This document shows, in pieces, positions 1-64,000 of a stretch of 64,000 nucleotides of DNA. Below the pieces are notes generated by a model. That model ran no database searches. It was not told the DNA's origin and saw only the letters and a program-made list of their open reading frames with translations. Numbering within the stretch: position 1 is the stretch's first letter; each line of letters starts with the position of its first letter. The translations under genes and the position numbers were made by a program. The DNA comes from an uncultured archaeon. Lineage in GTDB: Archaea; Aenigmatarchaeota; Aenigmatarchaeia; CG10238-14. The DNA lies in assembly GCA_964392445.1 (NCBI GenBank), contig CAYMPD010000004.1:3728-67727 (forward strand), read 5' to 3'.

Positions 1-148
1 AGATAGATGAATTTCTCAGATCACATGGCGCTAATATTGTTTCTAATTCTCCCCACTCTCCTGTTACTGGGAATCCTTTGTAACTACAAGATTCACATAA
101 ATCATTATTAGTCCCATTACATTTCCTCACTAATTCTTTTGATGACAT
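1..148 (-). CDS. 5' part of a hypothetical protein running off the window edge (MSSKELVRKCNG...)
   Basis: Manual translation: ATG at 148, frame open to position 1; no recognisable motif. Confidence 0.35.
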   Translation of the reverse strand, partial: MSSKELVRKCNGTNNDLCESCSYKGFPVTGEWGELETILAPCDLRNSSI

Positions 149-181
149 AATTATTTCAGATGAGTTTAGAACTTAAATACC

Positions 182-613
182 TTACCCAGCAATCAACTGC
201 TGTTTAGAAAATAACATAACCTTGGCAAGTTCTGCAATCAATTTAGGTTCAACAGCTATAATATCAGTTGTAGTAAGGATACCAACCAATTTCCCATCCT
301 CGATAACTGGTAACCTTTTAATTTTATTTTCAACCATTACTTGACAGGCTTCTCCTAAATCCTTGTCTTCATCAATGGTTATTACTTCCTTGCTCATAGT
401 TTTCTCAACCTTTGTTTTTGCGGCATCCAACCCTGTCGCAACAATTTTTCTTACAATATCACTTTCAGTAATAACTCCAATTATATCCTTCTTATCTTTC
501 AGAATGATTAAAGAACCAATTTTGTACTTCGACATTATTCTAGCAGCTTCTTTCACAGATATATCTTTGGTTGCCACAATTACTTTTGGATTCATCGCAT
601 CTTTGACAATCAT
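182..613 (-). CDS. Tandem CBS-domain protein
   Basis: Two CBS repeats (VKDAMNPKVIV...GSLII...GVITESDI; IKRLPVIEDGKLVGILTTTDI). Confidence 0.9.
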   Translation of the reverse strand: MIVKDAMNPKVIVATKDISVKEAARIMSKYKIGSLIILKDKKDIIGVITESDIVRKIVATGLDAAKTKVEKTMSKEVITIDEDKDLGEACQVMVENKIKRLPVIEDGKLVGILTTTDIIAVEPKLIAELAKVMLFSKQQLIAG

Positions 614-672
614 AGCATATAATATAGGGTTAATGATATTAATGATTTATACTTGGTAAATAACTAATAATT

Positions 673-786
673 ATGAAGGACAACTACAATCTGTTCATTA
701 CTATAGCAGTTGCATTTGTGATTACTGTTTATATTCTGTTTTATTTTCTTGTGCAGAGGTATGGTGTTTGGGGAGATAGAAGATGA
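673..786 (+). CDS. Putative 37-aa single-TM microprotein
   Basis: Manual translation MKDNYNLFITIAVAFVITVYILFYFLVQRYGVWGDRR; fills the gap between two genes. Confidence 0.35.
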   Translation: MKDNYNLFITIAVAFVITVYILFYFLVQRYGVWGDRR

Positions 787-788
787 TT

Positions 789-3656
789 TTAAAAACTAAT
801 CTCAACCACTTTATCCCTAAAATTCAATTTCCCTTCATTTTTACCTTCCAACTTACCAACTTCAACACTACTAGCACCAACATCTTTTTTCAAGTCATCT
901 ACGAATTTACTAAGACTCTTCTCGGTCTCAGTATCTGATTTCAATGTCAATTCTATCCTATCACTTATTTTCAATCTCGCTTTCTTCCTGGTCGATTGAA
1001 TTTTCCTTGTTAAATCCCGATAAAGTCTTTCTCCCATTAATTCTTTGTCTTCTGATAAATCTAGGAAAACTCTACCTTTCTTGAAATCCTCACTTGCAAA
1101 TTCACCTTTCGGTTCTTGGTTTACTATTTCAACAACTGTAACATTCGCTCTTTTCTTTATTATTTCCCCAAGATTTTCCACAGCTTCTTTAACACTTTCA
1201 TCTTCCGAAACTACAACCATCCTTTTAACAGGCCATCTCAATTTAAGATTAACTTTTTGTCTTGCCGAGAATGAAGTTTCAATTATATCTCGAGTCACTT
1301 TCATATCCTTTTCTAATTTTTCATCTATTAGATCCTCCTGAACTTCTGGTAATTTTTCCAGGTGAACACTTTCTTTGCCTCCCATCAAAGGTTTAACCAC
1401 ATCCTGATAACCCTCTTCTGCCAAGAACGGACAAACTGGTGCGAATAATTTACTCAAACTGTCCACAGCCATACCCATCATGTAAAAAGCAGCTTTTTTA
1501 TCTTCGCCCTCATACCCAGGCCATGTTCTATCCCTGACTAGTTTTATGTACCATCGGGAATAATCATCAAGAACAAATTTCTCAAGAGCTTCGATTGATT
1601 TGTGATTTCTGTACTTGCTGAAGTAATTGTTGTACTTTTTTAACATGGAATGTAATCTTGACAATAACCACTTATCTTCTATTTCCAAATTCGGTTTCTT
1701 TTCTGGAACTTCCTTAACATAAGTCTTAACAAATCTAAACGTATTCCTAACAATATTCAATTTTTTCTTAACATTTTCAGCATCCTTCCAATTAAAGTAA
1801 AAGTCATTCCAAGCAGTACTTGAAAGCAAATAATACCTAAGAGCATCTCTACCATACTTCTTAATCACATCCTCGGGAGCAACTATATTCCCTTTTGACT
1901 TGGACATTTTATCTCCATGAGCATCCAGAACAAACCCGTGGAAAAGTATGTTATCATAAGATCTTCTATCAAATGTTATCACACTAGTTATCATCTGGGA
2001 ATTCCACCAGCCTCTTATCTGGTCAGGGCCTTCCAGGTTGAATTCATTAGGCCACCATTCTTCGAATAGGTCTTTTCTTTTTGGATATCCAAGACTTGCC
2101 CAACTAGCTAAGCCAGAGTCAAACCATACATCCAGGACGTCAGGTATCCTCCTCATCTTCCCTCCACATTCCTCACATTCGAGAACAATCTCATCCACAT
2201 ATGGTCTATGCAAATCATCCAATTCTTTTGGTAACTCGTCTGATGAACCTATGACTTTTGTTCCCCCGCACTTCTCACACTCCCAGATTGGTAATGGTAT
2301 ACCCCAGTATCTTTGTCTTGAGACAGGCCAATCACCTAATGATTCTAACCAATTATGAAACCTTTTCCCCGCCCAATCTGGAACCCAGTTAACTTTCTTG
2401 TTCTCTTCAATTAGTTTATCTCGTATTTCCGTTACTCTGAAAAACCACTGAGGTACTGCCATGAAAATCAAGGGAGAATCACATCTCCAACAGAAAGGAT
2501 AATCGTGACTTACATTTTCTTTGGTGAAAAGTAGTCCTCTTCTTTCAAAATCTTCCATTATCTTTGGATCTGCGTCCTTGACAAACATCCCAGAATATTT
2601 CCCACAATTGCTATTGTAAGTAGCATCCATTTTCAAGGGAGAAACTACGGGTAAATTATTCTCCTTACCAACTTTATAGTCCTCTTCACCATGACCCGGG
2701 GCTGTGTGTACTAATCCTGTCCCTTCTTCAAGCGTCACAAACTGATCTGACATAACAACCCTCCAGGCATTCTTAATATCCTTGTGGAATGGGAATAGGT
2801 CTGATAGAGGATGAGTATATTCCATGCCCTCAAGGTCCTCTCCTAGAACAACTTTTTCTATATCATAATTTTCCACATCAGCTTTTTCCATTACCTGTTC
2901 AACCAATTCATGTGCAAATATCAGTGTCTCTCCGTGGACTTCTACGTAAGCATAATGTGCTCCAGGTTTAACCATTATTCCAGTGTTTGAGGGTAAAGTC
3001 CAAGGTGTAGTAGTCCAGACCAATAAATAAGTATTTTTCTCTCCTTTAACCGGGAATTTCACATAGACTGAAGGATCTGTGACCTTGTTATACTCTATCT
3101 CGTTATAAGCTACAGCAGTTTGACAATGTGGGCAGACATGAACACTGTACTTATCCTTGTACAGGAGTCCTTTCTCATAACCTACTTTGAATGTATACCA
3201 ACCACCTTCAATGTAGTCTTTTTTAAGTGTCAAATAAGGATTATCCCAATCCATCCACACTCCTAAGTTATTGAATTGATCATTCATAATATCCAAGAAC
3301 TCAGTTGCGAACTTTCTACATTCTTTATTAAATTTTTCAATTCCCATTTCTTCTATTTCCTGCTTTGAACCTATCCCTAATTTCTTTTCAACTTTATTTT
3401 CTATTGGTAATCCATGGGTATCATAACCAGGTTGCGATCTTACATTAAATCCCTTCATTCTTTTGTACCTCAGGAATGAATCTTTCAGAATTTTATTCCA
3501 AGCAGTACCTAAGTGAATATAACCAGTAGCATAAGGAGGACCATCTAGGAAATAAAATTTCCCCCCTTCTTTGTTCATATTTAATGCTTTCTTTGGAATC
3601 CCTTTTTCAGCCCAGAATTTTTGGATTTCTTGTTCTTTTTCTTTAACACTAACCAT
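789..3656 (-). CDS. ileS: Isoleucyl-tRNA synthetase
   Basis: DGPPYATG, HLGT (HIGH), WTTTPWT, GTGLVH, SRQRYWG, KMSKS motifs. Confidence 0.97.
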   Translation of the reverse strand: MVSVKEKEQEIQKFWAEKGIPKKALNMNKEGGKFYFLDGPPYATGYIHLGTAWNKILKDSFLRYKRMKGFNVRSQPGYDTHGLPIENKVEKKLGIGSKQEIEEMGIEKFNKECRKFATEFLDIMNDQFNNLGVWMDWDNPYLTLKKDYIEGGWYTFKVGYEKGLLYKDKYSVHVCPHCQTAVAYNEIEYNKVTDPSVYVKFPVKGEKNTYLLVWTTTPWTLPSNTGIMVKPGAHYAYVEVHGETLIFAHELVEQVMEKADVENYDIEKVVLGEDLEGMEYTHPLSDLFPFHKDIKNAWRVVMSDQFVTLEEGTGLVHTAPGHGEEDYKVGKENNLPVVSPLKMDATYNSNCGKYSGMFVKDADPKIMEDFERRGLLFTKENVSHDYPFCWRCDSPLIFMAVPQWFFRVTEIRDKLIEENKKVNWVPDWAGKRFHNWLESLGDWPVSRQRYWGIPLPIWECEKCGGTKVIGSSDELPKELDDLHRPYVDEIVLECEECGGKMRRIPDVLDVWFDSGLASWASLGYPKRKDLFEEWWPNEFNLEGPDQIRGWWNSQMITSVITFDRRSYDNILFHGFVLDAHGDKMSKSKGNIVAPEDVIKKYGRDALRYYLLSSTAWNDFYFNWKDAENVKKKLNIVRNTFRFVKTYVKEVPEKKPNLEIEDKWLLSRLHSMLKKYNNYFSKYRNHKSIEALEKFVLDDYSRWYIKLVRDRTWPGYEGEDKKAAFYMMGMAVDSLSKLFAPVCPFLAEEGYQDVVKPLMGGKESVHLEKLPEVQEDLIDEKLEKDMKVTRDIIETSFSARQKVNLKLRWPVKRMVVVSEDESVKEAVENLGEIIKKRANVTVVEIVNQEPKGEFASEDFKKGRVFLDLSEDKELMGERLYRDLTRKIQSTRKKARLKISDRIELTLKSDTETEKSLSKFVDDLKKDVGASSVEVGKLEGKNEGKLNFRDKVVEISF

Positions 3657-3841
3657 AACTACACCTCATTGACTTATCAAACAATTTAGAATTCAAAGTA
3701 AATAAAACATCAAGTTTAGAAAACAATCCGGTCAACACCCACGGAAATCACAACAATTAATAGGAAGGGAAGATACTTAAATTTGATGGTGGGAAAATAA
3801 ATCCTCGGATTATTAAAAATATAGTTATTGTTGGTGAACAA

Positions 3842-5263
3842 ATGGGTCTTTTTGGAGTGGTCACAAAAAGGAAAAATATGATTGAAGATCTACTTCTAGG
3901 AATCGATTATCATTCTCACCTTTTTACTGAAAAGGCGGGACTTGCTACATTCGATCCTGACTATGGGTTTGATTATATGACTGATTCCATAAAAGGTTCT
4001 CAGTTTAAGGCAGTTTTCTATCCTAAGGTCGGAGATTTGTACGGAGGAAAATACGGAATTGGAGTTATTAGTGGTAGTGATTATCAACCAATTGTTTTCC
4101 AGACTCCTTTAGGTGACTTTGCTTTATGTATGAATGGGCTTGTGAGTAACGAAGAAGAAGTTTTTAGATCAATGTTAAGAGAAAAACGCGTACTTTCTAG
4201 AACAGAAGGGAACTCACTGAATCAAGTTGAACTTATTGCGAATCTTATTGGAAGAGAATCCACATATAGCGATGGTTTGTTAAGATTGCATGATCATATT
4301 TATGGTTCCACTTCTTTGTTACTCATGAACGAGAATGGTATATACGCATTTTCTGATAAGTTTCCTCTTACTGTTGGAAGGAGGGATGATGATTGGGCTA
4401 TAGCTTCTGAGAGTTCGGCGTTTCCAAATATAGGTTTTGAAACATATAGATTTCTATCACCTGGAACAGCTGTTAGAATTGATGAAAATGGGGTCGAAGA
4501 ACTAGGTAAGGTAGATGATTTGGATATTTGTACCTTTCTTTGGATATATACAGCATTTCCTTCATCGAGTTTTGATGGTGTTAATGTCGAAGAGACTAGA
4601 TACAGATCTGGTGAGAAATTAGCAGAAAAACATCCTGTGGAGGATGCAGATTTAGTTTCAGGTGTCCCAGACTCGGGCACTGCTTACGCTGTTGGTTTTT
4701 CAAGAAGTGGAACTCCGTATCATAGAGCATTGATTAAATACACACCTGGCTATGGGAGAAGTTATACCCCACCCAGTCAAAAAGTAAGAGATAGGATTGC
4801 TTCAAAGAAATTAATACCAGTTTGGGATATCATTCGTGAGAAATCAATGGTTATAACAGAGGATTCTATAGTCAGGGGAACACAGTTGGGGAATATTGTA
4901 GATATGATCTGGGACAGGAATAGGAGCGGTGAACCACAAGGAGCCAGAGAAATACATGGTAGAGTTGGCTCCTCACCGTTAATTCATCCATGTCCTTATA
5001 ATATTTCAACTAGAAAACCAGGAGAACTTGCTGCCGTTAGGGCTATTAGAGCTATAGAAGGGGATAATAACCCTGATTTGACTCCTTATCTCGATACCAC
5101 ATCTAGACAATACGAAGAGATGATAGATTGGATAAGACAAGATCTAGGTCTTACTTCTTTAGCTTATCAAACACCGCAGGACATGGTTGAAGCAATAAGT
5201 CTACCTCCAGAAAAGTTGTGCATGTACTGTTGGATGGGTAGTCGTACTCATGAGAGAAAATAA
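3842..5263 (+). CDS. purF: Amidophosphoribosyltransferase (PurF family, lacks the N-terminal Cys)
   Basis: Ntn domain plus PRTase (GVPDSG, ITEDSIVRGT), Fe-S-type Cys residues (CTF, HPCPY, CMYC); starts MGLFG. Confidence 0.88.
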   Translation: MGLFGVVTKRKNMIEDLLLGIDYHSHLFTEKAGLATFDPDYGFDYMTDSIKGSQFKAVFYPKVGDLYGGKYGIGVISGSDYQPIVFQTPLGDFALCMNGLVSNEEEVFRSMLREKRVLSRTEGNSLNQVELIANLIGRESTYSDGLLRLHDHIYGSTSLLLMNENGIYAFSDKFPLTVGRRDDDWAIASESSAFPNIGFETYRFLSPGTAVRIDENGVEELGKVDDLDICTFLWIYTAFPSSSFDGVNVEETRYRSGEKLAEKHPVEDADLVSGVPDSGTAYAVGFSRSGTPYHRALIKYTPGYGRSYTPPSQKVRDRIASKKLIPVWDIIREKSMVITEDSIVRGTQLGNIVDMIWDRNRSGEPQGAREIHGRVGSSPLIHPCPYNISTRKPGELAAVRAIRAIEGDNNPDLTPYLDTTSRQYEEMIDWIRQDLGLTSLAYQTPQDMVEAISLPPEKLCMYCWMGSRTHERK

Positions 5264-5295
5264 TTTTCTGTTAAGTCACTAATTTTAGAAAAAAA

Positions 5296-6729
5296 TTATA
5301 TTTTTTGAACATCGTGAGAGTAACTTTCTTTTAATCCAGAACCTGTCATCATGATAAACTCTGCATTTTTTTGCATTTCTTTTATGTTCATTGCACCACA
5401 ATAACTCATCCCAGATCTCAAACCACCCATCAGCTTAGAAATAACCTCGAAAACACCGCCTTTATACGGAACACACGCTTCAACTCCTTCTGGTATTATA
5501 TTAAAAATATCAATGTTCCTCCATTTCTTGGCATCTCTTCTTTGTTTTGTTGTTAGATTTGAACCTAATGAAGCTGAGCCTCGATAGATTTTATACTTTC
5601 TCCCATTTTTGATTATCTCTTTTCCGGGAGTTTCCTTTGTCCCTGCGAAGAAAAAGCCAGTCATCAAAGACGAAGCGCCTGCAGCCAAAGCTTTAGTTAT
5701 ATCACCCGAGGTTCTTAGTCCACCATCAGCAATTATTGGTATCTCATAATCCTTAGCAATTTTAGCAGATTCCATCACTGCAGTTAATTGAGGAACACCA
5801 GAACCAGTAACAATTCGAGTTATACAAGTAGAACCTGGTCCCACACCTACTTTAACCCCATCAGCACCAGCTTTTATCAAGTCTTTTGTTCCTTTCGCTG
5901 TCGCCACATTACCTGCTATAACTTCAACTCCGTCAAAATTCTCTTTCACCGTTTTAATCGTATCAATACACAGATCGGAATGTCCATGGGCAATATCAAC
6001 AACAATCACATCACATCCCACATTTATCAAGGCATCGGTTCTTTCTAATACATCTACTTTCACACCAATAGCAGCACCTACTCTTAACCTCCCTTTCTTG
6101 TCTTTAGTCGCATCTGGGAATTCATTTATTTTTTCAATATCCTTGCTTGTGATAAGTCCTTTCAATTTCCCCTTTTTATCAACAAGTGGAAGTTTTTCAA
6201 CTTTTTCTTTTCTAAAAATTTCCCTTGCTTCTTTCATAGTAATTTCTGGACTACTAAGAACCAAATCTTCGTATTTTGTCATTATATCAGACACTTTTTT
6301 GTTAAGTTTATCTTCAAATATTATGTCTCTATTGGTTACTATCCCCAGAAGCTTGTTATTTTTATCGACAACAAGAATTCCGTTCACATTTTTTTCTTTC
6401 ATTAAGTTTTTGACTTCTCTGATTGTAGTTTTCGGATGACAACTATATGGATTTTCAATTACTACACATTCATATCTTTTAACCTTTTCAACCTCCTTAG
6501 CCTGTTTTTCCGGTGTCATGAATCTGTGAATTATTCCTATCCCCCCTGCTCTTGCCAGGGCTATTGCCATACGAGATTCGGTAACTGTATCCATGTTCGC
6601 AGAAATCAGAGGTATTTTCATTTTAATTTTTGGAGTTAGAAATGTAGATGTATCAACATCCTTCCTAGACTTAACAGGTGACTTTTTTGGAACTAGTAGA
6701 ACGTCATCAAAAGTTAATGCTTTTTTCAA
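5296..6729 (-). CDS. guaB: IMP dehydrogenase with CBS subdomain
   Basis: [27 protein letters not shown] catalytic Cys, IADGG; TTG start. Confidence 0.96.
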
Positions 6730-6771
6730 GTTGTATCCTTACTAATATTTGTTGAGGGAAAAATAAATAAT

Positions 6772-7392
6772 TTAATATATTTCCAGTAGAGTTCTCGTTA
6801 TATCTGTTAATGAGTCTTCGGGAGATAACACCTTTTGGAAACGCTCAAGTTCTTCTCTAGATATATCAGCTCTTTTTAATTCCTTTTCAATAACTCTAAT
6901 TTCCCTTCTCATTCTCCCTTCAATTATTTCTCGGGTTGTCTCCATAACTCCCCATGGATAAATTATCCATTTATCTGTTTGCCCTGCATAATAATTAGGA
7001 ACTACTATAGATTGGGGTTTTCTATGTAATGTAGCGACCCTTGTTTCGTCTACTATTGGTATGTAATGTTCAATTACACCATTTATGGTAGTTCCCGTAT
7101 CCGCCACATCATCTGTTATGAGTACTCTTCCACCTTTTATATTATCTGGAGGACAACTAATTTCTAATTCTCCGGTTTCACCTAGTTGAGTATACAAACG
7201 AGCCACGACAGGTATGTAAGCTGTATCCCTTCCTGCTCCTCTGAATCTATCTAATATGAGTCTTAGAACAATAAAACCACCACTACCAATACCTATGATT
7301 GAATCGGGTTCATAACTAGAAGATATTATCTGTTGATATAAAGTATCGATCAACCTATGAACGTCTTCATCAGAACATCTCAAATAGTCCAT
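6772..7392 (-). CDS. Type I phosphoribosyltransferase (purine salvage, hypoxanthine/xanthine-guanine PRT-like)
   Basis: VLITDDVADTGTT PRPP loop, WIIYPW; next to guaB. Confidence 0.8.
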   Translation of the reverse strand: MDYLRCSDEDVHRLIDTLYQQIISSSYEPDSIIGIGSGGFIVLRLILDRFRGAGRDTAYIPVVARLYTQLGETGELEISCPPDNIKGGRVLITDDVADTGTTINGVIEHYIPIVDETRVATLHRKPQSIVVPNYYAGQTDKWIIYPWGVMETTREIIEGRMRREIRVIEKELKRADISREELERFQKVLSPEDSLTDITRTLLEIY

Positions 7393-7484
7393 ATCAAAAC
7401 TGAAATTTTTAGATTTATAATGATTTTTATGTAGAAATCAATAATTAATCTCTTCAATCCCAAATATAATCTAACTAACATGAG

Positions 7485-7952
7485 GTGATATCCATACCTG
7501 AATGTACCCTCTGTGGAAAAAATGTTGAAAAACTTTTTCTTGCGAAAGTTGAAGGCTCTAAAATAGAAGTATGTGAAAAATGTGGAAAATACGGGGAAAT
7601 AATAGAGGAGATAAAACCAAAAGCAAAAAAAGAGGGACCACTTCTAATAGAAAAAGAAATCCCAGAGTTAGAAGAAACAGAAGAAGAGTTAAAATCCAAT
7701 TATGGAAAAATAATCATCCAAACCCGTCAAAAAAAGGGATTGGAAAGAAAAGAGTTTGCAATGAAAATAAACGAAAAAGAATCAATCATCCGGCGAGTAG
7801 AAAAACAACAAATGATACCAGATGAAAGATTAAGAAAAAAAATAGAAAATTCCCTTAACATAAAACTAACACAAATATACGAAAAAACAAAACTAAAAAC
7901 CCAATCCAGAAAAACTACTTTAACCCTGGGAGATATAATAGAAATAGAGTGA
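7485..7952 (+). CDS. mbf1: Archaeal multiprotein bridging factor 1 (Zn ribbon + HTH); true start possibly ATA at 7494
   Basis: CTLCG...CEKC zinc ribbon, Cro-type HTH, C-terminal TLGD. Confidence 0.9.
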   Translation: MISIPECTLCGKNVEKLFLAKVEGSKIEVCEKCGKYGEIIEEIKPKAKKEGPLLIEKEIPELEETEEELKSNYGKIIIQTRQKKGLERKEFAMKINEKESIIRRVEKQQMIPDERLRKKIENSLNIKLTQIYEKTKLKTQSRKTTLTLGDIIEIE

Positions 7953-7958
7953 TTAATT

Positions 7959-8891
7959 ATGGAACTGAAAGGAAGAGATATGTTACATCTGAAAGACTAC
8001 AGCTCAGAAGAACTAGGATATTTAGTTAATTTGGGAATAGAAATAAAAAAGAACCCCGAAAAATACTATGATTCATTGAAGAGAAAAACACTTGTGATGC
8101 TGTTTGAAAAATCTTCGACAAGGACTAGAACATCATTTGAAGCAGGAATGAATCAGTTAGGTGGTCACGCTATATTTTTGGATTGGAAGTCATCACAGTT
8201 GGCAATAGGTGCTGAATTAAAAGACGAAGCAAGATCAATCGAAAGATACTGTGAATGTATCGCGGCAAGAGTAAGAAAACATGAAACACTTCAGATGATA
8301 GCAAATTCGGTTGAAGTTCCCGTGATTAATATGCTCTGTGAGAAGTATCACCCTTGTCAAGCTCTTGGAGATATGATGACTATAAAAGAACATCTGGGAA
8401 GCTTGAAGGGGAAGAAACTAGTTTTCACCGGGATTGCAAATAACGTAAGTAATTCGCTTGTTACTACAGGAACAAAACTTGGGATGCAGGTCACATTAGC
8501 AGTTCCAGAAAAGGACCCTAGTGCCATTGATCCGGAACTGGAAAAAATGGCGAAAAAAACTGGATTGTATGAGGAGACAAAGGACTTGAAGTCGGTTGTT
8601 GAAGATGCAGATATTGTTTACACTGATACTTGGGTTAATATAGAGTTCATGACTGACCCAAAATTCAAAAAAGAGAAAGAAAGAAGATTCAAGGTCTTTA
8701 AACCTTACCAAGTGAACGCCCAATTACTCGAGGAAACAGGTAGTGATGCCAAACTCATGCACTGTCTTCCAGCTCATATTGGTTATGAGATTACTCGAAA
8801 CGCAGTTGATCATCCCAATTCGATTATGTTTGACCAGGCTGAGAACAGGATGCACATTCAGAAAGCTATTCTTGTTAGTGTTCTTGGTTGA
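7959..8891 (+). CDS. argF: Ornithine carbamoyltransferase
   Basis: FEKSSTRT, HPCQ, YTDTW, MHCLP motifs. Confidence 0.9.
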   Translation: MELKGRDMLHLKDYSSEELGYLVNLGIEIKKNPEKYYDSLKRKTLVMLFEKSSTRTRTSFEAGMNQLGGHAIFLDWKSSQLAIGAELKDEARSIERYCECIAARVRKHETLQMIANSVEVPVINMLCEKYHPCQALGDMMTIKEHLGSLKGKKLVFTGIANNVSNSLVTTGTKLGMQVTLAVPEKDPSAIDPELEKMAKKTGLYEETKDLKSVVEDADIVYTDTWVNIEFMTDPKFKKEKERRFKVFKPYQVNAQLLEETGSDAKLMHCLPAHIGYEITRNAVDHPNSIMFDQAENRMHIQKAILVSVLG

Positions 8892-8893
8892 TT

Positions 8894-9643
8894 TCACATC
8901 TTCTTAAACAGATTAATAACAGGTTCAACTCCCACTCTTATCATGTTACTTGAATTTACTATTGTTCCATCTCTTATGAATTTATCAAGTTCTTTTTGGA
9001 ATCTTTCAATAATTTTCCTGTCAAGTTCTTTTAATCTGAATCTCTTCCCTTTCTTAATCTCCCAGTTGGAATCACCATACTTGAGTAAAGCAAATAAATC
9101 AGCTATATCTTTTTCTTTTTTGAATTTATCGGTTCTTCCTAATACTGATTCTAATTTTATTTGCACTAATATTTTTGATGATGGAATAATTATTTCTTGA
9201 CCTTTGAATTTAACCAGTTCATATTCTTTCTTGAACACATCTTCTAAAATCGATAAATGCATAATTCTTTTATCGACTTTTTTAGGACAGGCTATATCAA
9301 AATAAACAGTAAACAAGTCATATATGGGTATATCCTTTGATTTATCTTCTGATAATTCCTTTTTTGTGGAAAGTTGAACGTATTTTGCCCATCTGAAAGT
9401 GGAGTGTGGTTTGAAACCCAATGATTCTACTTTGGTTATTAAATCCTTGAAGTTAATTTCTCTGGGATTAAAGAAAATATCAATATCTCTGGATCCGATG
9501 TGACTAACTTCTAATTTCTTAAGGAAGAGATGAACTGCCCATCCGCCCATTAACCCGATATTTTTCTTTTGTTTTTGATTCAGAGACTTAAAGAATTCAT
9601 AAAGATATTTTTCTGAATATTCAACTCCCAATTTTTTGATCAT
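8894..9643 (-). CDS. AbiEii-like nucleotidyltransferase (type IV TA toxin)
   Basis: GLMGGWAV...SRDIDI Pol-beta NTase motif; ATGA overlap with the upstream wHTH gene. Confidence 0.65.
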   Translation of the reverse strand: MIKKLGVEYSEKYLYEFFKSLNQKQKKNIGLMGGWAVHLFLKKLEVSHIGSRDIDIFFNPREINFKDLITKVESLGFKPHSTFRWAKYVQLSTKKELSEDKSKDIPIYDLFTVYFDIACPKKVDKRIMHLSILEDVFKKEYELVKFKGQEIIIPSSKILVQIKLESVLGRTDKFKKEKDIADLFALLKYGDSNWEIKKGKRFRLKELDRKIIERFQKELDKFIRDGTIVNSSNMIRVGVEPVINLFKKM

Positions 9644-10269
9644 GTTTCCAACCATTTCTTCTCAATTAATTTTCCCTGTTCTTCACCCAAACCACCAAAA
9701 GATAATAAATCAGATAAAATTAAACCGATTGAAGCTATTCTAAAACCTTTTTCCTCTCTACCTAGATCAAAATAGAACTCATTTTCAACAGGTATAAGAA
9801 TTAAATTACCTTCTGTTTCTGTGGATCTTTTCACATTTTTCTGGATAAGATAATCGTTCCATTTTTCAACATCTTCCTTTTTAACATACATGTGAACCTG
9901 TTCTGTTTTAATGTAAGGTACAAGTAATTCGCCCGCGGAGAATAGAGTGAAAGAATGTTTTAATTCAGAGTTTTTTATAATTTCCATCTTTTCTCTCATT
10001 TTTTTATTGATGAAGTAATGTCTCTTGGATTTTGCAGGGAAAGGATTTGCTAGAGAAATGAATTTAATTAAGTCTGGGGCATTTGTTAGTTGATATTTTC
10101 CATTAAGTTTGGTCACAAACCCTCCTTTTTCTAATTCCTTGACAAAATTGTAAGTCGGCGAGTAATTCAAAGTACCCATAGATTTTTCCAGTTCGTAAAT
10201 AGACCAGTCTTTATCCTTTTCTTCTAGTATCCAGAGTAATAAACCAAGTCTTTTTTGTGTTAGTTCCAT
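9640..10269 (-). CDS. wHTH transcriptional regulator, AbiEi-like antitoxin
   Basis: N-terminal wHTH; C-terminal LILSDLLSFGGLGEEQG resembles AbiEi-family tails; coupled to the NTase. Confidence 0.65.
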   Translation of the reverse strand: MELTQKRLGLLLWILEEKDKDWSIYELEKSMGTLNYSPTYNFVKELEKGGFVTKLNGKYQLTNAPDLIKFISLANPFPAKSKRHYFINKKMREKMEIIKNSELKHSFTLFSAGELLVPYIKTEQVHMYVKKEDVEKWNDYLIQKNVKRSTETEGNLILIPVENEFYFDLGREEKGFRIASIGLILSDLLSFGGLGEEQGKLIEKKWLET

Positions 10270-10273
10270 AATA

Positions 10274-10300
10274 TATCTATTAAACAGATAGTATATAAAG
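10274..10300 (-). promoter_or_regulatory. TATA box (TTTATATA, 10292-10299) and TATCT-N7-AGATA palindrome before the probably leaderless AbiEi gene
   Basis: Read from sequence; TATA box lies about 23 nt upstream of the ATG. Confidence 0.45.
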
Positions 10301-10520
10301 TTAACGGTTATATCTTGACCAAGTCCTCGTATGAAGGTAGTATAATATCCGACTTTAGGAACTCCCAGAAAGTATTTGCATTATTTAGGATTTTTAGCTA
10401 TTTATTTTTTTATGAGTTGGAATTGGTTAAATTCTTTTTTAGTTGAATTACGTAAATATTGGTGGGTTTCTGGAAAAGATTCTCTCCTTCTATGAGATAG
10501 AAAAATATGAGGTGATTAGT

Positions 10521-11687
10521 ATAGTTTCACATGTTGTGGACATAAAACAATTCGATAGAGATACTTTTGAATTAGTGTTTGATGAAACTGATAGGATTTT
10601 TTCTGAACCTAAGACAACTCAAATCGACCCTTCTAGATGGACTGCTTTGTTATTTTTTGAACCTTCAACAAGAACTGCAGGTAGTTTTGAGTTGGCTTCT
10701 ATCAGAAATGGTCTTTATCCCATGCATTCTGCCGATCCCGAAAGATCTTCTGTGAAGAAAGGAGAATCTCTTCATGACACCTTAACTATGATGGTGATGT
10801 ATGAGCCTCAAATGGTTATAATGAGGCATCCCCAAGCTGGTTCGGCGAGATTTGGTTCAGAGATTCTTGACAGATATGGGATACCTCTTATAAATGGTGG
10901 AGATGATGGTCATCAACATCCTACTCAAACTTTATTAGATATGTACACAATTCGAAAAGCTTATGGTGGTATAGATGGGTTAAATATAGCTTTAATGGGA
11001 GATCACAAGCATGGTAGAACTGTAACTTCTTTAGTTGAAGGTTTGGTTAATTATGATGTAGCTATCTCTTTTATTGCCCCTGATGTTTTACAAATGACTC
11101 ACAGACCTGAAGTTTTAAGATATTTAAAAGAAAAAGGAGTTGATTTCAATCTTCTTGATAAACCAGATTTAGCATTACCTTATCTTGATGTTTTATATGT
11201 TACTAGGGTTCAGAAAGAAAGATTTGATGATCCTGGAGAATATAAAACTGTCGCAGATAGTTATGTGATTGGTCAGGGAGTTCTGAAAAAATTACGAGAA
11301 AATGTCGGAAATGTCTCAATAATGCACCCTTTACCTAGAATAAGAGAGATAAGACCCGAAGTTGATGATACCACTCATAACTTATATTTCCAGCAGGCAG
11401 CAAATGGGCTTCCAGTAAGGACAGCATTGATGCATCTTCTATTGAATGGGGAATTAGAACTCGAGCCATATTTAGCTGGTGGAAATGAGGTAACTGGATG
11501 TGGGTGTTTGAATCCAAGATGCATTACATATGTAAATCCTGAGGATCCTAGTTCAAATGATAGTTCAGATGAGAGATTGAGGGGATTTGTTGAGCCTAGA
11601 TTCCGAGTAGGACCTAATGGATTAATACACTGCGAATATTGTGATAATATTCAAACAGAATCTGGAGAACCTTATAGATGGAGTTAG
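10521..11687 (+). CDS. pyrB: Aspartate carbamoyltransferase catalytic chain fused to a PyrI-like zinc domain
   Basis: FFEPSTRT, KKGESL, HPTQ, RVQKER, MHPLPR; C-terminal CLNPRC...CEYC. Start placed at ATA 10521 (or GTG 10512); ORF track start 10443 is probably too far upstream. Confidence 0.92.
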   Translation: MVSHVVDIKQFDRDTFELVFDETDRIFSEPKTTQIDPSRWTALLFFEPSTRTAGSFELASIRNGLYPMHSADPERSSVKKGESLHDTLTMMVMYEPQMVIMRHPQAGSARFGSEILDRYGIPLINGGDDGHQHPTQTLLDMYTIRKAYGGIDGLNIALMGDHKHGRTVTSLVEGLVNYDVAISFIAPDVLQMTHRPEVLRYLKEKGVDFNLLDKPDLALPYLDVLYVTRVQKERFDDPGEYKTVADSYVIGQGVLKKLRENVGNVSIMHPLPRIREIRPEVDDTTHNLYFQQAANGLPVRTALMHLLLNGELELEPYLAGGNEVTGCGCLNPRCITYVNPEDPSSNDSSDERLRGFVEPRFRVGPNGLIHCEYCDNIQTESGEPYRWS

Positions 11688-11693
11688 TAATTT

Positions 11694-12767
11694 ATGAATT
11701 ATAATATGGATTATAAACCGTCAGTAGATTTAAGCACGGAAATAGAGACAGATCATGGAACACTTAATTTAGATTTTCCTGTTACTAGTGTTGCAGGTAT
11801 TCTTAATCAACCAGGTATTATAAAAAGAACTAGATATTTTGGTGCATTTATCAGTAAGTCGATTGGACCAAGACCAAGAAAAGGTTATGATGGACCTACA
11901 ATTGCATATGGACCTCTTAGGGTCAGGGAAAAGTCCGTGGGCGGAATTGTATTTCCACTTTCTGAGGGAGAACCATATTTACCTGAAGGTTCCATAGTAA
12001 ATGCAGTCGGTCTCAAGAACCCAGGTTATGTGGATTTTGCGAAAGAAATGAAAGACTGGGGTTGGTATCCATTCACAGTTGAAAGAAGAACATTACCTTT
12101 TTTAATATCAGTTTTTGCTAATGAACCTCGAGTACTAGCTAGAATGGTACGTTATTTATCCGATATTTGTGATGGATTCGAATTGAACTACAGTTGTCCA
12201 AATTCATTCAGAGATGAGGAAGGTGAAGAAAAAATTGGTCAATCAATTGGAAAATCTCATGAACTTGTGGCAGAATTTACATCAGCTTGCAGAGAAGCAA
12301 CCGATAGAATATTAATAGCAAAATTGACCCCAAATGTCGATTTAGACTCAATACCCAGAATAGCTGAATCGGTAGTAGAAGCTGGTGCAGATGCTATTTC
12401 AGCTATAAATACTGTATCCACAGTTACTCCCTTATATGACAATGACACTCCTATTCTGACCCGAGAACAAGGTGGGCTCTCTGGTCCTTTGATTTATCCT
12501 TTGGCATTACAGATAGTAAGTTTGATTTCCGATAGCGTGGATGTTCCAATAATAGGAGAGGGGGGGATCAATAGCCCTGAAAGAGTTTTAGGGATGATAG
12601 AAGCAGGTGCTTCTGCAGTTGGTATAGGATCTTATCTTGCTGATAGGAATATGACTACAGAAGAAAGAACAGAACGTTTAATTAATTTATATCGAGGTTT
12701 AGAGAGGTCTCTACATGAAAGAGGATTTAATACTTTGAGTGAGTATATGGAGGAATATAAAAGATGA
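11694..12767 (+). CDS. pyrD: Dihydroorotate dehydrogenase catalytic subunit (class 1B)
   Basis: NAVGLKNPG, ELNYSCPN, AKLTPN, AINT, GGLSG motifs; followed by pyrK. Confidence 0.9.
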   Translation: MNYNMDYKPSVDLSTEIETDHGTLNLDFPVTSVAGILNQPGIIKRTRYFGAFISKSIGPRPRKGYDGPTIAYGPLRVREKSVGGIVFPLSEGEPYLPEGSIVNAVGLKNPGYVDFAKEMKDWGWYPFTVERRTLPFLISVFANEPRVLARMVRYLSDICDGFELNYSCPNSFRDEEGEEKIGQSIGKSHELVAEFTSACREATDRILIAKLTPNVDLDSIPRIAESVVEAGADAISAINTVSTVTPLYDNDTPILTREQGGLSGPLIYPLALQIVSLISDSVDVPIIGEGGINSPERVLGMIEAGASAVGIGSYLADRNMTTEERTERLINLYRGLERSLHERGFNTLSEYMEEYKR

Positions 12768-13618
12768 GATTTCAGAGCGGAGGATTCCAAGAATATAGGA
12801 TTAACTCACTTATAGATAGAGGTGAAGATACCGCTATTCTAACCTTAGATGGGAGAATGGAAGGGAGACCTGGTCAATTTGTCTTGATTACCAGAGAAGA
12901 TATTAGTGGAGAAAAACCGTTTTCAGTTGCTAAGTATGATCCCCTCACATTTGCAATAAAATCAGTCGGTCCTTTCACAGATGCTATGCGTCGTTCTAAT
13001 ATTGGAGATAGAGTTATGATAAGAGGTCCTTATGGTAATGGATTCCCGATTGAAGATTTCAAGGAGAATGTTTGGCTTGTAGGTGGTGGTGTTGGTGTGG
13101 CGCCCTTATTGTCATTGGCTCATGCTTTGAGAGAGGGAAGGGGAGATAATCTTGAAATTGAGAGTTATCTTGGATTCAGGAAAGCAGAACAAGCATTATT
13201 TTTAAGAGAATTCTCTAGTATGGGGCCCACGTATGTTTCAACTGATGATGATTCATATAGGGATATTGAAGACGTGGATTGGATAAAGGGGTGGGTAATT
13301 AATCATTTTATTGGGAAGCTACCGGATTCACCCGAGGAATATCCTTTATCAATAGCACTTTGTGGTAACGAGCGTTTAATGGAGCAGGTTTTAACAATTC
13401 TAGTTGATCACGCTTACTCAAAAGATATTTTTGCTTCAGTTGAAAGGATGATGTGTTGTGGTTGTGGTACTTGCGGTAATTGTGAAATTGATGGATTTAC
13501 TTCTTGTGGGGATGGACCAGTTTTCTCTTTTGAGAAATTATACGGATTAATAGATTTTGGTAGATATCATCGGGATGAGTATTCAAGAAAAGTCCCGAAT
13601 AACGGTTATGAAAGATGA
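12764..13618 (+). CDS. pyrK: Dihydroorotate dehydrogenase electron transfer subunit
   Basis: PGQF, KPFS, RGPYGNGF, GGGVG, MCCGCGTCGNC...SCGDGPVF [2Fe-2S] motif. Confidence 0.9.
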   Translation: MRFQSGGFQEYRINSLIDRGEDTAILTLDGRMEGRPGQFVLITREDISGEKPFSVAKYDPLTFAIKSVGPFTDAMRRSNIGDRVMIRGPYGNGFPIEDFKENVWLVGGGVGVAPLLSLAHALREGRGDNLEIESYLGFRKAEQALFLREFSSMGPTYVSTDDDSYRDIEDVDWIKGWVINHFIGKLPDSPEEYPLSIALCGNERLMEQVLTILVDHAYSKDIFASVERMMCCGCGTCGNCEIDGFTSCGDGPVFSFEKLYGLIDFGRYHRDEYSRKVPNNGYER

Positions 13619-14907
13619 TAGGTTTTATTAATTCACAGATTTATCAAAACGGAATTTTTCAACCATTGAATATTTACACAGAAGATGGAGTGATAGTTGA
13701 AGTTACAACAGAATCCAGGGACTGTGATCAAGTTTATGATTTATCAGGTATGATGATTCTTCCTGGGTTGGTTGATACACATGTTCATTTCCGCGGGGGA
13801 AATCAAAGTTACAAAGAAACATTTTACACTGGTTCAAGGGTTGCTAGAAAAGGAGGTGTAACTTATGTAGGTGATATGCCGAATAATGATCAGCCAATTA
13901 TTACACTGGAAAGATTAAGAAAGAAAGAAGATGTTGCTTTAAGAGACTCTGTTGTAAATTTTGGGTTATATGCTGCAGTTACTCCAGAGAGTTTACCTTA
14001 TCTTGCTGAATTAGCTCCATATGTTTTGGCATTCAAACTTTTTATGGGAGAATCTACTGGTGGGATAAATTATCTTTATGATGAACTTGAAGAAGCGTTT
14101 GAGAGAGTTGCAAGAACTGAGAAATTATTGTGTGTGCATGCTGAGGACCAGAATATATTGGATGAGGCTAAAAGAGAGTACCAAGACGATTTAAGACCTG
14201 TAGCACATATTTTGGCTCGACCACCAGAAGCAGAAATTGAGGCGATAGGATACGCATTAAAACTAGCTAAAGATTATGAATTACCATTACACTTTTGTCA
14301 TGTTTCAACAAAAGGAGGGGTTGAATTAATAAGAGAAGCAAAAGATTATGGATTGAATGTCACGGCTGAAACCTGTCCTCATTATCTATTTATGACATTA
14401 GAGGATCTTTTAAGATTAGGGCCATATGCAAAAATGAATCCACCACTGAGATCTTACGAAGACCAAGAAGCATTATGGGAAGCGATAGAGGATGGAACAT
14501 TAATTTCAATTACTAGTGATCATGCCCCACATACGAAAGAAGAAAAGAATAGAGGTCTAGATAATATTTGGGGTGCACCATCTGGTATACCAGGTGTTGA
14601 GACTACATTACCACTTATGTTGAATGCTGTTTATGAGGGGAGGCTAACTTTATCACAACTTGTTGAACTTATGCATGATAATCCTGTCGTAAGATTTAGT
14701 CTTGGTAGGTATGGTTATATAGAAGAAGGTAATGATGCTAATTTGACTGTTATTGATCCAACTAGAGAGTGGATGATAGAAAATGATAAATTGTTAACTA
14801 AGTGTGGATGGAGTCCTTATCATGGATGGAGTGGTGTTGGTAGTCCTGTTGGTGTTGTTGTTAATGGTAGAGTAAATGGTTTGGGAGGTTACTTGGTTAG
14901 GATATGA
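13615..14907 (+). CDS. pyrC: Dihydroorotase
   Basis: DTHVH, DMPN, FKLFMG, VHAE, HFCH, SDHAPH, GIPGVET. Confidence 0.92.
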   Translation: MIGFINSQIYQNGIFQPLNIYTEDGVIVEVTTESRDCDQVYDLSGMMILPGLVDTHVHFRGGNQSYKETFYTGSRVARKGGVTYVGDMPNNDQPIITLERLRKKEDVALRDSVVNFGLYAAVTPESLPYLAELAPYVLAFKLFMGESTGGINYLYDELEEAFERVARTEKLLCVHAEDQNILDEAKREYQDDLRPVAHILARPPEAEIEAIGYALKLAKDYELPLHFCHVSTKGGVELIREAKDYGLNVTAETCPHYLFMTLEDLLRLGPYAKMNPPLRSYEDQEALWEAIEDGTLISITSDHAPHTKEEKNRGLDNIWGAPSGIPGVETTLPLMLNAVYEGRLTLSQLVELMHDNPVVRFSLGRYGYIEEGNDANLTVIDPTREWMIENDKLLTKCGWSPYHGWSGVGSPVGVVVNGRVNGLGGYLVRI

Positions 14908-14914
14908 TTCTAAA

Positions 14915-15577
14915 TTATAATAGATTCATTTCAACTGTTCCGTATTTATCAAAATAATCCTCTATTTTCCTTGCTATTTCTTTTCCAGGTCGGAGTTTTT
15001 CATATGCTCTTGGTAGAACCGTAGTTGCATCTGTTAATGCGTGATAGGGAGTCCCCTTTTCTTGTAACACATCTTCAACTCCCCTTGGATCTTCATCAGC
15101 CACTCTTTCCAATCTATTAACTAAGGCTATTGCTGATGCCACATAAAGTCCAGAGCTTTTCAATTGTTCTATAAATTCAATCAATGATCCTCCAGTCGTT
15201 GTAACATCTTCAAGAACACATACCCTATCTCCTTCCTCAGCTGGTCCAACGAAGAGTCTATCCCTAGATGCTCCGTGGAATTTAATTCCTTTCCTCCCCA
15301 TCACTAGTTTACCCCCAAGTTTATATGATAGGAATAATCCTAGTTTTGTTGCTCCATCAGGGACTCCTATGACATAATCATATTCTATTCCTTCCTCTCT
15401 TAAGAAATCTTCTACATAACCCACCGTAGTATCTGTCAATGAAACTGTATTGGTAAGTCCTCTCATGTTTGCGTACCAGTCAGATTCTCTCCCGGATTTT
15501 AGTATTAGGGGTGATTCAAAGAATCCTATACATCTTTGATATATTATGAAATCTTCGTATCCTGGTCTATCAAACAT
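14915..15577 (-). CDS. pyrE: Orotate phosphoribosyltransferase
   Basis: LKSGRES, RKGIKFHG, VLEDVTTTGGS. Confidence 0.88.
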   Translation of the reverse strand: MFDRPGYEDFIIYQRCIGFFESPLILKSGRESDWYANMRGLTNTVSLTDTTVGYVEDFLREEGIEYDYVIGVPDGATKLGLFLSYKLGGKLVMGRKGIKFHGASRDRLFVGPAEEGDRVCVLEDVTTTGGSLIEFIEQLKSSGLYVASAIALVNRLERVADEDPRGVEDVLQEKGTPYHALTDATTVLPRAYEKLRPGKEIARKIEDYFDKYGTVEMNLL

Positions 15578-15582
15578 TCAGA

Positions 15583-16371
15583 TCACATAAATCTCCCTAC
15601 TCTTTCTCCATATCTTTGGGCTGCTTCTTTTGGATTATCAGCTCTATGTATACCAGAACCTATTATTCCGTAATGTCCCACAGCCCCAGCATCTTGCGCA
15701 GTTTGAATAGCATTTTCTATATCTCCACCTTGTCTACCTATTCCAGGCATTAAAACGTTAGGTTTGACATCATATTCCCGTAAGGTTAATAACATACTTG
15801 TCAATTCCTCTGGTTTGTTTCCAGGTCCTATGAAGTGATGTACACCTGTTAATGCATATAGCTTCAATGCCCTCTGTTCAGCGTCACTGGCTATATAACC
15901 TCGGAAAATTTCATCACCCAATTCAGGGAACATATCTTTCAAGGTCACTTCTTCGGTCTCATCAAATCCTCTTTGTGTTAACCTGAAACCTCCTACAGGT
16001 GTAATCCCGTTTTTATAACATGATCTCACACATGCCGCTTGTACTCTAGGACTAGCAAAAGGGAATAAAATTAAGGACTGTACACCAGATCTTCCGTAAG
16101 CTCTTATAAAATCGGGTTCAGTGAATTCTACATCGTTTCCTTCTTTCTGAACATCCCATATCACGGGTTTGTCAGTATGTTGTCTAACAGCTCTAATACC
16201 ATCAACAACAGAACCACTTATCTCATGCATTCTTCCAAGTTTATATCCTACTATACCATCAACATTATGTGTATCTTCAACGAGTTGACCTAATCTTTCT
16301 GAGGGAACATCACATGCAACAATTATACCACTACTAGTTGAGAAAATTTCACTTTCACTCATTAAAATCAC
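15583..16371 (-). CDS. pyrF: OMP decarboxylase, divergent
   Basis: IVACD, GYKLG, DVQKEGND, PGIGRQGG, IIGSGI; operon with pyrE. Confidence 0.78.
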   Translation of the reverse strand: MILMSESEIFSTSSGIIVACDVPSERLGQLVEDTHNVDGIVGYKLGRMHEISGSVVDGIRAVRQHTDKPVIWDVQKEGNDVEFTEPDFIRAYGRSGVQSLILFPFASPRVQAACVRSCYKNGITPVGGFRLTQRGFDETEEVTLKDMFPELGDEIFRGYIASDAEQRALKLYALTGVHHFIGPGNKPEELTSMLLTLREYDVKPNVLMPGIGRQGGDIENAIQTAQDAGAVGHYGIIGSGIHRADNPKEAAQRYGERVGRFM

Positions 16372-16499
16372 CTAACTAGTTTTCAATTCCCAGACTATTA
16401 TTACTTACTTAAACGCTAATAGAAAAATCTCTAATCACTTATCTGTTACAAAATAACTCTCCCCAAAACTTTTATCATTTCATTCACAATTAATTATGT

Positions 16500-17024
16500 A
16501 TGCACGAACTAATCAAAAAACGAAGAAGTATAAGAAAATTCTCGGACAAAAAAGTAGAAGAAGAAAAACTTAAACAAATCCTTACGGCAGCAATGATAGC
16601 ACCGTCCGGTAGAAATATCCGTCCATGGGAATTTATAGTTGTAAAGGATAAAGAAAAAAGAGAAAAATTAGCGAAGTTAAGATCCAGTGGTAGGTTTATT
16701 CGAGATGCACCTGCTACAATAGTTGTTCTTGGTAAGGAAAATGAGAGTAATCTGTGGTTACAGGATTGTTCTTTGGCTGCAGGTCATATTTACCTTGAAA
16801 CGGTTAATCAGGGATTAGGGACATGTTGGGTTAATGCTGTTGGGTCACAGACAGATGATGGTAGAGGTGCGGAGAAAGCTTTTAAAGAAGTACTTGGTGT
16901 TCCGGACGATATGAGAGTATTAGGATTATTTCCCATAGGATATCCTGCTGAGGAGAAAAAGAATTATGATGAAGGCCATTATGATGAGGCTATAGTCCAT
17001 TCGGAGAATTATTCGACCAAATAA
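16500..17024 (+). CDS. Nitroreductase family protein
   Basis: RRSIRKF, APSGRNIRPW, GLGTCWV. Confidence 0.92.
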   Translation: MHELIKKRRSIRKFSDKKVEEEKLKQILTAAMIAPSGRNIRPWEFIVVKDKEKREKLAKLRSSGRFIRDAPATIVVLGKENESNLWLQDCSLAAGHIYLETVNQGLGTCWVNAVGSQTDDGRGAEKAFKEVLGVPDDMRVLGLFPIGYPAEEKKNYDEGHYDEAIVHSENYSTK

Positions 17025-17147
17025 TTCCTTATTTTATATGAAATAGAAAAAAATCTCCCACCTCAAATTATAAATACTAGTTTAACTATTATGCAGTAAC
17101 AAGGTGAAAACAATGCGAGGCGAAAATGTTCACATCAGGTGAATTAG

Positions 17148-17375
17148 TTCACTCGTAAGAATAGTTCTGAAGAAATTTTTGCTTCTAAGATTGCTTCTAA
17201 GGGTAGAATAACTATACCGATTAGTCTTAGGGCTAAACTTGGTTGGTTAGAGGGTAAAGAAGTTAAAATTAGAGTTTCTGGGGATAGTTTAATTCTTTCT
17301 GTTAATGGTCAGAATGGTGTAAAGGTTAGCATAGATGATTGTGGCTCATCTGGACCTGGTTCAATTCCAGATTGA
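17148..17375 (+). pseudogene. AbrB/SpoVT-like DNA-binding reading frame with no canonical start; its 3' end reads through tRNA-His
   Basis: Manual translation ...SKIASKGRITIPISLRAKLGWLEGKEVKIRVSGDSLILSVNGQNGVKVSIDDCGSSGPGSIPD*; in-frame TAG at 17145. Confidence 0.55.
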
Positions 17376-17377
17376 CC
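17307..17377 (+). tRNA. tRNA-His(GTG) with an atypical acceptor/T-stem junction
   Basis: D arm GTGT/GCAT, anticodon arm GATGA-TTGTGGC-TCATC, T arm CTGG-TTCAATT-CCAG; 3' acceptor strand 2 nt short. Confidence 0.7.
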
Positions 17378-17402
17378 TTGGTAAAAATAGAGGTGAATAA
17401 AA

Positions 17403-18134
17403 ATGAAAAAAATAGGAATAATAGGTGGTATGGGACCTGAGGGAACTGCGGATTTGTACATGAAAATAGTAAGATATTACCAGGATAATTTTGGAGCAAA
17501 GTACGATAAAGATTTCCCACCGATGATGATCTACAGTGTCCCAATACCTGATCTAGTTGAAAATCTGGAAAATGAAAAAATAACTTTGGATATGTTATCT
17601 GAGGCAGTGAAGACATTGGAAAATGTTGGTTGCGATTTCCTAGTAATAGCGTGCAACACAGTCCAGTTTCTATTAGATGATCTTAGAGAATCAGTTAAAA
17701 TACCAATCCTGGGAATAGCCGAAATAAGTGCTAGGTTTGTGTCAAACAAAAGTTATAAAAAAGTGGGAATATTAGGAACAGAGGCAACTATATCTCAGAA
17801 AAAAGTTTATGAAAAAGATTTTCAGGAAATTGGGGTTGAATTAATTAAACCAATGAAAGATGACCAAGAAGAATTAACTAGAATAATAATGAACCAACTT
17901 GCAGGTGAAACAACAAAAAAGGAAAAAGATAACTTGAAGACGATAATTGAAAACTTGGAAACCCGTGGAACAGAAGCTGTTTTAATAGCATGTACAGACT
18001 TACCACCAATAATAAATCAGGAAGACTTTGATATCCCGATAATCGATTGCACACAAGTTTATGCTGATGAGGCGGCGAGATTATCTACTTTTAAATCTAA
18101 ATTCAATAATAATGTAGGAGATAATTATGTCTAA
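17403..18134 (+). CDS. Aspartate/glutamate racemase family protein (two-Cys type)
   Basis: IGIIGGMGP, IACNT and IACTDLP motifs. Confidence 0.9.
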   Translation: MKKIGIIGGMGPEGTADLYMKIVRYYQDNFGAKYDKDFPPMMIYSVPIPDLVENLENEKITLDMLSEAVKTLENVGCDFLVIACNTVQFLLDDLRESVKIPILGIAEISARFVSNKSYKKVGILGTEATISQKKVYEKDFQEIGVELIKPMKDDQEELTRIIMNQLAGETTKKEKDNLKTIIENLETRGTEAVLIACTDLPPIINQEDFDIPIIDCTQVYADEAARLSTFKSKFNNNVGDNYV

Positions 18135-19428
18135 TAAATTCCAACCACCAAGAGGGACAAGAGATTTTCTCCCAGAAGAAATGATACTTAGGGAAAAAGT
18201 GTTTGATACTGTGAAAAAGGTTTTTAAAAGATATGGTTATGATCCCGCTAAAACACCTGCTTTTGAAAATTTCGATCTTTTTGCAATGAAAGAATCAATC
18301 GGTGAAGGAGAACAGGATAAATTGTATGTATTCGAGGATAAATCTGAGCGAAAGTTAGCGTTAAGATTCGATCAAACAGTTCCATTAGCAAGATTGGTAG
18401 CCACAAATCCTCAGTTACCAAAACCTTTCAAAAGATATGAGATATCAAGAGTTTGGAGATATGAGGATACAAGAAGAGGACGTTACCGTGAATTCTGGCA
18501 ATGCGATGTTGATATAGTCGGTTCAAGAGAAATGTCGGCAGATTCTGAAATAATTGATTGTGCGTTGACAATAATGGAAGAATTGGGTTTTGAGGATTGC
18601 TACGTTAGAATTAATAACAGAAAATTATTATCAGGGATAATCCGATTTGCAGGAGTTGAAGAAAATAAAGTAATAGAAGCATTCCGAACGATTGACAAGC
18701 TCGACAAGATTGGGATTGGTGGTGTTAAAAAAGAATTGAATGAAAGGGGAATAGAAGACCAAACCGCAGAAAAAATAATCGAAATAATAGGATTAGAAGG
18801 GGAACCGAGAGAAATATTGTCCAAAGTCAAAGATTATTTTGGTGATATCAAAGAAGGTCTGGAAGGTGTGAAAGAGCTAGAAGAATTAATTAAGAATCTT
18901 GAGATGATGGGAAAAGAAAATGTTATCTTTGACATAAGTCTCGCTCGTGGTTTGGATTATTACACTTCAACAATTTTTGAGCTTATGGGAAAAGACGAGA
19001 AAATAGGTAGTCTGGCAGGAGGAGGAAGATACGATAAAATGATCGGTGCTTTTACTGGCAACAAGAAAGAAATACCTGCAGTGGGCATAGCATTAGGAAT
19101 AGAAAGAATAATTGATCTTCTGAAAGAAAGGGGAGGTATTTCCCAAAAAACTTACACCAAGGTTTTCGTAATAAATGTTAATGATCAAGTAAGGGAAAAA
19201 TCTGTAAAAATATCCCAAGAACTCCGTCAATCAGGAATAAACACCCAGAATGATATCATGGGAAGACCGCTAAGTAAACAGCTTGACTATGCCAATTCTC
19301 TAGGAATACCTTACACAGTTATAGTCGGTCCAAAAGAAGTGGAATCAAATAGATTCAAACTCAAGAACATGAAAACAGGAGAAGAAACAGAATTAACTCT
19401 CGAAAAGATAATCGAAACTCTTTCTTAG
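18127..19428 (+). CDS. hisS: Histidyl-tRNA synthetase
   Basis: PRGTRDF, LRFDQTVP, GRYREFWQCD, ARGLDYY, GGGRYD, GIERI. Confidence 0.97.
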   Translation: MSNKFQPPRGTRDFLPEEMILREKVFDTVKKVFKRYGYDPAKTPAFENFDLFAMKESIGEGEQDKLYVFEDKSERKLALRFDQTVPLARLVATNPQLPKPFKRYEISRVWRYEDTRRGRYREFWQCDVDIVGSREMSADSEIIDCALTIMEELGFEDCYVRINNRKLLSGIIRFAGVEENKVIEAFRTIDKLDKIGIGGVKKELNERGIEDQTAEKIIEIIGLEGEPREILSKVKDYFGDIKEGLEGVKELEELIKNLEMMGKENVIFDISLARGLDYYTSTIFELMGKDEKIGSLAGGGRYDKMIGAFTGNKKEIPAVGIALGIERIIDLLKERGGISQKTYTKVFVINVNDQVREKSVKISQELRQSGINTQNDIMGRPLSKQLDYANSLGIPYTVIVGPKEVESNRFKLKNMKTGEETELTLEKIIETLS

Positions 19429-19553
19429 AGTACCATTCCACCCGAGAACATAACGGTTGATTCAAGTACTAACCCGCATTTTTGACAGATTAAACCTTCT
19501 GAGTTGTATTTGAGATTTGTTGAACCACATTCCGGGCACCTTCGGTCTTGCAT
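19425..19553 (-). CDS. TFIIB-type zinc-ribbon microprotein (42 aa)
   Basis: Manual translation MQDRRCPECGSTNLKYNSEGLICQKCGLVLESTVMFSGGMVL; not in the ORF track. Confidence 0.75.
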   Translation of the reverse strand: MQDRRCPECGSTNLKYNSEGLICQKCGLVLESTVMFSGGMVL

Positions 19554-19634
19554 AGTTACTACCTGTATGTGGTTATGAATAGATAGATATAAAAAGGTTT
19601 TTGTGGTGGGCTTTACAAGAAATGGATAGTGTTT

Positions 19635-19874
19635 TTATAGGACTTGCCTTGCTAAAAATTCCATCCTAAATCTTGATAAATTACTGAAATCGTATTGTGC
19701 ACAAGTATAACCTGCAGTTGAAGTTCTATTATTTTTAGTATCCCTCAAAGTAACTACAATTCCATGAGGACCGTATGAAATATCTAATATATTATAACTA
19801 TCTGGACCTCCAAAGGAAGCCACTTGATTTCGTACATCTCTTCTTAAATCATTTCCATTTCCCATAAAATCCAT
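19635..19874 (-). CDS. Hypothetical protein
   Basis: Non-overlapping ORF; no motif. Confidence 0.5.
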   Translation of the reverse strand: MDFMGNGNDLRRDVRNQVASFGGPDSYNILDISYGPHGIVVTLRDTKNNRTSTAGYTCAQYDFSNLSRFRMEFLARQVL

Positions 19875-19971
19875 TTAACTTTATTTTAAGTTAGATTTAA
19901 ATAATCAACAAATCCCTATTTTCCCAATTACTTATAAGTCTTCCTTTCCCTAATTAATGAACGTGATGTAA

Positions 19972-21789
19972 ATGAATGTTAAAAAAATTGTTTGTGATAC
20001 TTCTATCATTATTGATGGAAAAATTACTGAAATGTTAGAAAAAGACCAATTAGAAGGTTTAGAAGAATTAATTGTACCTAATGCTGCTCTTGATGAATTA
20101 CAAGCTCAAGCTTCAAAAGGAAGAAATGAAGGTTATGTAGGATTGGAAGAGTTAAAGAAGATAAGACAATTATGTGAAGAGAAAGATATTAATCTCAGAT
20201 TCACAGGTAAAAGACCTACTCTCGAGGAAATAAAACTTGCTGGTGGGGGGAGATTAGACGCAATAATTCGGGACGCTGCAAAGTTCGAGGACGCCACCCT
20301 TTTAACAGCAGATTATGTTCAAAGTTTGGTTGGGGATGCAGAAGGTGTAAAAACAGAGTATATTCCACCTGAGGAAGAAGAGGAAGGAGAGTTAATTTTT
20401 GAAAAATATTTTACCCCAGACACAATGAGTGTTCATCTCAAGGAAAATGTTAAACCAATGGGTAAAAGGGGGAAACCAGGAAAATTCAGGTTGCAAGACA
20501 TTGAAGACAAACCATTGACAAAACAACAAATGGAAAATATAATTCGAGATATTGTTGAAAGGGCTAGGAAAACCGAAGATACATTCATAGAGGCTGAAAG
20601 AGGAGGCTCAACAGTAATCCAAATGGGAAACAACCGAATAGCAATAGCCCGTCCACCATTCTCAGACGGATTCGAAGTAACAATAGTTAGACCAATAGTA
20701 AAACTAACACTTGAAGATTACAAATTATCTGATAAGTTGAAAAAAAGATTAAAAGAAAAAGCCGAAGGGGTTCTAGTTGCAGGTCCACCAGGATCAGGAA
20801 AATCAACCTTCACCGCAAGCCTAGCAGAATTCTACTTCTCCCAGGGAAGAATAGTTAAAACACTTGAGTCACCTAGAGATCTTCAATTAGGTCCAGAAAT
20901 TACTCAATACGCTCCTTTGGGTGGAGATTATTTCAAGACATCGGATGTTCTTCTTTTGGTAAGACCCGACTATACTATTTTCGACGAAGTGAGACAACCA
21001 AACCACTTCCGAATTTTTGCTGATATGAGGCTAGCGGGTGTTGGTATGGTTGGTGTAGTTCATGCTTCTGAGGCTGTTGATGCGGTTCAAAGATTTATTG
21101 GGAAGATTGAGTTAGGAATGATTCCCCATGTGGTTGATACTGTTATTTACATAAGAGCTGGTCAGATAGAAAAAGTTTATGAACTAGCTTTGACGGTTAA
21201 AGTACCTCATGGAATGACTGAGAAAGACTTAACAAGACCGGTTGTAGTAATAAAAGACTTTGAGACTGGTAAGTTGATATATGAAATCTATACTTATGGT
21301 GAGGAAAATGTCGTTATACCGATTGGGGATGAGGAAGAACAATTGAGTGGTCTTGAAAGTTTGGCCAAAGAGGCGATTAGAAAGGTTATGAAAAAATACG
21401 ATCCTCAGGCAGAGATTGAATTTATGGGTAAAAATAAGGTTCAAGTTAGAGTCGATAACGACTGTATTGCTAGATTAATTGGTAAGAATGGAAGTAATAT
21501 CTCCCGAATTGAGGACAAGTTAGGTGTGGGAATAGATGTTGAACCTAAGGTTGCAAGTACAGGTAAGAGAGTCAAGTTCGAAATAGAGGAAGTGGGAAAT
21601 AATGTTGTTTTTGACTTTTTAAGATCCTTGAAAGGCGAGATGGTCAATGTTTATATTGGTGATGATTATCTTCTTTCAGCCACTGTTGGTAAAAGTAATG
21701 ATGTTAAGATAACTAAAGATTCTCCTGTTGGTAAAAAACTTGTTAAGGCTTTGTTGAGTGGGAAGGAAATTAGGGTTTTGGGTGTTTGA
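19972..21789 (+). CDS. PIN-domain ATPase with KH domain (PINA family)
   Basis: PIN (CDTSIIIDG), Walker A GPPGSGKST, FDEVR, C-terminal KH LIGKNG. Confidence 0.92.
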   Translation: MNVKKIVCDTSIIIDGKITEMLEKDQLEGLEELIVPNAALDELQAQASKGRNEGYVGLEELKKIRQLCEEKDINLRFTGKRPTLEEIKLAGGGRLDAIIRDAAKFEDATLLTADYVQSLVGDAEGVKTEYIPPEEEEEGELIFEKYFTPDTMSVHLKENVKPMGKRGKPGKFRLQDIEDKPLTKQQMENIIRDIVERARKTEDTFIEAERGGSTVIQMGNNRIAIARPPFSDGFEVTIVRPIVKLTLEDYKLSDKLKKRLKEKAEGVLVAGPPGSGKSTFTASLAEFYFSQGRIVKTLESPRDLQLGPEITQYAPLGGDYFKTSDVLLLVRPDYTIFDEVRQPNHFRIFADMRLAGVGMVGVVHASEAVDAVQRFIGKIELGMIPHVVDTVIYIRAGQIEKVYELALTVKVPHGMTEKDLTRPVVVIKDFETGKLIYEIYTYGEENVVIPIGDEEEQLSGLESLAKEAIRKVMKKYDPQAEIEFMGKNKVQVRVDNDCIARLIGKNGSNISRIEDKLGVGIDVEPKVASTGKRVKFEIEEVGNNVVFDFLRSLKGEMVNVYIGDDYLLSATVGKSNDVKITKDSPVGKKLVKALLSGKEIRVLGV

Positions 21790-21854
21790 GGGGACATTTT
21801 TTTATTAAAAATATTCTAAATTCGAGTGTGGAATACAGATTTAGAAATAAATAA

Positions 21855-22136
21855 TCCAGAGGCCCTAGAATTGTATTAGAAGTTATTGATTGTGACATTA
21901 AAACCCAGAAAAATTTATTAGCAACTTTAACAAATTTAGCTTATTCAAGTTTAGATGGTAGATTTCCAGATTCTTTCCAGATCGCTTATGATCCACCTGG
22001 ATAAGAAGAAGTAAACAAAATAATAGATGGAATAAAGGAAACAGTGGAGAAATATGGATTAGAGTACGTTGAAGTTATACCTTCCTCACTTTTCTACCTG
22101 AGAGAAACAATAATTGATTTAAATATTATAACTTAA
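21855..22136 (+). pseudogene. Degraded coding-like frame with one internal TAA (22002) and no start
   Basis: About 93 codons of protein-like sequence interrupted by one stop. Confidence 0.3.
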
Positions 22137-22146
22137 TTATCAAATA

Positions 22147-22485
22147 ATGACAGGAATACCAAAAAGGTATAAGGGACATACACGTGGACATTTAGTATTT
22201 TATGGATCCAGTTCTAGTTCTTGGGAAGATTTAGTTGATGCTCTAGGAAGGAGGGGATATGAGATTGAATGCTACAAAGAACTAAACGGTGTTGATAAAT
22301 TACCGGAAAATCTTTCCTTTGTGAGGGGTTCAAAAATTTATGAAGCAGTAGTAATTTATCTTGGAAATGAAATGAAAAGATGTGGTCCTTGGAACCCCTT
22401 AATCAATCTTTCAGATGCTAATAATTGGAGTGTAGCTCATAAAAATGTAGATAGAGTTCGAAAACCTGAAAGAAGAAGATTCTAA
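22147..22485 (+). CDS. Hypothetical protein
   Basis: ORF only. Confidence 0.55.
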   Translation: MTGIPKRYKGHTRGHLVFYGSSSSSWEDLVDALGRRGYEIECYKELNGVDKLPENLSFVRGSKIYEAVVIYLGNEMKRCGPWNPLINLSDANNWSVAHKNVDRVRKPERRRF

Positions 22486-22763
22486 AACAAACTAAATATC
22501 CCTTTTTGAATCAAAAAAACAAAAAATACCACATTAAAGAATCCATTACTAAATCCAAGAAGCAAATAACCACCGATACCAGCATCAATAATGCTCACAA
22601 AGTTCAAACCACCATAACCAATCCCGAGAATTATTCCGAACAGAATCCCTTTAACAACCAGATAGCCACCAACAATTCTGTCAATATTACCTGGAAAAAA
22701 AGAAGAAGCTAGCAAGACTATTGAGCAGAAAATATCAAGCAATCCAAGTATTCTTCTTATCAT
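22482..22763 (-). CDS. Small multi-TM membrane protein
   Basis: Hydrophobic Gly-rich helices. Confidence 0.65.
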   Translation of the reverse strand: MIRRILGLLDIFCSIVLLASSFFPGNIDRIVGGYLVVKGILFGIILGIGYGGLNFVSIIDAGIGGYLLLGFSNGFFNVVFFVFLIQKGIFSLF

Positions 22764-22825
22764 AACTAGTTCTTGTTAGTTAAGAGTTTTATAGATGAAA
22801 GGTCAGAATTTTGGAAATATAGCGA

Positions 22826-23125
22826 TTAGTAGCTTGTTGTTTCTATAGGCTTCGAGTCCCCTCTTTCAAATCTTATTTTATTATAAGAGAATCTTATTAA
22901 TCCGTCAATATCTAGACCTCTCCTGAGTCTGGGATAGCGAGTATATAATTTATTTATTACCTCTGATTCTAGGTCTCCCCTGACTGGGAGATATAGATCA
23001 TCAAATTCTGGAGCTCGTCTATCCTCAAATATTGATTCTATATATTCACCTACAACCCTAATAACAAATTCTGGTAGAAATTTATCAGAGTCTACATCAA
23101 AACTACTCATAGTAATAGATAACAA
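22826..23125 (-). CDS. Hypothetical protein
   Basis: ORF only. Confidence 0.5.
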   Translation of the reverse strand: MLSITMSSFDVDSDKFLPEFVIRVVGEYIESIFEDRRAPEFDDLYLPVRGDLESEVINKLYTRYPRLRRGLDIDGLIRFSYNKIRFERGDSKPIETTSY

Positions 23126-23172
23126 GTGAAACGTTTTATCTCTAACATTTACCTTTTATAGAAAAAATAATA

Positions 23173-25029
23173 CTACCTAAACAAGAACGAATTTATCATT
23201 ATCGATATTGTACTGGAAACACTCGCTGCGCATGCTAACAAGGGACTAACAGTTAACCCCAATCCCATCAACAAACCCGAGGCAATTACAACCGCAGCAA
23301 GATTATAGGTATAAGTCCAGAAAAGATTCTGTCTTATTTTGGTCTGTGTAAAATCACTTATTTTTATCAATTTTTTAACCATTGTTAGATCGTTTCTTGT
23401 AAGAACTACATCCGCAGACTCCTTGATCAAATCTAGTTCATTATTAACCGATATTCCAACATCTGCTTGGGCAAGTGATGGAGCGTCGTTTATCCCATCT
23501 CCTATCATTACCAACCGCCCTTTCTCTCTTAATTCTTTGACTATCTCGAGTTTGTTTTCGGGTGTTACTTCTGAGAATATTTTTTCGATTCCTAATTCTT
23601 CTCCTATTCTTTCAGCCTTTGTTTTTGTATCGCCAGTTAACATTATTATTTCATTGCCTCTTTTTTTAAGGAATTCCACTAGTTCTTTTGACGCTTCTTT
23701 TAATGTATCTTGGAATTCAATCAAACCCATAGGCTTTCTATCCACACACACTATCACAGTATTTTGCAAATCTTCAGGTAACCCATCCTTTTCTATATTG
23801 AATTTATTTAGTAAACTCTCCTTCCCCACATGGATCGTGTGATCTTTGTATCTAGCATAAACACCCATCCCGAAGTATTCACGGAAATGATCGGGTTCAG
23901 GTACTCGTTTATTTTTATCGAGTTGGTCGTACAGAATTTTCACAAGTACATGCGAGGAATTCTTTTCGGCTATCAAAAAGTATTTAATGACCTCATCACA
24001 ACTAAAATCATTCAGAGTTTTTATCTGATCTACCATCCATTTTCCCTCAGTCAGTGTCCCAGTTTTGTCGAAAACATAGGTATTAATTTCAGGCAGCATC
24101 TCCACACTTCTTGGATTTTTAACAATAATCCCATTCTTAGTCAATGTTATTATTGCGAAAATTATTGCTATGGGTGTCGCTAGGACTAATGAGGCGTTTG
24201 ATGATATTACTAGGACAGTTGTTGCTTTTTGTAAGGCGTTATAAGTTGAAACACCCAAGAATTTCCAAATTCCAAATGTTGCTAGTGATGATAGGATTAT
24301 GAAGAACATGAATGCTTTGTAAGATTTTGCTAGTCTTTTTTTGTTCTGAGTTTTTGATTCTTCAACATTTTTTATCAAGTCCACTATTTGTGAGAGATAG
24401 GTATCTTCACCCAATCTTTCAACTTTAACTTTTATCATCCCGTCTATCACTATTGTTCCAGCGATAACTTTATCACCTCTTTCCTTTTCCACTTCTTGAC
24501 TTTCGCCAGTGATTAAACTCTCATCCACGCATGAACTTCCTGAGACTATTTCTCCATCGACTGGAACCTTTTTACCTGAGGCGATTATTATGATGTCACC
24601 TTCTGATAGACTTTTGATTGATAACATCTTCTCTTTTCCATTTCTTATTACTTTGACTTTTTTGGGTAGGAGTTTGTATAAGTCGGAAAATGTTTTCTGG
24701 ATTCCTTGGTAAGTTTTTTGTTCGATTAGTTTTGTAATGTAGTAAATCAGGATCAGTATTCCCGTGATGTAAAAATAGGTTTTTTGTTGGATTGTCATTC
24801 CGTAGATACTGAGAATATAAACCGAAGCTGTACTCAAGAGGACTAGTAGATCAATGTTGTAATCCCCTAAATTCTCTTTTATGATGTAGTAGGATGTTGT
24901 TATTTGGATGATTGTTGTGAGTGTGAGTAGAATAAGTATATTCTCCGGATTAACTATTCCAAGCATTATTACAGGTAAACCTACTACTAGGTTAACAAGA
25001 AACAGGCATGCCAGTAATTTCCCCCTCAT
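23173..25029 (-). CDS. P1B-type (heavy-metal) ATPase, atypical TM metal site, no N-terminal metal-binding domain
   Basis: TGES, DKTGTLT, LTGD, GDGINDAP; CPC replaced by SNA. Likely start MRGK at 25029. Confidence 0.88.
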   Translation of the reverse strand: MRGKLLACLFLVNLVVGLPVIMLGIVNPENILILLTLTTIIQITTSYYIIKENLGDYNIDLLVLLSTASVYILSIYGMTIQQKTYFYITGILILIYYITKLIEQKTYQGIQKTFSDLYKLLPKKVKVIRNGKEKMLSIKSLSEGDIIIIASGKKVPVDGEIVSGSSCVDESLITGESQEVEKERGDKVIAGTIVIDGMIKVKVERLGEDTYLSQIVDLIKNVEESKTQNKKRLAKSYKAFMFFIILSSLATFGIWKFLGVSTYNALQKATTVLVISSNASLVLATPIAIIFAIITLTKNGIIVKNPRSVEMLPEINTYVFDKTGTLTEGKWMVDQIKTLNDFSCDEVIKYFLIAEKNSSHVLVKILYDQLDKNKRVPEPDHFREYFGMGVYARYKDHTIHVGKESLLNKFNIEKDGLPEDLQNTVIVCVDRKPMGLIEFQDTLKEASKELVEFLKKRGNEIIMLTGDTKTKAERIGEELGIEKIFSEVTPENKLEIVKELREKGRLVMIGDGINDAPSLAQADVGISVNNELDLIKESADVVLTRNDLTMVKKLIKISDFTQTKIRQNLFWTYTYNLAAVVIASGLLMGLGLTVSPLLACAASVSSTISIMINSFLFR

Positions 25030-25171
25030 TATTAGAATTAATTGGAAGTGAAACTTAAATTTGGGAGTTGTTTTTGTGAAAATGTGTACAGGTGTCCATG
25101 TTTTGAATTTAAAGTAATTATACAAAAAGATAAAATTATCTAATTCTTTAATAAAACTAGTTACTTAAATT

Positions 25172-25453
25172 CTATACGACCTTAGATTCCGTCCTTAAAG
25201 TTCTAAAACCTTTATTCCAAAAACGGTTAATCGCAGCTTGATGAAGAGAGGTTGCAAAATAACCTGTTTCACAATAATCTCCTCCTCTATCCTGGACAGG
25301 TTCATAGCCATCTCCTTCAAAAACCATAGTTTCATATGTTCTTTCATATGTTCCATTTTGCCTCGTTGTTGATACTCTTACAACTCTGTCTCTAGTTCCA
25401 TCATTCCTTGGTCTACTCATATAGGTTGTTATTTGTTGTATCTGTTGTATCAT
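25172..25453 (-). CDS. Hypothetical protein
   Basis: ORF only. Confidence 0.55.
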   Translation of the reverse strand: MIQQIQQITTYMSRPRNDGTRDRVVRVSTTRQNGTYERTYETMVFEGDGYEPVQDRGGDYCETGYFATSLHQAAINRFWNKGFRTLRTESKVV

Positions 25454-25647
25454 AGTTTCATTCTATAATGTTAATTATTTAAACCTATCGTTTCTCAATT
25501 ATAACCTCATTATTATCGTGTTTTCACACTTTTATCCTAGTATAATTTTTAGAATACATAATTTTACACAAAACTTCAGTCATTTATTGTTAATTATTTT
25601 TCAACTTACCCATTAACTTTTTCTTAACTCAAATCGAACTATTAACC

Positions 25648-26856
25648 ATGAGATCAAAGTCCAAAAAAATAGTGAAAAAAACTCACAAATATTGTGTTAA
25701 AGGAACTTATGTTTACCCATTGACAATAAAAACAGGTAAAGGCTGTTACATCCAAGATCACGACGGTAAATGGTATCTGGACTTCAATGCGAACGTTTCA
25801 AGTTGTAATGTTGGTTATGCTCACCCGGAAATCCAAAAGGTTATAGAAAAATACTCCAAACTCGGGGCTCACAAAATCGCGGGACAAGACTTTTACACTG
25901 AAGAACAAGCAAATTTAGCAGAAAAACTAGTTAAAATAACTCCAAGAAAACTAAGAAAAGTATTCTTATCAAATTCAGGTGCAGAATCAGTAGAAAATGC
26001 GATGAAATTTGCTTTCCGAAAAAAAGGACCATTACCCGGAGTAGGATGTTCAAGAGGATTTCATGGAAGAACTTTGGGGGCATTGACATTCACAGACAGT
26101 AAAGCCGTGCAGAAAAAGAACTTTCCTGAGATTAATCATGAATTAATTGAGTTTTGTACCTCAGATAACGATCCCAATATCTACCAGCTCGAAAAACTAA
26201 TCCAAAGAGAATCTACTCCAGCATTTGTTCTCTTGGAATGTGTCCAGGGTGAAGGTGGTTATAGGCCTGCGAGTAAAAAATTCATTAAGACCCTTAAAAA
26301 AATCAGTAAAAAACACAAATTCCCGATGATTCTGGATGAAATTCAATCAGGTTTAGGAAGGACAGGGAAATGGTGGTCGTTTGAACATTACGGCATCATC
26401 CCAGATTTAATCACTTCTGCTAAAAGTCTACAAGTGGGTGCGACAATAACATCGAAAAAATACGACCCTAACGAAAAAGGTGCGGTATCTTCAACTTGGG
26501 GAGGTGGCCATAGAATAGACATGGCTATAGGACTGAAAACAATTGAGATAATTGAAAAGGAGAATTTGCTTAAGAACTCAGAAAAAATGGGGAATTATAT
26601 GCTAAAAAGGTTGAATGAGATCAAAGAAAAGTATTCGGTTGATGTAATTGATGTTCGTGGTTTGGGTTTGATGATTGGGTTGGAACTAAGGGATGAGAAA
26701 AGAAGGAATTTTGTTGTTAAGGATTGCTTTAAGAACGGTCTTCTGCTTTTAGGGTGTGGTTTCAAGACAGTAAGATTTGCTCCTCCGTTGATAATTACTC
26801 GAAAAGAGATAGATGAAGGGTTAGAAATATTTGAGGAAGCGGTTAAGAAGTGTTAA
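25648..26856 (+). CDS. Class III PLP aminotransferase (ornithine/acetylornithine/4-aminobutyrate type)
   Basis: SNSGAESVE, FHGRT, ECVQGEGG, DEIQSG, SAK, STWGG. Confidence 0.9.
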   Translation: MRSKSKKIVKKTHKYCVKGTYVYPLTIKTGKGCYIQDHDGKWYLDFNANVSSCNVGYAHPEIQKVIEKYSKLGAHKIAGQDFYTEEQANLAEKLVKITPRKLRKVFLSNSGAESVENAMKFAFRKKGPLPGVGCSRGFHGRTLGALTFTDSKAVQKKNFPEINHELIEFCTSDNDPNIYQLEKLIQRESTPAFVLLECVQGEGGYRPASKKFIKTLKKISKKHKFPMILDEIQSGLGRTGKWWSFEHYGIIPDLITSAKSLQVGATITSKKYDPNEKGAVSSTWGGGHRIDMAIGLKTIEIIEKENLLKNSEKMGNYMLKRLNEIKEKYSVDVIDVRGLGLMIGLELRDEKRRNFVVKDCFKNGLLLLGCGFKTVRFAPPLIITRKEIDEGLEIFEEAVKKC

Positions 26857-26857
26857 T

Positions 26858-27889
26858 TTACATTTTAAATCCAATTCCTTTAACACTAATGCTCTTACCT
26901 TCAACCTTAAACTTCACAGGTAACATCTTCTCAATAACCTTAACATTAGTAACAACATGATCTGTTGCTCCTTCCACTGAAACACTTGACTTTCCGTCAG
27001 CTAGCGCCAAGAAAGGCAGTATCTGGTCAGCCATATATTTGTCCAAGCAAGCTCCTCGCTCGAGCGATTTCACTAGTTCTTCGGCAGCTTCTCGACCAAC
27101 TATTTCTGCCTTTAACCCTCGTTCTCCAAGATAAGATGCACCCAAAACCGAATTTTCACAGATGGCATAACATGTACAACTTGATCCTCGGGATAAACTG
27201 TTAACACGTTTGTAGGTCATAGAAGCCTTAGTTTTAGAAAAATGGTACTGAAGTAGTCTTAAAGCACTCTCTCCCTGTCTTTTAGCAATACTTTTCGGTA
27301 AATCCCCACATACAGAGTCCACATACAAAGATTTAATCTCTCCCCGTGTTTCACATATCCAAGGTCTTAATTTGCGTGCAGGTTCTGATTTTACTTTAAT
27401 TCTTCCTCCACCTTTGGGATAATAGCCATGTTTAATGACTTCTATCCCAAGTTTAGCTCCTAGCTTGTTTAAAATTGGAAAAGCGACATTCTGGTAGTAC
27501 TGAACTGTGGGAGACCATTTAACTTCTGTTCCACCTATTATCTCAAAAGAAACACGTTTTTTAGCGAAAATAAGGATTGGTAATAGTGTTTGAAGCAAAA
27601 GAGTAACACTTCCGGCGGTTCCTATGTTTATTTTACCAGAACTGACATCTAACTTTTTTGGAGTGAATTGTAATTCAGTTGAACATTCCTCTAACCCATT
27701 AACAACCGCATCACAGAATTCTTTAACAATTTTTACCCCCATCATGTGCTGAGGACGAAGACCATGTTTTCCTAGGGGTTTATTAGTGCGGATATTGAAC
27801 AACTTGACTGGTTCTTGGGTTAATGCTGATAGACCTATGGCTGTTCTTAAAACCTGTCCTCCCCCACCAGATCCATCTATCTCTATCAT
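26858..27889 (-). CDS. rtcA: RNA 3'-terminal phosphate cyclase
   Basis: IDGSGGGGQVLR, GLRPQH, GTAGS, GYYPKGGG, catalytic H in DHVVTN. Confidence 0.95.
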   Translation of the reverse strand: MIEIDGSGGGGQVLRTAIGLSALTQEPVKLFNIRTNKPLGKHGLRPQHMMGVKIVKEFCDAVVNGLEECSTELQFTPKKLDVSSGKINIGTAGSVTLLLQTLLPILIFAKKRVSFEIIGGTEVKWSPTVQYYQNVAFPILNKLGAKLGIEVIKHGYYPKGGGRIKVKSEPARKLRPWICETRGEIKSLYVDSVCGDLPKSIAKRQGESALRLLQYHFSKTKASMTYKRVNSLSRGSSCTCYAICENSVLGASYLGERGLKAEIVGREAAEELVKSLERGACLDKYMADQILPFLALADGKSSVSVEGATDHVVTNVKVIEKMLPVKFKVEGKSISVKGIGFKM

Positions 27890-27925
27890 GAATAATAATT
27901 AGAAAAAATAAGTAAAATAAGTTAT
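27854..27925 (+). repeat. Direct repeat copy A (rtcA 5' end plus upstream spacer)
   Basis: 27854-27891 matches 29144-29181 at 37/38 nt; weaker similarity continues about 35 nt. Confidence 0.9.
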
Positions 27926-28489
27926 ACACCTCAAGTTTTTTTTGGATTTCGCTTTGCTGTCTTTCTTAGATTTTTTTAATCTCTTTTTCTTATTATCCTC
28001 CATCTCTTTCAATACTATTCTAACTTTGTTAACTATTTCTTTTGAGGTTTCTTCTAATACCTCCAGTTTTTCCTTTTCAATTTCTGTTTTTGTCCCATAT
28101 TGCATATCTTCTCTCATCGTCTTGGCATCGTTTTTAACTCCTTTACTAACGTTTCTTACACTTTTAACATCCTTTTTTGTAAGTTTTATCTTCTTCAGAT
28201 CTATCAGATGTTCTATTGTGGTGAATGTACATTCTTGATTTCGTGACTCATAACCTACTTTTGAAAGAATTGCAAGAAATGAATGATACATCGAATAAAA
28301 TCCAGCATTTACAGCCCAGTCAGTGAATCCACCTTTTATGTTGTGTTTCATTGCTTTTAAGTTATGTAAAGCCTTCTCTATGTGCTTTTTAGATTCTTCA
28401 TCACTCGACTTAACTTTTTTGATACCTCTGTGGTATTTTCCTTTACCTTTTCTTAAACACCAGTTGAATTTATCCTCTGTTCTTGTCAT
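27899..28489 (-). CDS. HEPN-domain protein (putative RNase toxin)
   Basis: HIEKALHNL...WAVNAGFYSMYH...GYESRNQEC; ATGA overlap with the MNT gene. Confidence 0.8.
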   Translation of the reverse strand: MTRTEDKFNWCLRKGKGKYHRGIKKVKSSDEESKKHIEKALHNLKAMKHNIKGGFTDWAVNAGFYSMYHSFLAILSKVGYESRNQECTFTTIEHLIDLKKIKLTKKDVKSVRNVSKGVKNDAKTMREDMQYGTKTEIEKEKLEVLEETSKEIVNKVRIVLKEMEDNKKKRLKKSKKDSKAKSKKNLRCITYFTYFF

Positions 28490-29082
28490 TTCATCATCAC
28501 CTTTTTGATTGCTTTCACTATATAACGACTTCCCCATAAAATAAAACCCTTTCTTATTATATCTAGTATCACTTGATCTTTTTCTCTGAGGTTTTGTTCC
28601 AAGTCTTTTTCTGTTTGGAAAACAGGGTGTATTTCTTTTGCTGATATAGAATTGATTTCCTCTATTTTCTTTTTTAGCTTCCTATAGTTTGAAGAATCGG
28701 ATAAAACCAATATATCAATATCATTTGCTTCTTTTGGATTTTCTATGAAAGAGCCGAAAACAATTAGTGAGTATGAAATATCTTTTAGTCCATCTAGGTT
28801 TTCCACCAATACCTCTAGATCTGGATTTTCTTTCTTTTGGGAGAGAATCAATTCTGAAACTTTAATTGCAATTTCATTATTTAGATCGATAGAATAAAAT
28901 ACTGAATTTCCCATCTTTTCAGGGACAAGTATTTCTTGAGCTTCTAACCTTTTGAGTATCTTATATCCTCCCATTGGACTAAGATCAAGTTCTCTGGTTA
29001 ATTGGTTGATGCTATACTTTTCTGTGAAATTTCTAATTAAAAAATTAATTACTCTTGCTTCATTCTTTGTTAATGATATCAT
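28486..29082 (-). CDS. wHTH-fused minimal nucleotidyltransferase (MNT antitoxin)
   Basis: N-terminal wHTH; VFGSF...NDIDIL motif. Confidence 0.85.
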   Translation of the reverse strand: MISLTKNEARVINFLIRNFTEKYSINQLTRELDLSPMGGYKILKRLEAQEILVPEKMGNSVFYSIDLNNEIAIKVSELILSQKKENPDLEVLVENLDGLKDISYSLIVFGSFIENPKEANDIDILVLSDSSNYRKLKKKIEEINSISAKEIHPVFQTEKDLEQNLREKDQVILDIIRKGFILWGSRYIVKAIKKVMMK

Positions 29083-29122
29083 ATACCTCTAGTATATAAT
29101 TATATACCTCTAGTATATAAAG
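29081..29122. promoter_or_regulatory. Tandem 19-bp repeat (period 21), each with a TATAC-N5-GTATA palindrome, overlapping the TATA box and start codon: probable autoregulatory operator
   Basis: ATATACCTCTAGTATATAA at 29081-29099 and 29102-29120. Confidence 0.65.
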
Positions 29123-29143
29123 ATTTCTTTAGTGGAACTATAA

Positions 29144-29216
29144 CTGTCCTCCCCCACCAGATCCATCTATTTCTATCATGATTAATTAATTGGTAAAAGA
29201 AGTAAAAGTAAGTTAT
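29144..29216 (+). repeat. Direct repeat copy B; on the minus strand it encodes the truncated rtcA start MIEIDGSGGGGQL*
   Basis: Direct sequence comparison with 27854-27925. Confidence 0.9.
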
Positions 29217-29494
29217 CCATCAAAATCCTTAAGAACGGTTTCAGCATAATCCATTATTTTCTTGTTTATGTTCATCTGTGCATCTTCTACTTTTTGCTTT
29301 ATATCTGGATCGTCTCCCATAGTGTTTTCCACTGTCCACAAAACCAACAAATTACTTTGTAATTCTGACCAAAAAAAAGCTTTTTGTACAAACCTCTTCA
29401 TCTTATCTGGATTATTGGCTTTTAAAGCCTCCTCTTTCCAGGTCTGGTAATGAGGTGTACATGTTTTAATTATTTCACGTGGCTCTAATTTCAT
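29213..29494 (-). CDS. Hypothetical helical protein
   Basis: Lys-rich ORF with a plausible start. Confidence 0.7.
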   Translation of the reverse strand: MKLEPREIIKTCTPHYQTWKEEALKANNPDKMKRFVQKAFFWSELQSNLLVLWTVENTMGDDPDIKQKVEDAQMNINKKIMDYAETVLKDFDG

Positions 29495-29594
29495 GTGTTA
29501 CTATAAGGTAGTACTCCTATATAAGTATTTCTATATTTTGTCACTTATTTGTGGTTACATAGGTTATAAGACTTCTGGACCCCAAAAATAATCT

Positions 29595-29912
29595 ATGTCC
29601 AAATCCCCTTTGCAAATAATCTTCGAACTTCTTGTTCTAATAATCCAAACAACAGTAGATGGACTAAAATTGATCTTTGAAAAATTAGTTGAACTATTCG
29701 AATCCCTAGTTTTTCTAGCAAACAAAGGAATATCAGGACTGATTGTAGCATCGGTTATAGGAGGAATCGTGGTAATACTAATCTCGAGGTTTATTTTCGG
29801 GAACACAAAAACACTTTTAAGAGTCCTTTTAGTTTATATGGGATTTGTTCTAGTCATGATTTTACTTTTTTTCCTAACTACTTCTAAAGGTCAAACTCCT
29901 CCTGTCTCTTAG
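29595..29912 (+). CDS. Small membrane protein
   Basis: Two to three hydrophobic helices. Confidence 0.65.
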   Translation: MSKSPLQIIFELLVLIIQTTVDGLKLIFEKLVELFESLVFLANKGISGLIVASVIGGIVVILISRFIFGNTKTLLRVLLVYMGFVLVMILLFFLTTSKGQTPPVS

Positions 29913-31149
29913 GAGCGACAGCGTCAATATTCTTAGAAATCAAATCTTCAGCAAAACTATGAGTATCATCCCCATGTACACAAAAAATCTTCTCAGCTCC
30001 AGTTTTTACGATAAAATCAATCAAATCCGAGTGAGAGGCATGAGCACTGAAATCCAATTTTTTAACCATCATCTTAACCTTAAAATCAAGATCCTCATGA
30101 ACATATCTACCCGTTTTCAAGAGTTTATCACCCTCAGTATCGGGAACTTGAAATCCAGTCATAATAAGTGAACAGTCTTCACGATTATGTAGTTTTTTTA
30201 AATAATAAACAACAGCACCACCAGAAAGCATACCACTGGTCGTAATAACCACACAAGGCTTCTTAACAAGTTTTTTTCTTTGCATATGATGTTCAACATA
30301 CTTAACTCCCATTCTTTTCATTGCACTTTTAAGTGAATTATACTTATTCTGAAGGTGAGGATAATCGTTAATAATATCAGTTGCTTGTCTAGCCATCCCT
30401 TCAACATACATAGGAGACTTAATTCCATATTTATCCAGAATTAACATAACTTCTTGTGATCGGGCAATAGCAAAGCATGCAATAACCGCAATACCATCAT
30501 TCGCTAGGGTATTTTTAACCGTCTCAATTAGTTTCTTCTCTTCGGCTTCTCTGTTTGGATGTTCATTCCCAACATAAGTAGATTCAGTTATTAGAACATC
30601 GGGTGTAGGTATATTCATATCACATCCAGCCAACAATCGAGTACTGTCTGTGTTAAAATCACCAGTGTAAAGAATATTTTTACCACCATTTTCAACAAAA
30701 AACATACACGAACCAGGAATATGACCAGCATCATAACTTGTTATTTTGGACTTACCAATCTTAAATGGTTTTCTATAATCAACTCTTCTGAATTTTTTCA
30801 CTGCTCTTCTGGTATCATGACCTGTGAATCTGATTTTTTTCCCTTCCATTTTTGCGATTTTAATCGAATCTTTCCAAAGCATTCGGGAAAAGGGTAGTGT
30901 TATTTCTTGACCTATTAACGGACAATTCTGGCCTTGATGATAAAGATAGGGAACTGCTCCTGAGTGGTCTAAGTGGGTATGAGTGAGGAGGATTGAGTTG
31001 AGTTTTTCTTTAACCTCCTCCGGATACTGAATCGGTTCTTCTTGAAGCTTCACACCATAATCCATTACTAATTTCTCGGTTCCTGTATCGACTAGAATTG
31101 CGGATGATCCTACTTCGTTACATGCTCCTAAAAAAGATATCTTTGTCAA
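29884..31149 (-). CDS. Metallo-beta-lactamase / beta-CASP ribonuclease
   Basis: LTHTHLDH, AGHIPGS, YTGD, ESTY, FSAHA, VHGD. Confidence 0.92.
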   Translation of the reverse strand: MTKISFLGACNEVGSSAILVDTGTEKLVMDYGVKLQEEPIQYPEEVKEKLNSILLTHTHLDHSGAVPYLYHQGQNCPLIGQEITLPFSRMLWKDSIKIAKMEGKKIRFTGHDTRRAVKKFRRVDYRKPFKIGKSKITSYDAGHIPGSCMFFVENGGKNILYTGDFNTDSTRLLAGCDMNIPTPDVLITESTYVGNEHPNREAEEKKLIETVKNTLANDGIAVIACFAIARSQEVMLILDKYGIKSPMYVEGMARQATDIINDYPHLQNKYNSLKSAMKRMGVKYVEHHMQRKKLVKKPCVVITTSGMLSGGAVVYYLKKLHNREDCSLIMTGFQVPDTEGDKLLKTGRYVHEDLDFKVKMMVKKLDFSAHASHSDLIDFIVKTGAEKIFCVHGDDTHSFAEDLISKNIDAVAPKRQEEFDL

Positions 31150-31192
31150 ATAAACAACTCCTTGAGAATTTAGTAGTTAGTATTTAAAAGGA

Positions 31193-32197
31193 TTAACCGT
31201 TGAATAGGGGACTTAAAGCTCTTCCGTGTATTCTATTCGATATAGCAGTTGTTAAAATAGCTATTATGCTATGAATCTCGATAAACTCCCTTTCCTCTTC
31301 GGTATAATGATGAGGGATAGTATCTGTTCCTATTATTCTATATCCACCTTCTACAATTCTTTCTTTTGCGGGACGCCCTTCTGAATCGGGTGTTAAACCT
31401 AGATGTGTTACACAAGTTTCCACGCTTCTAGCACCTCTTTCCATAAGAAGATCTGCAGCATTCATTGATGTACCACCAGAATCAAGGATATCATCGTATT
31501 GGACAACCTTTAAACCTTCCACATTCCCTATCAAACCTACAGGCCTTGTTTTCCCAACACCCAAACGTTCTTTTATAATTACGGCTAAAGGTAGACCGAG
31601 TACATCTGCGAATCTACGACAATTTTTGATGGCTCCACCGTCAGGAGCAACAATAACAGTTTCATTTATAGAGTGATTTTCCCTATATTTTTCAGCCAAG
31701 AATCTGTATGTAGGAAAAGCTTCAAGATGACAATTCCCAGAGAATGAAGCCACAGCTTGATCAACATGGGGATGAAAAGTAAATACTCTATCAGCCCCAG
31801 CAACTTCGTATGCATCTGAAACTAATCTAGAACTTATATCCTCTCTATCATAACTTCTATCTTGTCTTAGCCAAGGATTATAAGGTTCAATTAAAACTAC
31901 CTGTGTAGCATCACATCTTTTTAGAGTTCTGATAATTGATAAAACCTGAACTAGCGATTCAGCTGCAGGTAAAGACATTTGATTTATCAAATATACTTCC
32001 TTCTTTCTGACAGTGTCACTTAAAGTGAATTTGAGTGAACCATCATTAAATAATGTTTCATATGCTTCTATTAGCGAGAAGAAATTTCTATCTTTATCTG
32101 GGAGACTCTGATAAACTCTTTCTCCTATGTAAAAGGGGACATCAACTTTACGTCTAGGATCGTATTTAGGAATAACTATTGCGTAGGGTTGCTTCAT
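31193..32197 (-). CDS. prs: Ribose-phosphate pyrophosphokinase, divergent
   Basis: LRQDR, VAPDGGA, DDILDSGGT, THL; likely start MKQP at 32197. Confidence 0.85.
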   Translation of the reverse strand: MKQPYAIVIPKYDPRRKVDVPFYIGERVYQSLPDKDRNFFSLIEAYETLFNDGSLKFTLSDTVRKKEVYLINQMSLPAAESLVQVLSIIRTLKRCDATQVVLIEPYNPWLRQDRSYDREDISSRLVSDAYEVAGADRVFTFHPHVDQAVASFSGNCHLEAFPTYRFLAEKYRENHSINETVIVAPDGGAIKNCRRFADVLGLPLAVIIKERLGVGKTRPVGLIGNVEGLKVVQYDDILDSGGTSMNAADLLMERGARSVETCVTHLGLTPDSEGRPAKERIVEGGYRIIGTDTIPHHYTEEEREFIEIHSIIAILTTAISNRIHGRALSPLFNG

Positions 32198-32549
32198 ATT
32201 AGTAAATTTGAAAAATAACTTTAAGTTCCAAGAAATTTTCAAAAATAAATAATTTTTTTAATATATTATATTATTTAACAGCTTTTCTTATAAATCTTTT
32301 ATTCTAATACCATCTGGATTTTCATATGCTATTCCTAAGTATTGCTCATAGTGTGTTAATGGATTTTTCCCTGTTGAATCAAGTACATATAATCTACTTT
32401 TAGGGGATTCTAGAACTGGAAATTTATGAGACTTATGAGGGAATGTGCCTCAAGTTTCTATATGGTAAACCAATCCATTACCAAGTAAAACTTAAATTCT
32501 CTTAGTCAATCTAATTATTAATTTATTTTCCTATCACCAATAATTACCT

Positions 32550-33485
32550 ATGAACCTAACACATGGTGCAAAAACAGCAGTTAAACAATGTATGAATATT
32601 CAGTCCAATGAAAGTGTTCTAATAATAACTGACAATGATATGCCTAGACAGATAACAGGATCACTTTTCCAGCAATCCCGAAAAATCACAAAAAGTACAG
32701 TGGTAAAAAAAATGAAAACTTTAGATAGATCTGGTCAAGAACCTCCAGAAGAAATAGCAAAATTAATGCAACAACCCGACGTTCTATTTTTGGTAACATC
32801 CAAATCCTTGAGCCACACACAAGCAAGAAGAACAGCATCTCAAAAAGAGGTTAGAATCGCATCAATGCCAACAGTACCAGTATCATCATTCGTGGATGGA
32901 GGTTTAACCGCGGACTATAATCAAGTCAAGAAGAACTGTGAAAGAATGTTTAATGCGATCAAAGAGAAAAAAAACATCCACCTAACCTCACCTAATGGAA
33001 CAGATGTTGAATTAAAAATAGGTCAATACAAACTCGATAAGGACGATGGAATTTATCATGAACCAGGATCTTTTGGTAATCTTCCTGCGGGAGAAGTATG
33101 TACAGCTCCAAATAAATGCTCAACTAATGGGAAACTGGTCTTAGATAAAATGGGAAGGTTTGGGGAGAATATTAAAATCACAATCAAGAACGGATATGCA
33201 ATAAAAATACAAGGTTCACCAGAGTTAAAATCAACCGTGATCAAGCTTGGTAAGGACGGACGAAATGTTGCTGAAATAGGTATAGGTGCTAATCCAAAGG
33301 CCAAAGTAATTGGGGTTACACTTGAGGATGAGAAAGTTTACGGTACAGTCCACATGGCACTCGGCAATAATGCTAGTTGGGGTGGAGATGTTGATGTTCA
33401 GTTTCATGATGATGGAATAATTCTTAAACCTACTTTGAAAGTTGATGGTGAAGTTTTGATTAAAGATGGCAAGTGGGCGATTTGA
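32550..33485 (+). CDS. M29-type metallo-aminopeptidase
   Basis: GNLPAGEV, AEIGIGANP, LEDEK, HMALG, H-x-D. Confidence 0.88.
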   Translation: MNLTHGAKTAVKQCMNIQSNESVLIITDNDMPRQITGSLFQQSRKITKSTVVKKMKTLDRSGQEPPEEIAKLMQQPDVLFLVTSKSLSHTQARRTASQKEVRIASMPTVPVSSFVDGGLTADYNQVKKNCERMFNAIKEKKNIHLTSPNGTDVELKIGQYKLDKDDGIYHEPGSFGNLPAGEVCTAPNKCSTNGKLVLDKMGRFGENIKITIKNGYAIKIQGSPELKSTVIKLGKDGRNVAEIGIGANPKAKVIGVTLEDEKVYGTVHMALGNNASWGGDVDVQFHDDGIILKPTLKVDGEVLIKDGKWAI

Positions 33486-33525
33486 TAAAAAATTATAAGG
33501 CCAACAAATCCTATTAATTTCCTAG

Positions 33526-34578
33526 GTGAATAACATCCAATACATACTTGACTTCATAAATGCTAATATGTACCTAAAATCCCTGATTATACTAGTTTCA
33601 TTCTTCCTAGGTTCTAAATTATTCCTGTTCATCACCGAAAGAGTCATTTACAAATTAGTCAAAAAAACAAAAACCAGAGTTGACGACAAAATCATTCACA
33701 GAACCGGAAAACCTATCTCACTTGTCCTACTTTTAATCGGCCTCAGATTAGCAATACTACCATTGAACTTGGGAGAAAAACTAATGTCCTCCTCAACAAA
33801 TTTAATCCTCTCACTAATAATACTAGCCATCTCTTACACATTTGTCATGGTTTTTGACGTTCTGATAAATAATTGGGGACTGAAATGGGCGAAAAAAACA
33901 AAATCCACTTTAGACGATAACTTAGTCAAACTCTTACAAAAAACGTCCAAAGTAATAATCTTTTCCATAGCATTCATTTACGTTCTTGATGTTTGGGGGA
34001 TAGAAATAATTCCGTTTTTGGCAAGTATGGGTATAGCAGGTATTGCAATCGCATTTGCACTACAAGATAGTCTGGGAGATGTCTTTGGTGGATTAACACT
34101 GATACTTGACAAGTCTGTGAAGATGGGTGATGTGATTGAACTAGATGATAAAACAACTGGGACAGTGATTGATATTGGGTTAAGAAGTACAAAAATGAGG
34201 ACCTTTGACAATGAGTTGGTAATAGTTCCTAATGGCCAGTTGTCCGATTCAAAAATAATGAACTATGCAGAACCCGATCAGACAGTAAGATTAGTTATTC
34301 CTTTTGGGGTTGCTTATGGGTCTGATATTGATAAAGTCAAAAAAATAATTCTGAAAAAGATTAAAAATTTGGAGCATATACTAGACGATCCAAAACCTCT
34401 AATAAGGTTCGTGGAAATGGGAGATTCTTCTTTAAACTTTAAGTTGTATCTGCAGGTGGATCACTATTCTAATAGATCCGCAACTAAGGATGAAGTAAAC
34501 ACTATTATTTATAACACTTTGAGAAAAGAGGGTATAGAGATACCAAATCCCCAGTTGGATGTTTGGTTAAGGAAGTAA
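33526..34578 (+). CDS. mscS: MscS small-conductance mechanosensitive channel; start possibly ATC at 33535
   Basis: GIAGIAIAFALQD, IGLRSTK, VPNGQL, GVAYGSD, IEIP. Confidence 0.92.
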   Translation: MNNIQYILDFINANMYLKSLIILVSFFLGSKLFLFITERVIYKLVKKTKTRVDDKIIHRTGKPISLVLLLIGLRLAILPLNLGEKLMSSSTNLILSLIILAISYTFVMVFDVLINNWGLKWAKKTKSTLDDNLVKLLQKTSKVIIFSIAFIYVLDVWGIEIIPFLASMGIAGIAIAFALQDSLGDVFGGLTLILDKSVKMGDVIELDDKTTGTVIDIGLRSTKMRTFDNELVIVPNGQLSDSKIMNYAEPDQTVRLVIPFGVAYGSDIDKVKKIILKKIKNLEHILDDPKPLIRFVEMGDSSLNFKLYLQVDHYSNRSATKDEVNTIIYNTLRKEGIEIPNPQLDVWLRK

Positions 34579-34722
34579 TACTCCAGCTTTTCCTGTACCA
34601 AAACTATTTATACCAATTATGTCATTAGTTATGAGTGAAGTGATGGTGATGAACCGCCAATATGTAACGCTAGTATAGAAGAAAAAGATTTTACTAGTGA
34701 TAATAAGCTTCTTCTTGATTGT

Positions 34723-34977
34723 TTGAGGAAAGTTCTTGACGAGAGGCTAACACAAAAACAGAAATTCATTGTTAACTTTCTACGAGTGAACGGAGCAGAT
34801 AATATTACACGTTTGGTTGAATTTTTAGCAAAGGAAATGGAATGTTCTGAATCTTGTGTTTGGAATAATATTAATTCTTTGAAGAAATGTGGGTTGGTTG
34901 AGAATGGTTTGAATAGACCTGTTAAACTTTCTGGGGTTTGCAGAAGTATTTTTGGAGGAGATGATGATGAAAGGTGA
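34723..34977 (+). CDS. Small winged-HTH protein (start uncertain; frame open from 34639)
   Basis: LTQKQKFIV...SESCVWNNINSLKKCGLV helix-turn-helix pattern. Confidence 0.6.
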   Translation: MRKVLDERLTQKQKFIVNFLRVNGADNITRLVEFLAKEMECSESCVWNNINSLKKCGLVENGLNRPVKLSGVCRSIFGGDDDER

Positions 34978-34998
34978 ATGTTTTTACTTCTTTATTTT

Positions 34999-35114
34999 CC
35001 CGTGGTAGCTCAATCGCAGAGCGCCTGGTTGTAGATGGACATAGAATACTTCTTGTTATTCTTGAATGTCTGATAGTGACCAGAAGGTTGGGAGTTCAAT
35101 TCTCTCCCATGGGA
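34999..35114 (+). tRNA. tRNA-Tyr(GTA) with a 44-nt intron at 37/38 (35035-35078)
   Basis: Acceptor CCCGTGG/CCATGGG with C1-G72 and A73; D and T arms; BHB motif around the intron. Confidence 0.92.
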
Positions 35115-35130
35115 TCAGAGGCGATGAAAA

Positions 35131-35496
35131 ATGAGTAGAAATAAATATGGACTCAGAATACAGGGCGAAGTTAGAGATATCTATATTTTTGATTTTATGA
35201 ATGCTCTTCAGGAATATACAGGAGAGAATATTGGAGTTTTGAATGGTGGTGGAGGCTTAAAGAGACTAGTAAACAGTGATGTTGAAGGTAGAGTTAGAGG
35301 TGATTGGTATGAAATGATGGTCGAATGTGGTGAACCGAATAGTTTTATACCTTATACAAGGACTTTCCCTATTAGGTTGGATTTCAAAACCACTCCGAGA
35401 AACAAAAGAAGAGCAGATGAAACCATGGAAGATATAATTAGGATAGTGCTAGACAATGGAGGTTCAGTATTCTTCTATGGAGAGTTTGAGAGGTGA
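35131..35496 (+). CDS. Hypothetical protein
   Basis: ORF tightly packed behind tRNA-Tyr. Confidence 0.6.
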   Translation: MSRNKYGLRIQGEVRDIYIFDFMNALQEYTGENIGVLNGGGGLKRLVNSDVEGRVRGDWYEMMVECGEPNSFIPYTRTFPIRLDFKTTPRNKRRADETMEDIIRIVLDNGGSVFFYGEFER

Positions 35497-35502
35497 GGTA
35501 GT

Positions 35503-35913
35503 ATGTGGCTTGATAAAGTGAAAAAAATACTATATGGAATTTGTTTGACTTCTACAATTTCAGGTTGTGGAGATGTGAACATGGATACAAATAGAGAAAT
35601 ATCTAGGTCCGTAACGAGGGAAATTAAAGCAGAGAAATTTGAATGTAAAGAGATTTTTTATCCTGGGGCGGGGGGAGTTTTTGCGAAAGAAATAATAATC
35701 TCAATAGAAGATGAGAATGGAGTATTGTACAGAAGTAATGCTGTATGGCCGACTGAAAATGAAAAATTTGGTTACTTTGAAGAATTATGTGGTAGAATGA
35801 GAAGAGGGAAGATAGGAGCAGGAGCGGATGTAGCTCTTTACGGAGAAATAAGACCAAGAAGAGACAGTATTTTACAAGTAGATGAAATATACCTGACTGA
35901 TCTAGGTGATTAA
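35503..35913 (+). CDS. Hypothetical protein, possible lipoprotein
   Basis: N-terminal hydrophobic stretch ending ISGC; GAGG SD. Confidence 0.6.
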   Translation: MWLDKVKKILYGICLTSTISGCGDVNMDTNREISRSVTREIKAEKFECKEIFYPGAGGVFAKEIIISIEDENGVLYRSNAVWPTENEKFGYFEELCGRMRRGKIGAGADVALYGEIRPRRDSILQVDEIYLTDLGD

Positions 35914-35914
35914 A

Positions 35915-36598
35915 ATGAAAACAATAGGAATAATAGGTGGTATGGGACCTGAAACAACTTCAAAATTTTATTTAGAGCTAATTAGGTTGTCTAGAAGGGA
36001 AATGGGTCATTTACCATCAATCATAATAGAAAGCTTACCGATTAGTTTTAGTTCGGAAGAGAATTTTGTTAAAAACGGAATTAAAGAATCTGAATTCGAG
36101 AGATTAATGATTAAATCGGCGAAACGTTTCGAGGAGATAGGGGTTAATCTGGTAGTAATCCCATCAAATACAGCCCACTTTTTCATAGAAAAAGTCAGGG
36201 AAAGCACAAGTATTCCTGTGATGAATATCATAAAGGAAACTACTAAATTGTGTCTCAAAAGGGGTTTTAGGAAAGTTGGGGTTCTGGGGACTGAAATTAC
36301 AATGAAAAATAGATTATATGAGAAAGAATTCGAGAAATTTAACATCGAAATTATTAAATTGGATAAGAAAAATCAGGAAGAATTATCAAATATAATACAT
36401 AGAATAGTCACTGGTGATACTAAAACAAAAGATCAAAAAAATTTAGAAAATCTAATGGAAATTTTAAAAAATAAGGGTGCAGAAGTAATAATTTTGGGTT
36501 GCACAGACCTTCAAAATCTAATCAAAGATAGTTCTAATATTGAAATAATCGATAGTATGCATACTCTTGTTGAAGCAACATTCAGGAAATTATTATGA
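35915..36598 (+). CDS. Aspartate/glutamate racemase family protein (first Cys replaced by Ser)
   Basis: IGIIGGMGP, IPSNTAH, LGCTDL. Confidence 0.88.
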   Translation: MKTIGIIGGMGPETTSKFYLELIRLSRREMGHLPSIIIESLPISFSSEENFVKNGIKESEFERLMIKSAKRFEEIGVNLVVIPSNTAHFFIEKVRESTSIPVMNIIKETTKLCLKRGFRKVGVLGTEITMKNRLYEKEFEKFNIEIIKLDKKNQEELSNIIHRIVTGDTKTKDQKNLENLMEILKNKGAEVIILGCTDLQNLIKDSSNIEIIDSMHTLVEATFRKLL

Positions 36599-36629
36599 TT
36601 AAAAAAACAAAAATTATGTAGGTGATAAT

Positions 36630-37100
36630 GTGTCAAAAGTAGATCAAGTAAAACAGTTCATAGAAGAAAATAATCTAGAAGCAGAGATAATAGAGCATGA
36701 AGAATCAGGATTAACAAGCGAACAGGCCGCAGAAGCAACAGGAGTAGATATAGAACAAATAATCAAAACACTACTATTCATGGACAAGAAACACAGACCA
36801 GTAATAGTAATCTGTCAAGGTCATAAAAGAGTCGATATGGATAAAGTGATAAAGTTTGTCGAACTAAAAAAACCAAGATTAGCTAGACCAGAAGAAATCA
36901 AACAATTACTGGGAACAGAACCAGGAGGAACACCACCGATATGCTTACCCGAAGATATACCAGTTCTGATGGATAAAGGAGTCACTAAACAGAAATTTGT
37001 GGTTGGGTCAGCGGGAACAAAATTCACTGGCTTAAAACTAAAACCATATGATATTGTTAAATTTACTAATGCTAAAATAGTTAGTATAACTGAGGGATAG
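36630..37100 (+). CDS. YbaK/EbsC (INS superfamily) aminoacyl-tRNA deacylase
   Basis: IIKTLLF, GTEPGGTPP, VVGSAG. Confidence 0.85.
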   Translation: MSKVDQVKQFIEENNLEAEIIEHEESGLTSEQAAEATGVDIEQIIKTLLFMDKKHRPVIVICQGHKRVDMDKVIKFVELKKPRLARPEEIKQLLGTEPGGTPPICLPEDIPVLMDKGVTKQKFVVGSAGTKFTGLKLKPYDIVKFTNAKIVSITEG

Positions 37101-37104
37101 AGAA

Positions 37105-37248
37105 ATGACAGAATACTTTACAAGATACATCAAATACCCAGACGGAACACTAGAAGAATTAAAAGTTCCTAAGAAAGAAGTAAGAAAACAAATACTAGAA
37201 TCTGCTAAAAGAAACAAAGAAATGTTGGACATACTTGCAAAACTTTAG
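37105..37248 (+). CDS. 47-aa hypothetical protein
   Basis: Manual translation MTEYFTRYIKYPDGTLEELKVPKKEVRKQILESAKRNKEMLDILAKL; exactly fills the ybaK-tyrS gap. Confidence 0.55.
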   Translation: MTEYFTRYIKYPDGTLEELKVPKKEVRKQILESAKRNKEMLDILAKL

Positions 37249-37257
37249 GTGAAATTA

Positions 37258-38343
37258 ATGGATTTAGAAAAAAGAATGGAATTAATTAAAAGACCTCCAA
37301 CTGAAGAGGTAATTACAGAGGAAGACCTGAAAGAATTATTGCAAACAAAAGATCATCCAGTAGCTTATGACGGGTTTGAAACTTCAGGACTTCTACACTT
37401 AGCATCAGGGCCCTTACGTGCAATTAAAGTTCAAGATATGCTTGATGCAGGTTGCGAATTCATTCTATGGATAGCCGACTGGTTTGCTTATATCAACAAC
37501 AAAATGGGCGGAGATTTAGAACTCATCAAAAAAACAGGCGAATATTACATCGAAGGTTGGAAAGCGTGTGGAGTCGACATGAAAAAAGTCAAAGTTATGT
37601 GGACGAGCGATGCCGTAAAAGACCCGAATTACTGGAAAGGTGTTATAGATGTTGCCAAGAATACAACCGTCAACCGAACAATCCGCTCAGGACCAATAAT
37701 GGGAAGAAGCGAGTCAGAGATGCAATACACGGCACAGTTGTTCTACCCGATGATGCAGGCGTGGGATCCATTTTATCTCAAAGCTGATATTCTCCAATTG
37801 GGAATGGATCAAAGAAATGCTACAGTTCTTTCGCGTGAATTAACTTCAAAGTTGGGTTATTCGACAAGGGTGTGTGTTCATCATCATTTATTAGCAGGTT
37901 TGCAGGGACCAAAAGAAGGAAGAATGGGACAAGAAACAGCAACAGTTCAGTTAGAAGACAAGATGAGTAAATCCAAACCAAATACAGCAATATTCATCCA
38001 CGACAGTAAGAAGGAAATCCAGGAAAAAATAAATGGTGCATTTTGCCCAGAAAAAGTTGTTAAAGGGAACCCAGTTTTGGAAATATGGAAGTACATAGTC
38101 TTCAGAAAATTTGATTCTAGAACTATAAAAAGACCGTCCAAATTCGGTGGAGATATTACAGTCGGAAATTACGAAGAACTAGAAAATAAGTTCAGAAAAG
38201 GAGAATTACACCCATTAGATCTGAAAAAAGAAACATCCGAAGCTTTAAACGAAATAATAAACCCAATAAGGAAACATTTCGAAAGAAACAAAAAAGCTAA
38301 GAAATTGTACGAAACTGTAAAAAAGGCCAAAATAACCCGCTAA
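37258..38343 (+). CDS. tyrS: Tyrosyl-tRNA synthetase (archaeal type)
   Basis: [12 protein letters not shown] (HIGH), ADWFA, YPMMQ, GMDQ, KMSKS. Confidence 0.95.
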
Positions 38344-38618
38344 ATAACATTCCCATTATGTTCTTCTAACCAATTAGTGATACCTTTCTTGATATCAATT
38401 ATCACCTTTTCCCCAGAAGGCATAGTTCTTTTGATTGTCATCGCAACTTTTTTCTTTTTAAACTCTTCCTTTGCGATTTTAAGGGGATCAAATACACCTT
38501 TCGGTTTTTTAATAAGCAATGGTGCACCTAAAGAAATCTGTAAGGATCTCGCACCTATAATCCTTGCGACTTCGAATCTTGTTAATCTTTCATTTGGCCA
38601 GATTGAAATAAAATTCAC
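38340..38618 (-). CDS. rpoK: RNA polymerase subunit Rpo6/K; start possibly ATT at 38609
   Basis: [22 protein letters not shown]. Confidence 0.93.
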
Positions 38619-38623
38619 CTCAT

Positions 38624-38818
38624 TTAAGGCTGAAACTTTGCCACTTTTTTAATTAAATCAACATGTCCTATAAACAAACCTCTACAGCAGTATCGGATTA
38701 AACCTAAATCATCCAAAACCTTCTTGGAATCTTCACCTTTTTCCACTCTTTTTTTGTATTCTTCCCATAGATGACCTACAACTTTTCCACAGCTGAAACA
38801 ACGAACTGGTATTATCAT
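38624..38818 (-). CDS. rpoN: RNA polymerase subunit Rpo10/N
   Basis: [10 protein letters not shown]...RYCCR. Confidence 0.96.
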
Positions 38819-38823
38819 TTTCT

Positions 38824-39237
38824 TTACCTCTTTGACCTTTGTTTATGTCTTCTTGCCCCTTTTCTCGAACGGGATGGTTTATGGGGCTCACATCTCCTAG
38901 CATCATACGCTAAAAGATTCCTATCATAATCAAGATACGTTTTCTTTAGTTTTTCATCTTTAAAAAATTCTACCATCCCTTTAGCAATACTCTGACGGAT
39001 GGCGTCTGCTTGTGAGGATATTCCTCCACCTGAAACATTAACTTTAACATCAACTTCTTTTGATTTGTCTCCGACTAGGATTAACGCTTCTCTTATTTTC
39101 ATCCTTACAAACTCGGGTTGGTAGATGTCTAATGGAGTGTCATTGATTTCCACTTTCCCCTTCCCTTTTTTGAATCTCGCTCTAGCTACACTCGTCTTTC
39201 TTTTCCCAGTCGCGAATGCTAGTTTTTCTTTAGCCAT
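38824..39237 (-). CDS. rps9: 30S ribosomal protein S9 (uS9)
   Basis: [26 protein letters not shown] tail. Confidence 0.96.
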
Positions 39238-39238
39238 T

Positions 39239-39673
39239 TTACCATCTCTTCTTTGCTCCTAACCACAATGATAATTCTTCAACACTAATACTTTTACACT
39301 TTAATCTATTAGCATCTGCGTCTTTTAAACGAATTGGTTCTTTATTTTTTAATTCTTTTGGGACTCCCACGTGAACTTTTAACCTTTTGTAAGCCTTCTG
39401 CCCCCTTTGTATTTTTATTGGTAGCATTCCTCTTATTACCCTTCTTACTATTCCACTCGGTGTTTTTGGGTAATGTGGACCATGTCTGGGATCCCCTCTT
39501 TGCCGTCTTTCAAGGTATTTTTGCTTTGTGTTTTTTGGATTTCCCGATATTCTTACCTTTTCACAATTAACCACATGAACTTGTTCACCTTTAAGCAGAT
39601 CTTTAGCAACACGAGTAGACAATCTTCCTAATATTTGGTTGTCAGCATCGTAAACTTTCATAATCATCAACAC
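39239..39673 (-). CDS. rpl13: 50S ribosomal protein L13 (uL13)
   Basis: ILGRLS, VNCEK, GPHYPK, IRGMLP. Confidence 0.95.
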   Translation of the reverse strand: MLMIMKVYDADNQILGRLSTRVAKDLLKGEQVHVVNCEKVRISGNPKNTKQKYLERRQRGDPRHGPHYPKTPSGIVRRVIRGMLPIKIQRGQKAYKRLKVHVGVPKELKNKEPIRLKDADANRLKCKSISVEELSLWLGAKKRW

Positions 39674-40032
39674 AGTATTTTAACCTTAGTCCCTTTTGGG
39701 TTATCTTTCATTAATTCTCGAATTGTTATAGCTTTTCCCTTTACTTTTTTAATCTTTTCTTCCGCAGGATTACTAAATCTCCACGCAGAAACTGTTACAG
39801 GTTTTGTTAATTCCCCAAACCCAAGTACTACTCCTGGGACGATTACTGTTTCATTTTTTTTGGTATGTCTCTCGATGTGGCTTAAATTAACTTCTACCCT
39901 CTGCCTTCTAGGTTTGTTTAGTTTTTCGGCTATATCTTTGAGAAAATTAGAATTAACTTCAAACGATTTCTCTCTTAGATTTTGAATTAATTTTTTTAAT
40001 ATCGGATTTGTAGGTCCAGTGCGCTTAACCAA
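39667..40032 (-). CDS. rpl18e: 50S ribosomal protein L18e (eL18)
   Basis: TNP, VNLSHI, VPGVVLG, NPKG. Confidence 0.95.
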   Translation of the reverse strand: MVKRTGPTNPILKKLIQNLREKSFEVNSNFLKDIAEKLNKPRRQRVEVNLSHIERHTKKNETVIVPGVVLGFGELTKPVTVSAWRFSNPAEEKIKKVKGKAITIRELMKDNPKGTKVKILC

Positions 40033-40065
40033 TCGCTACACCTCGGGATTTTCAACTCATTATAG

Positions 40066-40626
40066 TTGTGTGGGAAGATTTATAAAGGTTTACTCAATTT
40101 TATAAGATTAAATTTCTTAATTAACCATATGTTCAATCTTAATGATAAAAATAAGGGTTACTTAATATCAATAATTCTTCTTATTTCTTTTTCTCTTACT
40201 ACGGGACTTAATAGGGTTAAACCTAAAAATAACGAAATCGAATCAAAATCACCTAAAATGGAAGTTACAACCTCCCCCGAAATAGAGGCTACACCATTCG
40301 ATTTTGATATCTATTTGGATATGACAGCAGCTTATATACTTCGTCTATATGATTTTCCTTACATAATATGTCTCTCGGGTACAGGTAGGCGCCTCGATAT
40401 CGGAATTTTTGATTTCATTCATGATCCTACTAAAGCCAGTTTTAGACCTATTGAAAATGGTAAAATAGGTACTTATGTCCCCCATCCGATCAGTGGGAGG
40501 TTGGTACCTGTATATATAGGAGAGGACACCGAAATGGGAAAATGTGGTCCTATAGTGAAACAAAGATATTCTGTTCCTTCTGTTGAGTTCATTGAAGATG
40601 TGAGAGGACCTTATTTAGATTTGTAA
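40066..40626 (+). CDS. Hypothetical membrane-anchored protein (start probably downstream, MFNL)
   Basis: N-terminal hydrophobic helix. Confidence 0.55.
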   Translation: MCGKIYKGLLNFIRLNFLINHMFNLNDKNKGYLISIILLISFSLTTGLNRVKPKNNEIESKSPKMEVTTSPEIEATPFDFDIYLDMTAAYILRLYDFPYIICLSGTGRRLDIGIFDFIHDPTKASFRPIENGKIGTYVPHPISGRLVPVYIGEDTEMGKCGPIVKQRYSVPSVEFIEDVRGPYLDL

Positions 40627-40714
40627 AAATTATGTTAAACTTCAATTCGGTCACTTCCGAACAAAATCTTAATGCTATTTAAACTAACCGAACTAATTGT
40701 CTTTTAGCAAATAA

Positions 40715-41245
40715 ATGGGGTGGAAGAATATGAAAAAATTGTTAACATTTCTGCTTTTGATACCATTAGCCATAGCATTGTCAGGATGTACGACTGAACA
40801 ACCGATCGGTGGAGAAAGAGATGAGCATGGATGCCTTGGACCTGCGGGATATTCATGGGACGAGGAAATACGGGCTTGTGTAAGGACATGGGAACTGGAT
40901 GAAAGCCAAAAAGAAGCAGCAGAAATAGCTGTTGAGCAGGTAGGATCAGAGAAATACCTAACCGTTACCAAAGTGGAAACTCTAAGATGTCTCGGATGTT
41001 TCATAATAGAACTGGAAAAAGGAGAAGAAAGAGATGTGATATCTGTAGAACTTAGTGATTGGGATGTTATTAGTGAAACCTTGGTAAGACATACATGTAC
41101 TGAACAAGAAAGACAAGCCGAGATTTGCACGATGGAATATATGTCTGTGTGTGGATTCAAAGCGGATGGAAGTTCAAAGACCTATGGTAATGATTGTCAG
41201 GCATGTGCTGATGGAGTAGAATACTGGGAAGTCGGAGAGTGCTAG
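40715..41245 (+). CDS. Secreted/lipoprotein with Cys-rich modules and a C-terminal Kazal-like domain
   Basis: Signal ending LSGC; GGERDEHGCLGPAGYSW; CTMEYMSVCG...TYGNDCQAC. Confidence 0.75.
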   Translation: MGWKNMKKLLTFLLLIPLAIALSGCTTEQPIGGERDEHGCLGPAGYSWDEEIRACVRTWELDESQKEAAEIAVEQVGSEKYLTVTKVETLRCLGCFIIELEKGEERDVISVELSDWDVISETLVRHTCTEQERQAEICTMEYMSVCGFKADGSSKTYGNDCQACADGVEYWEVGEC

Positions 41246-41454
41246 TGGGAAACTATAACCAAAGGACCCTTTTAACCATTTTTTCTTTATTTTTATCCAA
41301 TACTCTCGAAAAACCCCTCAACCAAAAGACTTAAATACCTATCATGACATCCTATTAGGAGTAAAGTACGAAGTGGTGACAAGTAGCGTTGGTTAATAAT
41401 ATACTAATTCTATTGCTTTTGTGACTTTAATAAAAAAAATAAAGAGATGATATA

Positions 41455-42831
41455 ATGAATTTTGAAAGTATGAATATTGAGAAGTCAGTATTGGGTTCGT
41501 TAGATAATATGGGCTTTGAACAAGCAACAAGAATCCAATCAGAAACTATACCTTTGATAAAACAAGGTTATGATGTTATTGGTCAATCCAAGACAGGTTC
41601 AGGTAAAACTGCGGCTTTTGGAATACCTTTGGTTGAAAAAGTCAATCGAGGAAAAAAAGCTCAGGCATTAATCCTAGCACCTACGAGGGAATTGGCAAAA
41701 CAAATTGCAAGAGAGATTGAAAAGTTTTCGGATTTGAAAAGATTAAAAGTTCAAACCGTTTACGGTGGGGTTTCAATGAGACCTCAGATAAGGGGGTTAA
41801 AGACAGCAGAAATAATTGTTGGTACTCCCGGAAGAATTCTAGATCATTTAAGACGTGGAAATTTTGACACAAGGAATTTGGAAATCTTTGTTCTAGACGA
41901 AGCGGACAGAATGATCGATATGGGATTTATTGATGATATAAAAAAGATAGAGAGACAAATACCAAATAAAAGACAAACACTTTTGTTCAGTGCTACAATG
42001 CCAGGAAATCTAAGGAAAGTTACACAGAAATTTACAAATAATGCAAAAAGAGTTAAGACAAAAACTAAAGTAGAGGAAACCCTTTTAGAACAATATTATT
42101 GTGATGTTAAACCTAGAAAGAAGTTCTCATTGTTAATACATTTAATTCAAGAAGAAGACCCTGAACTTGCTATAGTTTTCTGTAAAACTAGGAGAGAAAC
42201 TAGCTCTGTGGCAAGGAATTTGAAAAGGAAAGGTTTAGATGCAGAAGCTTTGCATGGAGGATTATCCCAACATCAAAGAGAAAAGATAATAGGTAAATTC
42301 AAAAAAAGAAGATTAAGAATTCTGGTCGCGACAGACGTTGCATCAAGAGGTTTGGATATAGATGATATAACTCACATATTTAACTACAGGTTACCTAGTA
42401 ATGCAGAGGACTATGTGAATAGAATTGGAAGAACTGCCAGAGCTGGTAAGTCTGGTAAAGCGATATCTTTGTTAAGTTCAGATGATCATGGTTCTTTTAG
42501 AAGAATAATGAGGAGATACTCTTATGATGTTAAGAAGATGGAAAAATCTGATTTTAAGGATCTCCAATTTAATAAGAGAGCTCCTAGGAAAAGGAAATCT
42601 AGGAGGAATTATAATATTCAAGGAGGTGATAATTTGAAAGGAAAAGTTAAATGGTTCAATTCCATGAAAGGATTTGGATTCATAGAACCAGAGGGTGGTG
42701 AGAAGGACGTTTTTGTTCATCAGTCATCACTCGCGGACGAAAAAGAATACTTGAGAGAAGACGACGAAGTTGAATTTGAAGTTGAAGAAACACCAAAGGG
42801 AAAACAAGCAGTAAATGTTAGAAAAGTTTAG
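41455..42831 (+). CDS. DEAD-box RNA helicase fused in-frame to a C-terminal cold-shock domain
   Basis: Q motif, [32 protein letters not shown]; CSD GKVKWFN...GFGFI...VFVH. Confidence 0.95.
42634..42831 (+). CDS. Possible independently translated cold-shock protein (internal in-frame TTG start)
   Basis: GGAGGTGAT SD at 42622-42630, 4 nt from GGTGA to TTG; MKGKVKWFN is a typical Csp N-terminus. Confidence 0.6.
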
Positions 42832-42875
42832 GCTTAATTAGTTTAGACTTATTTAAAAACTGGGAAAGGTTAAGG

Positions 42876-42889
42876 TTTTTTTTATTTTT
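42876..42889 (+). terminator. Oligo-T tract after the helicase/CSD gene
   Basis: T-rich run typical of archaeal terminators. Confidence 0.35.
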
Positions 42890-43013
42890 GTTAATTATAT
42901 TTACAGATTGAAATTCTTAGATTTTAATAAATTATATAAACTAGATTCCATTTCTTTTTACTTTGTCCATGAGTGCTTGGTTGTTCAGGAGAAGGAAATA
43001 ATTGAATTATTTC

Positions 43014-43277
43014 TTACGATCTAGACCAGTTACTATCAACCCAAAGCCCAATATTATTGTCACCCAAATCAGGACTTGACTGACTTGAGATTGTAACTAG
43101 GGTCGGGTCAGAATACATACTTGCTGCAGTAAAACTTCCTTCAGCCTGTAGCATCGTACCTTTCGCAATATTAAAGGCAGCATAAAAGAAATGTCTCGAC
43201 CATTGACTTAAAACTTTTGCTAATACTCCAAAACCTACCATTATACTTCCAGCTATTTTTTTCATAAAAAACACCAC
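43014..43277 (-). CDS. Hypothetical protein
   Basis: ORF only. Confidence 0.45.
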   Translation of the reverse strand: MVFFMKKIAGSIMVGFGVLAKVLSQWSRHFFYAAFNIAKGTMLQAEGSFTAASMYSDPTLVTISSQSSPDLGDNNIGLWVDSNWSRS

Positions 43278-43379
43278 GATAAATTGGTTTTAGTGGTTTA
43301 TAAATTTTGGGGGTATTAATGGGTTTTAAGATAACAATGAGGTGTCTATTTAAAAATTAGTTTAGAAATTAATCGATAA

Positions 43380-43961
43380 ATGATAGATTTCGATACCCAA
43401 TATGCAAGAAGACATGAATCAATACAAGAAAACCTAGATATTGTTAGACATCTATTCGAAATTGCGACAAGGGAAGGTTTAAAAAGAATATCTTTTTATA
43501 GAAGAGAAAAATCATATTTCCCATGTGGACTTCATGAAGGAATTCCAATAGGTCTAGATTTAATAAGGGATCATGTAAAATACGGTTTTCCTAACATTCT
43601 AGCCAAAATGAGATTATTGTATGAAATTTCTGAAGGAGATGTTGATATATCATCTGTATACGCATTACTTCAAGGGGGATTGGGAATCGTTTCAGAAGAT
43701 ATGAGTGGAGGAGGATTATATAGAGTTTCAGATAATACTCCAACGAGATTTTTAAGAATGGATCTCTTTAATCAAATATTTTTTGGGGAACCTAAAAGTG
43801 AGTTGAGAAAAACAACTTTTTGGATAGAACATGGAAAAGAGGTTAGAACCCCTATTGTCGATTTAGATCACGTTAATGTTAGTCAATCATTTAAAGATAT
43901 TTATATACAGTATGTTAGTCAGTATAAGAAAGACCCAAGATTTATAATAAGACCCAGATAG
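43380..43961 (+). CDS. Hypothetical protein
   Basis: 193-aa ORF with TATA-like upstream sequence. Confidence 0.65.
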   Translation: MIDFDTQYARRHESIQENLDIVRHLFEIATREGLKRISFYRREKSYFPCGLHEGIPIGLDLIRDHVKYGFPNILAKMRLLYEISEGDVDISSVYALLQGGLGIVSEDMSGGGLYRVSDNTPTRFLRMDLFNQIFFGEPKSELRKTTFWIEHGKEVRTPIVDLDHVNVSQSFKDIYIQYVSQYKKDPRFIIRPR

Positions 43962-44039
43962 GAAATTCAACAAAATTCATCATTTTATAAAATACTTTCC
44001 TATTTAAAACCTCAAGCCCGAATTCTAATTGCTAATAAC

Positions 44040-44579
44040 ATGCAAATACTCGAAGAAATAAGAAACTGGGAAGGAAAACCAAAAGAATTGATTATAAATT
44101 TATCCGAGGAAGCTAAGAAGAAACCCGAATTGCTCGAACAGGTCGAAGAAGGACTAAAACAAGGTTCTAAAGTTGAAAAAAGCATCTGCGCAGAAGTCAT
44201 GGAATATGTAAGCAAAGACAAACCAGAACTAGTAGTACCATACCTTAACACAGTGATAGATTACTTGGATTCTGACGCTTCAAGGGTTAAGTGGGAGACA
44301 GCAAGAGTGATCGGAAACGTTTCAAGTGTATCCCCGGACAAAGTAACCGAAGATATTCCCAAACTTATGACTAACACCGAGGACAAGAGTACTGTTGTTC
44401 GATGGAGTACTGCATTTGATTTGACTGAGATCGCTAAGAATAATGCTAGTGTGAGGGATGAGTTGGTATCTAAGTTCAAGGAAATTGTGAAGAGAGAAGA
44501 CAATAATGGGGTTAGGAATGTTTATTTGAAGGGTTTGAAGGAGATTGATAGTGAAAAATGGGGATTATTATCGGTTTGA
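44040..44579 (+). CDS. HEAT-repeat protein
   Basis: Repeats ...RVKWETARVIGNV and ...VVRWSTAFDLTEI. Confidence 0.75.
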   Translation: MQILEEIRNWEGKPKELIINLSEEAKKKPELLEQVEEGLKQGSKVEKSICAEVMEYVSKDKPELVVPYLNTVIDYLDSDASRVKWETARVIGNVSSVSPDKVTEDIPKLMTNTEDKSTVVRWSTAFDLTEIAKNNASVRDELVSKFKEIVKREDNNGVRNVYLKGLKEIDSEKWGLLSV

Positions 44580-44603
44580 CCCAATAAAAAACATCAAAAA
44601 TCA

Positions 44604-44630
44604 TCGGTTTGAACCGAAGCATTTATAAAT
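44604..44630 (+). promoter_or_regulatory. Palindrome TCGGTT-TG-AACCGA next to the TATA box of the ATPase gene
   Basis: Read from sequence; a partial copy TCGGTTTGACCC lies at 44571. Confidence 0.4.
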
Positions 44631-44650
44631 AGATAATACAAATATGTAGT

Positions 44651-45952
44651 ATGAAAGAAATAGAAAACAGTCTAAGAAAGTGGAATCTTTGGTGGGCAGA
44701 GGATAAAATAAGTGAAGATTTAGTAGGTATACCCCGGGTGAAAACAAAAGAAGTTCTATCAGTTATGAATTTAAGGCATATTAAAGATGTTATAGGAGTT
44801 AGAAGATCTGGTAAAACAACTTTACTCTATCAGGTCATTGATAAATTAATAAATAATGGAACGGACCCGAAAAAAATAGTTTTCATAAATTTTGATGATC
44901 CAACTCTAAATATTTCCAAGTTAGATGAAATTCTAAAGACAATTTACAAGATAAATCCAGATGTGGAATATTTGTTCCTTGATGAAGCATCTGAGAAAGA
45001 AGGCTGGGAAAGATGGGTTAGAACAATTTATGACTTAAAGAAATTCAAACAGATATTTGTAACAGGGTCGAGTGCGAGTTTACTTTCAAAGGAAATTGGG
45101 AAAGTCTTGACAGGTAGACACATAACTTTTGTTCTATATCCTTTTTCTTTCAAAGAATTCTTGATTTCTAATGGATGGGGAAATTTCAATAAAAATTATC
45201 TACTTAAAGAAAAAAATAAACTCATTCATTTTCTCCACAGATATTTAAAAGAAGGAGGATTTCCGGAGACTTTAAACAAGGATGAATCAAGTTCTAAGGC
45301 TATACTTACCAACATATACAATGACATTATTGCAAGAGATATTGTGTCAAGACATGAAGTGGACTCTGATAAGGTAAATAAATTAGCTTATTACCTCTTA
45401 ACCAACTTCACAAATGAGTATTCCTACAGTAAATTGGCTAAAAAAATTGGTATTGACTGGGAGACAGTTGAAAGATACATGAAATTCCTTGAAGATACGT
45501 TTCTTGTACTGAGTTTGGATTTATTCTCATTCAAAGTGGGCACTCAGTTCAAGCGAAATAAGAAAATTTATTGTATTGATACAGGATTAAGAAATACCGT
45601 TTCATTTAGATTCTCTCAGGATATAGGAAGATTGGCTGAGAATTTAGTTTTTATTGAGTTAAAGAGGAGAGGTGAAGATGTTTATTATTGGAAATCCAAG
45701 GGAGGTAAAGAAATAGATTTCTTGGTTAAAAGGGGAACGGATGTAAAACAGTTGATTCAAGTCTGTTGGAATGTAGAAAATGAGAAGACTAAAAAAAGAG
45801 AGGTTAAATCATTGTTAAAGGCTATGGATGAATTCGGTTTGAAAGAGGGTGTTATAATAACTGAAGATTATGAAGGAGAAGAAAAAATAAATGGCAAATC
45901 TATTCGGTATTTACCTCTATGGTATTGGTTATTGGAAATTTCTGAAGAGTAG
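44651..45952 (+). CDS. AAA+ ATPase (AAA_14 / DUF4143 type) with a C-terminal PD-(D/E)xK-like domain
   Basis: GVRRSGKT, FLDE, VTGSS, LTGR, KIYCIDTG, ENLVF, EIDF...IQV. Confidence 0.88.
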   Translation: MKEIENSLRKWNLWWAEDKISEDLVGIPRVKTKEVLSVMNLRHIKDVIGVRRSGKTTLLYQVIDKLINNGTDPKKIVFINFDDPTLNISKLDEILKTIYKINPDVEYLFLDEASEKEGWERWVRTIYDLKKFKQIFVTGSSASLLSKEIGKVLTGRHITFVLYPFSFKEFLISNGWGNFNKNYLLKEKNKLIHFLHRYLKEGGFPETLNKDESSSKAILTNIYNDIIARDIVSRHEVDSDKVNKLAYYLLTNFTNEYSYSKLAKKIGIDWETVERYMKFLEDTFLVLSLDLFSFKVGTQFKRNKKIYCIDTGLRNTVSFRFSQDIGRLAENLVFIELKRRGEDVYYWKSKGGKEIDFLVKRGTDVKQLIQVCWNVENEKTKKREVKSLLKAMDEFGLKEGVIITEDYEGEEKINGKSIRYLPLWYWLLEISEE

Positions 45953-45955
45953 TAG

Positions 45956-46813
45956 CTAAATTTCCGACTTCTGTGTCGACACACCACTAACTATTATCAA
46001 AGTTCCTCCAATTATTTGGAATATATTCATCGGTTCTTTTAGAAAAATCAAGCCCAACAAAGATACTATTACAGGAACCGACATGGACATCATAGTCAAA
46101 TAGCTAGCACTTGATACGGATATAGTCTTGTTAAGGAATATTGCTAGTATGGCTCCGAAAATACCCGTCATTATAACAAATCTACTCGCTTTAATCTCCA
46201 GAGGGTTGATATTTAAGATAGGTAACAAAAGTAATAAGACTAAGAGAGCAAATCCTATCCTACCAAGACTGATAATGTCTGAATGTATTTCTTTTGTCAA
46301 AGGTTTAGTTATTATTAAAGCTGAAGAAAAACAAAGAGCCGTGATTAAAGTTAATAAATCTCCAACTTTCGGTATTATCATTTTACCCCCAGTAGTAAGT
46401 AAGTAAATCCCAATTACAAACACAACAAGTAGAATAATTTTCCTTTGAGTGAATCTTTCTTTCAAAAAGAAGAAAGCCAATAATGTCGTAAAAAGTAATG
46501 TGCTCTTGACTAAAAATCCATAGTTTATTGATGTGGATAGTTTCAAGCCATAAAATCCCAAAATATATGCTGTTCCGACAAATAAACCTATTAAAAATAG
46601 TCTTTTAAGATGTTTGAATTTAATATTTTTCAGTTCTTTTCTCCTCGTTAGTAGATTGTATACCAAAAGTATGGTTGCGTTGATAACTGTTCCTTGAATC
46701 GTATAGGGCAAGGCTTCTGCACCTAAGTTTATTGCGTTCTTATTGAAAAATATTAACAGAGCCCAGGATAAAGAGAAGATAGAGACATAAAGTAATTTTT
46801 TATCGATTTTCAT
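45956..46813 (-). CDS. DMT/EamA family transporter
   Basis: About 10 TM helices in duplicated halves. Confidence 0.85.
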   Translation of the reverse strand: MKIDKKLLYVSIFSLSWALLIFFNKNAINLGAEALPYTIQGTVINATILLVYNLLTRRKELKNIKFKHLKRLFLIGLFVGTAYILGFYGLKLSTSINYGFLVKSTLLFTTLLAFFFLKERFTQRKIILLVVFVIGIYLLTTGGKMIIPKVGDLLTLITALCFSSALIITKPLTKEIHSDIISLGRIGFALLVLLLLLPILNINPLEIKASRFVIMTGIFGAILAIFLNKTISVSSASYLTMMSMSVPVIVSLLGLIFLKEPMNIFQIIGGTLIIVSGVSTQKSEI

Positions 46814-46860
46814 AACAACTTATTAGAAGTTCAGGATTAAATCAGTTACTTCACCTAAAA

Positions 46861-47343
46861 TCAAAGTTCATTCACATCATCAGGTAAATGGTCTATACCT
46901 CCAAATTCTTTTACAACAATGGATTTTATTTTAGATTTCACTTTTGGACTAACGTGAGTAATTGTCATCTTCTCTTCACCCCCAATACTCTCACAATCAT
47001 CTTCTATTAAAATATTAGGAGAGATTCTTTCAGCAACATCTTTGTATTCTTCACCATCTTTTCTGAAAATCAACTTACCCTGAGGAAAATTATAATTCTT
47101 CAAAACATTTCTAATCATTTCAACTTCTTTTGGTTTTCTCCTACTAGTCAAGTAAATTAATCTGATCCCTTGTTTATCCCACTTCTTTAATTTTTTTACA
47201 CAATCACCCCTTGGGACATAATTCTGAAAATCTCTCACCGAACTTTCTCTATTCTTAACTTGTTCAACTATTTCCTCTCTTGAGTGTCCTTTAGCACCTG
47301 AATGCATCAACAAAGTACCTTCGGTAAAAATCATTATTTTCAT
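46861..47343 (-). CDS. HAD-like hypothetical protein
   Basis: IFTEGTL, YLTSR, LIEDD resemble HAD motifs I, II and IV. Confidence 0.6.
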   Translation of the reverse strand: MKIMIFTEGTLLMHSGAKGHSREEIVEQVKNRESSVRDFQNYVPRGDCVKKLKKWDKQGIRLIYLTSRRKPKEVEMIRNVLKNYNFPQGKLIFRKDGEEYKDVAERISPNILIEDDCESIGGEEKMTITHVSPKVKSKIKSIVVKEFGGIDHLPDDVNEL

Positions 47344-47344
47344 T

Positions 47345-47722
47345 TCAATCCTTAACTACTATCATACTTATTTCCACACTAGCTCCAAGTGGTAGTCCTT
47401 TCACACATACTGTTTCTCTTGCTGGGAATGGATCACTCATATAATTCCCATAAATCTCATTTATTTTTCCATAAGATTCCATATCAGTAACAAATATAGT
47501 TGTTTTTACGACATCATTAAAAGAAAATCCGGCTTTCTCTAAAACTGATTTCAGATTTTTCATAATTTGGTGTGTTTGTTCTTCTATATTCCCTTCTAAT
47601 AATTCTCCGTCGGGTTTTAAATGAATTTGACCTGAAGTGAACAACATTTTTCCAGTTTTGATGGCTTGAGAATAAGGTCCTACAGATTCTGGTGCTCCTT
47701 TAGTTTCGATTTTAGTTTTCAT
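47345..47722 (-). CDS. ridA: RidA/YjgF enamine deaminase
   Basis: GPYSQA, SGQI, DVVKTT, FPARETV, VEI; start MKTK at 47722. Confidence 0.92.
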   Translation of the reverse strand: MKTKIETKGAPESVGPYSQAIKTGKMLFTSGQIHLKPDGELLEGNIEEQTHQIMKNLKSVLEKAGFSFNDVVKTTIFVTDMESYGKINEIYGNYMSDPFPARETVCVKGLPLGASVEISMIVVKD

Positions 47723-47790
47723 AATAACCAAGAAATAATAGAACTTCCAAAGATAAAACTCTTTTATTATTAATTTACCAACAATTACCC

Positions 47791-48594
47791 ATGAAGAGAA
47801 TGCAAAACAAAGTAGCTCTAGTAACCGGAGCTGCATTGGGATATAAGAACGGTGGTCCATCAATAGGCAGTGCTATAGCTTTCAAGTTGGCTTCTGAAGG
47901 AGCGAAAGTAGTAATTGTGGATATCAACGAAGAAATGGGAAAAAGGGCGGCTGAGAGGATAAGGCAAGAGAGTGGAGAGGCTGTGTTTATTGAATGTGAT
48001 GTATCCAAAACTGAAGATGTTAAAAGAGCCATAGAAACAACTAAGAAAGAATTCGGTGAATTACATTGTATCGTGAATTGCGCTGCCTCATATAAAGGAG
48101 ATATTTTCAAAAATGTGGTTGAAACATCTGAAAAAGACTGGAAACATATAATTGATATTAACTTGAATGGTTATTACAGATTTGCTAAGTATGGAATACC
48201 TTTGATTCTTGAGAGTGGAGGAGGGACTGTGGTTAATATATCTTCTGCTGCCGCTTTTAAAGTGAATAAGAATTTCAGTGTTTATCCTGTTACAAAGTCT
48301 GCGATTAACTCGTTGACAAGAACTATAGCTATAGATTTCGCACCAGAGATTAGATGTAATGCAATATGTCCCGGATTTGTTAGGATAGCTAATTCAGAGA
48401 ATGATCGGACGGGAGAAGAATTAAAGGAATGGCTTGAAGGAATAGCTAAAACTTATCCATTAAAAAGAGTATGCTCGGTTGAGGAAATAGCCAATGTTGC
48501 ATTGTTTTTGGCGAGCGAGGAATCTTCTTACATCAACGGGGAGTGTATAGTTGTTGATGGTGGTAGATCTGTTGCGGATAGTCATGAGTTTTAG
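47791..48594 (+). CDS. SDR family oxidoreductase
   Basis: VTGAA, VNCAA, VNISS, YPVTK (YxxxK), CNAICPG, VDGG. Confidence 0.92.
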   Translation: MKRMQNKVALVTGAALGYKNGGPSIGSAIAFKLASEGAKVVIVDINEEMGKRAAERIRQESGEAVFIECDVSKTEDVKRAIETTKKEFGELHCIVNCAASYKGDIFKNVVETSEKDWKHIIDINLNGYYRFAKYGIPLILESGGGTVVNISSAAAFKVNKNFSVYPVTKSAINSLTRTIAIDFAPEIRCNAICPGFVRIANSENDRTGEELKEWLEGIAKTYPLKRVCSVEEIANVALFLASEESSYINGECIVVDGGRSVADSHEF

Positions 48595-48595
48595 T
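48553..48595 (+). repeat. Direct repeat A (3' end of the SDR gene)
   Basis: 37/43 identical to 51360-51402. Confidence 0.75.
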
Positions 48596-48604
48596 AACCG
48601 GTGA

Positions 48605-49000
48605 GCAAGAAACATCTCGACTTTAGTCAGGAGATGAATTGCGATAATTATCTTATCCTGAAAATTGAAAAAAATAGATGGAGAGAGAATTTTCCCTATA
48701 ATTCGTACTTTTGCTTAGTGATAGTTGGGTTCTCTTCCTTAAAAAAATTTCAGAGGTTTTGAATATGAGATGGACTAGATATAACCATACGACTGGAGAA
48801 TCTTATCTCCATTTGCAGTTTACACCAAAATATAGGAGAATAGTGTTTACTGAGAGAATAATAAGGAGAAGTTGTAAAATTTTATGAGATGGATAGCGAA
48901 AGATTCGGGCGGTTGGTTCAATAACAGCAGAATTGAGAAAATTTTACATTGAAAGATACCAAAACAAACATTGGTGAGGAATAGATTACTTGACCTACCT
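48605..49000 (+). mobile_element. Degraded IS200/IS605-family element (TnpA fragment 48765-48887 and subterminal hairpin 48613-48636)
   Basis: MRWTRYNHTTGESYLHLQFTPKYRRIVF matches the Y1 transposase N-terminus; hairpin CATCTC-GAC-TTTA-GTC-AG-GAGATG; right boundary uncertain. Confidence 0.75.
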
Positions 49001-49164
49001 AAAGTTGAAAATTCAGGGATAAAACTTTATCACTAACTTTTGAAAGAACCTTCGAGGTCTTAAATCGAGATATTTAGTTGCATCCTAGAAATGGTTTCAC
49101 AAAAAGGTAAAAACCGAATAAAAGGTAGTTTTTGAGATTCCAAAATTATAAAAAAGAAAAAAAA

Positions 49165-49884
49165 TCATTCCTTAAACAACCATCCAAATAAACCCTTGTT
49201 CCTTTTTTCTCGATTTGCCATTTTTTGTAATCTATTTTGTTCTTGCTCTATTTGTTGAATTTGTTCCTGGAAAATTTGTTTTATTTCCTCGTCTTCTATT
49301 CTTTCTTCTAGTTCTCTTAATGCTCGAATTCTTTCTTCGTTTCCGTTAACCTCCTGTTCTAACTCATCGGCAGCCTCTTCATCTCCACCAAGTAATAATC
49401 TTCTAAGCATCCCCCTCGTCTGGATTCTCTCTTCTACTTTTAAAGTCGCCTGAACAGAATTGTTGAACTCCATGGCTATCTCTGAGACTTCATCTCCAAT
49501 ACCCCCCTTTTCTTCAAGCATCTGTCTCATGTATAATAAATTATGTACAGACTCTCTCACTCTGTTTTGATTTCTGTATATTTTCTGTATATTTTCAGGT
49601 AAACCTTGGATTTCTTCATCCATTTCCTGATATCTCTTCTGGGTTCTTTCTCTTATTTGTGATATACTCTGGGCCGCTTCTGGGATATTTTTTCGTTGTC
49701 GTTTGACTAGATCCTCCTCTTTAATTGGCTTTCTTTCTTCTGATGAAGAAGACTGATTGCCGTCGGTCGGAGGTGAATCTATATCTGGTCTGTTTCCTTC
49801 TCCACCTGGCGTTTCAACTGGTTGTGAGAGGATAAGCTGGGGTAAAAGTAGTACCAACAAAGCTAATGCAATTATTTTTTTCAT
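49165..49884 (-). CDS. Secreted coiled-coil Glu/Gln-rich protein
   Basis: Signal peptide, heptad-rich body, C-terminal KGLFGWLF. Confidence 0.75.
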   Translation of the reverse strand: MKKIIALALLVLLLPQLILSQPVETPGGEGNRPDIDSPPTDGNQSSSSEERKPIKEEDLVKRQRKNIPEAAQSISQIRERTQKRYQEMDEEIQGLPENIQKIYRNQNRVRESVHNLLYMRQMLEEKGGIGDEVSEIAMEFNNSVQATLKVEERIQTRGMLRRLLLGGDEEAADELEQEVNGNEERIRALRELEERIEDEEIKQIFQEQIQQIEQEQNRLQKMANREKRNKGLFGWLFKE

Positions 49885-49963
49885 CCTTATTACCACCTAC
49901 TATTATTTGTTTTCTTTCAATTAATTAATTTTCTCTTCTTTTAGAGAATCTATAAATATTAAA

Positions 49964-51304
49964 TTATAACAATATCCATGCATATAATACCCAAAGTATT
50001 ATCACAATGAAATTCAACCATACTCCATACGAGAACATTTTCTTAAAAGTCACATGTTTATTCTTAGAAATTATAGCATTAGGAGGAGTTGCAATTGGTA
50101 ACATAAAAGCCATATCACTACACACAGCAACTGTAAATATTCCTAACAAAGGACTAAAGCCCGCTGACTTGTAAAATTGTATTATTATAGGTATAAGAGT
50201 TGCTGATAAGGCCGTGTTTGAAATCAGTTCTGTGGAGAAATTGGCTATTATTGCCGTAATGAGAAGATATGAAATTTCATTTTTTGGAACAAAACTCATA
50301 AATTGGATGAAAAGGTCAGAGATCCCCACGCTTAAGAGGATATTGCCTAGGGCCAAAGCACCACCTAACATCAAAATAATATCCCAGGGGATTTTGACAT
50401 CTTTAATTTTTAAAATTGGTTCTTTCTTGGTTCTGATTAGAAATAGTAAGGATGCACCTAATAGACCGATAATAACATCACTAATTTCGATGGTAGATTT
50501 TTGAGATAAATATGGTCGAAGCAACCAGAACAAGACGGTTATTAAAAGGATTAAAATAGTCAATTTTGCATTGGTTTCAAGTCTGATTCTTTTTGTCTTT
50601 ACTCTGATTTTCTTGGTGTTGGGAGCTCTCCAACTCATGTATATCCACAGGATCAGTAAAAGAAGTGAAGTAAAAGGCATTAAAATTTTAGCCCATCCTA
50701 AAAACCCTATATTTACACCCTCTCTCATCATATATTCCGCTCCTATAAGGTTGGTGGTTGTACCTATCAAAATAGCTGTGCCGCCGATTGAGGCCGCATA
50801 AGCTATTGACAATAACAGAGAAACTCGATATTCTTCGTCTTCGTTCTTTATCGCTTCTAATATCCCTACACCAATGGGAAGCATGAGCATTGTCGCAGTT
50901 GTGTTCGCCATTAAAGTTGATAAAAGGGCAGTTGATAATATTGTTCCTAGAATAACAAGTCGTGAACTTTTTCCAGATAGTTTCATTAGAGAAAAAACTA
51001 TCTTTTCATCAATTTTCCATTTTGATACAGCTGAAGAAAAGATGAAACCAGAAATAAATAACAAAAGTATACTGGAATAATAATTAGATACTATTTCTCC
51101 AAATGATATCAAGTTTAGAAGAGGGCCAAAAATTAAAGGTATAAGCCCAGTTACCCCGATTGGTATTAATTTAGTTGTCCACAATATTGTACATGTAAAT
51201 AATATCAGAAGTGATGCTCTGATACTTTTCTGTAAAGGTAGAAGATAGATCAATAACCAAGTTAGTAGAATTAGCAGTAACCAAAAAAGTTTTTTCGTTT
51301 TCAT
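49964..51304 (-). CDS. SLC13/DASS family anion transporter
   Basis: LMANTATT, IGTTTN, SNTA, LPIATPPNAI. Confidence 0.9.
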   Translation of the reverse strand: MKTKKLFWLLLILLTWLLIYLLPLQKSIRASLLILFTCTILWTTKLIPIGVTGLIPLIFGPLLNLISFGEIVSNYYSSILLLFISGFIFSSAVSKWKIDEKIVFSLMKLSGKSSRLVILGTILSTALLSTLMANTTATMLMLPIGVGILEAIKNEDEEYRVSLLLSIAYAASIGGTAILIGTTTNLIGAEYMMREGVNIGFLGWAKILMPFTSLLLLILWIYMSWRAPNTKKIRVKTKRIRLETNAKLTILILLITVLFWLLRPYLSQKSTIEISDVIIGLLGASLLFLIRTKKEPILKIKDVKIPWDIILMLGGALALGNILLSVGISDLFIQFMSFVPKNEISYLLITAIIANFSTELISNTALSATLIPIIIQFYKSAGFSPLLGIFTVAVCSDMAFMLPIATPPNAIISKNKHVTFKKMFSYGVWLNFIVIILWVLYAWILL

Positions 51305-51359
51305 CGAAGATAATTAGATTTCGAGTTTAATAAAACCTGTATTATTTCAAATATTTTTG

Positions 51360-51402
51360 GTTGATGGTGATAGATATATTTCTGATAGTCATGAATTTTA
51401 GT
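51360..51402 (+). repeat. Direct repeat B (vestigial SDR 3' end, reads VDGDRYISDSHEF*)
   Basis: Direct comparison with 48553-48595. Confidence 0.75.
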
Positions 51403-51463
51403 CTGATAATTTACTAATTAATATCCTTTAAAGAACAATTACTTATGTAAAAACTAGGAAGAG

Positions 51464-52027
51464 TTGAGAATAATGACAAATTTTAACATTAAAATCGAAA
51501 ATATCGTTGCTACGGCCCCTTTAGGTGTAAGAATATCCCTTGAATCGTTAGTTGAATATTTAGAGGGAAGTGAATACGAGCCTGAACAGTTTCCCGGCTT
51601 AGTCTATAGGGTAAAAGACCCCAAATCTGCAACACTAATCTTCTCAACCGGTAAAATTGTGTGTACTGGCGCAAGAAATATTGAAGATGTTACCACTGTT
51701 ATTAAAAAAGTTGTTAAAGTGTTGAAAGAAAGTGGAATTGCAGATCCTAAAGGTTACAAGATTGAGGTTCAGAACATCGTCGCTTCAGCAAGGCTACCAG
51801 CAAGGTTGGACCTGGATAAAATTGTATTTGAGGTAGAAAATTCTGAGTACGAACCAAACCAATTTCCCGGCTTAGTCTATAGGGTAAAAGACCCAAAGAC
51901 CACATTGTTATTGTTTGGTTCAGGTAAAATCATCTGTACTGGTGCAAGAAAGATAAAAGAAGTGGAATACGCTATAGAAATCATGTTTAAGAAATTGAAG
52001 AGTATAGGCGCACTTAGAAAGGATTGA
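51464..52027 (+). CDS. tbp: TATA-box binding protein
   Basis: Two repeats NIVA...YEPxQFPGLVYR...GKIxCTGAR. Confidence 0.97.
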   Translation: MRIMTNFNIKIENIVATAPLGVRISLESLVEYLEGSEYEPEQFPGLVYRVKDPKSATLIFSTGKIVCTGARNIEDVTTVIKKVVKVLKESGIADPKGYKIEVQNIVASARLPARLDLDKIVFEVENSEYEPNQFPGLVYRVKDPKTTLLLFGSGKIICTGARKIKEVEYAIEIMFKKLKSIGALRKD

Positions 52028-52030
52028 TGA

Positions 52031-52105
52031 TGGACCCGATGGGATTTGAACCCATGATCTCCTCGTCCGAAGCGAGGCGCATTATCCAAACTCTGCTACA
52101 GGTCC
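52031..52105 (-). tRNA. tRNA-Arg(TCG), no intron
   Basis: GGACCTG/CGGGTCC acceptor, CCTCG-CTTCGGA-CGAGG anticodon arm, ATGGG-TTCAAAT-CCCAT T arm. Confidence 0.95.
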
Positions 52106-52262
52106 TCTAACACTAATAATAACTGGAATTTATAAAACTTAATCTTTAACTGCTACTAGTAAGACAAAGTAAGATATATTAGTTTACATTTTTAATTAAT
52201 ATTATAGGTACCAATTTTACAATCTTTTTTTCTGGGTAGCGCAAGACTTAGAGGTTGGTCGG

Positions 52263-52436
52263 ATGAAATATTGTGAGAACTGCAAAGAATTCTTCCCTGA
52301 GAAAGACAATTACTGTCCCTTGTGCGGGAGAAAGCTAACTGAAACCAAGGGCGGGACAAAAAAAGAATCTAAAACCAACAAATCCGATGTTTTATTGGAA
52401 GATTACAACTATGAGGACACTTTTAGGGACTGGTGA
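52263..52436 (+). CDS. Zinc-ribbon microprotein (57 aa)
   Basis: Manual translation MKYCENCK...NYCPLCGRKL...; not in the ORF track. Confidence 0.7.
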   Translation: MKYCENCKEFFPEKDNYCPLCGRKLTETKGGTKKESKTNKSDVLLEDYNYEDTFRDW

Positions 52437-52491
52437 TCTTTGACTGGATTTACGCCCATTTTCTTAGATGATTCTACTTCTTGTGGATGGG

Positions 52492-52941
52492 TTAATTGTT
52501 CCATTCCAATTTATCTCCTACTTGAATGTTGTTCTCCTTTGAAAAATTCGCATTTACCTCTAGAACATATTTAGTGGGTTCGTTTGAGGGATAGCTTTCA
52601 CAAGGATCTGATTCACATGGCTGAATGTTTTGCTTTATTTCTGTTATTGTACCATTTTCCGCGATAAATATCATGTCCAGAGGTATTAGTGTATTTTTCA
52701 TCCAGAATGAAACGTTTCGTTCGTTTTCGAAAATGAATAACATACCGGAATTTTGTGGTAAACTTTTTCGGTACATCAAACCTTTACTTCTTTCTTTGGG
52801 ATCATCGGCTATTTCTATATCAATCTCAACTTTCCCACCCTCACTGATTATGGAAAATGGTATAACTTTTTTTGTTATACATCCACAGAGAACTACCAAT
52901 AAGGCGATTATAATCAACTGAGAGAGTTTTTTCAGTTTCAC
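52492..52941 (-). CDS. DUF192 family lipoprotein
   Basis: GLMYR, GMLFIF, FWMKNTLIPLDMIF, YVLEVN. Confidence 0.9.
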   Translation of the reverse strand: MKLKKLSQLIIIALLVVLCGCITKKVIPFSIISEGGKVEIDIEIADDPKERSKGLMYRKSLPQNSGMLFIFENERNVSFWMKNTLIPLDMIFIAENGTITEIKQNIQPCESDPCESYPSNEPTKYVLEVNANFSKENNIQVGDKLEWNN

Positions 52942-53093
52942 TTAATTTCCCTTACTATATTATCTGTTTTATCGGATTTAATTGTGAAATATTTTCCACA
53001 GTAAACACATTTTTTGGATTTTTTGTAAGGTGATCCTTTACTTTGGTACTTTTGTTTGTGGTGACATTTGTCGCAGATAACCCAGAATTTCAT
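52938..53093 (-). CDS. Zinc-ribbon microprotein (51 aa)
   Basis: Manual translation MKFWVICDKCHH...KKCVYCGKYF...; GTGA overlap with the DUF192 gene. Confidence 0.7.
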   Translation of the reverse strand: MKFWVICDKCHHKQKYQSKGSPYKKSKKCVYCGKYFTIKSDKTDNIVREIK

Positions 53094-53143
53094 AGAATTA
53101 TATTGGGATTTGAGGGTTTAAAGGATTTTGATAGTAAAATTCA

Positions 53144-53234
53144 CGCCCCGAGCAGGACTCGAACCTGCGGCCTTCTGGTTAACAGCTTCAGCCCTGAATT
53201 CAGGTCAACTGCTCTACCACTGAGCTACCGGGGC
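53144..53234 (-). tRNA. tRNA-Asn(GTT) copy 1 with a 19-nt intron at 30/31 (53187-53205)
   Basis: GCCCCGG/TCGGGGC acceptor, G73, CTGTTAA loop; BHB helix CAGT/GCTG. Confidence 0.9.
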
Positions 53235-53235
53235 A

Positions 53236-54540
53236 TCAAGGTCTCATTCTACCCATGGTTCTTGGAAATGGAACTGTTTCACGAATATTTTCAATTCCAC
53301 AAATCCACATAACAACTCTTTCCAATCCCATACCAAATCCTGAGTGAGGAACCGAACCATACTTCCTTAAATCCATATACCATTGGTAATCCTTTTTCTT
53401 CAAGCCAAATTCTTTAATTCTCTTTTTCAGTGCTTTTGGATTATCTATTCTTTGACTTCCACCTATTATCTCACCATAACCTTCGGGGGCAATAATGTCG
53501 TTTGAAAGAGTTAATTTTGGATTTTCAGGATCAGGTTCCATGTAAAAAGCCTTAATTTTTGTTGGAAATCTGTGGATAATTATCGGTTTTTCAAACTGCT
53601 TGGAGATAAATCTTTCTTGAGGAGCACCAAAATCGTCCAGATATTCAATATCAAAATCGTTCTTTTGTAACAACTCTATGGTCTCATCATAACTTATCCT
53701 TGGGAATGGTGGTTCTATTTTTTCGAGTTTTTCGATATCTCTTCCTAGTTCTTTTAATTGTCTTTTATTCTTCTTTAACACTCCTTTAACTATCGCTGTA
53801 ATCAATCCTTCTTGAAGTTTAATATTATCTTCAAAGTCATAGAAAGCCATCTCAGGCTCAAGCATCCAGAATTCGGCCAAATGCTTTGGTGTATGAGACT
53901 TTTCCGCGCGGAAAGTAGGACCAAAGCAATAAACCTTTCCTAATGATGGAACAACAGCCTCACTGTATAACTGACCACTTTGGGCAAGATAAACCTTACC
54001 ACCAGGGTATTTTGTTTCAAATAATGTAGTACTTTCCTCACAACAGGTTGGAGTCAATATAGGAGTGTCTACTCGATAAAAACCTTGAGAATCCAAGAAA
54101 TCAATCGCACTTTTAATAACGGTTGATCTTATCCTAAGAATAGGTCTTTGACTTGGGCTTCTTAACCACAAGTGACGGTTACTTAGGAGAAAATCGATTC
54201 CATGGTCTTTTTTACCTAGAGGGTAATCGTCTGCTACCTGGAGAACCTTAATATCATTAATCTCTATCTCATACCCATCTGGAGCTCTTTCATCTTCTTT
54301 TACTTTACCTTCGATTATAACCGAGGATTCTTGTGTTAATTTCTCAGCATCTTCAAACGTTTTTTTGTCAACATTATCTTTATGGATTGTTGCCTGAATG
54401 GTCCCAGACCCGTCTCGGATGATGAAGAATTGAACACCACCACTTGACCTCAGATTCTCTACCCATCCACCTAGTTTGACTTTGCCTTTGGTTTTATCAT
54501 CGAGTATATTTTCTATTTTGTTCAGTTTCATGATTATCAA
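53236..54540 (-). CDS. asnS: Asparaginyl-tRNA synthetase
   Basis: OB fold, NRHLWLR, QSGQLY, FRAEKS, APEGYGEIIGGSQR, YGSVPHSGFGMGLER. Confidence 0.93.
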   Translation of the reverse strand: MIIMKLNKIENILDDKTKGKVKLGGWVENLRSSGGVQFFIIRDGSGTIQATIHKDNVDKKTFEDAEKLTQESSVIIEGKVKEDERAPDGYEIEINDIKVLQVADDYPLGKKDHGIDFLLSNRHLWLRSPSQRPILRIRSTVIKSAIDFLDSQGFYRVDTPILTPTCCEESTTLFETKYPGGKVYLAQSGQLYSEAVVPSLGKVYCFGPTFRAEKSHTPKHLAEFWMLEPEMAFYDFEDNIKLQEGLITAIVKGVLKKNKRQLKELGRDIEKLEKIEPPFPRISYDETIELLQKNDFDIEYLDDFGAPQERFISKQFEKPIIIHRFPTKIKAFYMEPDPENPKLTLSNDIIAPEGYGEIIGGSQRIDNPKALKKRIKEFGLKKKDYQWYMDLRKYGSVPHSGFGMGLERVVMWICGIENIRETVPFPRTMGRMRP

Positions 54541-54613
54541 TTAGAATTTGTTAAGATAAGTTTAATAAATTTTGGACTAAGATTATTAATAACTGAAAGA
54601 GAATAACTTTTTT

Positions 54614-54934
54614 ATGTCAACGAACGGGCTACCTTATGATATTATGAATGCATCAACACGTGTTAGAACTCATCCAATGATTTATATGATTGAGGAAAAA
54701 GAAGATAGAGGTTTAACATATATTGAAGTAATTGTCCCTGGGGGAAGTTATTGTGGTACTGCAGCAAAATCTAGATTAGCAAAAGGGGACCTTTCTCCAG
54801 AAACTAGTAGTCTAGATAGATTAGGAACTAGTGTTTTTCGATATTATCCTAAGACAGCCCAAGTTCAGAATTTAAGTAATAGGATAACTAGAGTAATGCA
54901 AGAAGCAGGATTTTTACTAATCTCTCGGAGTTAA
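54614..54934 (+). CDS. Hypothetical protein
   Basis: ORF only. Confidence 0.55.
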   Translation: MSTNGLPYDIMNASTRVRTHPMIYMIEEKEDRGLTYIEVIVPGGSYCGTAAKSRLAKGDLSPETSSLDRLGTSVFRYYPKTAQVQNLSNRITRVMQEAGFLLISRS

Positions 54935-55002
54935 ATATATGAGACATTTGTATCATTTTTACTTGAATACATATTAAAACTCGTCCACCAATTTCAATTA
55001 AT

Positions 55003-55485
55003 ATGATTGGAAGGACTAGAAATGGATATGGAGGAACTTTAGGGCCGAGAGAAAGTACAGAGAAATTTTCATTAGCATGGAGTTTATCTGCTCCTATTTC
55101 AAGAGACCAAGATTTTGCGATCTATGAAGTTCCTATGGGGAAAAGTGATGGTTATAGTTCACTCGTTAGACAAATGTTTGAAAGAGCAATGGAAGGTGCT
55201 CATGTAACAGAACCTTGTAAAGAATTCTTAAGATCTATGTTCTATGTTTCTCTTAGGCAGGGAGTACCTCCAGTTAGGTGGATACCAGTAGAAAAATTTG
55301 GAATAGACCTTTCAAAAGAAAGATATGGGATATTTGGACCCGAAGAGAATTTAGGAGAGATTGAAGGAGAGCTAATAAGATTCCACGTTCATATTATAGA
55401 AGCTTATAGGATACCAGAATTAAGAGAAAGGGGGATGGAACTTAACAGAAGATGGAGAAGAGATTGGAATGAAAGATATGGTTGA
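55003..55485 (+). CDS. Hypothetical protein
   Basis: ORF only. Confidence 0.6.
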   Translation: MIGRTRNGYGGTLGPRESTEKFSLAWSLSAPISRDQDFAIYEVPMGKSDGYSSLVRQMFERAMEGAHVTEPCKEFLRSMFYVSLRQGVPPVRWIPVEKFGIDLSKERYGIFGPEENLGEIEGELIRFHVHIIEAYRIPELRERGMELNRRWRRDWNERYG

Positions 55486-55499
55486 AATTAAAAATAAAT

Positions 55500-55775
55500 T
55501 TAGTCAATTTCTTGTCTTTGCAGAAGTCTTTGATTGATATCAAAATAACCAACAGTTAAAACATATTTCCCATCTAATACCGTTCTGTAATCTTCTACAG
55601 TATAATTTCTTTCCTCTACCTCATCTAATAATAATCTTGAAACTTCACCTTCCTTATTTAAAAAATATGTAACATTCCAGGTATCTAACATTTGTCCTAT
55701 CCCAGTGTCAGAACAATCCAATACCCCTACTTTATCAAAATGAATTTTTATCATGCTGAAATCATTATTAAACAA
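55500..55775 (-). CDS. Hypothetical protein
   Basis: ORF only. Confidence 0.5.
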   Translation of the reverse strand: MFNNDFSMIKIHFDKVGVLDCSDTGIGQMLDTWNVTYFLNKEGEVSRLLLDEVEERNYTVEDYRTVLDGKYVLTVGYFDINQRLLQRQEID

Positions 55776-55819
55776 AACTTAAATTTCTTACTTTAGACTT
55801 AAAAAAGAAAAAAATTAAA

Positions 55820-55914
55820 CGCCTCGGGTCGGACTCGAACCGACGGCCTTCTGGTTAACAGCTTCAGCCCTGAAAAAGTCAGGTCAACTGCTCTACCTAC
55901 TGAGCTACCGAGGC
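55820..55914 (-). tRNA. tRNA-Asn(GTT) copy 2 with a 22-nt intron at 30/31 (55863-55884)
   Basis: GCCTCGG/CCGAGGC acceptor, G73, same anticodon arm and BHB as copy 1. Confidence 0.9.
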
Positions 55915-57309
55915 TTGAATAATTTCACGAATTTCTCTTGGGTTTCCCGCTGATTTTATTTCTTTTAAAACCTGTCCAACCAAAAAATCCAATGCTTTTT
56001 CTTCTCCAGATTTATAATCTTTCACTGCCTCTTTGTTTTTCTGTAGTATTTTATCAACTATTTTTTTAAGTTCTTGTTTACTCACCATTTTTAGACCTTT
56101 TTTACTTAAATATTCTTCGGGGTATTCACCAGTCATGGTTATTTCTTTAATCATTTCTTTTCCTAATCTTTTCGGGATTTCACCTTTATCCATCATTTCA
56201 AGGAATTTAGCAAAGTTTTCTACAGATATTTTGGAGTTTTTAATCCTGATCCCCTGATAATTCAAGCACTTCAGAAGATGAGTAATCATCCATTTAGCAA
56301 TCATCTGGGGATTTTCTAATAATTCACAGCATTCTTCGAAGAATCTAGAAAAATCCTTCCCTGTGTAAACTATCACTTTGGCTTGATAATCTGATAAATC
56401 ATACTTTTCCTGGTACCTTTCCACTAAATGATCAGGTAATTCGGGCAGAGTGGTCTTTATTCCTTGTTTCCATTCATTATTAATTTCGATTTTAGTCAGG
56501 TCTGGCTCAAAAATGTACCCATAATCCTCTTCCATCTCCTTTGTTCTCAGAGTTTTAGTTATTCCTTGAGATTCATCAAATCCTCTTGTTTCTCTTTCAA
56601 CCTTCCCTCCATTTCTAAGTACACTTTTTTGCCTAACAACCTCATAATTCAACGCTTTTTCAATCTTAGCAAAACCACTCATATTCTTGATTTCAACCCT
56701 TTTCCCGCCTTCTATTGATATGTTGACATCTACACGCATAGATCCTTCAAGTGAAGAGTCATAAACTCCAAGATATTCAAGCATAGTCGAAAGTTTAGTC
56801 AAGAATTCCCTTACCTCTTTCGGGTCTCTAAAATCGGGTTCGGTTACTATCTCACATAAGGGGGTCCCAGAGCGGTTATAATCGATTAGAACATACTTGG
56901 ATGTAGTTATGTCTCCACCTACATGAACAAGTTTAGCAGGGTCTTCCTCCAAGTGAATCCTAGTAATGTTAATTTTTTTCTCCTCTCCGTTTGAGTTAAT
57001 TTTTAAGTAACCTTTTCTTGCGAGGGGAATTTCAAATTGAGTTATCTGGAAGTTCTTTGCCATATCGGGATAAAGATAGGATTTTCTAGAGAAGAACATT
57101 TTTGTTAATATTTCACAATTTAACGCATGAGCAATTGATATACCATAATCCAACGCTTTCTTGTTGACTTTTGGTTTTGATCCTGGGAAACCAAGACATA
57201 TAGGACAGGTAGTAGAGTTAGGTTTAGAGTCTCTATAATCCGTGGAACAGGAGCAAAATAACTTTGATTTTGTGTTTAACTGTACATGAATTTCTAATCC
57301 TATTTTCAT
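55897..57309 (-). CDS. gatB: Asp/Glu-tRNA amidotransferase subunit B
   Basis: IGLEIHVQL, YPDMAKNFQITQ, HLEED, DYNRSGTPLCEIVT, MRVDVNIS, VEIKN. Confidence 0.96.
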   Translation of the reverse strand: MKIGLEIHVQLNTKSKLFCSCSTDYRDSKPNSTTCPICLGFPGSKPKVNKKALDYGISIAHALNCEILTKMFFSRKSYLYPDMAKNFQITQFEIPLARKGYLKINSNGEEKKINITRIHLEEDPAKLVHVGGDITTSKYVLIDYNRSGTPLCEIVTEPDFRDPKEVREFLTKLSTMLEYLGVYDSSLEGSMRVDVNISIEGGKRVEIKNMSGFAKIEKALNYEVVRQKSVLRNGGKVERETRGFDESQGITKTLRTKEMEEDYGYIFEPDLTKIEINNEWKQGIKTTLPELPDHLVERYQEKYDLSDYQAKVIVYTGKDFSRFFEECCELLENPQMIAKWMITHLLKCLNYQGIRIKNSKISVENFAKFLEMMDKGEIPKRLGKEMIKEITMTGEYPEEYLSKKGLKMVSKQELKKIVDKILQKNKEAVKDYKSGEEKALDFLVGQVLKEIKSAGNPREIREIIQASVAQ

Positions 57310-58730
57310 TTCATCACAGGTTGGTTTTTGTGGTAATCAGTATTTTGTTCAAATGTGTGAGCGACCTGAATCATCTTTTTCTCTTGTAAATGATCAGCAA
57401 TTATATGCATCCCAACTGGTAAACCCTCTGAGAAACCTCCTGGAACAGATATCATCGGAACACCTGCTAAGTTTGGGGGGACTGTTAGAATGTCGAGCAT
57501 ATAGGTCTGAAGTGGGGTCAAATCCTCAATTTCCGAGAATTTTGGTGGTAGAATTGGCATGGTCGGAGAAACAAGCACATCATACTTTTTGAAAGCTTTC
57601 TTGAAGTCTTGAATCACTAGTGTCCTTAATTTCATCGCTTTTAGGTAGAATTGATCCCTATATCCAGCCATTCTAGCATAAGTTCCCATGATTATCCGTC
57701 TTTTAGCTTCTTGTCCAAAACCTTCTTTTCTTACCCTTGAGAAATAATCGTTGAAACTCTCTCCTGTTTTAATTTCATTTTCCAAACCATACCTTAATCC
57801 ACACAGTTTCGCAAGGTTGGTAGAAGTTTCAGACATAGCAATTATGTAATAACTAGGTAAAGCAACATCTGTGTGTGGGAGAGAGCATTCTTCGTATTTA
57901 GCACCTAAATCTTCTAGAAGTTTAATGTTTTTCCAAATTTTGTTCTTGATTTTTTCGTTTACTCCACCGCTGAAATATTCTTTCGGAACCCCAATCTTCA
58001 TACCTTTGACATCATTTTTCCAGTAATCAGTATAATCCTCTTTTTCAACATCAAGTGAAGTAGAATCAATGGAATCATGACCAGAAATTACCGAAAATAA
58101 CAGTGAAGAATCCTCAACTGTTTTACCAATTGTTCCAATCTTATCCAGACTATTAGCATAACTAATCAAACCCCATCTAGAAACCGTTCCATAAGTTGGT
58201 GTTATCCCCACGGTATTTGTAAAAGATGTAGGACAACTTATAGACCCACCAGTGCTCTCGGCAATAGCAATATGTGGAAAATCAGAAATACTTGTCAAGC
58301 AACCCGCTCCCCCTGAACTTCCTCCACACGTTCGTTCGATATCCCAAGGATTTTTAGGAAATCCAAACGGAGTGTTAATGTTAAAAACACCATGACCAAA
58401 TTGATCCATACTAGTTTTCCCAATTATTACTCCACCCTCTTCTTTAACTCTTCTGGTAACATAAGAATCAAACGGAGGAACATATTTATGAAGAATCCTT
58501 GAGCCTGCAGTAGTTTTAAGTCCTTTTGTGCATATATTGTCTTTAACTGAGATTGGAAGGCCGTAAAGCTTCCCTTTTTTAAGCGATTTTACGTCGATTT
58601 TTTCGTTTATTGTAACAAATGGTAAATATTTCTCTTGAATTTTTCGAGTTTTTTCCAGAGTTTTAGTTAAGAAATCCTCTAAATTTAATTCCCCATTCCT
58701 GACTTTTGTTAAATACTCTTTCAGTTCCAT
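57306..58730 (-). CDS. gatA: Asp/Glu-tRNA amidotransferase subunit A
   Basis: ISVKDN, GGSSGG, STGGS amidase signature. Confidence 0.95.
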   Translation of the reverse strand: MELKEYLTKVRNGELNLEDFLTKTLEKTRKIQEKYLPFVTINEKIDVKSLKKGKLYGLPISVKDNICTKGLKTTAGSRILHKYVPPFDSYVTRRVKEEGGVIIGKTSMDQFGHGVFNINTPFGFPKNPWDIERTCGGSSGGAGCLTSISDFPHIAIAESTGGSISCPTSFTNTVGITPTYGTVSRWGLISYANSLDKIGTIGKTVEDSSLLFSVISGHDSIDSTSLDVEKEDYTDYWKNDVKGMKIGVPKEYFSGGVNEKIKNKIWKNIKLLEDLGAKYEECSLPHTDVALPSYYIIAMSETSTNLAKLCGLRYGLENEIKTGESFNDYFSRVRKEGFGQEAKRRIIMGTYARMAGYRDQFYLKAMKLRTLVIQDFKKAFKKYDVLVSPTMPILPPKFSEIEDLTPLQTYMLDILTVPPNLAGVPMISVPGGFSEGLPVGMHIIADHLQEKKMIQVAHTFEQNTDYHKNQPVMK

Positions 58731-59009
58731 CTAAACAGCCCTTGGACCTTTAAAGTAGTCATCTTCTTTATTTTCAGCATTTCCTAACGGATCCCAATCC
58801 CATTCACAAGTTTCATCTTTCCTCCAAACATTCTTAATTTCCAGAGGCTGAAATGAAGTTTCAATCTCTTCCGTATCAACTTCTTCTATTTTTCTAAACG
58901 CTTCCAGAACATCATCTATCTGTTTTGTAAATTCCTTAACTTCTTCATCTGTCAAATCCAACCTAGCTATCTCAGCAACATGTCTAATTACGTCTTCTGA
59001 TACTACCAT
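58731..59009 (-). CDS. gatC: Asp/Glu-tRNA amidotransferase subunit C
   Basis: HVAEIARL, WRKD, YFKGP; precedes gatA. Confidence 0.92.
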   Translation of the reverse strand: MVVSEDVIRHVAEIARLDLTDEEVKEFTKQIDDVLEAFRKIEEVDTEEIETSFQPLEIKNVWRKDETCEWDWDPLGNAENKEDDYFKGPRAV

Positions 59010-59189
59010 AGAAATCCCCCCAAAAAGCTAGAACTAGGAAAAAACTCAAACCAGATTAAAACATTCACCGTGCATTATTGGCACCTTAGGTAAAATATAG
59101 TGAAGTAGTATTTATAAATATGTTTATTTAAAAAAACACATTAAAAGCCTTTAAAAATGATTTTTATTGGTCTTTTGATGGTGAATTGA

Positions 59190-59798
59190 TTGGTATATAG
59201 AGTAAGAAAAGCTGAAATGAGTGACTTAGACGCAATTTTATCTCTAGAAAGAAGAAATTTCGAACCTCTTACTCAGGCTTCTGATAAAACAGTTAGAGAA
59301 AGATTTGAGAGTTACCAAGAAGGTTTTTTTATTGCGGAAATTGATTCTAATCCTGTTGGTTATATATTTGTTGCACCTTATCGTCATATTTGGGAAGATA
59401 GAGAAGAGATAAATTCTCATGAAGATTTAATACTTCCAACTCGGTATATAGATGGTGAATCAAAGATTATTCAATTTGTTTCAATTGCAGTTCTGAACAA
59501 ACATAGAGTGACCAATTTAAGTCAAAATGGATACATAGGAGAATCACCTTCACAACTTTTATTGACTAGTGCCGTAGAACATGCGATGGAGAGAGGAGCC
59601 GATCAAATATATGTTCTTGCTGTTACACCACAGGGAAATAACATTTTAAAAAATAGTGGTTTTAAGTTATATGAAGAATTTGATATAGATGATGAAGAAA
59701 TAAGATTATGGGGTTATGATTTAAGAGAAGATGGAGAATCTTTAAAGAGAGGAATTGAAGATTATTATGAAAGAAAACTATCTCCTCAACTCGTTTAA
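59190..59798 (+). CDS. GNAT family N-acetyltransferase
   Basis: RKAEMSDL, FFIAE..GYI, SIAV motif pattern. Confidence 0.75.
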   Translation: MVYRVRKAEMSDLDAILSLERRNFEPLTQASDKTVRERFESYQEGFFIAEIDSNPVGYIFVAPYRHIWEDREEINSHEDLILPTRYIDGESKIIQFVSIAVLNKHRVTNLSQNGYIGESPSQLLLTSAVEHAMERGADQIYVLAVTPQGNNILKNSGFKLYEEFDIDDEEIRLWGYDLREDGESLKRGIEDYYERKLSPQLV

Positions 59799-60206
59799 GA
59801 CAACGTGAGTACTGGTCTTCTCAATACCTTCCATTTGGAATAAGTTATTTATAAAGTTTGACAACTCTTCTCTATTTTTAAATCTAGTGACTATTATCAT
59901 ATCCTTATCTCCAGTGATTCCGTATATGGCAAAAACATTTTTGAATTTGATTAGTTTATTAGCGATTTCAAATTGCTTTTCCCGGTGAGCAACTATTTCT
60001 ATTATAGCTGGCAAATCATAACCTATCTTCTCATAATTTAAAATGGCTTTATAGTCCCTGATAATACCATCTGATTCAAGTTTTTTAATTCTTTCATAAG
60101 TGGAGCTTATTGACAAACCGATTTTTTTTGCTATTTTTTTAAGCTTTTGTTTACAGTTTTTTTCTAACTCCTCTAATATTTCAAGATTTTTTTCATCTAA
60201 ATCCAT
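59778..60206 (-). CDS. Lrp/AsnC transcriptional regulator
   Basis: LDEKNLEIL...RIKKLESDGIIRDY; ITGDKD. Confidence 0.92.
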   Translation of the reverse strand: MDLDEKNLEILEELEKNCKQKLKKIAKKIGLSISSTYERIKKLESDGIIRDYKAILNYEKIGYDLPAIIEIVAHREKQFEIANKLIKFKNVFAIYGITGDKDMIIVTRFKNREELSNFINNLFQMEGIEKTSTHVVLNELRR

Positions 60207-60545
60207 ACAATCGCCGAAATCTTTTCATAATTTAATAAGAATATATTTAAGCATTTCGTTAAATATTCGTTAAAATGATCTATAAGTTTTATATTGTGAC
60301 TTTTTCTATATTAGAGCAAGATTAGCTATGCAACCATTAACGTCCAAGGAACGAATCCAAAAAACTTATTTTAAGCGATGGCTCTGTGTAGTCGATATTA
60401 CAAAGATCATCATGATTAATTGCTGCTAATCGGGGATGATTCCTTGATTTTCTTTTTCTGGATGACCTAAAAACTAGCGATAAAGTATTCGAAAAAAATT
60501 CTGGTTTTTTGTGCTTTTTTAATTTCAAAAAAATAAAATGGGGGA

Positions 60546-60755
60546 ATGAAAAAAATGTTAACATTTTGCGAAAAATGCGGAAATGTGATGGTGTTAAAAG
60601 AAAAAGAAGGAAGAAGTATTGGACACTATCAGTGTAGAACATGTGGACTTGTAAAGAAAATGAAGCTGAATAGAATAGAATTAAAAGAAAAAATAATCCA
60701 AGAACCACAGGCAACATTAGTTCCAGAAAGACTCAAATTTCCATTGAAATTTTAG
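60546..60755 (+). CDS. RpoM/TFS-like N-terminal zinc-ribbon protein
   Basis: FCEKCGNVM...YQCRTCG; lacks the C-terminal TFS ribbon. Confidence 0.65.
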   Translation: MKKMLTFCEKCGNVMVLKEKEGRSIGHYQCRTCGLVKKMKLNRIELKEKIIQEPQATLVPERLKFPLKF

Positions 60756-61306
60756 TATTCAATCCCTTTTCGGGCAGAAATGTCTTTTTCAGTAGGGCGC
60801 TTTATTTCCCTCACTTCGGTTGCGAAATCTGCTCGATTAATTAATTTTTTAGGGGCATATCTACCAGTAAGATAAACAGTAGTTTCAGGAGGGACTTGAT
60901 CCAGGAATTCAATGACTTCTTTTACATCAAGTAATCCTTTGTAGTTTTTTCCTTCAATAGACTTAGGGCCGGTGATTAGATTTATTTCATCTAAAATTAG
61001 TAAAAAGGGCTTTTCCTCCAGTTTTTTTCTTGCAAATTCAAGTCCTTTTTCAGCTAGTTTGTAATCCTCAGGTTCAGGGTCTTTTGGATCAATGAATTTA
61101 GTCGTTCCAAATTGATAAATTTCATAGTTAGGTTTTAATCTCTCCTGAATTTTATATTCTCCTATATCTTTCCTCCCTTTCAAAAACTGAATTACTACGA
61201 CTTTTTTACCATGACCCACCGATCTTAAAGCAACTCCTAATGCAGAGGTGGTTTTACCTGCACCATGACCTGTCCAGAGATAAACAAGACCTCGTTCTCT
61301 TTTCAT
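60752..61306 (-). CDS. cobO: Cob(I)yrinic acid a,c-diamide adenosyltransferase (CobO/BtuR)
   Basis: TGHGAGKTT, VIQFLKG, ILDEI, LTGR, AD..TE. Confidence 0.9.
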   Translation of the reverse strand: MKRERGLVYLWTGHGAGKTTSALGVALRSVGHGKKVVVIQFLKGRKDIGEYKIQERLKPNYEIYQFGTTKFIDPKDPEPEDYKLAEKGLEFARKKLEEKPFLLILDEINLITGPKSIEGKNYKGLLDVKEVIEFLDQVPPETTVYLTGRYAPKKLINRADFATEVREIKRPTEKDISARKGIEY

Positions 61307-61354
61307 TAAAACTCACTATCAATTAATTATATCTGAATCTATTTTAGAATTACT

Positions 61355-61654
61355 TTATTCCACGCCCAACTTCTTCTTACCTTCTTTACTAATATCATCT
61401 GGAGACCATGCTGGGTCGAACACCAATTCAACTTTAACCCCTTTAACCCCTTCTATCTCTTGAACCGCATCTTGAACCTCACGAGTTATATGTGAGTGCA
61501 TTGGACAGAAAGGATTTGTCAGTGTCATTTTAATCTCTACTTTATCATCTTTTACTTTTACCTCTCGAATAAACCCTAAATCTACGACACTCAAAGGCAT
61601 TTCCGGGTCATAGACCTCCTCCAACCTCTCAATAACATCTTTTTTCTTTACCAT
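61355..61654 (-). CDS. DUF59/SufT-type Fe-S assembly protein
   Basis: VYDPE...VVDLG...TNPFCP...FDPAW. Confidence 0.9.
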   Translation of the reverse strand: MVKKKDVIERLEEVYDPEMPLSVVDLGFIREVKVKDDKVEIKMTLTNPFCPMHSHITREVQDAVQEIEGVKGVKVELVFDPAWSPDDISKEGKKKLGVE

Positions 61655-61687
61655 AATTAATTACCCTTTAAATAAATCTGGAGAATA

Positions 61688-61882
61688 TTATCCCCCACTC
61701 ACACTAATACAACCAACAGGACATACATCAGCTGCTTCCTGATTACAACCTACAGCTTCAACTTCAGTCTCTACAGGATGAGCTTTACCATCATCCCTCA
61801 TTTCCCAATTGTCAGGGCAAATAGAAACACATGCACCACAACCAATACATTCATCATGGTCTTGTTTAACTTTTATTGTCAT
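61688..61882 (-). CDS. Ferredoxin
   Basis: CIGCGACVSICP...AADVCPVGCI. Confidence 0.92.
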   Translation of the reverse strand: MTIKVKQDHDECIGCGACVSICPDNWEMRDDGKAHPVETEVEAVGCNQEAADVCPVGCISVSGG

Positions 61883-61912
61883 TCTTTAACCTCCATCTTT
61901 TTTTACCATTAA

Positions 61913-62302
61913 TTATTTGGTTTTGTTTTTCTTATGTTTTTCCCTGTATTTTTTGATAGCTTCATGTAAAGCATCAGCTGCAAGATTAGAGCAATGCATT
62001 TTTACCGGTGGTAATCCATCTAGTTCATCAGCAACATCCTGTTTTGTTAACTTCATAGCTTCATCAAGTGTTTTCCCTCTTGCAAGCTCTGAAAGCATGG
62101 ATGTAGTTGCAATAGCAGCAGCACAACCCATTGTTTCCCAGCCAATATCAAGAATTTTGTCATTCTTAACTTTGATATAGATATGCATTACATCTCCACA
62201 TACAGGATTACCTTTTTTACCAACAGCATCATATTTCTTGAGTTTACCTTGGTTCTTTGGATTTTTGAAATTTTCAATAACTTTTTCTGTATAGACACTC
62301 AT
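61913..62302 (-). CDS. iscU: IscU/NifU Fe-S scaffold
   Basis: GNPVCGD, GCAAAIA, KMHCSNL. Confidence 0.95.
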   Translation of the reverse strand: MSVYTEKVIENFKNPKNQGKLKKYDAVGKKGNPVCGDVMHIYIKVKNDKILDIGWETMGCAAAIATTSMLSELARGKTLDEAMKLTKQDVADELDGLPPVKMHCSNLAADALHEAIKKYREKHKKNKTK

Positions 62303-62306
62303 ACTA

Positions 62307-63410
62307 TCACCCCTTAATTGGACTCATCTCCCTTAGTTTTCCTACGATTTCTTTTAGTTTTTTCAAAGTTATATTTATTTGCTCATTTGTAACGTACTTA
62401 CTCAACCCCATCCTGATAGAACCATGACTTTGCTCTTCTCCGTATCCCATTGATTCTAACACATGACTTGATCTTAACCCCTTTCCTGCACAAGCACTTC
62501 CAGTTGATAAAATTATTCCTTCCATATCCAGATAAAGAACTATTGCTTCTCCTTCGATAAATTTGAATCCAACTGAAAGGACATACGGTAATGAGTTTTC
62601 CTCCGGTGTGAAAATGGTGGTACGAGGTATTTTTTTTATTTCTTGGATCAATTTCATTTTTTGCTTCATCATTATTTCAGTATTTTTATTATCCCATAAT
62701 TTAACTGCTTCCCCAAACCCGGCTATTCCTGGGATGTCATAAATTCTAGTTCCTTGGATTAGTGGTTTTAGATTAATATCTTTTTTCTTATATAATGCAC
62801 CTACTCCTTTAGGACCATGGATCAGATGAGCAGTAATTGTTAACAGGTCAATATTCATTTTCTCTACATCTATTGGAACTTTTAGGAATGACTGAGAAGC
62901 ATCGACATGTAGTAGCACTTTTTGATCACGACAAATTTCACCTATTTTTTCTATATTTTGAATTGTTCCTACTTCTTGGTTAGCATGTTGGATTGAAATT
63001 AGAACTGTGTCTTTTCGGATGGACTTTTTGAATTGATCCAAATTCACGAAACCTTTGTTATCAACATCCAAGTATGTTATCGGATAACCCTCCTTTTCCA
63101 AGCTTTTACAAGTTTTAAGTATTGATGAATGTTCTATTTTTGTTGTTATTATATGACCTTGTTTTACCCCTCTTAACACTTGATTATTAGTTTCAGATTG
63201 TCCAGATGTGAATGTTATTTCTTCTGGTTTGGAGTTTATTTTCTCTGCAATTATTTTTCGTGTTTTTTCTATGACTTTTCTTGAGGACATCGTGAATGAT
63301 GGAGAATAATCTGATATTGCTACCCCATATTGTTCTATCTGATATTTTTTCATACTTTTAACTACTTTTTCATCCATTTTTGTGGTTGTGGTGTTATCTA
63401 GATATATCAT
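62307..63410 (-). CDS. iscS: IscS-like cysteine desulfurase homologue lacking the PLP lysine
   Basis: YLDN, EHSS, HVDASQ, TAHL-IHGPKG, STGSAC. Confidence 0.85.
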   Translation of the reverse strand: MIYLDNTTTTKMDEKVVKSMKKYQIEQYGVAISDYSPSFTMSSRKVIEKTRKIIAEKINSKPEEITFTSGQSETNNQVLRGVKQGHIITTKIEHSSILKTCKSLEKEGYPITYLDVDNKGFVNLDQFKKSIRKDTVLISIQHANQEVGTIQNIEKIGEICRDQKVLLHVDASQSFLKVPIDVEKMNIDLLTITAHLIHGPKGVGALYKKKDINLKPLIQGTRIYDIPGIAGFGEAVKLWDNKNTEIMMKQKMKLIQEIKKIPRTTIFTPEENSLPYVLSVGFKFIEGEAIVLYLDMEGIILSTGSACAGKGLRSSHVLESMGYGEEQSHGSIRMGLSKYVTNEQINITLKKLKEIVGKLREMSPIKG

Positions 63411-63521
63411 AAGAATTATTATGGTAATTAGTATTTATATAACAGTGTTATAATTAACCATATTTTTAAGTTGGTTTAAAAATATTTTTAAAATTTTTGG
63501 AGACAAACAATTGAATGTAGA

Positions 63522-63800
63522 TTAGACCGAAATTCCAAAATCCTTTATTGCTTCAATAACACAGTCAATAACATAATTATAATCTTCAGGGTCTCTTTTT
63601 CTATACTGATCTACTGTCTCCCCTTCAGGTAACATACCACTTCGATATGCAAACGCTCTACTCCCAAAACTCTGTCTTAATGAGTTTCTCCTATGGATAG
63701 TTGCTCCATTAGGTGGCAATATAGCTAATTTATAATCAAGACTATCAAAAAAAGCTAGAGCTACTCTATCTTTGACTCTAGAAAAAATTCCTTTATACAT
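63522..63800 (-). CDS. Hypothetical protein
   Basis: ORF only. Confidence 0.55.
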   Translation of the reverse strand: MYKGIFSRVKDRVALAFFDSLDYKLAILPPNGATIHRRNSLRQSFGSRAFAYRSGMLPEGETVDQYRKRDPEDYNYVIDCVIEAIKDFGISV

Positions 63801-64000
63801 ATATTTTTAATAAAATAATAATCTAAAATACTTAAGCCAAATAAATTTTTAACCATTCTTTTCAAAAACCCAGCCCCTCATAGTTAAGTAGATACTTCTT
63901 GATGAGGATCTAGGAATAAGTATGATTTTCCTTAAACTTCACAATCAGAACATCCACCAGTCTTACTAATCAACCTACTAATATCATCCTTGGAACTCTT

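What the first reader, a model, noticed from the sequence alone, without database searches (positions are those of the whole stretch)
53144..59009. Two different tRNA-Asn(GUU) genes, each welded to one of the two Asn-tRNA pathways
Seen: asnS stops 1 nt before tRNA-Asn copy 1, and gatC-gatA-gatB runs into tRNA-Asn copy 2. The copies share the anticodon arm, variable loop and intron position. They differ in the acceptor stem (GCCCCGG vs GCCTCGG), T stem (GCAGG vs GTCGG) and D loop (7 vs 8 nt). Established: Asn-tRNA is made directly by AsnRS or indirectly by a non-discriminating AspRS plus GatCAB, and GatCAB discrimination involves D-loop and elbow features. Inference: these may be pathway-dedicated isodecoders, allowing a switch between scavenged Asn and de novo transamidation. 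Reduced archaea usually carry single-copy tRNAs.
Basis: partly seen in the sequence, partly recalled or inferred. Interest (0 to 1): 0.75.

Follow-up and report, generated by a model that had tools for sequence, protein, structure and literature searches.

The report
Two tRNA-Asn genes, one per pathway
A small archaeon (Aenigmarchaeota) keeps two slightly different asparagine-tRNA genes, one attached to each of the two enzyme systems that load asparagine onto tRNA; relatives share the layout, but whether each tRNA serves only its own pathway is untested.

Summary
Both genes are tRNA-Asn(GUU), each split by a non-canonical intron between nt 30 and 31 with a bulge-helix-bulge (BHB) splice motif. 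That intron is why ARAGORN miscalls them. asnS ends 1 nt before copy 1. gatB runs 18 nt into copy 2 and stops at a UAG formed by U16-A17-G18 of the tRNA D loop.

The layout is neither strain-specific nor an artefact. Across Aenigmarchaeota contigs (GatB identity down to 59%, AsnRS down to 63-64%), tRNA-Asn follows gatB in 8 loci and follows asnS in 7 loci. Four contigs carry both modules side by side. Relatives at the same syntenic locus have lost one whole module, enzyme plus its tRNA. A deeper relative has aspS(ND-type)-gatCAB-tRNA-Asn.

Only one position separates the two classes. A17 is present in 8/8 gatB-linked copies (8-nt D loop) and absent in 7/7 asnS-linked copies (7-nt D loop).

Both copies share every published determinant for AsnRS and archaeal GatCAB. 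I therefore favour two ancient paralogues acting as the last genes of two self-contained Asn-tRNA modules, probably interchangeable as substrates. Strict pathway dedication remains possible (about 0.2) and can be tested directly.

The parts
58731..59009 (-). gatC (92 aa)
   Evidence: TIGR00135 gatC scores 71.3 bits against a cut-off of 47.1. It abuts gatA.
57306..58730 (-). gatA (474 aa)
   Evidence: TIGR00132 gatA scores 478.4 bits, just under the 481.1 cut-off. It has the amidase fold and sits between gatC and gatB, overlapping gatB by 4 nt. It is 82-85% identical to the GatA in L085, L086 and L088.
55897..57309 (-). gatB (470 aa). Its last 5 codons and its TAG stop lie inside tRNA-Asn copy 2.
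   Evidence: NF004012 GatB scores 596 bits against a cut-off of 338. The C-terminus reads EIIQ-ASVAQ*, with GCC TCG GTA GCT CAG TAG being tRNA nt 1-18. The same overlap, with the stop at the D-loop UAG, is found in L085, L086, L088 and L160 (18 nt) and in L087 (36 nt, because of a D-loop intron).
55820..55914 (-). tRNA-Asn(GUU) copy 2, gatB-linked, with the 8-nt D loop AGUAGGUA. 5' exon 55914-55885, intron 55884-55863 (22 nt, between nt 30 and 31), 3' exon 55862-55820.
   Evidence: Rfam RF00005 scores 49.6 bits. The spliced cloverleaf has only a G27.A43 mismatch. The BHB motif is verified. A T-rich tract follows the gene (TTTAATTTTTTTCTTTTTT).
54614..55775 (.). 1.3-kb spacer between the two modules, holding three orphan ORFs (54614-54934 +, 55003-55485 +, 55500-55775 -).
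   Evidence: No Pfam or NCBIfam hits and no tblastn homologue in any related locus. In L086 and L087 the spacer between the tRNA and asnS is about 45 nt. In L088 it holds a LAGLIDADG-like ORF.
53236..54540 (-). asnS, asparaginyl-tRNA synthetase. 434 aa from the TTG start; 431 aa from the ATG at 54531, which is the form called in the database.
   Evidence: NF003037 AsnRS scores 541.7 bits (cut-off 414), against 366 bits for the archaeal AspRS model. Pfam finds an OB anticodon-binding domain plus a class II core. The stop TGA at 53238-53236 is 1 nt before the tRNA.
53144..53234 (-). tRNA-Asn(GUU) copy 1, asnS-linked, with the 7-nt D loop AGUGGUA (no nt 17). 5' exon 53234-53206, intron 53205-53187 (19 nt, between nt 30 and 31), 3' exon 53186-53144.
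   Evidence: Rfam RF00005 scores 49.4 bits. The spliced cloverleaf and BHB are verified. Orthologues sit right after asnS in L081, L084, L086, L087, L088 and L161.
59778..60206 (-). Lrp/AsnC-family regulator upstream of the gatCAB module (possible amino-acid-responsive control; inference only).
   Evidence: Pfam AsnC_trans_reg 51 bits, HTH_24 and HTH_AsnC-type. Homologues at 56-60% identity lie upstream of gatCAB in L085 and L087.
52031..52941 (-). Synteny anchor downstream: DUF192 gene (52492-52941) and tRNA-Arg(TCG) (52031-52105).
   Evidence: Pfam DUF192 128.7 bits; tRNA-Arg 66.8 bits. The same order, asnS-tRNA-Asn-DUF192-tRNA-Arg, occurs in L081, and partly in L161, L086 and L087.

Best explanation
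The window, from a DPANN archaeon of the Aenigmarchaeota, carries two adjacent, self-contained modules for making Asn-tRNA-Asn. Each module ends in its own tRNA-Asn(GUU) gene.

Module 1 is gatC-gatA-gatB-tRNA-Asn (8-nt D loop). It is the older arrangement in this phylum; deeper relatives have aspS(ND-type)-gatCAB-tRNA-Asn. It serves the indirect route, in which Asp is placed on tRNA-Asn and then amidated by GatCAB. Module 2 is asnS-tRNA-Asn (7-nt D loop). It serves direct charging with free asparagine.

The second tRNA is a within-lineage duplicate of the first. The two share the unusual purine-purine 27:43 mismatch, the anticodon arm, the variable loop and the 30/31 intron. The duplicate lost nt 17 once, early in the clade.

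Both pre-tRNAs are matured by BHB-dependent splicing between nt 30 and 31. In this genome they have essentially no spacer from the upstream ORF, so they are most likely made from the same transcript as the enzyme genes.

Because both tRNAs carry all known recognition elements for AsnRS, AspRS(ND) and archaeal GatCAB, each can probably be used by either route. What the linkage provides is co-expression and, above all, co-inheritance: whichever module a lineage keeps, it keeps a tRNA-Asn gene.

Shown: gene identities, intron position and BHB, overlap, conservation, module-wise presence or absence, and the single class-specific nucleotide.

Inferred: co-transcription, the origin by duplication, functional interchangeability, and use of the indirect route as the cell's way to make Asn when none can be scavenged.
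For: - Gene identities.
- Intron position and BHB: 7/7 introns at 30/31 have a 4-bp central helix and the bulges UG|A and AA|G. L089 keeps all four central pairs and differs from the window at three of them, two by changes on both strands.
- Intron-less orthologues give exactly the predicted mature sequence.
- Both modules lie side by side in the window, L086, L087 and L088.
- At the same syntenic locus (IscS-NifU-...-CobA-RPB9-HTH ... DUF192 / tRNA-Arg / DEAD / CSD), only the asnS module is present in L081 and L084, and only the gatCAB module in L085.
- Further gatB-tRNA-Asn links occur in L160, L089 and L165. L165 has aspS (NF003483, 484 bits) directly upstream of gatC, and GatD (516 bits) nearby.
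- Several other Aenigmarchaeota AspRS proteins sit on contigs of the same length as GatB-bearing contigs.
- Shared clade-specific tRNA features in both paralogues: the 27:43 mismatch in 14/15 sequences, the same anticodon loop, and a 5-nt variable loop with G46. tRNA-Asn of other lineages (L098, L137) has a normal 27:43 pair.
- asnS relatives outside the clade (Bathyarchaeia L162/L163, distant Aenigmatarchaeota L164) have no tRNA after asnS. The asnS-linked tRNA was therefore not imported with asnS.
- No TATA-like box lies 25-35 nt upstream of the window copies, whereas free-standing tRNAs and spaced orthologues have one.
- Literature: archaeal GatCAB ignores the 1:72 pair and reads the variable loop (G46, U47, length 5), the D loop and nt 49 (PMC1635274, PMC2811023, PMC2330236). 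Dual routes with a single tRNA-Asn type are common in bacteria, and there the indirect route often supplies Asn (PMC2330236, PMC4206432).
Against: - The one-nucleotide D-loop difference has been kept without exception across a deep clade (8/8 vs 7/7). It persists even though the introns of the two copies in L086 resemble each other more than they resemble their orthologues, which suggests exchange between copies only 13 nt away from nt 17.
- D-loop length is the kind of feature amidotransferases measure, so some specialisation cannot be excluded.
- Co-transcription is not shown. Spaced orthologues (L084, L087, L089, L165) have TATA-like boxes of their own.
- If copy 2 is cut out of a gatCAB transcript by RNase P, the gatB message loses its stop codon. 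That is awkward for a simple co-expression model.
- The genome's AspRS, GatDE and asparagine synthetase status are unknown, because none lies in the window.
- Loss of contiguous genes together needs no functional coupling.
Confidence: 0.5

Rival explanations
1. Pathway-dedicated isodecoders. The 8-nt D-loop tRNA-Asn is the substrate of ND-AspRS plus GatCAB, where the GatB tail docks on the elbow. The 7-nt form is poor for that route and is charged by AsnRS. This would allow separate control of de novo and scavenging routes, or would keep Asp-tRNA-Asn away from translation.
For: - Perfect class split at nt 17 (8/8 vs 7/7).
- The gatB-linked elbow is nearly invariant: D loop AGUAGGUA (AGCAGGUA in L165) and T loop UUCGAGY in 8/8. 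The asnS-linked T loop varies (UUCAARY in 5/7).
- Amidotransferases sense D-loop size and the tertiary core. One extra D-loop base costs about 10-fold in a bacterial GatCAB, and the M. thermautotrophicus GatCAB uses the D loop (PMC1635274, PMC2811023).
- The difference persists despite apparent intron exchange between the copies in L086.
- An Lrp/AsnC regulator is conserved next to the gatCAB module.
- There are precedents for isoacceptor-specific enzymes in indirect routes, such as H. pylori GluRS2 with tRNA-Gln (PMC2777447).
Against: - All published determinants are identical in the two window copies: anticodon, G73, 5-nt variable loop with G46, U12-A23 and nt 49.
- The known D-loop antideterminant is an extra base at 20A/20B, not at 17.
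Dedication would therefore need discrimination by AspRS as well, and no element for that is visible.
- L082/L083 have asnS without its tRNA.
- A single ancestral indel in two orthologous lineages gives the same 8/8 vs 7/7 pattern with no selection.
Confidence: 0.2
2. Frozen accident plus genome compaction. A tandem tRNA duplication happened when asnS landed next to the resident gatCAB-tRNA-Asn. Spacers then shrank in a small genome. The adjacency and overlap have no regulatory or functional meaning, and the tRNAs are expressed from their own promoters.
For: - Spacing varies from an 18-nt overlap to 36 nt among relatives, and TATA-like boxes precede the tRNA wherever there is a spacer.
- The region between the modules tolerates insertions: orphan ORFs in the window and a LAGLIDADG ORF in L088.
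- Modules are lost freely.
- The other tRNAs in the window show no general rule of cognate linkage; tRNA-Tyr is not near TyrRS.
Against: - The gatB-tRNA-Asn link holds down to 59% GatB identity, and the asnS-tRNA-Asn link down to 63-64% AsnRS identity, in a phylum with otherwise fluid gene order.
- The gatB stop codon is placed inside the tRNA in 6 of 8 lineages.
- A reduced genome kept a second tRNA-Asn gene for a long time.
Confidence: 0.2
3. asnS and copy 1 arrived together as a foreign cassette or an integrated element that targeted the tRNA-Asn gene.
For: - The nearest AsnRS relatives outside the clade are Bathyarchaeia (about 64%) and bacteria (57% or less), which is compatible with lateral acquisition of asnS.
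- tRNA genes are common integration sites (general knowledge).
Against: - Copy 1 shares the clade-specific 27:43 mismatch, anticodon arm, variable loop and intron with copy 2.
- Bathyarchaeia asnS has no adjacent tRNA.
- There is no integrase, and there are no partial-tRNA direct repeats; both copies are full-length and divergent.
- The pair is conserved with only about 45 nt between tRNA and asnS in L086 and L087.
Confidence: 0.05

Closest known systems
Dual Asn-tRNA routes in Thermus thermophilus, Deinococcus radiodurans, Bdellovibrio, Legionella and Staphylococcus aureus (AsnRS plus ND-AspRS/GatCAB)
   Same: AsnRS and GatCAB are encoded together. In those bacteria the indirect route is kept as the (often only) way to make asparagine, while AsnRS uses free Asn (PMC2330236, PMC4206432).
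   Different: Those are bacteria, and one tRNA-Asn type serves both routes. Here the host is an archaeon, although the older literature states that archaea encode GatCAB when they lack AsnRS (PMC2811023). The two routes are adjacent, and each ends in its own tRNA-Asn paralogue. The AspRS and asparagine synthetase status of this genome are unknown.
aspS-gatCAB clusters / the Asn-transamidosome (ND-AspRS:tRNA-Asn:GatCAB)
   Same: L165 and several other archaeal loci (L109-L117, L159) put aspS(ND-type) directly before the amidotransferase genes (gatC-gatA-gatB in L165, gatA-gatB in the others). The tRNA is the scaffold of the complex (PMC9499178).
   Different: In the Aenigmarchaeota clade the substrate tRNA gene itself is the last element of the cluster and overlaps gatB. 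In the window aspS is no longer in the cluster.
pylT-pylS-pylBCD cassette (tRNA-Pyl gene next to its synthetase and amino-acid synthesis genes); from my own knowledge
   Same: A tRNA gene is physically joined to the enzymes that load it, forming a unit that can be gained or lost as a whole.
   Different: pylT is an orthogonal tRNA for a new amino acid. Here both tRNAs read the same standard codons and look mutually replaceable.
Isoacceptor-specific enzymes in indirect routes (Helicobacter pylori GluRS2 with tRNA-Gln)
   Same: A precedent for duplicated components being divided between direct-type and indirect-type charging (PMC2777447).
   Different: There the enzyme is duplicated and the tRNAs have different anticodons or identities. 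Here the tRNA is duplicated, and the two copies differ consistently by one D-loop nucleotide.
Non-canonical BHB introns of archaeal tRNAs (Thermoproteales, DPANN); from my own knowledge of Marck & Grosjean 2003 and Fujishima et al. 2010/2011
   Same: The intron lies outside 37/38 in a relaxed bulge-helix-bulge motif. Presence is patchy among close relatives, and some genes carry several introns (L086, L087).
   Different: Nothing unusual for the class. The position is 30/31, and the central helix uses nt 25-28, so the last D-stem pair must open.

Membership tests
tRNA-Asn(GUU), archaeal elongator tRNA | Cloverleaf with 7/4/5/5-bp stems and a match to the tRNA covariance model | tested here: met
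   RF00005 scores 49.4 and 49.6 bits against a gathering score of 29. After splicing, all stems pair except 27:43. Intron-less orthologues score 68-76 bits.
tRNA-Asn(GUU), archaeal elongator tRNA | Anticodon GUU in a 7-nt loop with U33, plus discriminator G73 (the AsnRS identity set) | tested here: met
   The loop is CUGUUAA and nt 73 is G in both copies. ARAGORN calls the intron-less orthologues tRNA-Asn(gtt). The identity set is taken from PMC9499178.
Archaeal BHB intron | Two 3-nt bulges separated by a 4-bp helix, with the splice sites after the 2nd bulge nucleotide | tested here: met
   Central helix C25-A26-G27-U28 pairs with GCUG of the intron, and the bulges are UG|A and AA|G, in 7/7 genes. 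L089 has CGAC/GUCG, still fully paired and changed at three pairs (two on both strands). The splice-site rule is from my own knowledge.
Archaeal BHB intron | Flanking helices on both sides (strict hBHBh') | tested here: inconclusive
   The intron-side helix has 5-6 bp in the window but 2-3 bp in L086 and L089. The exon-side helix has only 2 contiguous pairs, so this is a relaxed motif. The MFE fold of the isolated arm prefers a different helix, which is not conserved in L089.
Asparaginyl-tRNA synthetase (class IIb) | Passes the AsnRS equivalog model and beats the AspRS models; OB anticodon-binding domain plus class II core | tested here: met
   NF003037 scores 541.7 bits (cut-off 414), against NF003483 at 366 bits. 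PF01336 and PF00152 are present.
GatCAB amidotransferase | All three subunits present, in the order gatC-gatA-gatB | tested here: met
   GatB 596 bits (cut-off 338) and GatC 71.3 bits (cut-off 47.1). GatA scores 478.4 bits against a cut-off of 481.1, marginally below, but its position and 82-85% identity to the neighbours' GatA support the call.
GatCAB amidotransferase | Acts on Asp-tRNA-Asn rather than Glu-tRNA-Gln | not testable with these tools
   Indirect support only. Archaeal GatCAB is an Asp-AdT (PMC2811023, PMC9499178). Relatives encode GatD (L165 516 bits; the L085 Pfam context) and aspS(ND-type) next to gatCAB.
Dual-route Asn organisms (Thermus/Deinococcus type) | A non-discriminating AspRS in the same genome | not testable with these tools
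   There is no AspRS paralogue in the 64-kb window. Archaeal-type 'aspartate--tRNA(Asn) ligase' is common in the phylum, but none can be traced to this genome. The contig extension failed.
Dual-route Asn organisms (Thermus/Deinococcus type) | No AsnA/AsnB, so that the indirect route is the only source of Asn | not tested
   This needs the whole genome, and only the window was available.
Pathway-dedicated tRNA isodecoders | Class-specific sequence features conserved across lineages | tested here: met
   Only one feature qualifies: A17 is present in 8/8 gatB-linked copies and absent in 7/7 asnS-linked copies.
Pathway-dedicated tRNA isodecoders | The copies differ in known determinants for the competing enzymes | tested here: not met
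   The anticodon loop, G73, the 5-nt variable loop AGGCC, U12-A23 and G49 are identical in the two window copies, judged against the determinants in PMC1635274 and PMC2811023.
Pathway-dedicated tRNA isodecoders | Differential charging or transamidation | not testable with these tools
   This needs biochemistry.

The most novel reading that the evidence does not exclude
The two tRNA-Asn paralogues are functionally separated channels. Nucleotide 17 of the D loop sets the elbow geometry so that the transamidation machinery (ND-AspRS/GatCAB) works on the 8-nt form, and AsnRS mainly on the 7-nt form. A reduced archaeon could then run and regulate de novo tRNA-dependent Asn synthesis and Asn scavenging independently. 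This would be the first case of one standard amino acid served by two pathway-specific isodecoders with the same anticodon.
Probability: 0.2. Interest if true: 0.8.

Novelty: new variant of a known kind. Interest (0 to 1): 0.55.

Why it matters
Direct and indirect routes to Asn-tRNA are textbook alternatives. Archaea have been described as having one or the other, and where bacteria have both, a single tRNA-Asn type is shared.

This clade shows both routes in one locus, each with its own conserved tRNA paralogue, and it shows lineages that have dropped either module. That gives a natural series (both modules, only direct, only indirect) in which three questions can be asked: how a lineage switches between routes, whether a one-nucleotide D-loop change is enough to bias a tRNA toward an amidotransferase or a synthetase, and how a tRNA gene overlapping the stop codon of an essential enzyme gene is expressed and processed.

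There is also a practical warning. Standard tRNA finders mis-assign these genes (as Ser or undetermined), so tRNA-Asn may be reported missing in such genomes.

Tried and rejected
1. Brute-force removal of every possible intron followed by ARAGORN. It was uninformative, because ARAGORN's own intron tolerance returned mostly Ser/Phe calls. The intron was settled instead by hand parsing, intron-less orthologues and the BHB check.

2. The genome-contig scan with AsnRS. It returned only hits at 57% identity or less, mostly bacterial, with no close relative and no synteny.

3. MFE folding of the anticodon arm plus intron. It gives a 7-bp helix AGCAGUU/AGCUGUU rather than the BHB. That helix breaks in L089 while the BHB is kept there with changed pairs, so I rejected the MFE structure as the splice substrate.

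4. The idea that cognate tRNA-synthetase linkage is a general habit of this genome. tRNA-Tyr (34999-35114) is not next to TyrRS. tRNA-His lies about 750 nt upstream of HisRS. One more case is not a rule.

5. The idea that an integrated element or imported cassette accounts for copy 1. Rejected; see the rival explanations.

6. Locating the genome's own AspRS. tblastn in the window found nothing. A homologue search with the L165 AspRS found many Aenigmarchaeota AspRS proteins, but none on the window's 90,088-nt contig. Extending the contig failed.

7. Homology of the spacer ORFs to the ORFs flanking asnS in L082. There is none, so L082 cannot be placed relative to a gatCAB module.

8. Namgoong et al. 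2007, the primary paper on archaeal GatCAB tRNA recognition, is not held. I relied on later papers that summarise it.

Full report
**1. What is in the window**

On the minus strand, 59009 to 52031, the order is as follows:
- gatC (58731-59009)
- gatA (57306-58730)
- gatB (55897-57309)
- a 95-nt tRNA (55820-55914)
- a 1.3-kb spacer with three orphan ORFs
- asnS (53236-54540)
- a 91-nt tRNA (53144-53234)
- a DUF192 gene
- tRNA-Arg(TCG)

NCBIfam identifies AsnRS (541.7 bits, cut-off 414, and clearly above the 366 bits of the archaeal AspRS model). It also identifies GatB (596 bits), GatA (478.4 bits, a hair under its 481.1 cut-off) and GatC (71.3 bits). Rfam finds both tRNAs at about 49.5 bits. 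ARAGORN calls them tRNA-Ser(tga) and tRNA-???(gact). The window has about 35% G+C. It encodes an archaeal TBP. Its AsnRS and GatB have closest named relatives in Candidatus Aenigmarchaeota, a DPANN phylum.

**2. The tRNAs are tRNA-Asn(GUU) with a non-canonical intron**

No intron at the usual 37/38 position gives a sensible anticodon loop. Removing 19 nt (copy 1, 53205-53187) or 22 nt (copy 2, 55884-55863) between nt 30 and 31 gives GUUGG-CUGUUAA-CCAGA. That is anticodon GUU, U33, discriminator G73, and a normal cloverleaf whose only non-pair is G27.A43.

Two independent checks support this.
- Relatives carry intron-less genes at the same places, with exactly this mature sequence pattern, and ARAGORN calls them tRNA-Asn(gtt). 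These are L081, L084, L085, L087, L160 and L161.
- The splice sites sit in a bulge-helix-bulge motif. Exon nt 25-28 (CAGU) pair with intron GCUG. The bulges are UG|A and AA|G, and an intron hairpin follows. All seven genes with this intron have the motif. In L089 the central helix is CGAC/GUCG, still fully paired but changed at three of its four pairs, two of them by changes on both strands.

The minimum-energy fold of the isolated arm prefers another helix. That helix is not conserved in L089, so I set it aside.

**3. How the tRNAs are joined to the enzyme genes**

The asnS stop (TGA, 53238-53236) is followed by one T and then tRNA nt 1. gatB reads GCC UCG GUA GCU CAG UAG, which is tRNA nt 1-18. 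Its last five residues (ASVAQ) and its stop codon therefore lie inside the tRNA. The UAG is U16-A17-G18 of the D loop. The same stop-in-the-D-loop arrangement occurs in L085, L086, L088 and L160 (18 nt) and in L087 (36 nt, because a D-loop intron intervenes).

Free-standing tRNAs of the window have a TATA-like box about 20-35 nt upstream, and so do orthologues that have a spacer. The two window copies do not. Copy 2 is followed by a long T-rich tract. Co-transcription with the upstream genes is therefore likely here, but it is not shown.

**4. Conservation**

| Locus | GatB identity | AsnRS identity | Arrangement |
|---|---|---|---|
| L086 | 79% | 76% | gatCAB-tRNA-asnS-tRNA-tRNA-Arg |
| L087 | 72% | 63-64% | same as L086 |
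| L088 | 92% | 87% | same, with a LAGLIDADG-like ORF in the spacer |
| L085 | 81% | – | gatCAB-tRNA-Asn, then a GatD-like gene; no asnS |
| L160 | 68% | – | gatCAB-tRNA-Asn |
| L089 | 59% | – | gatCAB-tRNA-Asn |
| L165 | 59% | – | aspS-gatC-gatA-gatB-tRNA-Asn, with GatD downstream |
| L081 | – | 85% | asnS-tRNA-Asn, no gatCAB |
| L084 | – | 78% | asnS-tRNA-Asn, no gatCAB |
| L161 | – | 73% | asnS-tRNA-Asn, no gatCAB |

In L165, aspS matches the archaeal aspartate--tRNA(Asn) ligase model at 484 bits and GatD scores 516 bits.

The flanking genes are shared: IscS-NifU-ferredoxin-FeS assembly-CobA-RPB9-like-HTH upstream, and DUF192 / tRNA-Arg / DEAD / CSD downstream. L081/L084 (asnS module only), L085 (gatCAB module only) and the window/L086/L087/L088 (both modules) are therefore states of one locus.

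One relative, L082/L083 (81% AsnRS), has asnS followed by a 90-aa ORF and no tRNA. Outside the clade there is no tRNA after asnS in Bathyarchaeia (64% AsnRS) or in a distant Aenigmatarchaeota genome (62%). A different lineage (L098, 46% GatB) has tRNA-Asn-gatA-gatB-asnS. Duplication as a strain-specific event or an assembly artefact is excluded.

**5. What distinguishes the two tRNA classes**

I spliced 15 genes and put them in register. Exactly one column separates the classes. A17 is present in all 8 gatB-linked genes (D loop AGUAGGUA; AGCAGGUA in L165). It is absent in all 7 asnS-linked genes (AGYGGUA).

The acceptor-stem and T-stem differences seen in the window vary within each class, so they are not class markers. 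The gatB-linked T loop is UUCGAGY in 8/8; the asnS-linked one is UUCAARY in 5/7.

Both classes share several features:
- the clade-specific purine-purine 27:43 mismatch (14/15);
- the anticodon loop;
- a 5-nt variable loop with G46;
- the U12-A23 pair;
- G73.

tRNA-Asn of other lineages (L098, L137) has an 8-nt D loop and a normal 27:43 pair. The simplest history is this: gatCAB-tRNA-Asn (8 nt) is ancestral in the phylum, and the asnS-linked gene is an internal duplicate that lost nt 17 once.

**6.

The literature confirms the premise. Bacterial GatCAB measures D-loop length, and an added U20A costs about 10-fold (PMC1635274). Archaeal GatCAB ignores the 1:72 pair and reads the tertiary core: the D loop, nt 49, and a 5-nt variable loop with G46 and U47 (PMC1635274, PMC2811023, PMC2330236).

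However, every one of these published elements is the same in the two window copies, and the known D-loop antideterminant lies on the other side of the loop (20A/20B). AsnRS identity (GUU, G73; PMC9499178) is also shared. If AspRS charged the 7-nt form and GatCAB rejected it, Asp would be misincorporated. Strict dedication would therefore need discrimination at two enzymes, and no sequence basis for that is visible.

In bacteria that have both routes, about 30% of surveyed genera, one tRNA-Asn type serves both. The indirect route is often kept there as the only source of asparagine (PMC4206432, PMC2330236). A perfect 8/8 versus 7/7 split is also what two old orthologous lineages differing by one indel would show without any selection.

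Three points favour some specialisation.
- The difference has never been erased, although in L086 the two introns resemble each other more than they resemble their orthologues. That hints at exchange between the copies only 13 nt away from nt 17.
- The gatB-linked elbow is almost invariant.
- An Lrp/AsnC-type regulator is conserved next to the gatCAB module.

**7. Verdict**

The best-supported reading (0.5) is two self-contained Asn-tRNA modules, each ending in a tRNA-Asn paralogue. The tRNAs are probably interchangeable. The linkage gives co-expression and guarantees that a lineage losing either module keeps a tRNA-Asn gene.

Pathway-dedicated isodecoders (0.2) and a neutral frozen accident (0.2) remain open. 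Import of the tRNA together with asnS is unlikely (0.05).

Not established: the genome's AspRS type, GatDE and asparagine synthetases (none lies in the window), the transcription units, and any biochemical preference.

I rate it a new variant of known systems and of moderate interest. It offers a clean experiment: two transcripts, three enzymes, and one nucleotide to swap.

Noticed in passing
window 17308-19428 (+): tRNA-His(GTG) (17308-17377) is followed by an Asp/Glu racemase gene (17403-18134) and then HisRS (18127-19428). This is a second case in the window of a tRNA lying close to its own synthetase.
   Followed up: partly
window 34999-35114 (+) and 35906-36598 (+): An intron-containing tRNA (116 nt) that ARAGORN missed. 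By eye it is tRNA-Tyr(GUA) with a long intron after the anticodon. No TyrRS is nearby. A second Asp/Glu racemase paralogue lies about 800 nt downstream, so both racemase copies in the window sit just after a tRNA gene.
   Followed up: partly
window 54614-55775; L088 3111-3860: The spacer between the two modules is an insertion hot spot. The window has three orphan ORFs with no family hit and no homologue in relatives. L088 has a LAGLIDADG-like ORF at the same place. L086 and L087 have only about 45 nt.
   Followed up: partly
L086 11396-11499; L087 6799-6899; L165 6995-7086: gatB-linked tRNA-Asn genes in these relatives carry a further short intron right after the anticodon loop (about 38/39), ending in a shared ...ACAG(C)AGAAA. 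L087 also has an 18-nt intron inside the D loop. Introns come and go between close relatives, giving none, one or two per gene.
   Followed up: partly
L086 11396-11499 vs 12842-12929: The 30/31 introns of the two paralogues within L086 (ACUUUUAUAGGCUGAA and ACCUUUAUGGGCUGAA) resemble each other more than either resembles its orthologue in the window. This suggests gene conversion or intron transfer between the copies, while the D-loop difference 13 nt away stays intact.
   Followed up: no
window 53144-53234, 55820-55914 and all related tRNA-Asn genes: A purine-purine mismatch at 27:43 (G.A, or A.G in L160 and L089) is conserved at the top of the anticodon stem in 14 of 15 tRNA-Asn genes of this clade. 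It is absent in tRNA-Asn of other lineages (L098, L137).
   Followed up: partly
window 41455-42831 (+); L085 8209-9679; L086 13373-14846: The window encodes a single 458-aa protein with DEAD-box helicase and cold-shock domains. In L085 and L086 the helicase and the CSD are called as two ORFs overlapping by about 50 nt, and in L082 as two adjacent genes. This could be a fusion, a frameshift, or a difference in gene calling.
   Followed up: no
L098 4353-8649: An unrelated archaeal lineage (GatB 46% identical) has tRNA-Asn (8-nt D loop)-gatA-gatB-asnS. Clustering of both Asn routes with the tRNA is therefore not confined to the window's clade. Several other archaeal loci (L109-L117, L159) have aspS(ND-type)-gatA-gatB.
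   Followed up: partly
L085 15727-15797; L098 12476-12644: Rfam hits in related loci that are unrelated to the finding: DUF3800-X RNA (72.6 bits) in L085 and RT-16 RNA (73.7 bits) in L098.
   Followed up: no
window 53236-54540: The closest AsnRS relatives outside the clade are Bathyarchaeia (about 64%). In representative genomes the best hits are bacterial (Bacillota and others, 57% or less) plus one Heimdallarchaeota. This is compatible with lateral acquisition of asnS by this lineage.
   Followed up: partly
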